From positions 32,061 to 76,285 of the forward strand of contig CAYGBO010000001.1 of NCBI GenBank assembly GCA_964348145.1: a stretch of 44,225 bases of DNA. Reading direction: 5' to 3'. This DNA is from an uncultured Methanomassiliicoccales archaeon. Lineage in GTDB: Archaea; Thermoplasmatota; Thermoplasmata; RBG-16-68-12. A program made the translations under genes and the position numbers. Shown here in pieces: positions 1 through 44,225 of this stretch. The notes under the pieces were generated by a model. That model worked only from the letters and a program-made list of their open reading frames with translations. It had not been told where the DNA came from and searched no databases. Each line of letters starts with the position of its first letter. Position 1 is the stretch's first letter.

Positions 1-1024
1 CGGTGAGCCCCCCGTCTCCGAGGATCGTATAGCGATCCTTGTTCATTTCGTGGGCATGGACCAGCGCGTCAATGACCTCGTCATCCGTGACTGCAAGGGC
101 CCGCGCCGTCGTGGGGGCACCGATCGCGAGGAGGGCATCCCGCACCTGCTGCCAGTTGCCGCCGTGTAGGTACATCATCATGATCGTGCCCACACCGCAC
201 TGCTCCCCGTGCAGAGCTGGTTTCTTGGCAATCCGGTCTAAGGCGTGGGAGAACTTGTGCTCGCTTCCCGAGGCGGGTCGGGACGATCCTGCGATGGACA
301 TGGCCACTCCGGAGGAGACGAGGGCTTTGCACACGAACCACGCGCTCTCCTCGAGCCTCGGCTTGATGGTCCCCGAGTTCTCAATCACCAAGCGTGCCGC
401 GAGCTCGCTTAGAGACGCGGCGTAGGACGAATAGTGCTCGTTCCTCAGGTTCCTTGCGAGGGCCCAGTCCTTCACAGCCGTGAGATTCGAGATGATATCT
501 CCGCATCCGGCGGCCAGGAGTCGGAACGGGGACTCTGCAATGATGCCCGTGTCCATGATGACCGCGACGGGCGTGTGGGTGGCGAGGCTGACTTTCTTCC
601 CGCCTTTCACGATGGACGCGCGGGACGACACGACGCCGTCGTGGCTCGCCGCCGTGGGCACGCTCACGAAGGGCACGCGCGCATTGAAGGAGGCACACTT
701 GGCCACATCAATCGCCCGGCCCCCGCCCACACCCACGGCGAAGTCGAGATCGGCCTTGTGGATCTGCTCCTCGCCAGACCGCACTTGCTCCCAAGTCGCC
801 CCCGGGATCAGGAACTCATGGACTTTCATCTTGCGCGAAGCGAGTTGCGACGCAACCGTGTCCCCCGCGATCTTCATCGTCAATTCGTCGGCTACGAGGA
901 GGGCGCGCCGGCCGAGCTTGAGGGAGTGGCAAACCTCTCCGACCTGCAACAGCGCATCGTGACCTACGACCACCTTCCGGGGCAACTCCATGGTTTTCGT
1001 CTTGGAGAAGGACTCCACGTCCAT
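1..1024 (-). CDS. egsA: sn-glycerol-1-phosphate dehydrogenase (archaeal lipid backbone enzyme); C-terminal end cut by window edge
   Basis: Absent from the ORF track because there is no stop in the window. My reverse-strand translation from the ATG at 1024 reads MDVESFSKTKTMELPRKVVVGHDALLQV...GVGGGRAIDVAKCASF...VSVPTAASHDG...SGSEHKFSHALD, the iron-ADH-fold G1PDH pattern. An alternative ATG is at 991. Confidence 0.85.
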   Translation of the reverse strand, partial: MDVESFSKTKTMELPRKVVVGHDALLQVGEVCHSLKLGRRALLVADELTMKIAGDTVASQLASRKMKVHEFLIPGATWEQVRSGEEQIHKADLDFAVGVGGGRAIDVAKCASFNARVPFVSVPTAASHDGVVSSRASIVKGGKKVSLATHTPVAVIMDTGIIAESPFRLLAAGCGDIISNLTAVKDWALARNLRNEHYSSYAASLSELAARLVIENSGTIKPRLEESAWFVCKALVSSGVAMSIAGSSRPASGSEHKFSHALDRIAKKPALHGEQCGVGTIMMMYLHGGNWQQVRDALLAIGAPTTARALAVTDDEVIDALVHAHEMNKDRYTILGDGGLT

Positions 1025-1134
1025 GGTTGTCACGCGATCACGTCACCGGGGCGGCTCGAAAGGGATGTCCCTACTTAAAGGTGAGGCCCTCGTTCTCGGA
1101 TTGTTTCATCGTTGACCCCGACCACGGAACCTTT

Positions 1135-3321
1135 ATGCTCGGGAACCTGGAATGGCCGATGTCGATGCCCTCCCTTTTCACCCTCCTCGTCCCCGCTTTC
1201 GCAATCCCGAAGGACTTGTCGAAGGGCGAGGTGGCCTTCCTTGAGGGCAACGCCCTGTGCGACTCCCGCCGATACGCGGATGCTGTCCCCTACTACGAAC
1301 GAGCGATCGCCCTGGGTTATGTGGACCATGTCGTGTGGAACAACAAGGGCGTTGCCTTGGACAGCCTAGGTCGGCACGAGGAGGCCGTGGATGCCTACCG
1401 GGAGGCCCTCGCCCGAAAAGCGGACTATGAGATCGCATGGTATAATCTCGGGAACGCTCATGCCTACCTCGGGGAGCTCGGCCGGGCGATCGAGGCGTAT
1501 GACCGGGCCCTGGCCCTGCGGCCCGACTACGCGGACGCTCTGTACGACAAAGCCCTGGCCCTTTCTCGTCTCGGCCGTACGAAGCAGGCCCTGTCGGTCT
1601 ACGAGGATCTGAGCCGGCTCGACGCGTCGAACGCGGATGCCTGGACCCGAAGGGGGCAACTTCTCGAAGAGCTGGGCGAATCCCGGGAGGCCGCGGAGGC
1701 CTTCAAGGCCGCCGTAGGCCTGAAGCCGGACGAGGAGGCGGCATGGACGGGCCTTGGGGGTGCCCTGTACTCCCTCGAACGATACGAGGAGGCGATCGAC
1801 GCCTACGATAGGGCCTTGACCCTCAGCCCGCTCAACGAGGAGGCGTGGAACAACAAGGGTTTCACGTTCTTCATGCTCGGCATCCACGACGAGGCCCTCC
1901 GTTGCTATGAACGCGCCCTCGACATCAACTCGCGGTACAAGCAGGCATGGTACAACAAGGGCTACACGCTCCACGGGATGAATCGTCTCGAAGAAGCTGT
2001 CAAAGCGTACGAGAGGGCGATCGAGCTCGACGAACGGGACGAAGTCCTCTGGAACAACCTGGGCAATGCCCTCTATAACCTCGGACGATACCAAGAATCG
2101 ATTCCGTATTTCGAGAGGGCCATCGAGGTGAACCCTAAGTATGAGATTGCCTGGAACAACATTGGGAACGCGTTGAACAAGATGGAGAAGCACGCGGAGT
2201 CGATTCCATACCATGACAGATCCCTTGAGATCAAACCGGACTTTGACTACGCCCTGTATGCGAAAGGCCACGCGCTGGACAAGCTCGGCCTCCACGAGGA
2301 TGGTCTTGAGCTCATCGTCCAGAGCCTCGAGCTGAACCCCAATTATGACCACGCGTGGATGGCGAAGGCCGAAGTCCTTCGCAACCTGGGTCGCCTCGAC
2401 GAAGCACGGGACGCCCTCAACAACGCCCTCATTCTGAACCCGGGCTACGATGAAGCGTGGATTGTGCGCGGGAAAGTCCTGGAGGAAATGGGGAACGCGC
2501 TGGAAGCGGAACGCTGCTACGAGGAGGCGCTTCGGTGCTTCGAATCGGGGCTGGAGCTGGAACCGGGGAATGCGGAGATCCTGGCCTTGAAAGGCCGTCT
2601 CCTCGAGGATCTGGCGCGCGCCGAGGAGGCCCTTGAGGCATATTCGGCGGCTGGAGTCCGAGCGACCCGTGCGGAACCTTTCCTCCGGATGGCGGACCTC
2701 CTCCTCCAGATGGGACGATTCGAGGAAGCCGTGGTCGCGGCGGACCGGGTGCGGGAGACATTCCCGGACGAAAGCAAGGGATGGATCCTCGCGGGTCGTG
2801 CCAGGCGGCTCCTGGGCCGGGTAACGGAGGCACTCCCAATGCTGGAACGGGCCCTTGGTTCCTGGGACGGTCCCGAAACGCGCGTCGAGCTTGCCGAGGT
2901 GCTCCACGCCCTCGACCGACCGGACGACGCCCTCCGGGTTCTCGAGCCCGTGGAGGCGCCGGAGTCGGGTGCGTACCTACTACGCGCCAACATCCTCCAG
3001 GCCACGGGTCGAACCGACGAAGCTATCGCGGCCTGCGATCGCGCCGCCCGTGAGGCCAGGGCGCCCCGTGACATCGCGTACCATCGGAAGGGTCGGATTC
3101 TTCTCCAAGCAGGTCGGATGAAGGAGGCGTTGTCGGCCTTGGATGCCGCGATCGGGCTAAACGCCGAGGAGGAGGACTACTGGTGCGACGCCGCCCTCGT
3201 CCTTCGGCAGCTAGGCCGGGAGGAACGGGCTCGAAGGTTGCTCCAGCGGGCCTTAACTATCAATCCCGAATGCGAACGCGCCAGGCAACTCCTCGTCTCA
3301 AGGGCCTGGGAGCCCTCGTGA
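1135..3321 (+). CDS. large TPR-repeat protein with N-terminal hydrophobic segment
   Basis: The 764-aa ORF 1027..3321 is filled with about 34-aa repeats (..A..Y.RAL.L.P....AW.N.G.AL...G...EA...). The hydrophobic N-terminus is MSMPSLFTLLVPAFAI. The TTG at 1027 abuts the egsA start, so the ATG at 1135 is the more plausible start. Confidence 0.85.
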   Translation: MLGNLEWPMSMPSLFTLLVPAFAIPKDLSKGEVAFLEGNALCDSRRYADAVPYYERAIALGYVDHVVWNNKGVALDSLGRHEEAVDAYREALARKADYEIAWYNLGNAHAYLGELGRAIEAYDRALALRPDYADALYDKALALSRLGRTKQALSVYEDLSRLDASNADAWTRRGQLLEELGESREAAEAFKAAVGLKPDEEAAWTGLGGALYSLERYEEAIDAYDRALTLSPLNEEAWNNKGFTFFMLGIHDEALRCYERALDINSRYKQAWYNKGYTLHGMNRLEEAVKAYERAIELDERDEVLWNNLGNALYNLGRYQESIPYFERAIEVNPKYEIAWNNIGNALNKMEKHAESIPYHDRSLEIKPDFDYALYAKGHALDKLGLHEDGLELIVQSLELNPNYDHAWMAKAEVLRNLGRLDEARDALNNALILNPGYDEAWIVRGKVLEEMGNALEAERCYEEALRCFESGLELEPGNAEILALKGRLLEDLARAEEALEAYSAAGVRATRAEPFLRMADLLLQMGRFEEAVVAADRVRETFPDESKGWILAGRARRLLGRVTEALPMLERALGSWDGPETRVELAEVLHALDRPDDALRVLEPVEAPESGAYLLRANILQATGRTDEAIAACDRAAREARAPRDIAYHRKGRILLQAGRMKEALSALDAAIGLNAEEEDYWCDAALVLRQLGREERARRLLQRALTINPECERARQLLVSRAWEPS

Positions 3322-3386
3322 GGAGGTCTGCAGGGTTCGCGTCCGGTCACCGTCGGTCCTCCCGAGAGGTTATCTTTCTGGGTCCC

Positions 3387-3896
3387 ATGCCTTCTCTCAT
3401 GGGCATCAAGGTCCGCCGGCGGGTGCGTCTCCGACGCAGGGACTGGATTCACTGGGCGACGCAGCTCGCCTCGGACTACGCGATGGAGACGCGTTCGGAG
3501 GAAACCCCCATTGACCGGGCAGAGGCGGGTGACTTGCGCCTGCTGTTCGAGGGGCACACGCCGTTTGCCATCCTCGTCGAGGACAAGATCGCGCCTACGG
3601 CCCGGGAACTCCTCGCCCATCCGGCCCGACGACGTCATGTGACTGTGGACATGGGGGCCGTGCCTTTCATCTACAACGGCGCGGACGTGATGGCACCCGG
3701 CATCGTGGACGCCGACCCGGCGATTCGCGCGGGGGATCTTGTGTGGGTCCGGGACGAACGGAATCGGCAGCCCATCGCCGTGGGCCAGGCTGAGATGGAT
3801 GGTCTGACGATGGTGCGGGAGCGAAAGGGGAAGGCGATCAAGACGATTCATCATGTGGGAGACGATATCTGGCGGCTTGGCGAGGAGGAGCCGTGA
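3387..3896 (+). CDS. PUA-domain RNA-binding protein (Tma20/COG2016-like)
   Basis: The C-terminal VTVDMGAVPFIYNGADVMAPGIVDADPAIRAGDLVWVRDERNRQPIAVGQA...GKAIKTIHHVGDDIW matches the PUA pattern. The ATG at 3387 was chosen because the upstream part of ORF 3183..3896 overlaps the TPR gene and is Arg-rich junk. Confidence 0.8.
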   Translation: MPSLMGIKVRRRVRLRRRDWIHWATQLASDYAMETRSEETPIDRAEAGDLRLLFEGHTPFAILVEDKIAPTARELLAHPARRRHVTVDMGAVPFIYNGADVMAPGIVDADPAIRAGDLVWVRDERNRQPIAVGQAEMDGLTMVRERKGKAIKTIHHVGDDIWRLGEEEP

Positions 3897-3939
3897 AATC
3901 TCTGCGGATCGGTGTCTCAATCCTGTGTCGTCGGCTCGT

Positions 3940-4911
3940 TCAGGCCCAGTACGGTGATTTCAGGTACTTGTACACGGACATGACTGCGGTGACGGCCTCG
4001 CCGCATCCCGTCACGATTCGCTTGTCCTTGCCCGGGTAGGAAACGATGTCTCCGCAGGCAAAGATTCCTGGGACCGATGTGGACATGTCGGCGTTCACCT
4101 TGATGAGACGCTCCCCTTCCAGTTCGATCCCCCATCGCTTGAGGGGGGTGATCTTCGGCTCGAAGCCGATATTGACAATCATCGCATCGATCTCGAACTC
4201 GGATTTCTTCAGGGTTCGGTTATCGTGAACGACCGCCCGTCGCGCACGGTCGTCACCTTCGATGCTCGTGACCTCTGCGTTGTACATGACCTCGATGGGT
4301 GACTTCAGCACCGCTTCCACATTCTTCTCCATAGCCCGAAATTCGCCCCGTCGGTGGACGAGGACTACGCTCTTCGCGACTGCGACGATCTCGAGGGCGA
4401 TTTCCAGGGCGCTGTCGCCCCCGCCGACGACAATGACGCGTTGATCCTTGAATTCGCGACGGTCACGCACCCTGTATTCGACGCCATGGCCCTCGAACTC
4501 CGCTTCCCCCGGGATTCCGAGCCGTTTCGGCTCGAAGAGTCCCATCCCCATTGCCAGGATAATCGCGTAGGTCTCATACCGGTTTCCCGGGCGCGTAATC
4601 ACTCGAAAGCTCGATCCATGTCGCTGGATGTCTGCGACCTCTTCGTTGCGGATTTCGGAGCCGCTTTCTCGTGAATGGATCGCGAACAGCTCTCCGAGTT
4701 CGCCTCCTTCAATGGCCATATAGCTTGGATAGTCGTAGACGGATTTCGTGGGGTACAGCCACGCGAGCTGTCCGCCCACGTCCTGGGCCTCGAGGATCAA
4801 GGTGGACAGCTTGCGAGTACGCGCATAGATTCCCGCCGTAAGCCCGGCAGGCCCGGCGCCCACGATGGCCACGTCGAAGGCCATAGCGCTGGCGACAAAG
4901 TGCCTTCCCAT
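3940..4911 (-). CDS. thioredoxin-reductase-fold flavoprotein without CxxC (ferredoxin-NADP reductase type 2-like)
   Basis: FAD Rossmann motif DVAIVGAGPAGLTAGIYA, NAD(P) motif VIVVGGGDSALEIA, and C-terminal GIFACGD. No redox-active CxxC lies between the two motifs. The probable true start is the ATG at 4884 (MAFDVAIVG), about 30 nt downstream of TTTAAA at 4911-4917. Confidence 0.85.
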   Translation of the reverse strand: MGRHFVASAMAFDVAIVGAGPAGLTAGIYARTRKLSTLILEAQDVGGQLAWLYPTKSVYDYPSYMAIEGGELGELFAIHSRESGSEIRNEEVADIQRHGSSFRVITRPGNRYETYAIILAMGMGLFEPKRLGIPGEAEFEGHGVEYRVRDRREFKDQRVIVVGGGDSALEIALEIVAVAKSVVLVHRRGEFRAMEKNVEAVLKSPIEVMYNAEVTSIEGDDRARRAVVHDNRTLKKSEFEIDAMIVNIGFEPKITPLKRWGIELEGERLIKVNADMSTSVPGIFACGDIVSYPGKDKRIVTGCGEAVTAVMSVYKYLKSPYWA

Positions 4912-5088
4912 TTAAACGTTGTTAGCAGACTTCGTCCGGAGCTCGTCAACGCCGGGAGGGCAATAATTATTATGTGATTACGTTTATCTCTATAACGCCC
5001 GCCCGTCTTTCCGCGTGAGTCGCAATCCGGGACCGCGATACTTTTAAATTTCCGATTCAGGATACAGAACCCGCAGAAGGGATCTGGG

Positions 5089-5475
5089 ATGGCTTTCATC
5101 AAGAAGCCCTTTAAACGGTTTGGCGAAGGCGGCGCGGCTGCCGAAGTTGACGCGTACATTGACCTCGGTGAACTGAATTTCGAAGGCGAATCCGGCGTCC
5201 TAGGGGAACCCGTGGAGCATTTGGTCAAAGTCGCGGAAATCTACCGGTACGAAGATATCAACGACCTGACGACCCACGTCTACAACGGGAACCTCTTGCT
5301 CGTGGACTACACCGCCGTCGCGTCGGACGAACTCGCGCTCAAGCGAATCACAGCCGAGCTGAAGAGCGCGGTCCGGGACTGCGGCGGGGATGTCGCCGTC
5401 GTGGGCAAGAACATGATTCTCGCGACCCCCGCGAGCATCAAGATTGATCGCGCGAAAATCAAGGGCAATTTCTAG
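5089..5475 (+). CDS. sepF: archaeal cell-division protein SepF
   Basis: The 128-aa product has the archaeal SepF layout: YIDLGE..., VKVAEIYRYEDINDLTTHVYNGNLLLVDYT, GGDVAVVGKNMILATPASIKIDRAKI. An AT-rich element CTTTTAAATT lies at 5041-5050 upstream. Confidence 0.85.
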   Translation: MAFIKKPFKRFGEGGAAAEVDAYIDLGELNFEGESGVLGEPVEHLVKVAEIYRYEDINDLTTHVYNGNLLLVDYTAVASDELALKRITAELKSAVRDCGGDVAVVGKNMILATPASIKIDRAKIKGNF

Positions 5476-5481
5476 CCCGGA

Positions 5482-6351
5482 TCAAGAGGGGCGGCCCCAT
5501 CGGCGCCGCGATGGCACAGCGTAGGGCTTCGCGACGAATCGCTTATCGCTGTAGCCGAGGAGGAAGTAGTCCCTCGAATGATTCGTGTGCCGCATCTTCG
5601 CGCACCGGATGAGCAGTTGAACTCGTCCTTCCCCCGCGCCGCTAAATCGGAGCTCGAGAACTCCGTCCACGAGTTGGTCTATGTCCGGATGGGACTCTTC
5701 TGCGCCCGATTCCGTTCGATCCTTTACGAGGAACGCAGTGACGCCGATGGAACGGAGATAATCGAAAAAGTGAAAGAGATTCTCTCGAACGTGGTCCATC
5801 CGCGCGGCCGCGGTCAGCGCGTCGATGGAGTCGATCACGACGAGCCCAAAGGGCTCCCGTTCCCTGCGGCGTGTGAGATAGTCTCGGAGCACCTGGATCC
5901 AGTCTCGAACTTCCTCGGCTCCCGAGTGTTCGAGCCGGAGCCGGCCGATGTCTACGATGAAATCCTCTGTATCGCCGAGGCCCAGGCGGGTCATCGTCTC
6001 TTGGATCGAATCCCGGCTCTCCTCGAGCGTCACGTACACGCCCCGCGTCCCCCCCGCGCGGTTCTTGGACAGGATGTAGAGTGCAAGGGAGGTCTTCATT
6101 GCGCCCGTCGGGCCCGCGAGGAGGACTACGTGCCCCCGGGGAACGCCTCCCTCCATGGCGGGGTCAAGCCCCTGCACGTGGGTCGGTAGTCGCCCTCCGG
6201 TCTCGGTCGGCCGGGATGCGAGGGCCCTCACCTGCTCCTGGAGCCGACGGACCTGGTCCCTCAGCTCGCGGACCTGCTCCTCTACGTCCTCTTCGCGGGA
6301 TTCTCTAGGCGCGCCTCCCGCGGGCTCAACCCACTCCACGCCCCGTACCAT
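5482..6351 (-). CDS. KaiC/RadA-like single-domain ATPase paralogue 1, with N-terminal coiled-coil extension
   Basis: HVQGLDPAMEGGVPRGHVVLLAGPTGAMKTSL (Walker A variant), YVTLEES, Walker B LVVIDSIDAL, and C-terminal RCAKMRHTNHS. The N-terminal EEQVRELRDQVRRLQEQVRAL is heptad-like. Confidence 0.85.
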   Translation of the reverse strand: MVRGVEWVEPAGGAPRESREEDVEEQVRELRDQVRRLQEQVRALASRPTETGGRLPTHVQGLDPAMEGGVPRGHVVLLAGPTGAMKTSLALYILSKNRAGGTRGVYVTLEESRDSIQETMTRLGLGDTEDFIVDIGRLRLEHSGAEEVRDWIQVLRDYLTRRREREPFGLVVIDSIDALTAAARMDHVRENLFHFFDYLRSIGVTAFLVKDRTESGAEESHPDIDQLVDGVLELRFSGAGEGRVQLLIRCAKMRHTNHSRDYFLLGYSDKRFVAKPYAVPSRRRWGRPS

Positions 6352-6496
6352 TATGACATAAAACGCTACTCTGAGAGGTTAAGTTTTTGCCTGAAGCGGA
6401 AGGGGAAGGGCGAAGGTTGATAATCAATCGAGCGCAGCATCTCAGAACCGTTAAATAGCTCCTCCCTACAATAGCACGCGGCCCAGGAGGCGACCC

Positions 6497-6928
6497 ATGG
6501 CAATCAAGACGAAGCCGGAGCGTGGACCCGCCGGGACCCTCACCGTCGACGACCTCACCCGGGCGATCCGCAACTCGATCGACCGGGCGGGGATGAAGGA
6601 CGAGGAGGCGCGTGCCATGGCCCAGCACGTCCTGAATTTCTTTGGCTACTCTGAACGGATCATCGACAACGTCCTCGAGCCCGAGGATCGCGACGCCTTC
6701 TACATGCTCGAGGATTCGGGCATCCTGACGACGGAACGGGAGGAGACGACCCTCTACGACGGCCGCGAGTGGAGGATTCACTACTGGATGTTCCGAAAGG
6801 AGCGAATTGCGGAGCTCGTGGAGGCCCAAAGAGCGAAGGAAGAGGCGGAGAGAGCGGCGTCCGTCTACGACGACGTACCCGATGACCTCTGGGTGACCCG
6901 GAAGCCGAGGCCGCCCGCGGAGCACTGA
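6497..6928 (+). CDS. conserved-looking hypothetical protein, divergent partner of KaiC-like paralogue 1
   Basis: The 143-aa ORF has protein-like composition (MAQHVLNFFGYSERIIDNVLEPEDRDAFYMLEDSGILTTEREETTLYDGREWRIHYW). I recognise no catalytic motif. It shares a 145-bp divergent intergenic region with 5482..6351. Confidence 0.6.
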   Translation: MAIKTKPERGPAGTLTVDDLTRAIRNSIDRAGMKDEEARAMAQHVLNFFGYSERIIDNVLEPEDRDAFYMLEDSGILTTEREETTLYDGREWRIHYWMFRKERIAELVEAQRAKEEAERAASVYDDVPDDLWVTRKPRPPAEH

Positions 6929-6938
6929 GTCGGCCGCC

Positions 6939-7352
6939 TTAGCCGAAGGCGAGTTGGAGTGTCCCTCCGGACCGGCGAACCAGATCAAAAGCGAGGGAAT
7001 GGGGCAGGAACATTCGGCCTTCGCGATAGGGGAACGCAGATCCGAGGGACTCAAGAGCCCGCAGGGCCTTCGCTCCGACCGCGTCCGTGAGATAGGCGGC
7101 GTCCGCCATGTCGCCGGAGACGAACAAGGTAATCGGTAGCCGCAAGCGCTCCGTCTCCTCCTCGGACAAAACGGATGCAAGTCGCTCGAGCCATGAGCGG
7201 TCAAAGCGGTGCTCCTCGCCCGATCGAGTCCGACACACGGGTGGGTTTTCGGAGAGAAGCCGTGCGAGGCTCTTCTTTTCAACGACGAGACCTTCGTTCA
7301 GCCGGCCCACCTCGAGGGCGAGCCATCGGTCCATTCCGCCGGGGGATGTCAA
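6939..7352 (-). CDS. UPF0216/DUF61-family archaeal protein
   Basis: The layout RLNEGLVVEKKSLARLL...RTRSGEEHRFDRSWLERLASVL...LRLPITLFVS...FLPHSLAFDLVRRSGGTLQLAFG matches my memory of the UPF0216 family. The start is either TTG at 7352 or ATG at 7334. Confidence 0.7.
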   Translation of the reverse strand: MTSPGGMDRWLALEVGRLNEGLVVEKKSLARLLSENPPVCRTRSGEEHRFDRSWLERLASVLSEEETERLRLPITLFVSGDMADAAYLTDAVGAKALRALESLGSAFPYREGRMFLPHSLAFDLVRRSGGTLQLAFG

Positions 7353-7515
7353 GGGAATGATTCAGGGTGGTGCTTGGTGAAAAGCCTTTGGTTTCCTTCA
7401 GGTGTCGGGGCCGGAGGAGCGCGAGTGCAGATGCCCCTCGCTCGTCCTTCGGACCTCAATCGGTCCCCCGAAACCTATTTCGGTCCCGCTCCCCTTCTCG
7501 GGCGGGGGAGAAGCG

Positions 7516-8484
7516 ATGGCCGCGACCGTGACCTGTCCGAGGTGTGGTGCGACGAGCCAGGTTGGCTATCAGTTCTGCACGAACTGCGGGGGGGTTCTCG
7601 CCGGCGAAACGGCGCCTCCCGCGGGACCTCCCAGCACCCAAGCGCCGCCTCCGCCGCCTCCGCCCTTCCCCGGCGCCTACACCACACCTCCATACGGCTA
7701 TCAAGCCCCGTGGGAGTATGAGCGGCACAAGCAGATCGACAGGACGAAGACAGGGATCCTCCTGTTGCTGATCGGAACGCTCCTCTCCTGGATTCCCTTC
7801 GTCAACATCATCGGCTTTCTGCTCATGTTCATCGGCGCCATTCTCGTGATCCTGGGCCGGAAGGTCTTTGGGGCGACCCATTCACGCAACGTCGTCGTCT
7901 CAATCGTCATTTTCATCGTGGGGATCGCCGCGAGCTTGGCGCTGGGGGCCATCTTCACGCTGTCCATCATTCAAGGGCTGCTCGGTCAGTCGATTAGTGC
8001 GGAGGCCTTGAGGTCCGCCTTCGACACGCTCTACATCGGCGGGATCATAGTAACCGCATTTTCAGGAATCGCTTCCGTCTTGTTCACCTACGCCCTGCAG
8101 AATCCGACGGGACGTATGCTGCTGTGGGCTGGGTACGGCGCGGCCATCGCAGTTGATGTTGTCCTCTACGCCATCTTCTCTCCCCAGATCGAAGCTGCGA
8201 TCCAGGACTTCCTGGCTTCGGGCAGTGTGGATCCTTCCCCTCTCCTGGCCCTTCAGAATCAGGCCCAGGTCGCCGGGCTCCTGGAGGCGATGCCCGCAGC
8301 CCTCTTCTCGGTGGCCACGTACATCGCATGGTCCCGAATCAACCGTGGCGAGATACCCGCCGCCCCTGCGGCAGCTCCGGCGCCGCCCATGTATGGACAG
8401 CCACCGCCGCCGCAGGTCCCACCTACCGGGACTCCGCCGCCCCAGACCTCCCAGGAGCAACCTCCGCCCATACACCCGAAGTGA
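7516..8484 (+). CDS. zinc-ribbon membrane protein with Pro-rich linker and Pro-rich C-terminal tail
   Basis: MAATVTCPRCGATSQVGYQFCTNCGG (CxxC...CxxC), then PPPPPPPPFPG, then about 6 hydrophobic helices, then PAAPAAAPAPPMYGQPPPPQVPPTGTPPPQ. The ATG at 7516 is preceded by GGGGGAG. Confidence 0.75.
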   Translation: MAATVTCPRCGATSQVGYQFCTNCGGVLAGETAPPAGPPSTQAPPPPPPPFPGAYTTPPYGYQAPWEYERHKQIDRTKTGILLLLIGTLLSWIPFVNIIGFLLMFIGAILVILGRKVFGATHSRNVVVSIVIFIVGIAASLALGAIFTLSIIQGLLGQSISAEALRSAFDTLYIGGIIVTAFSGIASVLFTYALQNPTGRMLLWAGYGAAIAVDVVLYAIFSPQIEAAIQDFLASGSVDPSPLLALQNQAQVAGLLEAMPAALFSVATYIAWSRINRGEIPAAPAAAPAPPMYGQPPPPQVPPTGTPPPQTSQEQPPPIHPK

Positions 8485-8508
8485 TTCGCCGGCAAAACCC
8501 GAAGTCCT

Positions 8509-9228
8509 TCACTTCTTCCGCGAGATCACATGGCTCACGAAGAACTTCGAGCCGTCGTGGTTGAGAGCGAAGGCACTGTGGTCGTGGTCCATCCAGCGCA
8601 TCTTGATCGTCCGCACCCTCAGCTGGACCTCCGTGTCGCCCACTTCCACCTGACGCAGATGCAGGATTCCGTCGCACAGGAAATCCTCGCCCCACTGGGT
8701 CAATCGGGAGGCGCCGAAGGGCGTCTCCGCGATGATGAAGGTGGTCAGTCCGAGCTCCTTGAGCGCACCTAGGAAGTGAAACATCTCCCGCCGGGGGGCT
8801 TTCATCTCTCCCAGGGCGTAGAGGGCCTCCAGGCTGTCGAGACACAGCACGCCATATCCCGTCGCCTCGACGGCTTCCTTCACGATTTCGAGCAGGATAT
8901 GAACCCAGTCCTTGGATCCTTCGGAGCGGTGGAGACCTTTCCTCAGCTGGCCCATGTCGAGGAGGTAGATGTTGGACTCATGGAGCTCCTCCATGCCCAT
9001 TCTCGCAGCGCCTCTTCGCAGGCTCTCCGCGTCCTGTTCCAAGCTAATATAGAGCCCTTTCGTCCCGTGCTGCCGGGCGTTCTCGTGCATCATCCAGAGG
9101 ATGAGGGAGGTCTTCATCGTCCCCGGCGTGCCCGCGATGAGGACGGTGCTGCCCTGGGGAATCCCGCCACCCAGGGCCTTGTCGAGACCTTCTACGTGGG
9201 TGCGGAAAAGGGGAATCTCGACTTCCAT
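8509..9228 (-). CDS. KaiC/RadA-like single-domain ATPase paralogue 2
   Basis: THVEGLDKALGGGIPQGSTVLIAGTPGTMKTSL, YISLEQD, Walker B VLCLDSLEAL, RTIKMRWMDHD. I estimate it is about 40-45 percent identical by eye to paralogue 3. Confidence 0.85.
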   Translation of the reverse strand: MEVEIPLFRTHVEGLDKALGGGIPQGSTVLIAGTPGTMKTSLILWMMHENARQHGTKGLYISLEQDAESLRRGAARMGMEELHESNIYLLDMGQLRKGLHRSEGSKDWVHILLEIVKEAVEATGYGVLCLDSLEALYALGEMKAPRREMFHFLGALKELGLTTFIIAETPFGASRLTQWGEDFLCDGILHLRQVEVGDTEVQLRVRTIKMRWMDHDHSAFALNHDGSKFFVSHVISRKK

Positions 9229-9250
9229 ACATCCCTACGACGAAATCAAG

Positions 9251-9258
9251 ATTATAAA
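9251..9258 (-). promoter_or_regulatory. TATA-like box for KaiC-like paralogue 2 (implies a leaderless or near-leaderless mRNA)
   Basis: ATTATAAA on the plus strand (TTTATAAT on the coding strand) is centred about 27 nt upstream of the ATG at 9228. It is an isolated AT-rich island in GC-rich DNA. Confidence 0.45.
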
Positions 9259-9361
9259 GCCCTGGCGTCTTCGTTATCGTGGCGGATACTCTGGAATCCA
9301 GCATGCGAAAAGCCTTGGCAACCCTTTTCTAGGCCCTGGTTGTTTCCCTTGTCGAGAAGGG

Positions 9362-10138
9362 ATGGTGAAACGTGACGATGCGGCCCGCAAGCTCCTCCTG
9401 TGGGAACTCGAGGGCCGTGGCGGCCTTGTAATGGAGGCGATGCTGCGGCATCCCGATCTGAACTTGGCCGAAGCCGTCGACTTGATCGAACAGGAGAACC
9501 CGAATCTCTCGTCCCAGGGAGCGTCGCCCGAGGAGGGACCCATGGCTGAGAGCCCCAAACCGCGCCCCACATCCGAGCTGGAGGCCCTTGAGCAGGAGTT
9601 CAAGACGTTCCGCCACCTCCTTCCTCCCGCCGAGGCGAAGGAGATGGAGGCCCGACTACGGGAGATCGCGCGCTCCCGGGATCGAGCCGCGATCGTGGCG
9701 ATGCGTCGTCGGCTGCGGGCGTTGTCTCTCCAGGCTGCGTTCTGGTCTGAATTCGCCTCGCCCCGCAGGGAGTCGAACGCCATGGCCCTCGTGATTCTCA
9801 GCCGCGGGGGCGATGTCCTCGCGAAGAGCGGGGAGACGTCGTACCTCGAGCAAGACTCCGTCGTCGCGTCGATTCGGAGGGAGTCGGGTCGGCAGTCCCA
9901 GGGCACCTATGTGATGCACCTGCCCGTCGGACGTCTCGTCCTCATGAACGGGAAGAGCACCTCCATTGCCGCCCTCTTCCGCCGGGCGCCCGGGAAGGAC
10001 GTTGTGTCCGTCCTCACAAAGACCGTCGAGGCGATCGAGGAGAACCGGGCCGTCGCCTCGAGGACCTTCGGGGACAACCGGCTGGGGGCGAAGTACGCAG
10101 AGGCTCTCCTGAAGCTTCTTCAGAAGACCTCACTCTGA
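9362..10138 (+). CDS. hypothetical protein with helical N-terminal half and putative Roadblock/LC7-like C-terminal domain
   Basis: ATG at 9362 (MVKRDD...). The upstream part of ORF 9101..10138 overlaps the KaiC-2 gene. The C-terminal MALVILSRGGDVLAKSGE...DSVVASIRRE...GTYVMHLPVGRLVLMNGKSTSIAALFRRAPGKDVV resembles the beta-alpha-beta pattern of Roadblock/MglB domains. This is pattern recognition only. Confidence 0.55.
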   Translation: MVKRDDAARKLLLWELEGRGGLVMEAMLRHPDLNLAEAVDLIEQENPNLSSQGASPEEGPMAESPKPRPTSELEALEQEFKTFRHLLPPAEAKEMEARLREIARSRDRAAIVAMRRRLRALSLQAAFWSEFASPRRESNAMALVILSRGGDVLAKSGETSYLEQDSVVASIRRESGRQSQGTYVMHLPVGRLVLMNGKSTSIAALFRRAPGKDVVSVLTKTVEAIEENRAVASRTFGDNRLGAKYAEALLKLLQKTSL

Positions 10139-10831
10139 GATCGCCCGGGTGATTTGGAAGCGGCCATTCTCTCGGATGAGGGCAAAGTACCCCTGCTCGT
10201 GGTGGGTCCGGCGCATCTTCACACAGCGGAGACGCAGCTGGACGTCCGTCTCTCCCTTCTCGAAGTGGCGCATATACAGGATGCCGTCGGAGAGGAACTC
10301 CTCATCGTACCGGCCCAGGCGGCCATTGCCCCCCATCGCCACTTCGGAGATGAGAAAGGTCGTTGCCTCGAGGGAACGGAGGAAGCCGAAGAAGTGGAAC
10401 AGGTCTCTGCGAGGATGCTCGAGCCGCGTCAGGCTGTACAAGGCCGCGAGGCTGTCCAGAGCGACGAGGTCGAAGCCGTTGATGCGTACCCGCTGCTCGA
10501 TGTACTTCTGCAGGATGTCGAGCCAGTTCTTGGACAGTTCCTCATCCTTGTGCTCAAGCCGGATCTTCCCGATGTCAAGGATGTACAGCTCGAGGTCGTC
10601 CAGGTCTCCCATGCCGAGTTCTGTCATCGCGGCCCGCAGATCCTCTTGGCTCTCCTCGAGGGAGATGTAGAGGGCCTTGGCGCCCGCCTTGGCATTCTCG
10701 TAGAGGATTGAGAACGTCAGCGCCGTTTTCATCGTTCCCGGCGTGCCAGAAACGAGGACGACGGAACCTCTCGGGATGCCGCCTTCGAGAGCCTTGTCAA
10801 AGCCTTCAACGTGGGTCTGAACGCGATCCAT
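10130..10831 (-). CDS. KaiC/RadA-like single-domain ATPase paralogue 3
   Basis: THVEGFDKALEGGIPRGSVVLVSGTPGTMKTAL, YISLEES, Walker B LVALDSLAAL, RCVKMRRTHHE. Its 3' end overlaps the convergent gene 9362..10138 by 9 nt. CTATAATA at 10861-10868 lies about 34 nt upstream of the start. Confidence 0.85.
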   Translation of the reverse strand: MDRVQTHVEGFDKALEGGIPRGSVVLVSGTPGTMKTALTFSILYENAKAGAKALYISLEESQEDLRAAMTELGMGDLDDLELYILDIGKIRLEHKDEELSKNWLDILQKYIEQRVRINGFDLVALDSLAALYSLTRLEHPRRDLFHFFGFLRSLEATTFLISEVAMGGNGRLGRYDEEFLSDGILYMRHFEKGETDVQLRLRCVKMRRTHHEQGYFALIRENGRFQITRAISE

Positions 10832-10944
10832 GGGGCGACGGGCGAACGAGCCGGCTCGCGCTATAATAGAATGACGTGAAGATTATCAAGGTCGATAGTG
10901 CCCATCAGCGATCCCGCGGGCTCCCTAGGCGGCTGTCGGAGTTA

Positions 10945-10953
10945 GCTATATCC
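10945..10953 (+). promoter_or_regulatory. TATA-like box for carS (implies a leaderless mRNA)
   Basis: GCTATATCC is centred about 28 nt upstream of the TTG start at 10977. Confidence 0.45.
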
Positions 10954-10976
10954 GACCCACGTCCTTTCGCACCACG

Positions 10977-11531
10977 TTGGCCCTCGAGGCGATCCCTCAA
11001 GCTCTCTGGTTCTTCCTGCCCGCCTACGTGGCGAATCCGATGGCCGTCGTCTTCGGGGGTGGCCTCCCGATCGACTTCGGGCGAAGCCTCCGGGACGGTG
11101 GGCGGCTTTTCGGGGACGGTAAGACATGGCGAGGCTTGGTAGGCGGCGTCGCGTCGGGCGCGATCCTCGGTCTCGCTCTTTCGACGTTTGCGGACGGCCT
11201 TGCACCGCCATGGTCCTTCGGCTCCTCGGCGACCGCCCTCGGGATGTCCACCCTCCTCGCCCTGGGCGCTCTCCTGGGGGACCTGGGGGGCTCCTTCATC
11301 AAGCGCCGCCTGGGGAAGCCCCGGGGAGCGCGAACCCCCCTGTTGGATCAGTACGACTTCGTCGTGGGGGCCCTCCTTGCCGCCGCCCTCGTGCCTTCCT
11401 GGGCCGATCCGCGTTTCTTTCAAGGTGACGCCCTCCTCGGCCTCGTCGCCATCATCTTCATTACGCCCGCTCTGCATCGCGCGGTGAACGTCCTCGGCTA
11501 TCGGATTGGGAAGAAGCATGAGCCTTGGTGA
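10977..11531 (+). CDS. carS: CDP-archaeol synthase
   Basis: FFLPAYVANPMAVVFGGGLPIDFG...DGGRLFGDGKTWRGLVGGV...LGDLGGSFIKRRLG is the CarS (DUF46) pattern. It is a multi-pass membrane protein. Confidence 0.85.
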   Translation: MALEAIPQALWFFLPAYVANPMAVVFGGGLPIDFGRSLRDGGRLFGDGKTWRGLVGGVASGAILGLALSTFADGLAPPWSFGSSATALGMSTLLALGALLGDLGGSFIKRRLGKPRGARTPLLDQYDFVVGALLAAALVPSWADPRFFQGDALLGLVAIIFITPALHRAVNVLGYRIGKKHEPW

Positions 11532-12057
11532 CCTGAATCGGCCCGCTCTTGTCGAGGCGCTCCGGACCTGCGGCGCCCTCCGGCTAGGTACGTTCACCCT
11601 GGCGTCGGGCAAGACGTCGACGTATTACGTGGATGTGAAGCGGGCGGTCACGCGTCCCGACATACTTCGGACGATCGCGGACGCCATGGCGCCCTACGCG
11701 AAGGATGCGGATCGGATTGCGGGCGTGGAGCTAGGCGCCGTGCCCATCGCCGCCGCCCTGAGCCTCGTGTGCGGGAAACCCTACGTGATCGTGCGGAAGC
11801 GGACCAAGGAGCACGGCACGAAGAAGGAATTCGAGGGCGAGCTGGTCCGAGGCGATCGGGTCCTTTTCGTCGAGGACGTCGTCACGACCGCGGGCACCCT
11901 GCGCGGTGCTATCGGGCGCCTGCGCGCCCACGGCGCGGTCGTGGACAAGGTCGTCGCGGTCGTAGACCGGGAAGAGGGAGGTCGCATGGCCCTCGCGGAG
12001 CTTGGGGTGCGGCTTGACGCGCTCCTCCGGGGGAAGGATCTCCTCGAAGGAGCATGA
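11518..12057 (+). CDS. pyrE: orotate phosphoribosyltransferase-like PRTase
   Basis: GALRLGTFTLASGKTSTYYVD..., the PRPP loop VLFVEDVVTTAGTL, and a size typical of archaeal PyrE. The ATG at 11518 overlaps the carS stop. The TTG at 11506 is an alternative start. Confidence 0.8.
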   Translation: MSLGDLNRPALVEALRTCGALRLGTFTLASGKTSTYYVDVKRAVTRPDILRTIADAMAPYAKDADRIAGVELGAVPIAAALSLVCGKPYVIVRKRTKEHGTKKEFEGELVRGDRVLFVEDVVTTAGTLRGAIGRLRAHGAVVDKVVAVVDREEGGRMALAELGVRLDALLRGKDLLEGA

Positions 12058-12147
12058 AGTCGGACGCCGAACACTTTCGGGCAACTCTCCCCGGCGGTCC
12101 CTGATATAACCTGAGCGTCCTCGGAGGCAGGCTCCGCGAGGCCTTCG

Positions 12148-13383
12148 ATGCTTGGAACCGCCGTCCCGAAGGAGGCCACCCCAAAGGTCCCGAGGGCGCT
12201 CACTGTAACGGAACTCGCGCGTATCCTGCGAGACACCATTCAATCAAATCCTCTCCTGTCCCGCATCCTGGTGCGCGGCGAGGCAAGCAACGTCGTGCGC
12301 ACGCCCGCGGGTCATCTGTTCTTCACCCTCAAGGACGCGACGGCCCAGGTGGCGTGTGCGATTTTCCGCGACGAAGCTGAATCGCTCTCCTTCGATCTCG
12401 AGGATGGGATGGAGGTCGTGGCCTCGGGGGACGTGGACCTGTACGCGCGCCGAGGCGAGGTGCAGCTCGTCGCGCGTGTCCTCACCCCGATTGGCACGGG
12501 GGCATTCTGGGCGTCATTCCAGAAGACTCGCAGGAAGCTGCAGGCGGAGGGCATCTTCGACCCGAGTCGAAAACGCCCCCTCCCCCCTTTTCCACGACGC
12601 GTCGGCATCGTGACCTCTGAGGCGGGTGCCGTCGTCCATGACATCGTCACGATCCTTCGGCGAAGATATCCCCTTGCGTCCGTCGTCGTGGCGCCCGCCC
12701 GTGTGCAGGGATCTGAGGCACCGGCGAGTCTCCGGAAGGCGCTCCTTAGTCTCGAAGGTCGGGTCGACGTGATCATCCTGGCCCGTGGGGGCGGCTCGCT
12801 CGAGGACCTGTGGTGCTTCAATGACGAGGCCCTTGCGCGGGCCGTGGCCGACTGTCCCGCTCCGGTCGTGAGCGCGGTGGGGCACGAGACGGATGTGACC
12901 ATTGTCGACTTCGCGGCCGATATTCGAGCCCCGACGCCCAGCGCGGCCGCGGAACTTGTGACCCCGGAAGCGACGGAACTTACGGTCCGAATCCGTTCCG
13001 CGAGAGGAGACCTCATTGATGCCCTGCAAGATCACTTCCGGGAATGGGCGACCGCTCTCGCCCGCTTGAGCGACCGATTATCGCCCCTCGGAATGCGGCG
13101 AGATCTCGCGTCGAACCGCATCCGCACACGAGCCCTCGGCGAGACCCTGACGAGGTCGGGTCGTCGGGAGCTCGCACGCTGTCGCGAGGGCCTTCGGTCG
13201 CTGGGAGAGCGTCTCGAGGTCCTCGGCCCGATGGCGACGCTGAGGCGAGGGTACGCCATTGTGATGCGGCCCGATGGCACGGTCGTTGCACGAGCCGGCG
13301 AGGTCCGGCGGAACGAGCGCCTCATCGTGCGCCTCCAGGACGGCCGACTTCATGTTCGCGTAGACCAAAAGGAGGTATCATAA
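12148..13383 (+). CDS. xseA: exodeoxyribonuclease VII large subunit
   Basis: LTVTELARILRDTIQ..., an OB-fold region, RVGIVTSEAGAVVHDI, ILARGGGSLEDLWCFNDE, VSAVGHETDVTIVDFAADIRAPTPSAAAELV. Confidence 0.85.
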   Translation: MLGTAVPKEATPKVPRALTVTELARILRDTIQSNPLLSRILVRGEASNVVRTPAGHLFFTLKDATAQVACAIFRDEAESLSFDLEDGMEVVASGDVDLYARRGEVQLVARVLTPIGTGAFWASFQKTRRKLQAEGIFDPSRKRPLPPFPRRVGIVTSEAGAVVHDIVTILRRRYPLASVVVAPARVQGSEAPASLRKALLSLEGRVDVIILARGGGSLEDLWCFNDEALARAVADCPAPVVSAVGHETDVTIVDFAADIRAPTPSAAAELVTPEATELTVRIRSARGDLIDALQDHFREWATALARLSDRLSPLGMRRDLASNRIRTRALGETLTRSGRRELARCREGLRSLGERLEVLGPMATLRRGYAIVMRPDGTVVARAGEVRRNERLIVRLQDGRLHVRVDQKEVS

Positions 13384-13604
13384 CGGACGAAGCGTCGTTT
13401 GAGGAAACCCTTGAAGCCCTTGAGGCGAAGGTCGAGGCCCTCTCTCGCGGCGACCTGCCGCTGGACCAGGCCCTGGCCACCTTCGAGGAAGGACTCGACC
13501 TCTATCGCCGGTGCCACACCATGCTGACGGCGGCAGAGCAGCGCGTGACCAAGCTCATCGCCACGGTCGACGGCATCAGCGAGGAACCCCTTCCGGTCGA
13601 GTGA
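13380..13604 (+). CDS. xseB: exodeoxyribonuclease VII small subunit (non-canonical start codon)
   Basis: ASFEETLEALEAKVEALSRGDLPLDQALATFEEGLDLYRRCHTMLTAAEQRVTKL matches XseB. There is no in-frame ATG/GTG/TTG between the upstream overlap with xseA and the conserved SFEE helix. AAGGAGGT at 13369-13376 precedes ATC (13377), ATA (13380) and ACG (13383). The exact start is uncertain. Confidence 0.7.
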   Translation: MTDEASFEETLEALEAKVEALSRGDLPLDQALATFEEGLDLYRRCHTMLTAAEQRVTKLIATVDGISEEPLPVE

Positions 13605-13606
13605 AG

Positions 13607-16600
13607 TCAACTCGCGTCGGGATCGTCCGGAGGGGGCTCCCCCTCGTCCCCCCATACGGTCCACCGTCGCGTGTATCCAACGCCGCCTCGGGCCTGGCTG
13701 TGCCCCTCCCCTCGTCTCGCATCTCGAACGTCGACGTCCACCCTGGGTCCGGGAGCTGTGACGTCGGAAAGATCCTTGCACATCGCGACCAGCCTCTCCT
13801 CGGTGTATCCAAAAGGAGACAAGAGGGTCTGTCCCGCGCGGCATAACAGACGCACGTACTCCCACACATCTGGCTCCTCGTTGCCCTCGAGGAACTCCGC
13901 GACGCGTACCTTGCGCCACGACTCTCGCGACCGCGCGTCGAGCAACACGTACCGCACGGTCTCCCCGGGCTCGACCGTGTACCCGCGGTCCGCGAGCTGC
14001 TTTAAGGCTGCGGCGGTCGCCGTGAGGACGACGTATTCCGGGAGGGCACGGGACACGTTCTTCGTGAGGATGAACTCGTGCACTGGGATTGCACGGTCGA
14101 AGACGCGCTTCGCGGTCCACCGCAGGATGTTCACGACGCTCGGAATGCGCTCGCGGAACTCCGTCGCGCTCGACGCGAGGCTGAGTTCCTGAAGCATCGC
14201 CTCCTGGGCGATGTTGATGAACTCAGGGGTGTCGTGCTTCCGCAGCTCGATTCCGCGGAGCTTGAACTCCCCGTGCTCGAAGAGGCCATAGTACCGGTTC
14301 AGAGCCCCGACACCTGTCGTCTTGCACGGGAGGAACACGATCCACTTGTAGCGGCCTTCGAGTTCAATGAGCAGGCCAATGGAACCCGCGATGTGCTCGC
14401 GGACCTTCTCGATGGGGTCCGCACCCGGCTTGGACCGGAGCCACACGGAGTCCACGATGCCATGGACGACCTCGTAGCCGTGGGACTCCGCGATTTCCAT
14501 CGTGCGCACGAGGATGTCCCGCGCGTACGCATTGATTGCCTCGTGGCACTCGATGCGGCCGAAGCGAGCGTTGGAGTATCCGGTATATCCGAAAGCAGTT
14601 GTGGGTCCAGATCCCTCCCTCGATGGCGAAACCCGGCCATGCGCCATCCACTTTGAAGCAGTAGACGAAATCGCTCTGCGGTCTCGTCCTCCTGACACGT
14701 TCCACTCTCGCGGTGAAGAGGCCTGGGCTCTCTCCATTGACGCGAGGATTCCCGAGGAGGGGCACGCAATTCCCCACCTCGAGTTCCGAGGCTTGCTTCA
14801 CTTCAAGCCTGCGGTCGCGAATGACATAGCACGGGTGGTCTTCCGTGAAGAGAACCTCATCGTCGTTCGAGAAACGGACGGCTACCATTTCCTCGGGAGC
14901 GTCGAAGCGGAAGAACCTCTGAACGGAAACGTCAACCGGTCGGAAGGCTGGACTCAGCCCAAGAGCGCTGAGTCCGTCGGGAGCGAGCCCTGAACCCGTC
15001 CCGGAAAAATACGGATCCACCACCTTTTGAATCTCATCGACACGGAATTCTCCATTCTGCCTGTACGGGACGAGCGTGTTGCCATCGAGACACGTGACGA
15101 GGAGCCACTTTAGGATCGTATCTCGTCCCTGATAGACCCCTTGGAGCGGTCCCGGTTCTTTTTTCATTCGCTTGTAATAGCGCCGTCGTTCGATGACCGG
15201 TTTCAGGACTCGGGGGATGAGTCCGATTCGGCGCGTGCAAAGATGGTAGGTCAGCTCGGGGATGGGCAATCCGTCTGCCGTACAGCATGCGCAGTCCAAC
15301 GTTTCCGGCGAGACGTTGTATTTCACCATGATGCTGGGATACAACGCGGAGAAGTCGAGTTCGTAGAGGCCCTCGTGCAACCCCACTTCGGGCTCGAAGA
15401 TGAAGCCGCCTCGGTCACCCCGCAGGAGGTCCTCGGCATTCTTGAAATCCTCTGGGCGGTTCTTCTTCCACAGGACAAGGCATCCATCATCGTACGCTTG
15501 GTTCACCTGCATGGCCGTGATTGCCGTCCCCGGCGTGAGCCGTGCCTGCTCTTGCGGTGTCAGCGTGGAGAGGCGTGATAGTTCCGCGAGTCCTGCGAAA
15601 TCACTCTCCCGATACGCGAAGTGCCCGCGATCGAGATGCAGCCGTCCGCGCAAGATGTACTGCCCCGGCTTGTAGACGATTTTCCCGTACGTGAAGTAGG
15701 ACTTCGCCTTGCGTTCTGCGAACCGATCGCGGTCCCGTCCGAGCTGCAAGTCCACCCCGAGTCCTGCGGCCTTCCGCGCAAGGTAGGGCATCGTGAACGC
15801 GTCCCCGCCGTCCGTCAGGAGGACGTCGGGATCCTTCGAGCGCACGAGTTCCTCGATCCCCTTCAGGATGGACTCCTCATCTCCGTCGACCTCGTCGTCG
15901 TCCACGTGGGCCCCGAGGAGGCGGTCGATCATGCGCGGGATGCCCATCGGGTTGTGCACGTGGAGATCCAAGAGGGATTTCCGTAGGGAAGGGAGGGGAT
16001 AATCGAGGGCGAAATGTTCCTCCTCCGGCGCCCATCGTCCGTTCGCGTAACGCACGAGACCCATCGGGAAAATCCCGTGCTCCATCGCATACCGCTGGCT
16101 GAACCTCAGGTCCACGTTGAACAGCCGGTGGTCCACGTAGCCACCGTTCGAGTCGAGGATGTGCGCGACCCCGCGAATATCACGGTAGTGCCGCGGGACG
16201 ATCTCCAGGACCGGTGAAGGCTCGTCGTCCTCAAGGGCGATTCGTCGGGCGATTTCGCGGACCTCGCGCACGCCGTCGAGGATTTCGATCCGCCGCCGGA
16301 TCGCGGGTAGCTCGGAAGGCGTTGCATGGAGGAAAAACGTCGGCACGAACCGCGAATCCTCGATGCGGTGGGCCCTGGACTCGTTCCAGAGCCAGAGGAC
16401 CATCGAATCGCGGTCGTAATCCCCGTAGGCGTCGATGATCCAGCCGTGCGTGAGATCTCCCCCGTCCCCACGACGAGGGACCCGCGCCTCTTGGACCCAT
16501 GCCGGGGAGGGGACCGTGAAAGTACGCGCGAGGCGGGCCTCATGGGACGTGATCACCCTGCGCGCCCCCACGGCGATCCCGCGCCACCCGTACCACCGCC

Positions 16601-16658
16601 GGAGCCTCCCAGCGCAGAGGGAACCGGAGAGCCAACGAGATTTCCACGCGCAGTCCAT
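13607..16658 (-). CDS. polB: family B DNA polymerase, divergent (PolB2-like), intein-containing, split into two ORFs by a 1-nt frame change
   Basis: ORF 14364..16658 carries the N-terminal and exo region, motif A (DFSALYPSIM) and KWLLVT followed by the intein. ORF 13607..14737 continues FGYTGYSNARFG...HGIVDSVW...PGAD...RGIELRKHDTPEF. The start is uncertain: ATG at 16658, or GTG at 16571 or 16556. Confidence 0.8.
14598..15092 (-). mobile_element. 165-aa mini-intein (no homing-endonuclease domain) in the K-x3-NS-x-YG region of PolB
   Basis: It starts CLDGNTLV immediately after KWLLVT, has block B LFTEDHPCYV (TxxH), and ends GFAIEGGIWTHN followed by Cys. The flanks rejoin to KWLLVT-CFGYTGY, equivalent to K.LANS-.YGY.G. 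Confidence 0.8.
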
Positions 16659-16833
16659 CGATCCGTGTCGCCTTCTCCTCCCGTCCCTTCTGGCCCATGT
16701 GCTGGATCCCTTGACACCGCTCGTACGCGATGATCTCCATCGTCTCGAGGGACTCCTCTGTCTCGAGCGCCCGGAGGCTTCCTCGAAGGGCTGGTTCTCC
16801 GGGCCTGCGCGCTCGCGAAATCAGGAGGCTCCT

Positions 16834-17229
16834 CTATCCTTTCCCGAGCCGCCGGATCACGTCGCTGAAGCTCTCTCCCTCCCTCCTCTCTTGCGAGAGC
16901 ATTTCATAGACATCGTCGGCCACGACGATGTTCTTCATCATCCCGTGCTGTGTGTCCGTATCCATCCGCATCTCCCTCTTGTCCTGGATATCCTTCTCCG
17001 TCTCGAGGAGGATCGACAGGATCGCGAGGACCGTCGGATCCATGTGGGCGCAGTAGCTCGCCGCGCTCGCGTGCTGCCTCGCCTTGGCCAGAAGGCGGTC
17101 GAACGCCCCCCGATCCTTCTCCCGCAGGGCACGCCGGTAGTCCATCCAGTCGTTCAGGATCGACTCGAGGTGCAGGCGGTACGTCGGGACGGTCCGGCCC
17201 ATGATTCTCTCACACAGAGTCCTCGGCAT
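16834..17229 (-). CDS. hypothetical protein with C-terminal VapB/COG1753-like antitoxin-type module
   Basis: 131 aa. The C-terminal MMKNIVVADDVYEMLSQERREGESFSDVIRRLGKG resembles small archaeal ribbon-type antitoxins (..I.I.DEVYE.L...K...ESFSDVI..L). I recognise nothing in the helical N-terminal 95 aa. Confidence 0.6.
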   Translation of the reverse strand: MPRTLCERIMGRTVPTYRLHLESILNDWMDYRRALREKDRGAFDRLLAKARQHASAASYCAHMDPTVLAILSILLETEKDIQDKREMRMDTDTQHGMMKNIVVADDVYEMLSQERREGESFSDVIRRLGKG

Positions 17230-17260
17230 AAGACGCGATGCGGGGGAGGGAGCCGCGAAA

Positions 17261-17998
17261 CTACTGCTTCGTCCAGCGCCGGATCTTGCGTAAGCACGCC
17301 CGCCGGTCGTCCGCGGTCCCCTTGAAGATCTCCAGGGTCACATGGCCGTCATATCCGGCCGCGCGCAACGATCGCACGTCGTGTTCGATGTCGATTGTCC
17401 CCTTGCCGAACGGGAGGTGCTCGTCGCCGGGCTCGCCATGCCCGCCGTGGTTGTCGTGAACGTGCACGAGTTCGAGTCGATCCCGGAACGCCTCCAGGTA
17501 TGTCGAGGCGCCCTCCGTGCGGCCGTCGAGGTGGGCATGCCCGACGTCCAAACACGCGCGGAGGCTCGGGATCGCGTCGAGGGTCCGCCGCAGCACGTCC
17601 GGCGGCTCGTCCACGTTCTCGAGGGTCACGATCGCGCCACGATCCGTCGCCGCGCGGACGAGGTCCGCGAGCCAGGATGTTTTCGCCTCAGGGCTGACGC
17701 GAGGCGAATACCGCGCCTCGAGGAAATGCACGTTGAAAACCCTCGTCCCCAGAGGCACGATCGCGTCCATGAACTGGACGAAGCGGGCGAGGTCCGCGTC
17801 GCGGAAGTGGGACGGCGGGAGGTGGGCTGTCTCCAACGGGATTCTCTTCGCGAGTTCCGTCGCCTCGTCCCGGAGCTTCGGTGGCTCCCACGGGATCCAC
17901 GTCAGGTCGAACTCCGCGTAGTCGAAGCCCGATTCATGGAGTTCGTCGATCTGCTTCGTGAAGGCCTCCTTGCTGTACGTCGACGCGCCGACGCGCAC
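17261..17998 (-). CDS. xylose-isomerase-like TIM-barrel protein (sugar phosphate isomerase/epimerase family)
   Basis: AEFDL..., HLPP..., IVTLENV, CLDVGHAHL, HVHDNHG...DEHLPFGKGTIDI is the typical AP-endonuclease-2/xylose isomerase-like metal-ligand spacing. Confidence 0.8.
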   Translation of the reverse strand: MRVGASTYSKEAFTKQIDELHESGFDYAEFDLTWIPWEPPKLRDEATELAKRIPLETAHLPPSHFRDADLARFVQFMDAIVPLGTRVFNVHFLEARYSPRVSPEAKTSWLADLVRAATDRGAIVTLENVDEPPDVLRRTLDAIPSLRACLDVGHAHLDGRTEGASTYLEAFRDRLELVHVHDNHGGHGEPGDEHLPFGKGTIDIEHDVRSLRAAGYDGHVTLEIFKGTADDRRACLRKIRRWTKQ

Positions 17999-18070
17999 GG
18001 CGCGGCGAAGGGCGGGGTCGTTATAAGCCTTGCCCGCAGAGGTTCATGACGCAGGGCGCGATGGCCCCGC

Positions 18071-18682
18071 GTGGTCCTCGACCTTTTCGCCGCAACCGGG
18101 GCGGGGACGGTCATCGGACTGTCCCTCGCGGCACCGCCGGGACCCGTGAACGCGATCATCGCATCCCAGAGCGTCCTGCGATCCTGGCGTGCCGGCTTCC
18201 TCGTCGGATGCGGCGCGATGACGGCGGACGCGGGATTCCTCCTCCTCTCCGTCCTCGCGAATTCCTTCCTCCTGAACACCCTCGCCTGGTTCCCGATCGT
18301 GGCCCTCGTCGGGACCGCCGTCCTCGCGTTCTTCGCGGTCGGCGCGGCTCGTGCCTGGAATCGCGCGGAATCCGTCATGGAGGCCGCCTCGGCCCCCCAT
18401 GCGAAGTCCTACGCGACGGGTCTCGTGACGAACCTGACGAGCCCCTATCCGATCCTCTGGTGGCTCACCGCGGGCCTCGTCCTCATCGCCCAGCTTGGGC
18501 CCGCCGTGCTCGTGGGTTTCTTCTCGGGGATCCTCCTCTGGATCGCCGCTTTCCCCTTCGCCCTACGCGTAGCCCAGCAGCGCTTTGCCCGCACGTACCG
18601 CGCGGTCCTCCTCTTCTCGATCGCGTGCCTCCTTTTCTTCGCGGCGTTCCTCGCGTGGTCCGCCCTGGACGTCCTCCTCTGA
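18071..18682 (+). CDS. LysE/RhtB-family amino-acid exporter
   Basis: 203 aa with about 6 TM helices. The N-terminal SLAAPPGPVNA and later NLTSPYPILWW motifs are typical of the LysE family. GTG start. Confidence 0.8.
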   Translation: MVLDLFAATGAGTVIGLSLAAPPGPVNAIIASQSVLRSWRAGFLVGCGAMTADAGFLLLSVLANSFLLNTLAWFPIVALVGTAVLAFFAVGAARAWNRAESVMEAASAPHAKSYATGLVTNLTSPYPILWWLTAGLVLIAQLGPAVLVGFFSGILLWIAAFPFALRVAQQRFARTYRAVLLFSIACLLFFAAFLAWSALDVLL

Positions 18683-18688
18683 GCCGGC

Positions 18689-19435
18689 TCACCAGGCGAG
18701 TTGCAGATGGTCCGCGACCCGAACTTCCCGAAAACCTCCCCCAAGCCCGAGGGCCGTGATCCGTGGCTCCTCATACGCGAAATCGTCCAGGGTCCGCTGG
18801 TGGGGAGGCACGGGTCGATACCACTCCGCCTCCTCGGATTCGGGTCGGGTGATGAGGACACCCCCTCGACCCTGGGCGATCCGGATTGCTCGGTCCGCGC
18901 CCTCGTAGAGCTGCCGACGGATCGACCGACGCCGGTACAGCTTCGCGAGCCCCGCGTTCGTCACGAGGCCGACGACGCCGCGTCCCGTCACGGTCCTCCG
19001 AATCGCGCGCAGGGAACGCAGGAACAGCTGGTGGGCCTCCCCCCGCTCAACGTCTTCGTCCAGGTACATTTCGGGGAGGCAGGACAGGACGACGAGGTCC
19101 GCGCTGGTCTCCTCCAACTTTCTATCGAGCATCTCCAATATTAATGTGGTCATCTGGTGGCAGGTGAAGGCCCGGGCCACGTGGACCCGCGGGAGGATTT
19201 CGGCCCGCGCGAGCCCCGCGCGCTTCCCAAGGGCCACCATCCTATGGGGATCGACGGAGTTCCCGCCGTCCACGAAGACGACCGCCCCGCCCTCCATGAC
19301 CGCGCGGACGCACAGGAGGGTCGTCAGGTGGAACACGAAGTCGCTCCCGCTGTCGATCAGGGTGACCTGGCCGCCCTCGAAGGGCCCGAGGATGCCGTCG
19401 AGGGCGGGGATCGAGGTGACGAGGGCCTTGCGCAC
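18689..19435 (-). CDS. RadB/RecA-fold protein lacking Walker A and Walker B (pseudo-ATPase)
   Basis: IPALDGILGPFEGGQVTLIDSGSDFVFHL aligns to the RadB LDELLGGG....I.G..GSGKT region but has no GK[ST]. VVFVDGGNSVDPHRM matches the RadB V.YIDTEG.F..ER region. The Walker B position reads DLVVLSC, with no Asp. Confidence 0.7.
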   Translation of the reverse strand: MRKALVTSIPALDGILGPFEGGQVTLIDSGSDFVFHLTTLLCVRAVMEGGAVVFVDGGNSVDPHRMVALGKRAGLARAEILPRVHVARAFTCHQMTTLILEMLDRKLEETSADLVVLSCLPEMYLDEDVERGEAHQLFLRSLRAIRRTVTGRGVVGLVTNAGLAKLYRRRSIRRQLYEGADRAIRIAQGRGGVLITRPESEEAEWYRPVPPHQRTLDDFAYEEPRITALGLGGGFREVRVADHLQLAW

Positions 19436-19713
19436 ACCGATGCGTTCGGGCGGGACGCGGACAGGCTCCGTGACGAGGACGATGGTCTCCCCCTCGTCTC
19501 GACGGACGGGACCGTATAAAGGAGAGAAGGGCGGAGAGGAGGGCGAAAGTGTCGAGTCCGATCACGTCCGTAGCCTACCCGAAACCCGCGACCGGGTAGC
19601 CCTAGCATGCCAGCGCGGGTCTCGCCGAGGCGGCTAAGGAGGCTGTCAAACTTTCCAGTCAGGAATCCCAGGCGATAGGTGGAGCCCGCAACGTCAAGTG
19701 GGCAGGGTGGCCT

Positions 19714-20160
19714 TCACCCCGCCGGGCCCCGTTCCCCTCTCTCCAGCCCGACAAGCCTGACTTCGAAGTTTAGGGTCTGGCCGGCCAGCCGGTGGTTAAG
19801 GTCCACGATCACACCGTCCTCCGAGACCTCGACGACAGTGGCTTCGACGGCTTTACCCTCTGGGGTTCGGACGGGGAGGACGGAGCCGGGCTTGACGTCG
19901 GCGCCTGCCAACTGCTCGCTGCGAATCTTGCCGACCAGATCATCCCGCCGCGGGCCATAGGCTTCCTCCGGTGGAACGCGAATCCGCTTTTCCTCTCCCT
20001 CTGCCATGCCCACGACGCCCTTGTCAAGTCCTTTGATGACCTCGCCCACGCCTACTCGGAACTCAATGGGCTCCCGACCTTCCGAGGAGTCGAAGACGGT
20101 TCCGTCTTCGAGCGTTCCTTTGTAGTCGACGCTAACCTTGTCCCCGTTTCTGACCTTCAT
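19714..20160 (-). CDS. FKBP-type peptidyl-prolyl cis-trans isomerase (SlyD-like, with IF insert)
   Basis: MKVRNGDKVSVDYKGTLEDGTVFDSS...IEFRVGVGEVIKGLDKGVVGMAEGEEK...VVDLNHRLAGQTLNFEVRLV. The ATG at 20160 was chosen because the upstream part of ORF 19714..20577 is junk. AAACTTATTAGTA lies upstream on the coding strand. Confidence 0.85.
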   Translation of the reverse strand: MKVRNGDKVSVDYKGTLEDGTVFDSSEGREPIEFRVGVGEVIKGLDKGVVGMAEGEEKRIRVPPEEAYGPRRDDLVGKIRSEQLAGADVKPGSVLPVRTPEGKAVEATVVEVSEDGVIVDLNHRLAGQTLNFEVRLVGLERGERGPAG

Positions 20161-20771
20161 CGTTCCATCCCGCTTTCTCTGACTCACTTGGCACCATCGT
20201 ACTAATAAGTTTTCCGTCTGCGAAACCGTCAGGTCATGAACATTCATTGCGATATCGCTACCTGCATGAGTGGTCAGGGGCCGGGTGGGTGGCAGTAGGG
20301 CCCGTGTCCGAGATTCGGGCCTGTCAACGCCTCTGCGCGAGACCGAACCGAAATTGGGCGTGCAACGATGGCGGCGCGGGACAGCCTGGTACCGCCATCC
20401 CGGAGACGCGAATCGAGTCCGCGCAGACCCGTGCTCCCTCGGCGCTTTCTGCGACTCCCGGTGATCCGGCGCCTCTTCGCAATGCGCAGGGATGCTTCTT
20501 CGCTCTCTTCCGATACTTTGCACCGAGGACCACGGGATCTCGCTCGCTACCGCGCAGGAGTTGCTCTTGGCTCGCACACCTCCGGAGGACCCTCAACACT
20601 TTCCGTGACGGGGCGAGGGAGGCTGAACATGCAATAGACGGATCGTTGGGTTCGAAGGTCCACAAGCTTTGTCGGCGCATAGGATGCTTTGACCTTTGGG
20701 GGCTTGACTTCCTTCTCACCCTTTTCGCGAGAAGGAGAGCCCTCGAAGCGCCGAGGAGGGGCGCGCTACAA

Positions 20772-21298
20772 ATGCCCGGGGCCTGGGGACCAGGAGGGGG
20801 TGATTGCTTGCGCAGTAGGCTTTGCGGAAAGTTGCTTGGGATTGTGGCGTCCCTCGTCGCAGTCATCGCCTTCGTGCAGCCTCTTGCAGCGGCCGGCCCC
20901 GTCGTCCGAGAGGGTTTATCGTGGAAGAGACAGTAGACGTGGACTGCGGCGGATACGTTGTCCGCGAGGAGCGCACCTTGGTGATTGACGTCGTTGCGTT
21001 CCTCGACGACGCCGGGGAGCCAACTTTGGTCCAGTTGCACGTTCATGGCATTGTCGTCCGCACAAACCTCGATACCGGGAAATCCTCGACGGAGCACCCC
21101 GGCGTCAATGTCTTCCTCGATTTCACGGAGGAGACGGAGACGTACGTGGGAGGAACGTTCGTCGTGGTTGTCGAAGGGGAGGGGATCGTTATCCAAGACA
21201 CGGGACGTGTTGTCTTCAGTCCTGATGGAATCCTCTTCGAGGCAGGCCCGCAGGATAGCCTCCATGGCCCGGAACTGGTGTGTTCCCACCTCGGCTAG
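20772..21298 (+). CDS. putative secreted beta-rich protein encoded in two frames (signal peptide in frame 0, mature domain in frame -1)
   Basis: Frame 0 (ATG at 20772 or TTG at 20808) gives MRSRLCGKLLGIVASLVAVIAFVQPLAAAGP and stops at 20936. Frame -1 from 20912 gives IVEETVDVDCGGYVVREERTLVIDVVAF...GRVVFSPDGILFEAGPQDSLHGPELVCSHLG. GGAGG motifs lie at 20755-20759 and 20793-20797. Confidence 0.4.
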
Positions 21299-21605
21299 CC
21301 AACGGTTCCGCTTCGGGTGAAAGACATCACCGTTCGAATCGGACATCCGAAGGAATGGTCCCTACCGTCAGGCAGATGCCTAAACTGATCCGTGGTCAGG
21401 CTTGACCTCGGGCCGAGGACGCGCGGATCCATCTCGAGCGACCCCGCCTTCAAGGGAGCGTATCAGGTCCATAGCACGCAGGCGCCTCGCACCCGCTCCG
21501 GCCACGGCCCCGCGACCGCCGAGCCCTCGCCTTCCCCAAGGAGGACGAGAAGCCGAGCGGCGTCGGGGGCCACGACCGCGTTGACGGCCTTCGCTGATTG
21601 ACGAG

Positions 21606-22217
21606 TCACCCAGGCGGCGGCGGAGGCGCCGGAGCGGCTCGCGCCTGACGCTTCCGGCGGATCTTGGACGTCTGAAGGTAGGCGCCCAAGGCGAAGGCTC
21701 CCACACCCGCGAGGGCGGCCGGGAAGGCGCCGAGGTTCAGGAAGTAGAGGCCGGCGGCCAGGAGGAGTCCTCCGATCGCCGCCGTGATGATTCCGATGAG
21801 GTCGTCAATGAAGTAGTAAGCGAGGGCGAAGACGATGAGGAGGACCAACAAGGAGATGACGAGAATGGCGTCGAACTGGCCGGGCACGAAGACCGCGCTG
21901 CCGCCCAGGACGGCATAGGTCAGGGCGCCCGCGAGGAGGCCGACGAGGAAGGCGAGGGCCACCTTCACGAGCTTCGCGAACAGGATGCTGCCGATGATTG
22001 CACCGACGATTGCGAGGATGAGGCCCGGGAGCAGTCCGCCGCCCAAGGCCGCTCCGAAGATGTATCCGACGGCGCTCCCGAGCAGCGCCCCGATCAGGGA
22101 CATGATGCTCGACCAGATGCCATGGCCCCAGAAGGCGAGGGCGAGGCCTGTGGCCACGAGGATGATTCCGATGATCAGGGAGGGTATGGGCCCGAAGAGG
22201 GTCTCGTGGAAGGGCAT
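21606..22217 (-). CDS. Gly/Ala-rich multi-pass membrane protein with basic, Pro-rich tail
   Basis: 203 aa with about 6 hydrophobic segments carrying GxxxG-type motifs. The C-terminus reads KIRRKRQARAAPAPPPPPG. I recognise no family. Confidence 0.7.
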   Translation of the reverse strand: MPFHETLFGPIPSLIIGIILVATGLALAFWGHGIWSSIMSLIGALLGSAVGYIFGAALGGGLLPGLILAIVGAIIGSILFAKLVKVALAFLVGLLAGALTYAVLGGSAVFVPGQFDAILVISLLVLLIVFALAYYFIDDLIGIITAAIGGLLLAAGLYFLNLGAFPAALAGVGAFALGAYLQTSKIRRKRQARAAPAPPPPPG

Positions 22218-22285
22218 CCGCGATTCGCGATTCGGCTCACCCTATAAGAATCCAGCGAGGTCCGTCGGGCCGCTGCCGTCGATTC

Positions 22286-23839
22286 TCATCCGCGTCCGAA
22301 CACATCGTCCGCGCGGGCCGCGACGTCCTTCATGCCCCCCTCGTCGACGGCGTTCTCTGGCAGGAGATGCTGCCGGATCATGAGATCGTCGTATTCGAGG
22401 ACGTCGAGGACCGTCGGGATGCGGATCGCATCGCCGAGGACCGCGACGGTCCGGAGGGGCAGCTTCGCGACGATGTTCATCCACATTCCCTTGTCCGGAA
22501 CCCCGGCGAGGGCGGACTCCACGTCGGAGGGCTCCTTGAGGGACATGACGAGGCGGTTCGCAAGCTGACTCCGGACCTCGTCGTCAATACGTGAGGGCCT
22601 CTGGTCGATCAGGGCGAGGATCAGGTTGAACTTCCTCGTCTCCCGCGCGAGCCGGCTGAAGATTGAATACTCCTCGATCCTCGGGTCGAGGAACTTGTGG
22701 GCCTCCTCGAGGAAGAGGACGAGCCGCGGATAGTCCGTCGTGTGCTCCGTGTAGAGTTCGAAGAGGCGGCGGGCGAGGACATTCGCCACGAACAGGTAGA
22801 CCATCTGGTCCGTCCCGAAGTCCCCAAAGTCCAGGACGACGGACCTGCCCGCCTTGATGAGGGCGAGCATCTGGCTGAAGGCGTCCCTTCCGCCCTCGCG
22901 GATGAAGGGCAGACGCTCGAACCGCCCCATCCGCCGCTGGAGGGCCTGGATGACCATGAGATGGAGTTCGCCCCGTTCCAGCTCGGCCTCGAGGGGCTGT
23001 TTCTCCCGGATCGCCGTGATGAGGTCCACGTCCCTCGGCTTCGTCCGGTAGATCTGGTAGATGTGATCGATCATGGGAGGGGTGAGGTCCTGGAAGGCGA
23101 TGATCAGGTCCTCCGGGGTGATCTGGCCTGCGTCGAGGACGAAGGGCTGCGCCTCCCGATCCTTCGGGTCGAGGGAGAAAATCTCCACCTTCCCGGGGAA
23201 GAAGTACTTCAGGCCCTCCGTCCCGTCCGTCTTGCTGAAGACGCCGTACTCCCCGTGCATGTCGAAGATGAGGACCGAACCCGCGTCTTTCGCGAGGATC
23301 GCTGTGCAGACGAGCTTGTTCAGGATCGACTTCCCCGTCCCCGTGCGCCCGAAGATTGCGAAGGGTTTCTCCACGAGGGTCTCGATGTCGAGGTGGACGT
23401 AGAAGGGCTCGACGCCCGTAATCGTGCCGAGGGGTGCCGATTTGGCCGTCGGCTGGTAGATCAGTTCGACGTCCTGGCGGGTCGCGTGCCGGCACTCCGC
23501 GAAGTACGGCGGGATCGTCTGCGGCTCGCTCAGGGCCTTGTGCTCCTTGTCGATGAGCTGGATCATCCGGAGCTTCGCCTTGCTATAGAAGATCGGGCCG
23601 CCGTAGCCCTCGTGGCTCTCGGGGCGCGGCACGACGACGTCCCCGATGTCGGATCCGGCGAGTTGATCCGCGATGTCGCTTCGCTCGTTGACCACGTCCT
23701 CCACGAGGCAGTAGAAGTCGTATCGGGCGCCCTCGACGATCACGGGGTATGCGATCCGCAGTTCCTCGGGATTCGGAAGTTGGAGTTTCGCCTCGAGGCC
23801 CTGGAGCACGGAGGCGGCGACAATCTCTCCGATCTTCAT
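22286..23839 (-). CDS. herA: HerA-type hexameric DNA helicase/translocase
   Basis: The ATG at 23839 (MKIGEIVAASVLQG...) overlaps the nurA stop (ATGA). Walker A is IFGRTGTGKSIL, and VLFLEEAHKF is Walker B-like. The 98-aa upstream ORF extension is Arg/Pro junk that overlaps nurA. Confidence 0.85.
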   Translation of the reverse strand: MKIGEIVAASVLQGLEAKLQLPNPEELRIAYPVIVEGARYDFYCLVEDVVNERSDIADQLAGSDIGDVVVPRPESHEGYGGPIFYSKAKLRMIQLIDKEHKALSEPQTIPPYFAECRHATRQDVELIYQPTAKSAPLGTITGVEPFYVHLDIETLVEKPFAIFGRTGTGKSILNKLVCTAILAKDAGSVLIFDMHGEYGVFSKTDGTEGLKYFFPGKVEIFSLDPKDREAQPFVLDAGQITPEDLIIAFQDLTPPMIDHIYQIYRTKPRDVDLITAIREKQPLEAELERGELHLMVIQALQRRMGRFERLPFIREGGRDAFSQMLALIKAGRSVVLDFGDFGTDQMVYLFVANVLARRLFELYTEHTTDYPRLVLFLEEAHKFLDPRIEEYSIFSRLARETRKFNLILALIDQRPSRIDDEVRSQLANRLVMSLKEPSDVESALAGVPDKGMWMNIVAKLPLRTVAVLGDAIRIPTVLDVLEYDDLMIRQHLLPENAVDEGGMKDVAARADDVFGRG

Positions 23840-24849
23840 CGTAGATCCCTCGCGACCCGGTCGAGGTACTCGTGGAAGGCGCTCCGCCTCCGGCCCTCGA
23901 CGCCCGTGAGGCCGTCCAAGGCGGTGCGCACGTCGAGTCCGAGCCGAAGGGCCGTCCGCAGGACCGACTCCTGGTACACGGGCTTGAGCTGCCGCACGGT
24001 CACGGCCATCCGGTGGGCCTCGATGAGGGGATACGGGTAGCCGACGGAGAGGAGGCTCCTCGCGTAGGGGGCGATCTGCCCGAACACGAAGTCGGGATCG
24101 TTCCGGAACGTCCCCACGTCCACGCGGAACCACTTCCGCGCCCCGGGATGGAGTCGCGCGTAATAGATGTCACCGTAGAGGAGCCCCTCCCTCGCCGCCT
24201 CGGATTCCTTGGGCGCTCGGGCGTACGCCGTCACCCTCCCGGGGAGCCGGGACTGGCAGCGGGCCATGAGGTCCTCGTCCGTGAGGACGTGGCCGAAGGC
24301 ATGGAGCTGACTGTCCTTCGAGATCCCAACGAGAATGTGCCCGCGCTTCTCGCACACGGCGACGAGGCGCTCCATGAAGGTGAACTGCTTCGGGAACTCG
24401 GAGAGGGTCCCGTCGACGGCGACAATGCAGTCCCCCGCCTCGTCGGCCACGTTGATCGCGAGCTGCCCCTCGATGAGCCGCCGGTACTCGTTGACCATGT
24501 CCCTCGCTTGGTTCTCCCGCGCGCCCTTCGTGAACTCGTAGAGGGACCGATGGAGATCGTCCTGCTTCGCGACGAACTCCTCGAAGGTTGATATCCCGAC
24601 CATCCGCTGGACGAGGCGCCAGTCGCGCCTCGAGAAGCGTCCTCCCTCGAAGGCATAGCGGAGGAGACCGACGGAGATCGAGAGGTTCAGCAGGAACGAG
24701 TAGGAGCCGTCCACAGCGATCATGTCCCGGGTCGGCCCCCGCGCCCGGAAGACTTGGAACTCCGGGATCGGAGGAGGCGGTAGGGTCACGTCCCGATGGT
24801 GCTCGACGAGGAGTTCGAGCTCCCTTCGCATCTCGTCGATGAAGCTCAT
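23836..24849 (-). CDS. nurA: NurA 5'-3' nuclease
   Basis: The ATG at 24849 overlaps the rad50 stop (ATGA). MIAVDGSYSFLL (catalytic Asp motif) and CIVAVDGTLS are present. Its position is between rad50 and herA. Confidence 0.8.
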   Translation of the reverse strand: MSFIDEMRRELELLVEHHRDVTLPPPPIPEFQVFRARGPTRDMIAVDGSYSFLLNLSISVGLLRYAFEGGRFSRRDWRLVQRMVGISTFEEFVAKQDDLHRSLYEFTKGARENQARDMVNEYRRLIEGQLAINVADEAGDCIVAVDGTLSEFPKQFTFMERLVAVCEKRGHILVGISKDSQLHAFGHVLTDEDLMARCQSRLPGRVTAYARAPKESEAAREGLLYGDIYYARLHPGARKWFRVDVGTFRNDPDFVFGQIAPYARSLLSVGYPYPLIEAHRMAVTVRQLKPVYQESVLRTALRLGLDVRTALDGLTGVEGRRRSAFHEYLDRVARDLR

Positions 24850-27251
24850 GCGAGGACGTCCAACCTCGACTCCTGCTCGGGCGTCATCGTCACGCGGATG
24901 CGGCCGGGGAACTTCTCCGCGATCTCGGCGAGGTGGGTGATCAGGATGACCTTCTCGAAGAACTCGCCCATCCGGAAGAGCTTCTGGACGAAGAGCTCCC
25001 GCGACACCTCCGTGTCGAGGGAGCCGAGATCCCCTTCGTCGATGAACAGGGTCTTCATTCGGCCGTACGTCCGGCCGATCTGGGGCATCGAGGCCAGCTC
25101 CTTCGCGATTGCGAAGCGCAGGGCGGCATTGATCTGTGTTTTCTCCCCACCGCTGAACTCTCCGACGTCGTGCCACTGTCCGTCGACTCCGTGGACCTTG
25201 ATCCGGATCCCGTGGCCTCGGCCCTCTTCGTAGGTCTCCAGCCGGATCCGGCTGAAGCGTCCGTCCGTCAGCTCGACAAGGTTCTTCGAAGCCTCGATCT
25301 CGAGTTCCGGCAGGAGCTGGTCGATCGCGTACATGACGACGCCTTTCTTATGGAAGACGCGGTTCACGAGGAGATCGTAAAGCTCGAGCCGAAGCCGGGT
25401 CTCATCCCTCTGCCTCTCCGCTTCCTTCATCCTTCCCTCGTCGGCTTGGAGGCTCTCGACCTGGGCCGCGAGCTGGTTCGCCCGGCCTTCCAGGACATGC
25501 ATCTCTCTTCGCTCGCGGTCCAACTCTGCGCGATCCCGCTCCAGGCTCTCGCGGGCCGTCTGGAAGGCCGTCTCCGCGGGCCTGCGTCGTTCGACGTCCG
25601 CCTCGAGGGACGAACGATCCTCCTCCAAGCCCTTGCGCCGGTTCTCCAGGTCCGCCAAGAGGGTGGGGACATCCCCGATCCGCCGCAGCCGATCGGCCAA
25701 CCCATCCAAGGCTCTCCGCTTCGCTGTCTTTTCCTGCACGAGTCGTCCGATCGTCTCCACACGTCGGACGTCGTCCTCCGTGAAGGTCGCCGCGTCGAGC
25801 TGCCTCAAGGCCTCGATCTTCGCCTCATCGAGGGGACGCAAGGCCACGTGGCTTTCATCCGCCTCCCTCTTCAGGTCCGCTTTCAACTCTTCGAGTTGCC
25901 CTCGGAATTCCGTCAAGACGAAGGAATCTTGGTCGATCGATCGCACCTTCGAGCGGGCCCGGTCCAGGGCCTTCTCCGCCCTCGCCCGCTCCTCGTAGAG
26001 GCTCCGGACGAGATCGGTCCGCCCCGCCAACCATTCGAGCTCGCGCCCGATACGGTCCACCCGTTCTTCGAGCCGTCCCTCGTCGCGCAAGAGGCCGAAG
26101 GCAGCGTCGCGATCGATGCTCGTTCGCAGACCCGCGATCTTTCGGTGCAATCGATCGATCTTGTCCTTGATTTCGTCCCGTTTCCGCTCGTGGTCCCTCT
26201 TCGCCTGCGCGAAGACGGCTTCCGCGGATCGCGCCGCAAGCTCCCTCTGCTCTCGGAGCCGACGTCGCTCCTTGAGGGACTCCGCTTCCTCCCGGAGGGC
26301 GTCCAGGTCCTGGATGTCCTTCTCCAAGGCCGCCCGCTGAGCCTCCAGACTCTCGGCCGTCCCGCTTTGTTCCCGGAGGTCCTTTTCGCGAGCCAGCAAC
26401 CCTTCCAGCTGGGCCAAGCGGTCTTCCAAGGCCGCGTTCGCCTTGACCCACCCCTCGTGTTGCGCCTCGAGCCCCTTCAGGTGTTCCTCCCCGTCGCGAA
26501 CCCGCGCCTCGCGGACGGCGACCTCTCGCCTGCGGCGCGTGAGTTCCGCCCTCGCATCGCGGAGCTGCTCTCGGACTGCCGGGAGCTGCCGGAGCCCCTC
26601 CGCGCGGACCGCGATCTCCGCGTCCCGCGCGCGGACGTCCCCTTGCAGGGCCTGATCCAGTTCCCTCGCCCGCTCGAGGGCGCGCTCGAAGATCTCGAGG
26701 CGGAACAGTTTCTGGAACACCCCGAGCCGCTCCGCGCCCCGCGCAGACCCGAGTTCCTTCATCTCCTCCTGACGCACGAACGTCGAGTTCCGGAACCCCG
26801 TATAGTCGAGACCGACGACGTCCCGAATCGTCCGTTCCTTCTCGTGAATCGTGCCTTGGACGGCGTCTCCATCCCGCGTCACTTCGAGGTACGATTCCCT
26901 CCTCGACGTAAGGCCTCGCTTGACGGTCCAGTGACCATCTCCCTGCCGGAAGGCCACGCGGACGTAGCCCCCGGGCCGGCAGACGTCCGTGATTTTGACG
27001 CTCTGGATGTCCGTTCGGGTCGTGGAGCCGTACAAGGCGAAGGTGATCGCGTCGAGAATGGAGGATTTTCCGGCTCCCGTCCGACCCGTGATCACGGTGA
27101 ACTTCTCGGGGAATCGGAGGGACGGATCCGTCCGCGTGAGGTATCGCATGAACCCGCGCATCTCGATCTCTTCGAGGACGAAGCCCTCGGGAAGGGTCGG
27201 AGCCTCTACACCCGTGACTGCCGTGCCCTCGACCGCGTCCTCTCCTTTCAC
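24846..27251 (-). CDS. rad50: Rad50-type SMC-like ATPase (no CxxC hook detectable)
   Basis: Walker A ITGRTGAGKSSILDAI, a coiled coil of about 550 aa, signature FSGGEKTQINAALRFA, Walker B TLFIDEGDLGSLD, and H-loop ILITHLAE. The GTG start overlaps the mre11 stop (GTGA). Confidence 0.9.
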   Translation of the reverse strand: MKGEDAVEGTAVTGVEAPTLPEGFVLEEIEMRGFMRYLTRTDPSLRFPEKFTVITGRTGAGKSSILDAITFALYGSTTRTDIQSVKITDVCRPGGYVRVAFRQGDGHWTVKRGLTSRRESYLEVTRDGDAVQGTIHEKERTIRDVVGLDYTGFRNSTFVRQEEMKELGSARGAERLGVFQKLFRLEIFERALERARELDQALQGDVRARDAEIAVRAEGLRQLPAVREQLRDARAELTRRRREVAVREARVRDGEEHLKGLEAQHEGWVKANAALEDRLAQLEGLLAREKDLREQSGTAESLEAQRAALEKDIQDLDALREEAESLKERRRLREQRELAARSAEAVFAQAKRDHERKRDEIKDKIDRLHRKIAGLRTSIDRDAAFGLLRDEGRLEERVDRIGRELEWLAGRTDLVRSLYEERARAEKALDRARSKVRSIDQDSFVLTEFRGQLEELKADLKREADESHVALRPLDEAKIEALRQLDAATFTEDDVRRVETIGRLVQEKTAKRRALDGLADRLRRIGDVPTLLADLENRRKGLEEDRSSLEADVERRRPAETAFQTARESLERDRAELDRERREMHVLEGRANQLAAQVESLQADEGRMKEAERQRDETRLRLELYDLLVNRVFHKKGVVMYAIDQLLPELEIEASKNLVELTDGRFSRIRLETYEEGRGHGIRIKVHGVDGQWHDVGEFSGGEKTQINAALRFAIAKELASMPQIGRTYGRMKTLFIDEGDLGSLDTEVSRELFVQKLFRMGEFFEKVILITHLAEIAEKFPGRIRVTMTPEQESRLDVLA

Positions 27252-28438
27252 GAGAGGACCTCCCTCAGGGTTCGAAGGGCCTCGGCCTTGATCGCCTCCC
27301 TCCTCGGATGGGCCGCGAACTCCTTGTCCACGTAGTCGGCGAGGAGATGATTCGGGTCCATCGTGAACGCTTCCGCCGCGATGCGCGGACGGTCTGTCGA
27401 CACGAGCTTGATCTCGTAGTGGAACGCCGCCCGGAGTCGCTCCCCGAGCCGTGCCTCATCGAGACCCCCACGGAGGTCGTCCGGGAGCCGCACTTCGATG
27501 CGCACGAGGGCTCCCGTGACGTCGTGGGGTAGCGCTGCGAGGATCCTGTCCGTCACGTCGTCCCCGAGGTCCACGGCAACGTCGATCTTGAGCATGGGCC
27601 TCACGGGGAGTTCCTCGAAGGTCCACGTCCCGTCGGGTCGGAGGACCACGAACCCCTTGGGATCCAACCGTTCGCCCCAGTCAATCCGTTCCGGCGCGCC
27701 GACGTACACGACCTTGTCGAAGAGGACCTGATGGAGATGGATATGGCCGAAGATCGCGAGGTCGACGGAATCGGGCAGCATGTCCCGTGCGTACGTGAAG
27801 TCGTGGGGGACCACTTCGGGATAGGTCGTGCTCGCGTACCTAGCGCCCTGGAACTCGAAATGTCCGAAGACCACGCGGAGGTCCGCCTCCTTCAGCTCCT
27901 CCGCGCGGCGGTGGATCCATTCCCTCCAGAGCCGTCGGGCGACCTCGTAGGCTTCCTCCCGGGGGACCTCCCTGCCGACGGAGGCCCGGACGCGCTCCAT
28001 GACCTGCTCGGGATGCAGGTAGGGCACGAGGATGAACCCGATCGTGCGACCGCCGACGGTTCGCGTCTCGACCCGTGGCTCCCGAAACACGCGAACGTGT
28101 TCGTATCCCCGGAAGTCGTCCAGGGAGGTGGACTTGGCAGCCCGGCGCGGCTGGTCGTGGTTGCCCGCGAGGATCCACACCTCGATGCCGGCCTGGCCAA
28201 GGGGCTCGATCACATCGCGCCGGACGAGTTCGCGAAAGATCGGGGCGACGTGGGTCCTTTCGAACAGATCCCCGAGGATGCAGAAGAGGGACGCCCCGAG
28301 CTCGATCGCCCGCCGAGCTGCCATCGCGAAATTCCTGTGGAGGTCCATCGCCCGCTCCGAGATTCCGGTCTCGGGGTCGATGCGGAAGTCGAAGTTCTGC
28401 CCCTCATGAACATCGGCCACGCAGACGATTTCGTGCAT
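27248..28438 (-). CDS. mre11: Mre11 nuclease (calcineurin-like phosphoesterase)
   Basis: MHEIVCVADVHEG, CILGDLFE, ILAGNHDQP, GHFEFQGA and FGHIHLHQ are phosphoesterase motifs I-V. The ATG at 28438 is preferred over 28483 because a TATA-like box lies inside the longer ORF. Confidence 0.9.
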   Translation of the reverse strand: MHEIVCVADVHEGQNFDFRIDPETGISERAMDLHRNFAMAARRAIELGASLFCILGDLFERTHVAPIFRELVRRDVIEPLGQAGIEVWILAGNHDQPRRAAKSTSLDDFRGYEHVRVFREPRVETRTVGGRTIGFILVPYLHPEQVMERVRASVGREVPREEAYEVARRLWREWIHRRAEELKEADLRVVFGHFEFQGARYASTTYPEVVPHDFTYARDMLPDSVDLAIFGHIHLHQVLFDKVVYVGAPERIDWGERLDPKGFVVLRPDGTWTFEELPVRPMLKIDVAVDLGDDVTDRILAALPHDVTGALVRIEVRLPDDLRGGLDEARLGERLRAAFHYEIKLVSTDRPRIAAEAFTMDPNHLLADYVDKEFAAHPRREAIKAEALRTLREVLS

Positions 28439-28465
28439 CCTCGCGGTCGCAACGGTGACCCGCCT

Positions 28466-28474
28466 ACTTATAGG
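28466..28474 (-). promoter_or_regulatory. TATA-like box of the mre11-rad50-nurA-herA operon
   Basis: ACTTATAGG on the plus strand (CCTATAAGT on the coding strand) is centred about 32 nt upstream of the ATG at 28438. Confidence 0.5.
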
Positions 28475-28651
28475 CTCTATCAAAAGGTCAGCGAAAGTAT
28501 CTGACGGCTTCCCGTCGAGTCCTCGGCCCGCACGTCCAGTGAGTTGGAAGCAATCGAACGTGGCGGCGTGCGATCGGAGCGCGCGTTGTGTCGACGTCCT
28601 TCAGGGACCTCGGCGCTTCAGTGACGCGGGCGGAGTCCCAAGGCGCGGGGC

Positions 28652-29380
28652 CTACTTGCGCGCCCGCTCGACGAGGCTCATGAGCAGGGCACCGCCCAGG
28701 AGGACGCGCCGGTCGAAGTTCGAGGGGACCGCGTGGCACTGGATTTCCCAGATATCCCCGACGATCTTGAACCGCTGGTTGATTTCTGCGACCGGCCGTC
28801 CGCTGAGTTCGAGGGTCATCTTCTCGGGGATCAGGGCGCCGCCGGGGACGTACTTGCGCGCGAGGCCTCGCCCCGTGGACTCGTAGATCCCGCCGATGAG
28901 TTGCTGCGCCGGATCGCGTATCTCCCACTCATCCCGAACGAAGGCGGAGGACAGGACCCTGCGCCTCACGTAGCCCAGCAACGTGTTCGTCGGCGAGTCG
29001 ACGACCGCGAAGTTCCCCCAGGCGTCCATGATCTGCTGCTGCTGGATCCTGAACAGTTCTGTGGTCATCCTCTCGTCCGTGAAGACGCGGATGTCCTCCT
29101 TGAGCCGGAGGAGCTTTTGCTTGCTGTAGCCGAGGGTCCGTCCGTTCGGGTCCTCGATCCAGTACTGGCCGGCGATCGCGAGCACCTTCTTCCGAAGACG
29201 GTAGAAGTTCTGGAACCACAGCCCGTTCCCCGGCGCGCCGGTGGGGGGGAGGGGGGGCCCGGCCTTCGGCGCGGGGGTCGTTTGCAGGGGCTGACGATAC
29301 TGCCGACAGGTGTAACAGTACCACTGGCCATATTGCTGGACATAACTCAGCTCGTTCTTGCATACAGGGCAGGCGCTCAT
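28652..29380 (-). CDS. N-terminal zinc-ribbon protein with scramblase/LURP-one-related (tubby-like) C-terminal domain
   Basis: MSACPVCKNELSYVQQYGQWYCYTCRQY (CxxC...CxxC), a Pro-rich linker, then about 190 aa with the repeated beta-hairpin pattern of LOR/scramblase proteins (WIEDPNGRTLGYSKQKLLRLKEDIRVF...FAVVDSPTNTLLGYVRRR...WEIRDP). The family call is from memory. Confidence 0.6.
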   Translation of the reverse strand: MSACPVCKNELSYVQQYGQWYCYTCRQYRQPLQTTPAPKAGPPLPPTGAPGNGLWFQNFYRLRKKVLAIAGQYWIEDPNGRTLGYSKQKLLRLKEDIRVFTDERMTTELFRIQQQQIMDAWGNFAVVDSPTNTLLGYVRRRVLSSAFVRDEWEIRDPAQQLIGGIYESTGRGLARKYVPGGALIPEKMTLELSGRPVAEINQRFKIVGDIWEIQCHAVPSNFDRRVLLGGALLMSLVERARK

Positions 29381-29587
29381 GGGACGTTGATCCCTCCAGG
29401 GACCGCCGCGCGAAGAAAGGAAACGCCTTTGCCCGAGCGGAGGTCGGGGGGCACTCCCGCGCAAGAGGTCGGCCGTCCACGGCAGTAGGCCTCCAAATAG
29501 GTTGTCCTATCGTTATCAAGGTCCGGTCCGGTCTTCCGGGCTCCATCGAGTCGACGTGCGATTTCGGCAGGGGTCCCGGGAATCCTT

Positions 29588-30520
29588 ATGGGCCGGCCGT
29601 TCGATGCCACGGCCGTGCCGGACCTCTGGCAGCTCGGGACCGGGGAGGAACCGGCGCGCCTCGCGATCCTGGGGTGTGGCGGCGCCGGCTGCAACACCCT
29701 CCGCCAGGTTGCCCTCCTCCCCCACGGGGTGTGCGTCGCCGTGAACCATGCGCCCCACCCCGCGATGGCGGGACTTCCCCGGGTCCTCGTCCGGCCGGAT
29801 TCCTTGCGCGCGTTCGCCTCCATGGACGAGCGGGCGGTTCAGAAGATGGAGACCCATGAGGAGAAGGATCTCGCCACGGCTATCTTGGATCGCGACCTCG
29901 TCCTCCCCATGGGAGGCTTGGGCGGCGAAATCGGAGGCTGGGCGATGAGCCTCGTCGGGAGGGTCGCTCGGATCCTCGGGGACGCGACCCTCGCCCTGGC
30001 GACCGTCCCCTTCACGGCGGAAGGGGCCCTCCGCCGGACGGCGGCCGAACGCCAGCTCGACCTCCTGCGGCGAAAGGTCGATGGCGTCGTGACCTTCGGC
30101 AACGACGAGCTCCTCCGCATCGCGCCGGACGTGCCCCTCGTCCGCGCCTTCAAGATTCTGGGCGGGGTCATGGCGAAGCTTGCGGGGGCTCTCGCCCTGG
30201 GGCTGTCCCGATCCGACATCGCGCCCCTCCGTCGTCAGCTTACGAAGGCGCGCGACTGGAGGTTCGGCATGGGGGCGGGGGCGGAGAAGCATCGCTGCTT
30301 CCTCGCCGTCGAGGAGGCCTATCGATCACCGTGGTTCACGGGCCGGCACGAAGACATCCGGCAGGCCGCCGTCCTCATGTCCCTTCCCCCTCCGAGCGCG
30401 CCCGAGGAGGTGATCCGCGAAGTCCATCTGCGGTCGCCGGGCGCCGACGTCGCCTGGGGGACGCTACCGGAATCCCCGGGGAGCGACCGCGCGATCGTCA
30501 ACATCCTCGCCGGCATGTAG
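29588..30520 (+). CDS. divergent FtsZ/tubulin-superfamily protein with degenerate GTP-binding loops
   Basis: LAILGCGGAGCNTL (FtsZ G-box 1), DLVLPMGGLGGEIGGWA (where FtsZ has GGGTGTG), ATVPFTAEGALRR...VDGVVTFGNDELL (FtsZ PF.FEG..R...VD...I.ND.L), and the C-terminal FGMGAGAE...A..SPW. Confidence 0.65.
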   Translation: MGRPFDATAVPDLWQLGTGEEPARLAILGCGGAGCNTLRQVALLPHGVCVAVNHAPHPAMAGLPRVLVRPDSLRAFASMDERAVQKMETHEEKDLATAILDRDLVLPMGGLGGEIGGWAMSLVGRVARILGDATLALATVPFTAEGALRRTAAERQLDLLRRKVDGVVTFGNDELLRIAPDVPLVRAFKILGGVMAKLAGALALGLSRSDIAPLRRQLTKARDWRFGMGAGAEKHRCFLAVEEAYRSPWFTGRHEDIRQAAVLMSLPPPSAPEEVIREVHLRSPGADVAWGTLPESPGSDRAIVNILAGM

Positions 30521-30641
30521 GGCCAAGCTCGCGTCGCTCGTCCTCGTGGCGCGTTCCAAGTTGTCGTGGTGAATCCAAAGAACGCAGGGTTCATATACCA
30601 CCCCAACCTACGTCCGTGCTACGACCTCGCACGGGTATCCT

Positions 30642-31427
30642 ATGACCCCCATTGGCAAGGGAATTCGACTCCGCCGCATCTTCAGCGGCGACAAGGCCCT
30701 CGTCGCGGCCATGGACCACGGGGTATCCTCAGGCCCCCTCGCCGGCCTGGAGGACATCCGGAAGGCCGTGTCCGGGGTGGCGAAGGGCGGCGCGACCGCG
30801 GTCGTCCTCCACAAGGGCGTCGTGCGGGCCGCAAAGGATTACTTCGGTGACGGCCTCGGGTTGATCGTGCACCTGAGTGCCTCGACGTCCCTGAGCCCGC
30901 GCCCGAACAAGAAGGTCCTCGTCACCCAGGTCGACGAGGCGATCGCCTATGGCGCGGACGCAGTCAGCGTCCACACGAACGTCGGCGGAGCGGATGACGA
31001 GTTCATGCTCGCGGACCTGGGCGCCACGGCGACAGCCTGCAACCGATTCGGCATGCCCCTCCTCGCGATGATGTACCCTCGGGGGGAGAACATCCGGAAT
31101 CCCTATGAGGTCGACGTGGTGAAGCACGTGGCCCGCGTGGGGGCGGAGCTCGGCGCCGACGTCGTGAAGACCGTGTACACCGGGTCGCCCGAAAGCTTCA
31201 AGGAGGTCGTGGGCGGATGTCCGGCGCCCATCATCGTGGCCGGTGGCCCGCGGCTCGATTCGGAGCGGGCATGTCTCGAGATGGTGGCCGGCTCCATGGC
31301 CGGAGGCGCCGCGGGAGTCTCAATCGGTCGAAACATCTTCCAGGCGAAGGACCCGATCGGAATGACGCGGGCGATTGCCCGCATCATTTTCGACGGGGCG
31401 GCGGTGGACGAGGTCTATCGCGGGTGA
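30642..31427 (+). CDS. aroA': 2-amino-3,7-dideoxy-D-threo-hept-6-ulosonate (ADH) synthase, DhnA-type class I aldolase
   Basis: LVAAMDHGVSSGP, IVHLSAST, LLAMMYPRG, GADVVKTVYTG (Schiff-base Lys, codon 31167-31169), VAGGP, GVSIGRNIFQ. It lies directly upstream of DHQ synthase II. Confidence 0.8.
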   Translation: MTPIGKGIRLRRIFSGDKALVAAMDHGVSSGPLAGLEDIRKAVSGVAKGGATAVVLHKGVVRAAKDYFGDGLGLIVHLSASTSLSPRPNKKVLVTQVDEAIAYGADAVSVHTNVGGADDEFMLADLGATATACNRFGMPLLAMMYPRGENIRNPYEVDVVKHVARVGAELGADVVKTVYTGSPESFKEVVGGCPAPIIVAGGPRLDSERACLEMVAGSMAGGAAGVSIGRNIFQAKDPIGMTRAIARIIFDGAAVDEVYRG

Positions 31428-31434
31428 GGCCCCC

Positions 31435-32466
31435 ATGGACCGGTTGGTGTGGGTGGGGGCCTTCCCCTCCAAGGAAAGCAGAGACGTTCGGTCCGTCGTC
31501 ACGGCCGCCCTCGAGTCCGGCTTCGACCAGATCGTCCTGACGCAGGCGGACGACACCCTCCAGCGGCTCGGCCGTTTCTCCCCGATCCTCCTGCGGGATG
31601 GTGCCTTCGTCTTCGACGGGGAAGAGATCGGCCGGCTCGCGACAATCCGGGAGGCCAAGGACGAACGCGCGGTGCGCGCCCTCCGCGGGGCGACCCGGCA
31701 CGTCGTCGTGCGCACGGAGGACTGGAAGATCATCCCCCTCGAGAACCTCATCGCCCACTTCCAGGGGAGCGGGACGCGGCTCCTCGTGGAGGTCCACGAC
31801 GCCGGCGAGGCGAAGCTCTTCTTCGAGACGATGGAGGTCGGCGTCGACGGAATCCTCCTCGTCCCGTCATCCCCCAAGGAGGTACGAGGCGTGCGACGCC
31901 TGATGGAGTCACAGGCGACCGGGGTGACACTCCTCCGGGCGAAGGTCGTGGAAATCCGACCCCTCGGCCTGGGTGATCGGGTGTGTGTGGATACCTGCTC
32001 GATCCTGCGGACGGGGGAGGGGATGCTCGTGGGCAACAGCTCCGCGGGCCTGTTCCTCATCCACTCGGAGAGCGTGGAGTCGGGGTACGTCGCCGCTCGC
32101 CCGTTCCGGGTCAACGCGGGACCCGTCCACGCCTACGTCCTGCTCCCGGACGGCAAGACGAAGTATCTCAGCGAACTCCGGGCGGGGGACGACATCCTCG
32201 CCGTTGATGCGGAAGGCCGGACGCGAAGCGTTGTCGTGGGCCGCGTGAAGGTCGAGCGGCGCCCCCTCGTCCTCGTGGAGGCCGAGGCTGAAGGCCGGCG
32301 CTTCGCCACGATCGTGCAGAATGCTGAGACGATCCGCTTCGTCGCGACGGAGGGACCGCCGAAGTCCGTGAGCGAGCTGACCGAGGGCGACGAGGTCCTG
32401 CTGCGGATCGAGGAGGGCGGTCGGCACTTCGGCATGCGCATCCAGGAGACGATTTCGGAGAGGTGA
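31435..32466 (+). CDS. aroB': 3-dehydroquinate synthase II (archaeal type)
   Basis: WKIIPLENLIA, GMLVGNSSAGLFLIHSE, RPFRVNAGPVHAYV, GRVKVERRPLVLVEA and NAETIRF are family hallmarks. Start is the ATG at 31435. Confidence 0.85.
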   Translation: MDRLVWVGAFPSKESRDVRSVVTAALESGFDQIVLTQADDTLQRLGRFSPILLRDGAFVFDGEEIGRLATIREAKDERAVRALRGATRHVVVRTEDWKIIPLENLIAHFQGSGTRLLVEVHDAGEAKLFFETMEVGVDGILLVPSSPKEVRGVRRLMESQATGVTLLRAKVVEIRPLGLGDRVCVDTCSILRTGEGMLVGNSSAGLFLIHSESVESGYVAARPFRVNAGPVHAYVLLPDGKTKYLSELRAGDDILAVDAEGRTRSVVVGRVKVERRPLVLVEAEAEGRRFATIVQNAETIRFVATEGPPKSVSELTEGDEVLLRIEEGGRHFGMRIQETISER

Positions 32467-32467
32467 C

Positions 32468-33952
32468 ATGACGCACGTGACGGCTGTAATCACGGAGGAC
32501 AGTGCCGGGAAGGCAGAGCGGGCCGCGAAGGCCGCCCTCTCGAAGGGCGCGGCCCTCGTCGAGCTGCGCCTCGACTACTTCGCGGACGCGAACCTCCGGG
32601 GGGTGCGTCGTCTCGCCGCCTCCGTGGGATCCCGAGCCATCGCAACCCTTCGCTCCCCCTCCCAGGGCGGGGTCCGACCCCCATCCCGAGACGGTCGGGC
32701 GCGTCTCCTGACGGAGCTGTGCCGCGGCGGCTTCCGCTACGTGGATCTGGAGCTGGAGACGGATCGGGGGAGCCTTGAATCCCTGCGGCGGGAGGCATCC
32801 CGCCATCGTCAGGACGTCATCGTGTCCCATCACTTCGACGCGCCCACGGACCTCGCGAAGGTCGCGGAAGCCTCGGAGGCTTGCGCGGACCACGGCGACG
32901 TCGCGAAGGTCGTCACGCCCGTGGCCGATGTGCAGCAGGCCCTCGGCCTCGTCGCGTTCGCGAGGGAGCAAGGTCGCCGCGGGCGTCGGTTCATCACAAT
33001 CGGAATGGGGGCTGCGGGAACCGTGATCCGTGTCCTCGCCCAGGACGTCGGGCAGGAGATCCAGTACGCCGCCTTTGGGCATCCCTCCGCGCCGGGCCAG
33101 CTCGCCCTCGAGACGGCCCTCCGGCTCCGTGGACGGACGCCCTCCGTCCTCGGCCTCGTGGGCCACCCCCTCGGCCATTCGATCTCGCCCCAGATCCACG
33201 AGGCGGCCCTCGCCGCCTCGGGCCTGCCGGGGGCCTACCTCCCCTTCGATGTGGAGGGGTCCTTCCTCCCCGCCCTCCTGGACGCAGGGGAGCACCTGCG
33301 GTTGCGCGGATTCAACGTCACGATTCCTCACAAGGAAGCGGTCCCGGCCCTCCTCGACGAACTGGACGGGGATGCGGCAGCCCTCGGCGCGGTGAACACG
33401 GTCGTCGTCCGGGACGGATGGACGAAGGGCCACAACACGGACGTCCATGGCTTCCGGATGGTCCTCCGGTCTCGGGGCCTGCATCTGGGCGGTCGGGACG
33501 TCCTCGTCCTCGGAGCCGGAGGTGCGGCCAAGGCGGTCGTCCATGTCCTGCTCCGAGAGGGCGCACGGGTCCACGTCATGAACCGCACTCCCTCCCGCGC
33601 CGAAGCTCTCGCGGAGGCCTTCGGCCGCACGGTGGAGGTCCTCGACCTCGGAGACGTCATGAAGCGGGGTCCGTGGGATCTGCTCGTCAACGCGACGCCC
33701 GTCGGCACGAAAGGTATCTCGGAGGGATCGCCCCTCCCCGCGGCCGCGGTCCGGCACGCGAAGTGCGTCGTGGACCTCGTATACAATCCGCCGGAGACGC
33801 CCCTCCTCCAGGCCGCGAAGCAGGCCGGCATCCCGGGGACCTCGGGCCTCGAGATGCTGCTCCATCAGGCCGCGAAGTCCTTCGAGTTGTGGTTCGGCGT
33901 CGAGGCGCCTTTCAAGGCCATGGAAGACGCCGCGCGGGAGGCCCTTCGATGA
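32468..33952 (+). CDS. aroDE: bifunctional 3-dehydroquinate dehydratase (type I) / shikimate 5-dehydrogenase
   Basis: The N-terminal ALVELRLDYF...VIVSHH is AroD-like. The C-terminal GLVGHPLGHSISPQIHEAA...GFNVTIPHKEA...GAVNT...VLGAGGAAKAV is AroE. Confidence 0.85.
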   Translation: MTHVTAVITEDSAGKAERAAKAALSKGAALVELRLDYFADANLRGVRRLAASVGSRAIATLRSPSQGGVRPPSRDGRARLLTELCRGGFRYVDLELETDRGSLESLRREASRHRQDVIVSHHFDAPTDLAKVAEASEACADHGDVAKVVTPVADVQQALGLVAFAREQGRRGRRFITIGMGAAGTVIRVLAQDVGQEIQYAAFGHPSAPGQLALETALRLRGRTPSVLGLVGHPLGHSISPQIHEAALAASGLPGAYLPFDVEGSFLPALLDAGEHLRLRGFNVTIPHKEAVPALLDELDGDAAALGAVNTVVVRDGWTKGHNTDVHGFRMVLRSRGLHLGGRDVLVLGAGGAAKAVVHVLLREGARVHVMNRTPSRAEALAEAFGRTVEVLDLGDVMKRGPWDLLVNATPVGTKGISEGSPLPAAAVRHAKCVVDLVYNPPETPLLQAAKQAGIPGTSGLEMLLHQAAKSFELWFGVEAPFKAMEDAAREALR

Positions 33953-34806
33953 AGGCCCGGGCGGTGTGCTTCGGGGCCGGGACGATCGTGAACGCGATCG
34001 CCACGGGGCGCGGAGCGGCCTTCGGTCTCGCCCTGCGTGCGACGGCCACGGCAGTCCCGAGGGGGAAGGAGTCCGAGGTCCGCGTGCATGTTCCCGAGGA
34101 CGTCGATCCGTCCCTCGCGCAGGCCTGCGCCCGCCGGGTCCTCCGCCGGAGCCGGCGTAAGGTCGGGCTCGAGGTGACTGTCGATTCTGAGATCCCGATC
34201 TCTCGGGGGCTGAAGAGCAGTTCCGCGGTGGCCAACTCGGTGGCCCTCGCCTCGTCGAGGGCCCTGGGGCTTCGCCTCGATCCACTGAAGCTCGTGAACC
34301 TGGGCGTGGACGCGGCCCTCGAGGCCGGGGTGACGATCACGGGAGCGTTCGACGATGCCTGCGCCTCCTACTTCGGCGGCGTCGCGGTCACGGACAACCG
34401 TGCGCGTCGCCTGCTCAAGGCAGACCGGCTCATGGAAGGGCTCGTCGTCGTGGTCCACGTGCCGCGCCGCGCGATTGCGAAACGGGAGCTCGCGGGGAAG
34501 GACTTCTCCTCGATCCGGGGGGAGGTGGACGAGGCCTTCCGGCTCGCCCTCGAAGGTGATTACTTCCGCGCGATGGAGAAGAACAGCGCCGCATACGCGC
34601 CCCTCCTCGGGATCGACGAGACGCCGGTCCATCGTGCGCGCGCGGCGGGCGCCATGGCCGCCGGAGTCACGGGCACCGGCCCGGCGATCATCGCCCTGAC
34701 GAAGCCCGCCCACCGGGACGCCGTGGCGAAAGCCCTCGCGGCGGACGACGCGGAGGTCCGGACGGTGGGCCTGAACACGGAGGAAGCCAAGGAGGTCCCT
34801 CCATGA
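33949..34806 (+). CDS. aroK: archaeal GHMP-type shikimate kinase
   Basis: GTIVNAIATGRGAAFGL..., the GHMP motif IPISRGLKSSSAVANSVA, and GVTGTGPAIIAL. The ATG overlaps the aroDE stop (ATGA). Confidence 0.8.
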   Translation: MKARAVCFGAGTIVNAIATGRGAAFGLALRATATAVPRGKESEVRVHVPEDVDPSLAQACARRVLRRSRRKVGLEVTVDSEIPISRGLKSSSAVANSVALASSRALGLRLDPLKLVNLGVDAALEAGVTITGAFDDACASYFGGVAVTDNRARRLLKADRLMEGLVVVVHVPRRAIAKRELAGKDFSSIRGEVDEAFRLALEGDYFRAMEKNSAAYAPLLGIDETPVHRARAAGAMAAGVTGTGPAIIALTKPAHRDAVAKALAADDAEVRTVGLNTEEAKEVPP

Positions 34807-36074
34807 GGTTTCGGGCGACGCCCTCGAAGGTCTCCGGTCGCATCGCCGCGTCCCCTTCGAAGAGCTACACGCACCGTGCCATCCTGCTCGCCGCCCTCTC
34901 CGGAGGTCCGAGCCGCATTGGACGACCCTTGCTCGCAGATGACACCGAGGCGACCGTGGATGGCGTACGGGCCTTCGGCGCGGAGGTGGCCCGTCGCGAC
35001 GGCGACCTCGTCGTCGCATCGAAGGGACTCCGGCCGCCGTCCGGAACGGTCGACGCGAGGAATTCGGGGACGACCCTCCGCCTCCTCGCCGGGGTCGCCG
35101 CGACCCTCGATGGGAGCACGACCCTCACGGGCGACGCGAGCCTCCGGAAGCGGCCCATGGGACCCCTCCTCGACGCCTTGGAGGCCCTCGGCGCGCGCGC
35201 CCGGTCTCTCGGAGGCCGCGGCCTGCCGCCCGTGGAGATCGCGGGGCCCCTGGTCGGCGGCAGCGCATCGATCCCTGGATCCGTGAGTTCCCAGTTCATT
35301 TCGAGCCTCCTCGTTGCCAGCCCCCTTGCCCGGGGCTCCACCCGGCTCCGCGTCCTGCCACCCCTCCGCTCGGAGCCCTACGTGGAGGTCACCCGTGATC
35401 TCATGGCCCAGTTCGGGGCGGAGGTCACGAGGACAGAGGAGGGCTACGAGACCGCCGGAGGTCAAGGGTATCGGGCGACGGACGTAGAGGTGCCCGGAGA
35501 CTACTCCTCCGCGGCCTTCCCCCTCGTGGCGGCCGCCCTCACGGACGGGGACGTGACGGTCGACGGCCTCCATCCGGAGAGTCCTCAGGGGGACCGGGGT
35601 CTCCTCGACGTCCTCCGCTCCTTCGGCGCCTCCGTGGAGGTCGCCCATGACGCGGTACGGGTTCGCGGGGGCCCCCTCCGGGGGCAGAGGGTCGATGTCG
35701 GGAACACGCCGGACCTCTTCCCCGTCCTCGCCGTCCTCGCGACCCAGTCCGAGGGTCCCTCGCGCTTCGTGAACGGCGAGCACCTGCGGCTCAAGGAGAG
35801 CGACCGGATCGAGACGACGGTCGCGCTCCTGAAGGCGATGGGCGCCGACGTGGAGCCCACCCGGGACGGATGCGTCGTCCGAGGGTCCACACGGCTCCGC
35901 GAGGCCTTCGTCGAATCCCATGGAGATCACCGCATCCTGATGGCCGCCGCCGTTGCTGGCCTCGTCGCGGACGGTCCGGTCGACATCAGCGAACCCTCCT
36001 GCTACCGTATCTCCTATCCATCCTTCCTCGAGGACCTTCGGTCCCTCGGGGCCGCCTTCGAGGTGGTACCCTGA
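34803..36074 (+). CDS. aroA: 3-phosphoshikimate 1-carboxyvinyltransferase (EPSP synthase)
   Basis: PSKSYTHRAILLAAL, NSGTTLRLLAGV, LRKRPMGPLLDAL, GSVSSQFISSLL, LKESDRI. The ATGA overlaps the upstream gene. Confidence 0.9.
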   Translation: MRFRATPSKVSGRIAASPSKSYTHRAILLAALSGGPSRIGRPLLADDTEATVDGVRAFGAEVARRDGDLVVASKGLRPPSGTVDARNSGTTLRLLAGVAATLDGSTTLTGDASLRKRPMGPLLDALEALGARARSLGGRGLPPVEIAGPLVGGSASIPGSVSSQFISSLLVASPLARGSTRLRVLPPLRSEPYVEVTRDLMAQFGAEVTRTEEGYETAGGQGYRATDVEVPGDYSSAAFPLVAAALTDGDVTVDGLHPESPQGDRGLLDVLRSFGASVEVAHDAVRVRGGPLRGQRVDVGNTPDLFPVLAVLATQSEGPSRFVNGEHLRLKESDRIETTVALLKAMGADVEPTRDGCVVRGSTRLREAFVESHGDHRILMAAAVAGLVADGPVDISEPSCYRISYPSFLEDLRSLGAAFEVVP

Positions 36075-37144
36075 ACGTCTTCGGATCCCGCTACCGCACG
36101 ACGATCTTCGGCACGAGCCATGGCCCCTTCGTGGGTTGCACGATCGAAGGCCTGCGCGCAGGAACGAAGGTGGACGAAGCCCTCGTTCAGGCGCAGTTGG
36201 ACCGACGTCGGCCGGGTCAGAGCCGCCTCACGACACAGCGTCAGGAAGAGGACCAGGTGGAGTTCTCGACGGGCCTCCGGACGGGCGAGGCGACCGGCGA
36301 GCCGATCGTGGCGATCATCCGGAATCGGGACGTGCGGTCGACGTCCTACACGGACACGGCTCGCGTCCCGAGGCCGGGCCACGGGGATTTCACCGCGCGA
36401 ATGAAGTATGGCGGGAAGAGCGACCTGCGCGGGGGCGGACAGCTTTCGGGCCGCATGACGGCACCCCTCGTGGTGTCCGGCGCGATCGCCCGTCAGGCCG
36501 TCGCACCCCTCGGCGTTCGCTTCTACGCCCACGCGATTCAGATCGGCGGGGTGACCTCGAAGCCCCTGTCCCCGGAGGAGATCGAAGCGAACGTGGAGCG
36601 GACGCCGGTCCGTTGCGCGGACCTCGAGGCCGCGGAGCGCATGATCGCCGCGATCGAGGAGGCCCGGAAGGACCGCGACAGCCTCGGGGGGATCATCGAG
36701 GCCACGGTGGCGGGCCTGCCCGCGGGGGTCGGCGAGCCCTTTTTCGATTCCGTGGAAGCGACCTTAGCCCACCTCCTGTTCTCGATCCCGGCCGTGAAAG
36801 GGGTCGACTTCGGCGCGGGATTCCGCGCGGCGACGATGCGGGGGAGCGAGCACAACGATCCCTTTGCGATTGAGGGAGGGCGCGTGGTCACGTCGACGAA
36901 TTACGCGGGCGGGATCCTCGGTGGCATCACGACGGGGATGCCCGTGACGTTCCGTGTCGTCGTGAAGCCGACGGCCTCCATCGCGAAGCCCCAGCGGTCC
37001 GTGGACCTCGAGACGATGCAGGCCACGGAGACGGTCGTCACGGGACGGCACGATCCCTGCATCGTGCCCCGAGCCGTCCCCGTCGTGGAGAACGTCGCGG
37101 CGATGGGAATACTGGACCTCATGTTCCTGGGAGGATTGGTGTGA
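36071..37144 (+). CDS. aroC: chorismate synthase (apparent CTG start)
   Basis: LNVFGSRYRTTIFGTSHGPFVGCTIEG aligns to the extreme N-terminus of chorismate synthases (M..FG..FR.TT.GESHG). Further motifs are RPGHGDFTA and GGGQLSGRMTA. The only in-frame canonical start is 201 nt upstream, inside aroA. Confidence 0.85.
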   Translation: MNVFGSRYRTTIFGTSHGPFVGCTIEGLRAGTKVDEALVQAQLDRRRPGQSRLTTQRQEEDQVEFSTGLRTGEATGEPIVAIIRNRDVRSTSYTDTARVPRPGHGDFTARMKYGGKSDLRGGGQLSGRMTAPLVVSGAIARQAVAPLGVRFYAHAIQIGGVTSKPLSPEEIEANVERTPVRCADLEAAERMIAAIEEARKDRDSLGGIIEATVAGLPAGVGEPFFDSVEATLAHLLFSIPAVKGVDFGAGFRAATMRGSEHNDPFAIEGGRVVTSTNYAGGILGGITTGMPVTFRVVVKPTASIAKPQRSVDLETMQATETVVTGRHDPCIVPRAVPVVENVAAMGILDLMFLGGLV

Positions 37145-38232
37145 GCGAGGCGGAGATTGCGCGGTTACGTGAGTCAATCGCGGAGGTCGACCGGGAGATT
37201 GTGGCCCGGGTGGCGAAGCGGTTGCATCTCGCAGAGGAGATCGGACTCGAGAAGAAGGCAATGGGTTTGCCCGTTCGCGATCCGGAGAGGGAGGAGCGGG
37301 TGATGGATCGGTTCCTCAAGGATTGCGACGACCGAGGCATCGCGAGGTCCCCCGCGGTGGCCTTGGCCCGGCTCCTCATGGAGGAGAGCGTACGCCGTCA
37401 AGAGGCCGTCGCCCCGCCGAAGCCTCTCCACCGACGTGCTCTCGTCGTGGGCGGCACGGGCGCGATGGGCCGTTGGCTCTGCCGGTACCTGCGATCCCGC
37501 GGCTACGAGGTTGTCGTGAACGACACCCGCGGCCCCCTCGATGGATTCCCCTTCGAAGGCGATCTGGCGAAGGGAGTCGCCGCGGCGGACGTCGTCGCCG
37601 TTTCCGTTCCCGTATCTGCGGCCCCGGGTGTGCTCCGGACGATTGCGTCCCTTCGGCCCAGGGGTCTCGTGTTCGACATCTGCAGCTTGAAGGGCCCCAT
37701 CGAGCGGGATCTTCGCGCGTTGGCCAGGTCGGGCGTCCGAGTCGGGAGCGTGCATCCTTTGTTCGGCCCTGATCTTTGGCCCCTTTCCCAGGGCCGCATC
37801 ACGTTCAGCGATTGCGGCGACCGCGAAGGGATCCGAGACGCAAAGGATTTGTTCCGCGGGAGCGGCGCGTCCCTCGTGGACGTGGACCTGGAGCGGCACG
37901 ACGAAGCGATGGCCCTCCTCCTTGGCCTGAGTCACCTGTCCCTCCTCGCCTTCGCGAGGAGCGCGTCGAGGCATCCGTCCCGCGTCGAGGGGCTCGGGAA
38001 TCCCACGGGCACGACCTTCTCGCGCCTATCGAAGGCCGCGGAGGGCCTCCTGAACGATCCGCCCGAGTTGCTGCGCGACATCCAGATGTTGAATCCCCAC
38101 ACGCCCGCGGTCCACGGGTGGATTCGGGATGCCCTCGAGGAGTGGCGGAGGGCTGCCCTTTCGCCCGGCTCCGGCGAATTCCTGCGACTCATTGAAGACA
38201 CGCGTGCAATCTTCCGAGGTGTATCGACATGA
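37141..38232 (+). CDS. tyrA: bifunctional chorismate mutase (AroQ) / prephenate dehydrogenase
   Basis: The N-terminal IARLRESIAEVDREIVARVAKRLHLAEEIGLEKKAMGLPVRDPEREERV is AroQ-type CM. It is followed by the Rossmann motif ALVVGGTGAMGRWL and VGSVHPLFGP (PDH). The GTGA overlaps aroC. Confidence 0.85.
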   Translation: MSEAEIARLRESIAEVDREIVARVAKRLHLAEEIGLEKKAMGLPVRDPEREERVMDRFLKDCDDRGIARSPAVALARLLMEESVRRQEAVAPPKPLHRRALVVGGTGAMGRWLCRYLRSRGYEVVVNDTRGPLDGFPFEGDLAKGVAAADVVAVSVPVSAAPGVLRTIASLRPRGLVFDICSLKGPIERDLRALARSGVRVGSVHPLFGPDLWPLSQGRITFSDCGDREGIRDAKDLFRGSGASLVDVDLERHDEAMALLLGLSHLSLLAFARSASRHPSRVEGLGNPTGTTFSRLSKAAEGLLNDPPELLRDIQMLNPHTPAVHGWIRDALEEWRRAALSPGSGEFLRLIEDTRAIFRGVST

Positions 38233-39293
38233 GCAAGGTACCCGTGGCCGTCGTCGGAGCAACCGGGAACGTCGGCCAGCGTTTCGTCGGCCTGTTGCAG
38301 GACCACCCGGACTTCGAACTTGCCGCCCTGTGCTCCTCGGAGCGCAAGGTCGGCGGACGTCTCGCCGACTTCTGGAGGCTCGAGGACGTGGTCCTGGACC
38401 CCGCGGTGGGCGCCCAGGAACTTCGACCCCTGGACCCGAAGGTCCTCGTGCGCGCCGGGGTCGGCGCCGCCTTCAGCGCCCTTCCCTCGGACGTCGCGGG
38501 AGCCTTCGAGACGGATGCGGCCCGCGCGGGCATCCGGGTGTTCTCGAACGCCTCCTCGCACCGGATGGACGCGGACGTTCCCATCCTGGTCCCCGAGGTG
38601 AACCCCGATCACATGGCCCTCGTGGAGCGCCAGCCTACGTACCGGAACGGCGGCTTCATCGCCACGAATCCGAACTGCTCGATCGCGGGGCTCGTCCTCC
38701 CCCTCCGCCCCCTCGCGGACGCCTTCGAGTTCACGGACGTGCACGTCGCCACCTACCAGGCCCTCTCCGGCGCCGGCTACCCGGGCGTGGCGTCCATGGA
38801 CATCGTCGGGAATGTGCTTCCGTTCATCGACGGCGAAGAGGACAAGATGCGCCGGGAGGCGAAGAAGATCCTCGGTGCGTGGTCGGACGCCATCGTCGAG
38901 AGCCGGATCGACGTGTGGGCGAATTGCGCCCGCGTGCCCGTCCGGGACGGCCACCTGGAGGCCATCTCGATCCCTCTCCGAGAGGACGTGTCGCCCGAGG
39001 AGGTGGAGCGCGTCCTGGCCTCCTTCCGTGGTGAGCCCCAGCGGCGCGGGCTTCCGACGGCGCCGAGAGAGCCCATCCTCGTGCGGAAGGAGCGGAACCG
39101 GCCCCAGCCTCTCCTCGATGCCCTGGCGGGGGAGCCCGCGAGGGCTCGGGGGATGGCCGCGACCGTGGGCCGGATCCGCGTCGCGAGCCGGCAGCTCCGG
39201 TTCTTCGTGCTCTCCCACAACACCCTGCGAGGTGGCGCCGGGGGCAGCGTGTTGAACGCGGAGCTCGCCCATCGGAGGGGATACCTTGGCTGA
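38229..39293 (+). CDS. asd: aspartate-semialdehyde dehydrogenase
   Basis: VAVVGATGNVGQRF, the active-site NPNCSIAGLVLPL, and SHNTLRGGAGG. The ATGA overlaps tyrA. Confidence 0.9.
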   Translation: MSKVPVAVVGATGNVGQRFVGLLQDHPDFELAALCSSERKVGGRLADFWRLEDVVLDPAVGAQELRPLDPKVLVRAGVGAAFSALPSDVAGAFETDAARAGIRVFSNASSHRMDADVPILVPEVNPDHMALVERQPTYRNGGFIATNPNCSIAGLVLPLRPLADAFEFTDVHVATYQALSGAGYPGVASMDIVGNVLPFIDGEEDKMRREAKKILGAWSDAIVESRIDVWANCARVPVRDGHLEAISIPLREDVSPEEVERVLASFRGEPQRRGLPTAPREPILVRKERNRPQPLLDALAGEPARARGMAATVGRIRVASRQLRFFVLSHNTLRGGAGGSVLNAELAHRRGYLG

Positions 39294-40701
39294 GGCGTGG
39301 ACGGTCGCGAAGTTCGGTGGGAACTGCGTGTCCAGCCCGGGTATGTACGAACGGATCGCGAAGGCTGTCAAGGCGGACCCGTCGCGGAAGTTCCTCGTCG
39401 TGTCGGCCGTCGCCGGCGTGACGGATTCCCTCGTCACCACGGTCGCGAAGCCCCGTGAGGAGAAGGAAATCGACCTGTACGTCTCCGAGTTGCGCCGGAA
39501 GCACCTGAGCCTCCTGCCCAAGTCCCGGAAGGACCACGACGCGGCGGTCGAGGCCCTCGACGCCCTGTCCACAAAGCTCGAGCGTCTCCTCTATGGCGTC
39601 GCGTACACGGAGGAGGTGACTCCCCGCACGCGGGACTTCGTACTCTCGTTCGGGGAGCGCATGTCGGCCCAGATCGTCGCGGCGAACCTGAGGCAGCGCG
39701 GCGTGGACGCCGTTGCCCAGGAGGCGGATCTCGTCGGTCTCATGACGGATGACACATACGGGAACGCGACGGCCCTCCTCGACGAGACGCGCGCCCACAT
39801 GGCCCCCTTCCTGCGGCGCCAGGCCGAGGCCGGACACGTGAGCGTGATCACGGGCTTCTTCGGTCAGTCGCGGGAGGGGAAGACGGCGACCTTCGGCCGC
39901 GGGGGGTCCGACTACAGCGCGGGGGTCGTGGCCCACGCCCTGAAGCTGCGGACCATCGAGATCTGGAAGGACGTGGGCGGGTTCATGAGCGCGGACCCGA
40001 AGATCGTCCCCGAGGCCTTCCCCCTCGCGGCCCTCTCCTACGAGGAGGCGGCGGAGCTGTCCTACTTCGGGGCGAAGGTCCTCCATCCTCGATCCGTGCA
40101 GCCTGCGCGGGCGTGCAACGCGTCGATCGTCCTGAAGAACGTCTTCGAGCCGGAGAAGGTGGGCACGCGAATCGGTCCCGACACCGTGGATCGGACGGGG
40201 GATGTGAAGAGCGTGTCCTACGTGCGCAACCTGGCGACCCTCAAGGTGTTCGCCTCCGGGGGCGGGTACAAGGAAGGACTCCTGTCCCAGGCGTCGACCT
40301 CCCTCGCCCTGGCGGGGATCAGCGTGTACAGCGCGGCGACGTCACAGACCTGCATCGCGTTCCTGATCGACTCGGCGGCGGTCAGTCGCGCGAAGGACAT
40401 GCTCGACCGGATGCCTGGAGGCATCGTGGAGCGGGTCGAGGTGCTTCCCCACGCATCCCTGATCTGCTTCGTCGGCGAGGGGCTCGGCCACGCCCACGGC
40501 GTTGCCGCCCGGGTCTTCCGCGCCGTGGCGGAACTGGGTATCAACGTGCAGCTCATCTCTGCGGGGGCATCCATGGTCGCGTACCACTTCACGGTCGAGG
40601 CGAAGGATCTCGAGCGCGCGGTCCAGGCGGTCCACCGGGAATTTTTCGGCCACAGATATCCTCTGGATACACAGGCGGCGTCCGTGGGCCCTCCGTCATG
40701 A
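39286..40701 (+). CDS. lysC: aspartate kinase with C-terminal ACT domains
   Basis: VAKFGGNCV, VVSAVAGVTDSL, GRGGSDYSA, ELSYFGAKVLHP, followed by two ACT-like repeats. The TTG start overlaps the asd end by 8 nt. Confidence 0.9.
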   Translation: MAEAWTVAKFGGNCVSSPGMYERIAKAVKADPSRKFLVVSAVAGVTDSLVTTVAKPREEKEIDLYVSELRRKHLSLLPKSRKDHDAAVEALDALSTKLERLLYGVAYTEEVTPRTRDFVLSFGERMSAQIVAANLRQRGVDAVAQEADLVGLMTDDTYGNATALLDETRAHMAPFLRRQAEAGHVSVITGFFGQSREGKTATFGRGGSDYSAGVVAHALKLRTIEIWKDVGGFMSADPKIVPEAFPLAALSYEEAAELSYFGAKVLHPRSVQPARACNASIVLKNVFEPEKVGTRIGPDTVDRTGDVKSVSYVRNLATLKVFASGGGYKEGLLSQASTSLALAGISVYSAATSQTCIAFLIDSAAVSRAKDMLDRMPGGIVERVEVLPHASLICFVGEGLGHAHGVAARVFRAVAELGINVQLISAGASMVAYHFTVEAKDLERAVQAVHREFFGHRYPLDTQAASVGPPS

Positions 40702-40732
40702 ATGATTCATGGAGTACAATAAAATACAGTAA

Positions 40733-40747
40733 TGTATAAATATATTG
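40733..40747 (+). promoter_or_regulatory. AT-rich promoter region (TATA-like) for the aldolase-paralogue/trpEGD operon
   Basis: TGTATAAATATATTG lies in the only strongly AT-rich stretch between lysC and the next gene, about 35-45 nt upstream of the ATG at 40779. Confidence 0.45.
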
Positions 40748-40778
40748 CACGGCTTCCATAAAGGAGCATGCGGGGGCG

Positions 40779-41564
40779 ATGATGAATTCTGTAGAAGTCG
40801 CTGCGCGACTCCGCCGGCTCCAGGGTCCGGGGGGACGATACTTCCTCCTCGCGATGGACCACGGGCTGCCCGCGGGCCCTCTTCCGGGTCTCGAGGACCC
40901 CGTGGGCCTCGTACGTCGGATCCGCGGCGCGCCCGTGACGGCCCTCATCGCAAACCCCGGTATCGTGTCCCGTCTCGCCCCCTATCTCGATCCTTCTCGG
41001 GGTCTCATCGTGCACCTTTCGGGAGGGACGGTCTTGGGCCCCCGCCCCTCATCCAAAATCGTGTCCGCATCCGTGGAAGCGGCCCTCGCTCTCGGCGCGG
41101 ATTCGGTCTCCGTTCAGATTCACTTTGGCGATCCGGAAGAGGCCCGAATGCTCTTCGACGCGGGCCGCATCGTCGACGAGGCGACCGCCTGCGGTCTCCC
41201 CGTCCTCGCCATGGCCTATCCTCCTTCCGCACTCGGCGGCAGGAGCGAGGATGTGTCGGCGGCACGGCACGCGGCTCGGGCCGCGGCCGAACTCGGTGCG
41301 AGCGTCGTGCAGACGACCTACATGGGAGGATCCCTGTCCGATGTCGTGCGGTCGTGTCCGGCGCCGGTCGTCGTCTCGGGGGGACCTCGCGTTGCCACGG
41401 AGGAAGGATGGCTCGAGGACATCCGCCAGGCGATCGCCACCGGCGCGGCTGGCGTCAGCGCAGGTCGGAACCTATTTCAGCAGTCGGATCCCGCGGCGTT
41501 CGCCGCCCGGATCGGTGATGTTGTCTTCCGTCCGTCGGATCGCGCGGACCGGGGAGGGGGCTGA
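40779..41564 (+). CDS. DhnA-type class I aldolase paralogue lacking the canonical Schiff-base lysine
   Basis: It is collinear with the 30642..31427 product (LLAMDHGLPAGP, IVHLSGG, VLAMAYPP, VVSGGP, GVSAGRNLFQ). The GADVVKTVYTG position instead reads GASVVQTTYMG (Gln codon 41310-41312). The whole protein contains a single Lys. Confidence 0.75.
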   Translation: MMNSVEVAARLRRLQGPGGRYFLLAMDHGLPAGPLPGLEDPVGLVRRIRGAPVTALIANPGIVSRLAPYLDPSRGLIVHLSGGTVLGPRPSSKIVSASVEAALALGADSVSVQIHFGDPEEARMLFDAGRIVDEATACGLPVLAMAYPPSALGGRSEDVSAARHAARAAAELGASVVQTTYMGGSLSDVVRSCPAPVVVSGGPRVATEEGWLEDIRQAIATGAAGVSAGRNLFQQSDPAAFAARIGDVVFRPSDRADRGGG

Positions 41565-41568
41565 TCCG

Positions 41569-42888
41569 GTGAAACGGGTGCGCCTCGATTCCGACCTGGA
41601 TCCGTACGCCCTTTTCGCCGCCTCCCGGGACGACCATCCCCATGCATTCCTCCTTGAGAGCCTCACAGGTCCGGAACGCCTCGCGGAGCACACCTTCGTG
41701 GGGTTCGACCCCGAAATCATCATCAGCTACCGCGGTGGCGTCCTCCGATTGAACGGCGAGACGAGGAAGACGGATCGTCCCCTAGAGGCCCTCCGCTCGA
41801 CCTTGCGGGAGCGAGCCGCGCCCGACATCCCGGGGCAGTTCATCGGCGGACTCGTGGGCTACGTGTCCTTCGAATTCGTCCGCAACCTGGACTCCGTGCC
41901 GACCCACGCCAACTCGTCCTTTCCCGAGTTCGAGTTCGGGCTCTACCTCGATGGCGTCATCGTGGACCATCGCCGGAGGACCGCAGAGTACATCGCGCAC
42001 GGCCGGTCCCGCGTGGAGGACCTCCCAACGCCCCGGCAGGTGCGCCCCGAGTTCCGCGCGGACCCGGCGGAGCCCCAGGTCCCCCCGGATCGGTTCATGG
42101 ACGCCGTGGCGATCGCGAAGGACCACATCCACGAGGGGGAGGCCTTCCAGATCGTCCTGTCTCGGCAGGATCGGGGCCGTATGTCCGGCGACCCCTTCGC
42201 CTTTTATGAGGCCCTTCGGGCGATCAACCCGAGCCCCTACATGTACTACTTGGACTTTGGCGCCCGTCGGGTCATCGGCTCGAGCCCGGAAATGTTGCTG
42301 CGGGTCGAGGGCCGCACCGCGACGACCTTCCCGATCGCGGGGACCCGTCCCCTCGGGCCGTCGGACGCGGAGACGGAGCGCCTTGCACGGGACCTCCTGG
42401 CGGACGAGAAGGAGCGAGCGGAGCACAATATGCTCGTGGATCTCGCCCGAAACGACCTTGGGAAGGTCTGCGCGTTCGGGAGCGTGCAGGTGCCCCAGTA
42501 CATGGCCGTCGAGCGGTACAGCCACGTCCAGCACATCGTGTCCCGCGTGGAAGGCACCCTCGCACCCCGTCGAGACGCCTTCGACGCCTTCGCGGCCGTG
42601 TTCCCCGCGGGGACCGTGAGCGGCGCGCCGAAGCCTCGCGCCCTTGAGATCCTCCACGACCTGGAGGGCACGGCGCGGGGACCTTATGCAGGGGTCGTGG
42701 GCTACTTCTCCCTCAACGGCAACATGGACACCGCGATCGCGATACGCACGCTCTTCGCGGACGGCCCCACGTACTACCTCCAAGCGGGAGCGGGGATCGT
42801 CGCGGATTCAAGTCCCGAGCGGGAGTGGATGGAGACGGAGCACAAGCTCCGGGGCCTGAAGGCGGCCCTTTCGGAGGGAACTCCGTGA
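41569..42888 (+). CDS. trpE: anthranilate synthase component I
   Basis: LLESLTGPERLAEHTFVG, NPSPYMYYLDFG, GSSPEMLLRV, IAGTRP, AEHNMLVDLARNDLG, GTVSGAPK, RGPYAGVVGYF, AGAGIVADS. The GTG at 41569 is preceded by GGGGAGGGGG. Confidence 0.9.
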   Translation: MKRVRLDSDLDPYALFAASRDDHPHAFLLESLTGPERLAEHTFVGFDPEIIISYRGGVLRLNGETRKTDRPLEALRSTLRERAAPDIPGQFIGGLVGYVSFEFVRNLDSVPTHANSSFPEFEFGLYLDGVIVDHRRRTAEYIAHGRSRVEDLPTPRQVRPEFRADPAEPQVPPDRFMDAVAIAKDHIHEGEAFQIVLSRQDRGRMSGDPFAFYEALRAINPSPYMYYLDFGARRVIGSSPEMLLRVEGRTATTFPIAGTRPLGPSDAETERLARDLLADEKERAEHNMLVDLARNDLGKVCAFGSVQVPQYMAVERYSHVQHIVSRVEGTLAPRRDAFDAFAAVFPAGTVSGAPKPRALEILHDLEGTARGPYAGVVGYFSLNGNMDTAIAIRTLFADGPTYYLQAGAGIVADSSPEREWMETEHKLRGLKAALSEGTP

Positions 42889-43469
42889 AGATCCTGATCA
42901 TCGACAACTACGACTCCTTCGTGTACAACCTCTACCAACGTCTCGGGGAACTCGGAGCCGACCCTGTGGTGTATCGGAACGACGCGATCTCCCTCGAGGA
43001 CGTCCGCCGCATCGCGCCGGACGCGATCGTCCTGTCCCCAGGCCCAGGCCATCCCTCGAAGGCTCGTGATTTCGGGATTTGCGCGGATCTGCTGAGCCAC
43101 GTCAGCCCGAGCACCCCGACCTTGGGAGTGTGCCTCGGGCACCAAGGCATTGGGACGACTTTCGGCGGCCGGGTGGGCCACGCGGCGCGTCTCCTCCACG
43201 GAAAGGTGAGCCGGATCACCCACGACGGCCGGACGATCTTCGAGGGGCTCCCAAATCCTCTCGTGGGCGGCCGCTATCATTCCCTCGCGATCGAGCGGTC
43301 GAGCCTGCCCCCGGACCTCGAGGTGAGCGCCACAGCGGAGGATGGCGAAGTCATGGGCGTGCGGCACCTCAGACACCCCGTCGAAGGGGTCCAGTTCCAT
43401 CCCGAATCGATCCTCACCCCGGAGGGTCCCGCCCTCCTCCGGAACTTCCTGAGGAGGGCGCGCCGATGA
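42885..43469 (+). CDS. trpG: anthranilate synthase component II (glutamine amidotransferase)
   Basis: KILIIDNYDSFVYNLYQ, SPGPGHP, the catalytic GVCLGHQ, and FHPES. The GTGA overlaps trpE. Confidence 0.9.
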   Translation: MKILIIDNYDSFVYNLYQRLGELGADPVVYRNDAISLEDVRRIAPDAIVLSPGPGHPSKARDFGICADLLSHVSPSTPTLGVCLGHQGIGTTFGGRVGHAARLLHGKVSRITHDGRTIFEGLPNPLVGGRYHSLAIERSSLPPDLEVSATAEDGEVMGVRHLRHPVEGVQFHPESILTPEGPALLRNFLRRARR

Positions 43470-44225
43470 TCCGGGAGGCCCTCGCCGAACTCGTTGCGGG
43501 GAAGGACTTGGGGTTCGGGATGGCCCACGACGCGATGGCAGAAATCATGGATGGCGGGACGACTCCCGCCCAGATCGGCGCGTTCCTCATGGCCCTTCGC
43601 ATGAAGTCGGAGAGCGCGGAGGAGATCGCGGGCATGGCGACCGCGATGCGGGAGCGGTGCGCGACGATCCACGGGGGGTCGAAGGGGCGGCTCGTGGACA
43701 TGTGCGGGACGGGGGGCGCGCCCCTCCGGACGTTCAACGTCTCCACGATCGCGACCTTCGTCGTGGCGGGCGCAGGCGTGCCCGTGGCGAAGCACGGAAA
43801 CCGCGCGGTCACGAGCGCTTGCGGCAGCGCGGATCTGCTGGAGGCCCTCGGCGTGCGGGTGGATCTCGAACCCCGTCGGGTCGAGCGGATCCTGCAGGAC
43901 ACAGGGCTGTGCTTCATGTTCGCCCCCAAGTTCCACCCGGCCATGCGCCACGCGATGGCTCCGCGGAAGGAACTCGGCATGAGGACCGTCTTCAACGTCC
44001 TCGGCCCTCTCACGAATCCCGCCGGCGCGAGAGGTCACGTCCTCGGCGTCTTCTCCTCCGATCTCGTCCGGCTGCTGCCGTCGGTCGCGACGCGGCTTGG
44101 CATGGAGCAGGCGCTCATCGTGCATGGCGTCGCGGGCGTCGACGAGATCTGCCTCTGTTGCCCCACGCAGGTCGGCGAGGTGAAGGACAAGGGCTTCGAG
44201 GCCGGTCTCGACTTCGACATCGATC
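43466..44225 (+). CDS. trpD: anthranilate phosphoribosyltransferase; C-terminal end cut by window edge
   Basis: My translation from the ATG at 43466 reads MIREALAELVAGKDL...TPAQIGAFLMALRMK...DMCGTGG...NVSTIATFVVAGAGVPVAKHGNRAVTSACGSADLLEALG...MRTVFNVLGPLTNPA. The ATGA overlaps trpG. It is not in the ORF track because there is no stop in the window. Confidence 0.9.
   Translation, partial: MIREALAELVAGKDLGFGMAHDAMAEIMDGGTTPAQIGAFLMALRMKSESAEEIAGMATAMRERCATIHGGSKGRLVDMCGTGGAPLRTFNVSTIATFVVAGAGVPVAKHGNRAVTSACGSADLLEALGVRVDLEPRRVERILQDTGLCFMFAPKFHPAMRHAMAPRKELGMRTVFNVLGPLTNPAGARGHVLGVFSSDLVRLLPSVATRLGMEQALIVHGVAGVDEICLCCPTQVGEVKDKGFEAGLDFDID

Follow-up and report, generated by a model that had tools for sequence, protein, structure and literature searches.

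What do three KaiC-like genes do beside sepF in an uncultured Thermoplasmata archaeon, the host of this three-copy array, and does their neighbourhood point to a shared role? In the window (the whole 44,225-nt stretch of DNA analysed), the three genes lie on the minus strand where the original prediction placed them: K1 at 5482-6351, K2 at 8509-9228 and K3 at 10130-10831. Their conserved cluster beside sepF makes them candidate regulators of division or signalling.

The KaiC-like paralogues and their P-loop

K1, K2 and K3 encode proteins of 233-289 aa, each with one domain whose match to the Pfam KaiC family (PF06745) clears the gathering score by a wide margin (E 6.5e-33, 9.3e-36 and 7.5e-37, respectively). 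With pairwise identities of 47% (K2-K3), 43% (K1-K3) and 34% (K1-K2), these matches bear out the claim that they are paralogous single-domain KaiC-type members of the RecA superfamily, and the sequence motifs quoted in support of it are present in all three. With K1-K3, every curated NCBIfam subfamily of archaeal KaiC proteins scores below its own cut-off. Sequence comparison identifies the three as ancient paralogues of one single-domain KaiC/RecA-superfamily clade, in which K2 is the sister of K3; they are old copies and not a recent lineage-specific duplication. Of the three, K3 is nearest both to the KaiC CI domain and to the genes that distant Thermoplasmata carry in single copy. The predicted N-terminal extension of K1, which is helical and coiled-coil-like, contains a helix (about residues 20-46) kept in all K1 orthologues.

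The closest solved structures are cyanobacterial KaiC CI domains (PDB 8zn5, 5jwq, 4tl6), which align over the full length (E 1e-34) and share Walker B, the EE pair, 'EEF(V/L)sD' and K-x-R. In contrast to cyanobacterial KaiC, K1-K3 have one domain rather than two and lack the CII phosphorylation sites, KaiA and KaiB. PH0186 (2zts), PH0284 (2dr3), SSO2452 (2w0m) and ArlH/FlaH are likewise single-domain proteins of about 230-250 aa in the same superfamily, but similarity to the first three is much weaker (E 1e-15 to 1e-17) and their genomic context is different.

The hallmark of the clade is a deviant Walker A motif, GxxGxMK[ST], in which Met stands at the canonical Gly position: GPTGAMKT in K1 and GTPGTMKT in K2 and K3, compared with GTPGTGKT in 8zn5. 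Among the best 150 representatives at 50% identity, this Gly is replaced by M, L, Y, F or R in 137, with Met in 113. The clade is large, and all its organism-named members belong to the Thermoplasmatota. Every paralogue group retains the Lys and Ser/Thr of Walker A, hhhhDS of Walker B and the Lys/Arg motif KMR. K1, K3 and the single-copy genes also keep the catalytic EE pair; K2 has lost the second Glu (LEQ instead of LEE), and EQ is uniform across K2 orthologues. Gly-to-Met at a nearly invariant P-loop position might mean loss of nucleotide binding, and the conserved catalytic residues speak for nucleotide chemistry having been kept. The deviant Walker A and the lost Glu of K2, both absent from the original prediction, bear on its label 'ATPase'.

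Gene neighbourhood and linkage to sepF

Strand alternates gene by gene across eleven consecutive genes (ten consecutive switches), compared with 6 switches at 23 adjacencies in the rest of the window. Adjacent pairs in the array are all convergent or divergent; as no pair is co-directional, no ATPase is co-transcribed with a partner, and with co-transcription excluded the linkage has to be read from conserved adjacency alone. That adjacency is not random. The three-copy array is confined to one subclade of the Thermoplasmata, where about 30 species-level genomes share a fixed 13-gene order whose convergent junctions are very tight. K3-P258-K2 is retained in about 31 species-level genomes, 26 loci have K1 and sepF tail-to-tail with a median of 2 nt between them, and the DUF6015-K1 adjacency is also found in a more remote lineage. 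The housekeeping genes pyrE, xseA and a trxR-like gene are conserved inside the same block.

The TPR-PUA-sepF block opens with a TPR-repeat protein (1027-3321, plus strand; 764 aa, Pfam TPR families), followed by a PUA-domain protein (3183-3896, plus; PF01472, E 5e-21), whose true start is probably downstream of the ORF start because orthologues match its C-terminal 50-80% alone. An ORF whose translation resembles thioredoxin-reductase-like flavoproteins (3940-4911, minus) sits between PUA and sepF. SepF itself (5089-5475, plus; 128 aa) is identified by PF04472 (E 5e-13, 49 bits against a cut-off of 27) and by similarity to the Archaeoglobus fulgidus SepF-like structure 3zie (E 1.6e-12); as predicted, its stop lies exactly 6 nt from that of K1.

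On the other side of K1, the 143-aa protein described as uncharacterised (6497-6928, plus) proves to be DUF6015 (PF19479, E 3e-33). No gene of the cluster is better conserved (its orthologues share 84-90% identity), and its single-sequence AF2 model is poor. The original map placed sepF, DUF6015, the Zn-ribbon protein and P258 correctly but overlooked a 137-aa DUF61/UPF0216 protein (6939-7352, minus; PF01886, E 4e-22). This gene, a conserved member of the cluster that runs tail-to-tail with DUF6015 across a median gap of 3 nt, is the divergent neighbour of the Zn-ribbon gene, rather than DUF6015. Pfam Zn-ribbon matches and hydropathy agree with the description of the product of 7516-8484 (plus, convergent with K2) as a Zn-ribbon membrane protein: it is a DUF7577-type multi-pass protein with an N-terminal Zn ribbon, Pro-rich linkers and at least four hydrophobic transmembrane segments. 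It is weakly conserved (38-55% identity), and the gene is absent at seven related loci. Zn ribbons are fused to the KaiC-like domain in 19 of 29 long forms of the clade and TPR repeats in others; as both are promiscuous modules, this is weak evidence of partnership. At the K1-K3 locus the two modules are stand-alone genes.

P258 (9362-10138, plus; 258 aa) is lineage-specific, without a Pfam match, and its homologues form 197 clusters, all close. Its 3' end overlaps that of K3, as originally noted, by 9 nt, and this overlap recurs in 23 of 31 loci. In an AF2 model of moderate confidence (pLDDT 69), helices at the N-terminus are followed by a disordered Pro-rich linker, a helical hairpin and, at the C-terminus (about residues 140-256), an alpha/beta domain of Roadblock/LC7-like type; the predicted alpha-beta-beta-alpha-beta-beta-beta core is placed at about residues 108-206. 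This core resembles that of MglB, Roadblock-LC7 and LAMTOR proteins, and the best, weak Foldseek matches (E 2e-3 to 2e-2) are Roadblock, MglB, LAMTOR and longin structures, including Asgard Roadblock2 (9jq8) and Myxococcus xanthus MglB (6hjm/6h5b). The proposed Roadblock-like C-terminus thus has modest support at the level of the modelled fold but no counterpart in a Pfam match. Unlike these relatives, P258 has an extra N-terminal helical domain, the Pro-rich linker and two C-terminal helices, and it neighbours KaiC-like P-loop proteins instead of a small GTPase gene. It lies between K3 and K2 in about 31 genomes, but it is missing where K3 and K2 stand in tandem and is absent from two K2-bearing lineages. 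Beyond K3 lies carS, for CDP-archaeol synthase (10977-11531, plus; PF01864, E 8e-46; 193.6 bits against a cut-off of 148 for NCBIfam PRK04032), which is divergent from K3 and adjoins it in L001-L042.

Distant Thermoplasmata carry one KaiC-like gene, convergent with sepF in 32 of 33 loci; in the remaining locus the contig stops just past the KaiC-like gene. Loci sampled from SepF give the same arrangement (6 of 6), and in one of them an integrase insertion parts PUA from sepF, yet sepF still adjoins the KaiC-like gene. The block conserved in these lineages is TPR-PUA-sepF/KaiC-like: PUA adjoins sepF, and a TPR orthologue (36-70% identity) adjoins PUA in 41 of 50 loci. The thioredoxin-reductase-like gene is kept in L001-L042 and does not lie between PUA and sepF in single-copy lineages. 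The KaiC-like/sepF junction persists between lineages whose SepF proteins are 46-54% identical, while the far side of the KaiC-like gene is wholly different (DUF6015 in the array lineage, HD/RtcB in single-copy lineages). The 38 single-copy loci represent roughly one lineage, since both flanks, with HD and RtcB beyond, are common to all. In Archaeoglobus the sepF neighbour is ZPR1, not a KaiC-like gene, and the archaeal sepF neighbours given by Pende et al. 2021 include none of KaiC type. Because distant Thermoplasmata hold a single sepF-convergent copy, the array can be read as the product of an old expansion, specific to its lineage, of a gene linked to sepF, and the evidence supports a sepF adjacency older than the triplication.

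Candidate function and alternatives

Our preferred reading, to which we tentatively give a probability of about 0.45, is that a sepF-linked KaiC-like gene duplicated twice to yield a nucleotide-switched hub. Division would be its likeliest output, since the place beside sepF is older than the duplications. The ancestral gene would have lain tail-to-tail with sepF inside the TPR-PUA-sepF/KaiC-like block, both duplications occurring in the window's lineage. K1 would have retained the sepF-side position, acquiring its N-terminal helix and divergent pairing with DUF6015; K3 would have come to pair divergently with carS; and K2, with one catalytic Glu lost, would have settled between the Roadblock-like P258 and the Zn-ribbon membrane protein. 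By analogy with KaiC CI and other archaeal KaiC-like proteins, K1-K3 may form rings with nucleotide at the subunit interfaces. K1 and K3 would hydrolyse nucleotide, whereas K2 would bind it and hydrolyse it poorly, contributing a slow or locked state or joining mixed rings as a partner. Nucleotide state could then set the binding of adaptors (the P258 Roadblock domain, the Zn-ribbon and TPR modules, DUF6015), and the output could be SepF/FtsZ divisome assembly or coupling of the divisome to the membrane.

With binding controlled in this way, the array would count as a small signalling hub of the KaiC-like kind already published. The general proposal that KaiC-like ATPases serve archaea as such hubs, with partners that vary, comes from Makarova, Galperin and Koonin (2017), as related in PMC5847659 and PMC4858521; in these accounts, hub proteins (COG0467/arCOG01171-01175) share with K1-K3 a single RecA-like KaiC domain, several paralogues per genome, variable modules, fused or adjacent, for putative input and output (at this locus a Zn ribbon, TPR repeats and a Roadblock-like domain) and, in some members, a degraded catalytic site. 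ArlH shows that proteins of this kind can control a larger machine by binding that depends on nucleotide and on phosphorylation (bioRxiv 10.1101/2021.03.19.436134). The clade-wide Gly-to-Met Walker A, the conserved tail-to-tail sepF position and the fixed three-paralogue alternating array set K1-K3 apart from the hubs in the published accounts, and no description of these features was found in the searchable literature.

The gene order could instead be frozen synteny in a young or rarely rearranged genome, with K1-K3 as generic KaiC-like regulators or housekeeping proteins unrelated to sepF, carS, DUF6015, P258 and the Zn-ribbon gene. The lack of operons, the unrelated housekeeping genes conserved in the same block, the flanks common to single-copy loci (suggesting synteny that is stable in general) and the Archaeoglobus arrangement all fit this explanation. 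We nevertheless find it doubtful, as the KaiC-like/sepF junction is kept at 46-54% SepF identity while far-side genes differ wholly, outlasts a mobile-element insertion beside sepF, and belongs to a locus whose ten straight strand switches are improbable by chance. It is considerably less likely that K1-K3 are inactivated KaiC-like (iKaiC) scaffolds, static adaptors in which Gly-to-Met ended nucleotide binding. This is a recognised category in PMC5847659 (citing Makarova 2017), and both the Met preceding the Walker A Lys as a clade hallmark and the missing Glu of K2 are in keeping with it, but lost catalysis would not predict that the Lys and Ser/Thr in Walker A, the Asp in Walker B, EE (K1, K3 and single-copy genes) and KMR are strongly conserved across a large old clade.

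A role as DNA-repair accessory proteins, that is RadA paralogues of the aRadC/RadB/'RAD55' type acting in recombination, is suggested by the NCBI name 'RAD55 family ATPase' of a homologue, by weak RecA, RadB and Sms matches, by the crenarchaeal RadA paralogue SSO2452 among the solved-structure matches, by xseA and Rad51/RadB-like, HerA, Rad50-like and Mre11-like genes elsewhere in the window, and by an XPD-like helicase that adjoins K2 in L037. We judge this role more improbable still: KaiC matches exceed those to RecA, Rad51 and RadB by 25-30 orders of magnitude, the RadB, RecA and Sms scores fall far under their curated cut-offs, and the repair genes lie away from the K genes, outside the block common to distant lineages. 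A KaiABC-type circadian or hourglass timer, or an ArlH-like archaellum/pilus regulator, might be read from the best sequence matches, which are to cyanobacterial KaiC, and from a weak ArlH/FlaH match of K3 (E 4e-13). Domain architecture and gene context effectively refute both: each protein is a single domain of 233-289 aa, Glu and Phe align with KaiC S431/T432, KaiA and KaiB homologues were not found in the locus, and the ArlH score of 49.5 falls far short of the cut-off, 215, with no arl or pil genes found nearby.

Divergent promoter regions

The AT-rich promoter island foreseen for each K gene is present: a 30-mer with GC of at most 0.33 lies upstream of every one, in a 65% GC window where only 0.2% of 30-mers have GC of 0.35 or less. 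The K1/DUF6015 divergent region (6352-6496) has a perfect palindrome, TTGATAATCAA, at its centre (6416-6427). The K2/P258 region (9229-9361) contains a TTTATAAT box, which precedes the K2 ATG by about 25 nt, and the conserved element CGATAACG, and the K3/carS region (10832-10976) includes GATTATCAA at 10881-10889.

Gene organization of the array

An ORF listing combined with profile searches gave the gene order for positions 1-13.4 kb of the window. This region encodes a TPR protein (1027-3321, plus strand), a PUA protein (3183-3896, plus), a thioredoxin-reductase-like protein (trxR; 3940-4911, minus), SepF (5089-5475, plus; PF04472), the KaiC-like paralog K1 (5482-6351, minus; PF06745), a DUF6015 protein (6497-6928, plus), a DUF61/UPF0216 protein (6939-7352, minus; PF01886, E 4e-22), the Zn-ribbon membrane protein ZnTM (7516-8484, plus), the second paralog K2 (8509-9228, minus; PF06745), the 258-aa protein P258 (9362-10138, plus), the third paralog K3 (10130-10831, minus; PF06745), CDP-archaeol synthase (carS; 10977-11531, plus), PyrE (11506-12057, plus), and XseA (12148-13383, plus). 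The coordinates and motifs that the original prediction quoted for the cluster are correct, as are the 6 nt that it placed between the stop codons of sepF and K1 and the 3' overlap of P258 with K3, which is 9 nt; its gene list holds for the genes named and left out the DUF61 gene between DUF6015 and ZnTM. The AT-rich islands are likewise present, each K gene being preceded by a 30-mer with a GC fraction of ≤0.33 in a window of 65% GC, where only 0.2% of 30-mers have GC ≤0.35. No ncRNA, tRNA, or repeat elements were found in the locus.

From PUA to carS (3183-11531), eleven genes strictly alternate in strand, giving ten consecutive switches, as compared to 6 switches among the 23 adjacencies elsewhere in the window. 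A transcript shared by any K gene with a neighbor is impossible. At convergent junctions the two genes adjoin or overlap (-9 to +24 nt), a pattern kept in about 30 related genomes: the K3/P258 junction is -9 nt in 23 of 31 loci, and the median gap across orthologous loci is 2 nt for K1/SepF and 3 nt for DUF61/DUF6015. Such tight ends imply that convergent transcripts overlap at their 3' ends or that both genes of a pair use one bidirectional terminator. The divergent pairs (K1/DUF6015, K2/P258, K3/carS, DUF61/ZnTM, and trxR/sepF) are separated by 133-177 bp containing conserved TATA-like boxes, and the center of the K1/DUF6015 intergenic region is occupied by a perfect palindrome, TTGATAATCAA (6416-6427). 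The 9-mer GATTATCAA is also found upstream of K3 (10881-10889); the 44 kb contain no exact copy beyond these two, and a one-mismatch copy (9250-9258) overlaps the K2 TATA box. The GATTATCAA/TTGATAATCAA motif is conserved in orthologous loci and of marginal significance within the window. As a shared K1/K3 operator, GATTATCAA was rejected on these marginal statistics and on its occurrence upstream of none of 32 single-copy genes, the lone KaiC-like genes of more distant Thermoplasmata.

Family identity and an atypical P-loop

Each K protein is a single KaiC domain (PF06745, COG0467), matched in K1, K2, and K3 with E values of 6.5e-33, 9.3e-36, and 7.5e-37 and with 114.5, 123.8, and 127.3 bits, respectively, versus a gathering cut-off of 26.6; the matches extend from profile positions 1-2 to 214-215 of 231. 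Pairwise identity among the three proteins is 34-47% and no similarity between their genes is detectable at the DNA level; judged from their sequences, they are old paralogs. None reaches the cut-off of any NCBIfam model for the curated archaeal KaiC subfamilies, ArlH, RadB, RecA, or Sms.

A clock or archaellum role is excluded by architecture and context. KaiC proper is a CI+CII tandem of about 500 aa with its Ser/Thr autophosphorylation sites in CII, whereas the K proteins have 233-289 aa, one domain, and no CII; K3, like CI, has Glu and Phe at the positions that align with S431/T432, and none of the nine neighboring proteins matches the KaiA or KaiB families. An ArlH/FlaH identity was rejected (best NCBIfam score 49.5 versus a cut-off of 215), and the window contains no archaellum or pilus genes. 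Participation of the K proteins in DNA repair is a less likely alternative, with scores of 16-29 bits versus NCBIfam cut-offs of 172-278 for RadB and 18-27 bits versus 325 for RecA, identities that were both rejected. GvpD membership is ruled out by domain architecture, curated cut-offs, and context. Anti-phage defense was also set aside: the PADLOC models gave only a marginal mad8 match for K1 and K2 (E 6e-5, about 20 bits) and no match to the partner proteins.

The Walker A motifs, GPTGAMKT in K1 and GTPGTMKT in K2 and K3, do not match the canonical GxxxxGK[ST]; Met takes the place of Gly before the Walker A Lys, with the Lys and Thr retained. GTPGTGKT of KaiC (8zn5) aligns with GTPGTMKT of K3, with Gly in the former and Met in the latter. 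All K1, K2, K3, and single-copy orthologs have the Met, and in a few other paralogs Leu, Phe, or Arg stands there instead. When K3 was used in an exhaustive HMMER search, 157 representatives (50% identity) were recovered at E ≤1e-30; among the best 150, the Gly position is occupied by M, L, Y, F, or R in 137 (113 of them Met) and by the canonical Gly in only 4, and 8 are fragments without the motif. Every member of this Met-P-loop clade (Walker A GxxGxMK[ST]) that carries an organism name belongs to the Thermoplasmatota. We found no description of the Met variant in the searchable literature, within which the catalog of Makarova et al. (2017) was compared only indirectly.

Walker B is present in all three proteins (VVIDS, CLDSL, and ALDSL), and the Walker A Lys and Ser/Thr, the Walker B Asp, and the K-M-R motif, the counterpart of the KaiC Lys/Arg sensor that is conserved in the K proteins, are kept throughout the clade. 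The catalytic Glu pair (EE) is retained in K1, K3, and the single-copy genes; only K2 departs from it, with Glu-Gln (EQ) in K2 and every K2 ortholog. This distribution of catalytic residues argues that K1 and K3 would retain nucleotide chemistry and that K2 would be impaired in hydrolysis. The K proteins may also assemble into hexameric rings, with ATP hydrolysis predicted for K1 and K3. That they are instead pseudo-ATPase scaffolds is a less likely reading, with the altered P-loop and the EQ of K2 on one side and the otherwise intact catalytic residues on the other. A clade-wide Gly to Met replacement with the other catalytic residues intact amounts to a natural experiment on the tolerance of Walker A.

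Conservation of the array and linkage to sepF

Homologs of K2 occur in uncultured soil and sediment Thermoplasmata, among them 'Euryarchaeota archaeon RBG_16_68_13'. A scan with an alignment of K2 relatives, covering one genome for each GTDB species, gave 80 loci, all from Thermoplasmata or Thermoplasmatota, onto which 13 window proteins were mapped by tblastn; the loci fall into three tiers. The original prediction had called for such a neighborhood comparison, and the cluster order is conserved in the first tier (L001-L033, L035, L041, L046), where the genes run XseA-PyrE-CarS-K3-P258-K2-ZnTM-DUF61-DUF6015-K1-SepF-TrxR-PUA wherever the contig allows, apart from seven loci without ZnTM. DUF6015 is the most conserved protein of this tier (84-90% identity), followed by SepF (78-85%), K3 (74-85%), K2 (71-83%), P258 (65-72%), K1 (55-71%), and ZnTM (38-55%); the DUF61 gene is also conserved within the cluster. 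Other arrangements include a same-strand tandem of K3 and K2 without P258 and with an XPD-like helicase in the place of ZnTM (L036/L037; XPD/Rad3-like at 10674-12608 of L037) and the order CarS-K3-DUF6015-K1-SepF without K2 (L039/L042). The neighborhoods of other paralogs (L034, L043, and L045) contain no recurring partner.

The loci L047-L080 have one KaiC-like gene, 45-49% identical to K3. In 32 of 33 cases this gene and sepF converge, the contig of L055 ending just past the KaiC-like gene; PUA follows sepF where the contig allows. Viewed from the SepF side, a convergent KaiC-like gene is found at all six of the sampled Thermoplasmatota SepF loci, and the TPR gene adjoins PUA in 41 of 50 loci. 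Because both the convergent pairing and the TPR/PUA adjacency are conserved, the ancestral unit is TPR-PUA-sepF facing a KaiC-like gene; the window shows a lineage-specific triplication of that sepF-facing gene. In one of the six SepF loci, on a distant Thermoplasmata contig (L085, 1-5000), an insertion with integrase, resolvase, and HNH genes directly upstream of sepF has displaced TPR-PUA, so that PUA and sepF are separated and sepF still adjoins the KaiC-like gene.

In Archaeoglobus (L081/L082), which lies outside the Thermoplasmatota, sepF has no KaiC-like neighbor and overlaps the start of a same-strand ZPR1-type Zn-ribbon gene, in agreement with the legend to Supplementary Fig. 13 of Pende et al. 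(2021), where the sepF neighbors named include ZPR1 ('Zn-fing') and none of the KaiC-/RecA-type. Those authors describe the sepF context as poorly conserved, and the archaeal context is likewise given as variable in published surveys (PMC8178401). We found no paper linking SepF to a KaiC-like protein in archaea, the catalog of Makarova et al. (2017) having been compared only indirectly.

In a neighbor-joining tree rooted with KaiC CI, K2 is sister to K3, the single-copy group is sister to K2+K3, and K1 is basal with long branches. The motifs 'KMRH' and 'HED' are common to K1 and the single-copy genes, and K1 still occupies the ancestral place by sepF; it may therefore be a fast-evolving positional ortholog of the single-copy gene, with K3 as the alternative. 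To judge from the arrangement of L036/L037, K2 would have originated as a tandem copy of K3, with P258 inserted between the two only later.

Neighboring proteins and candidate functions

SepF has the PF04472 core (49.4 bits versus 27), matches the SepF-like structure of A. fulgidus (3zie, E 1.6e-12), and begins with MAFIKKPFKRF, which looks amphipathic by inspection. P258 has no Pfam match at E ≤0.01, Roadblock PF03259 included, and only close homologs. In its AF2 model (pLDDT 69 overall, about 75-80 in the C-terminal domain), an N-terminal helical bundle, a disordered Pro-rich linker, and a helical hairpin precede a C-terminal domain ordered beta-beta-alpha-beta-beta-beta-alpha-alpha, with strands and helices as expected for the Roadblock/LC7 fold (alpha-beta-beta-alpha-beta-beta-beta). 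A Foldseek comparison with the PDB consistently ranks Roadblock, MglB, LAMTOR, or longin structures first, at weak scores (E 2e-3 to 2e-2; target-length-normalized TM mostly 0.44-0.57). We consider the Roadblock-like C-terminus originally proposed for P258 plausible, not secure.

ZnTM combines a Zn ribbon (DUF7577-type) with at least four hydrophobic transmembrane segments. Among the homologs P0370-P0492, long forms of the Met-P-loop clade start with a CxxC...CxxC Zn ribbon in 19 of 29 cases, and many have TPR repeats ahead of the KaiC-like domain; one of these, a 588-aa TPR/KaiC-like fusion, belongs to the soil Thermoplasmata lineage from which the window itself derives. Zn-ribbon and TPR modules occur as stand-alone genes at the K1-K3 locus, and the fusions tie these genes to the clade, suggestively at most, since Zn ribbons and TPR repeats are both promiscuous. 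DUF6015 has no sequence match in the PDB, and its single-sequence AF2 model (pLDDT 53) has no Foldseek match below E 0.26; a winged helix, guessed from a helix and beta-hairpin pattern, is unsupported. DUF61 has no informative PDB match.

The array is best read as the product of a sepF-linked KaiC-like switch protein that has expanded within one lineage, and for this protein we infer oligomerization, nucleotide switching, partner binding, and an output in division. KaiC-like ATPases have already been proposed as archaeal signaling hubs with variable partners (PMC5847659, PMC4858521), an idea that the K1-K3 array fits. The interpretation given in the original prediction is supported in part: the neighbors of the K genes are conserved, but share no transcript with them. 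The main rival is frozen synteny, in which the neighbors are functionally unlinked to the K genes: the separate transcripts are compatible with it, the survival of the sepF junction across divergent lineages and beside a mobile-element insertion and the run of strand switches count against it, and if it alone explains the adjacency, what is left is a known family that has expanded in one lineage.

To our knowledge, very few regulators of archaeal FtsZ/SepF-based division are known, and a KaiC-like gene lying tail-to-tail with sepF across divergent Thermoplasmata is a concrete candidate. A more ambitious reading, which we regard as unlikely, is that Met-P-loop KaiC-like proteins are dedicated SepF/FtsZ division regulators in Thermoplasmatota. 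The ancestral protein, and likewise K1 in the window, would interact with SepF or with the TPR protein conserved alongside it, depending on the bound nucleotide, and K1, K2, and K3 with Roadblock-like and Zn-ribbon membrane adaptors would form a three-ATPase relay that ties division to the status of the membrane or of its lipids (carS). If true, it would define a previously unknown class of archaeal divisome regulators built on an atypical P-loop. The array, with its putatively impaired copy K2 and a Roadblock-like neighbor, is a compact test case for the signaling-hub proposal.

Elsewhere in the window, a HerA (DUF87) protein, a Rad50-like SMC ATPase, an Mre11-like phosphoesterase, and a 270-aa protein are grouped together (22286-29464, minus strand), probably as an archaeal HerA-Mre11-Rad50-NurA repair cluster. 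A separate gene (18689-19435, minus) is Rad51/RadB-like (PF08423, E 1e-8), and a 764-aa protein (14364-16658, minus) has only weak matches to family-B DNA polymerases. Divergent from the repair cluster, a 310-aa protein (29588-30520, plus) has only a weak match to the Tubulin/FtsZ GTPase domain, which at E 2e-7 falls short of the gathering score; it may be a diverged FtsZ/CetZ-like protein.
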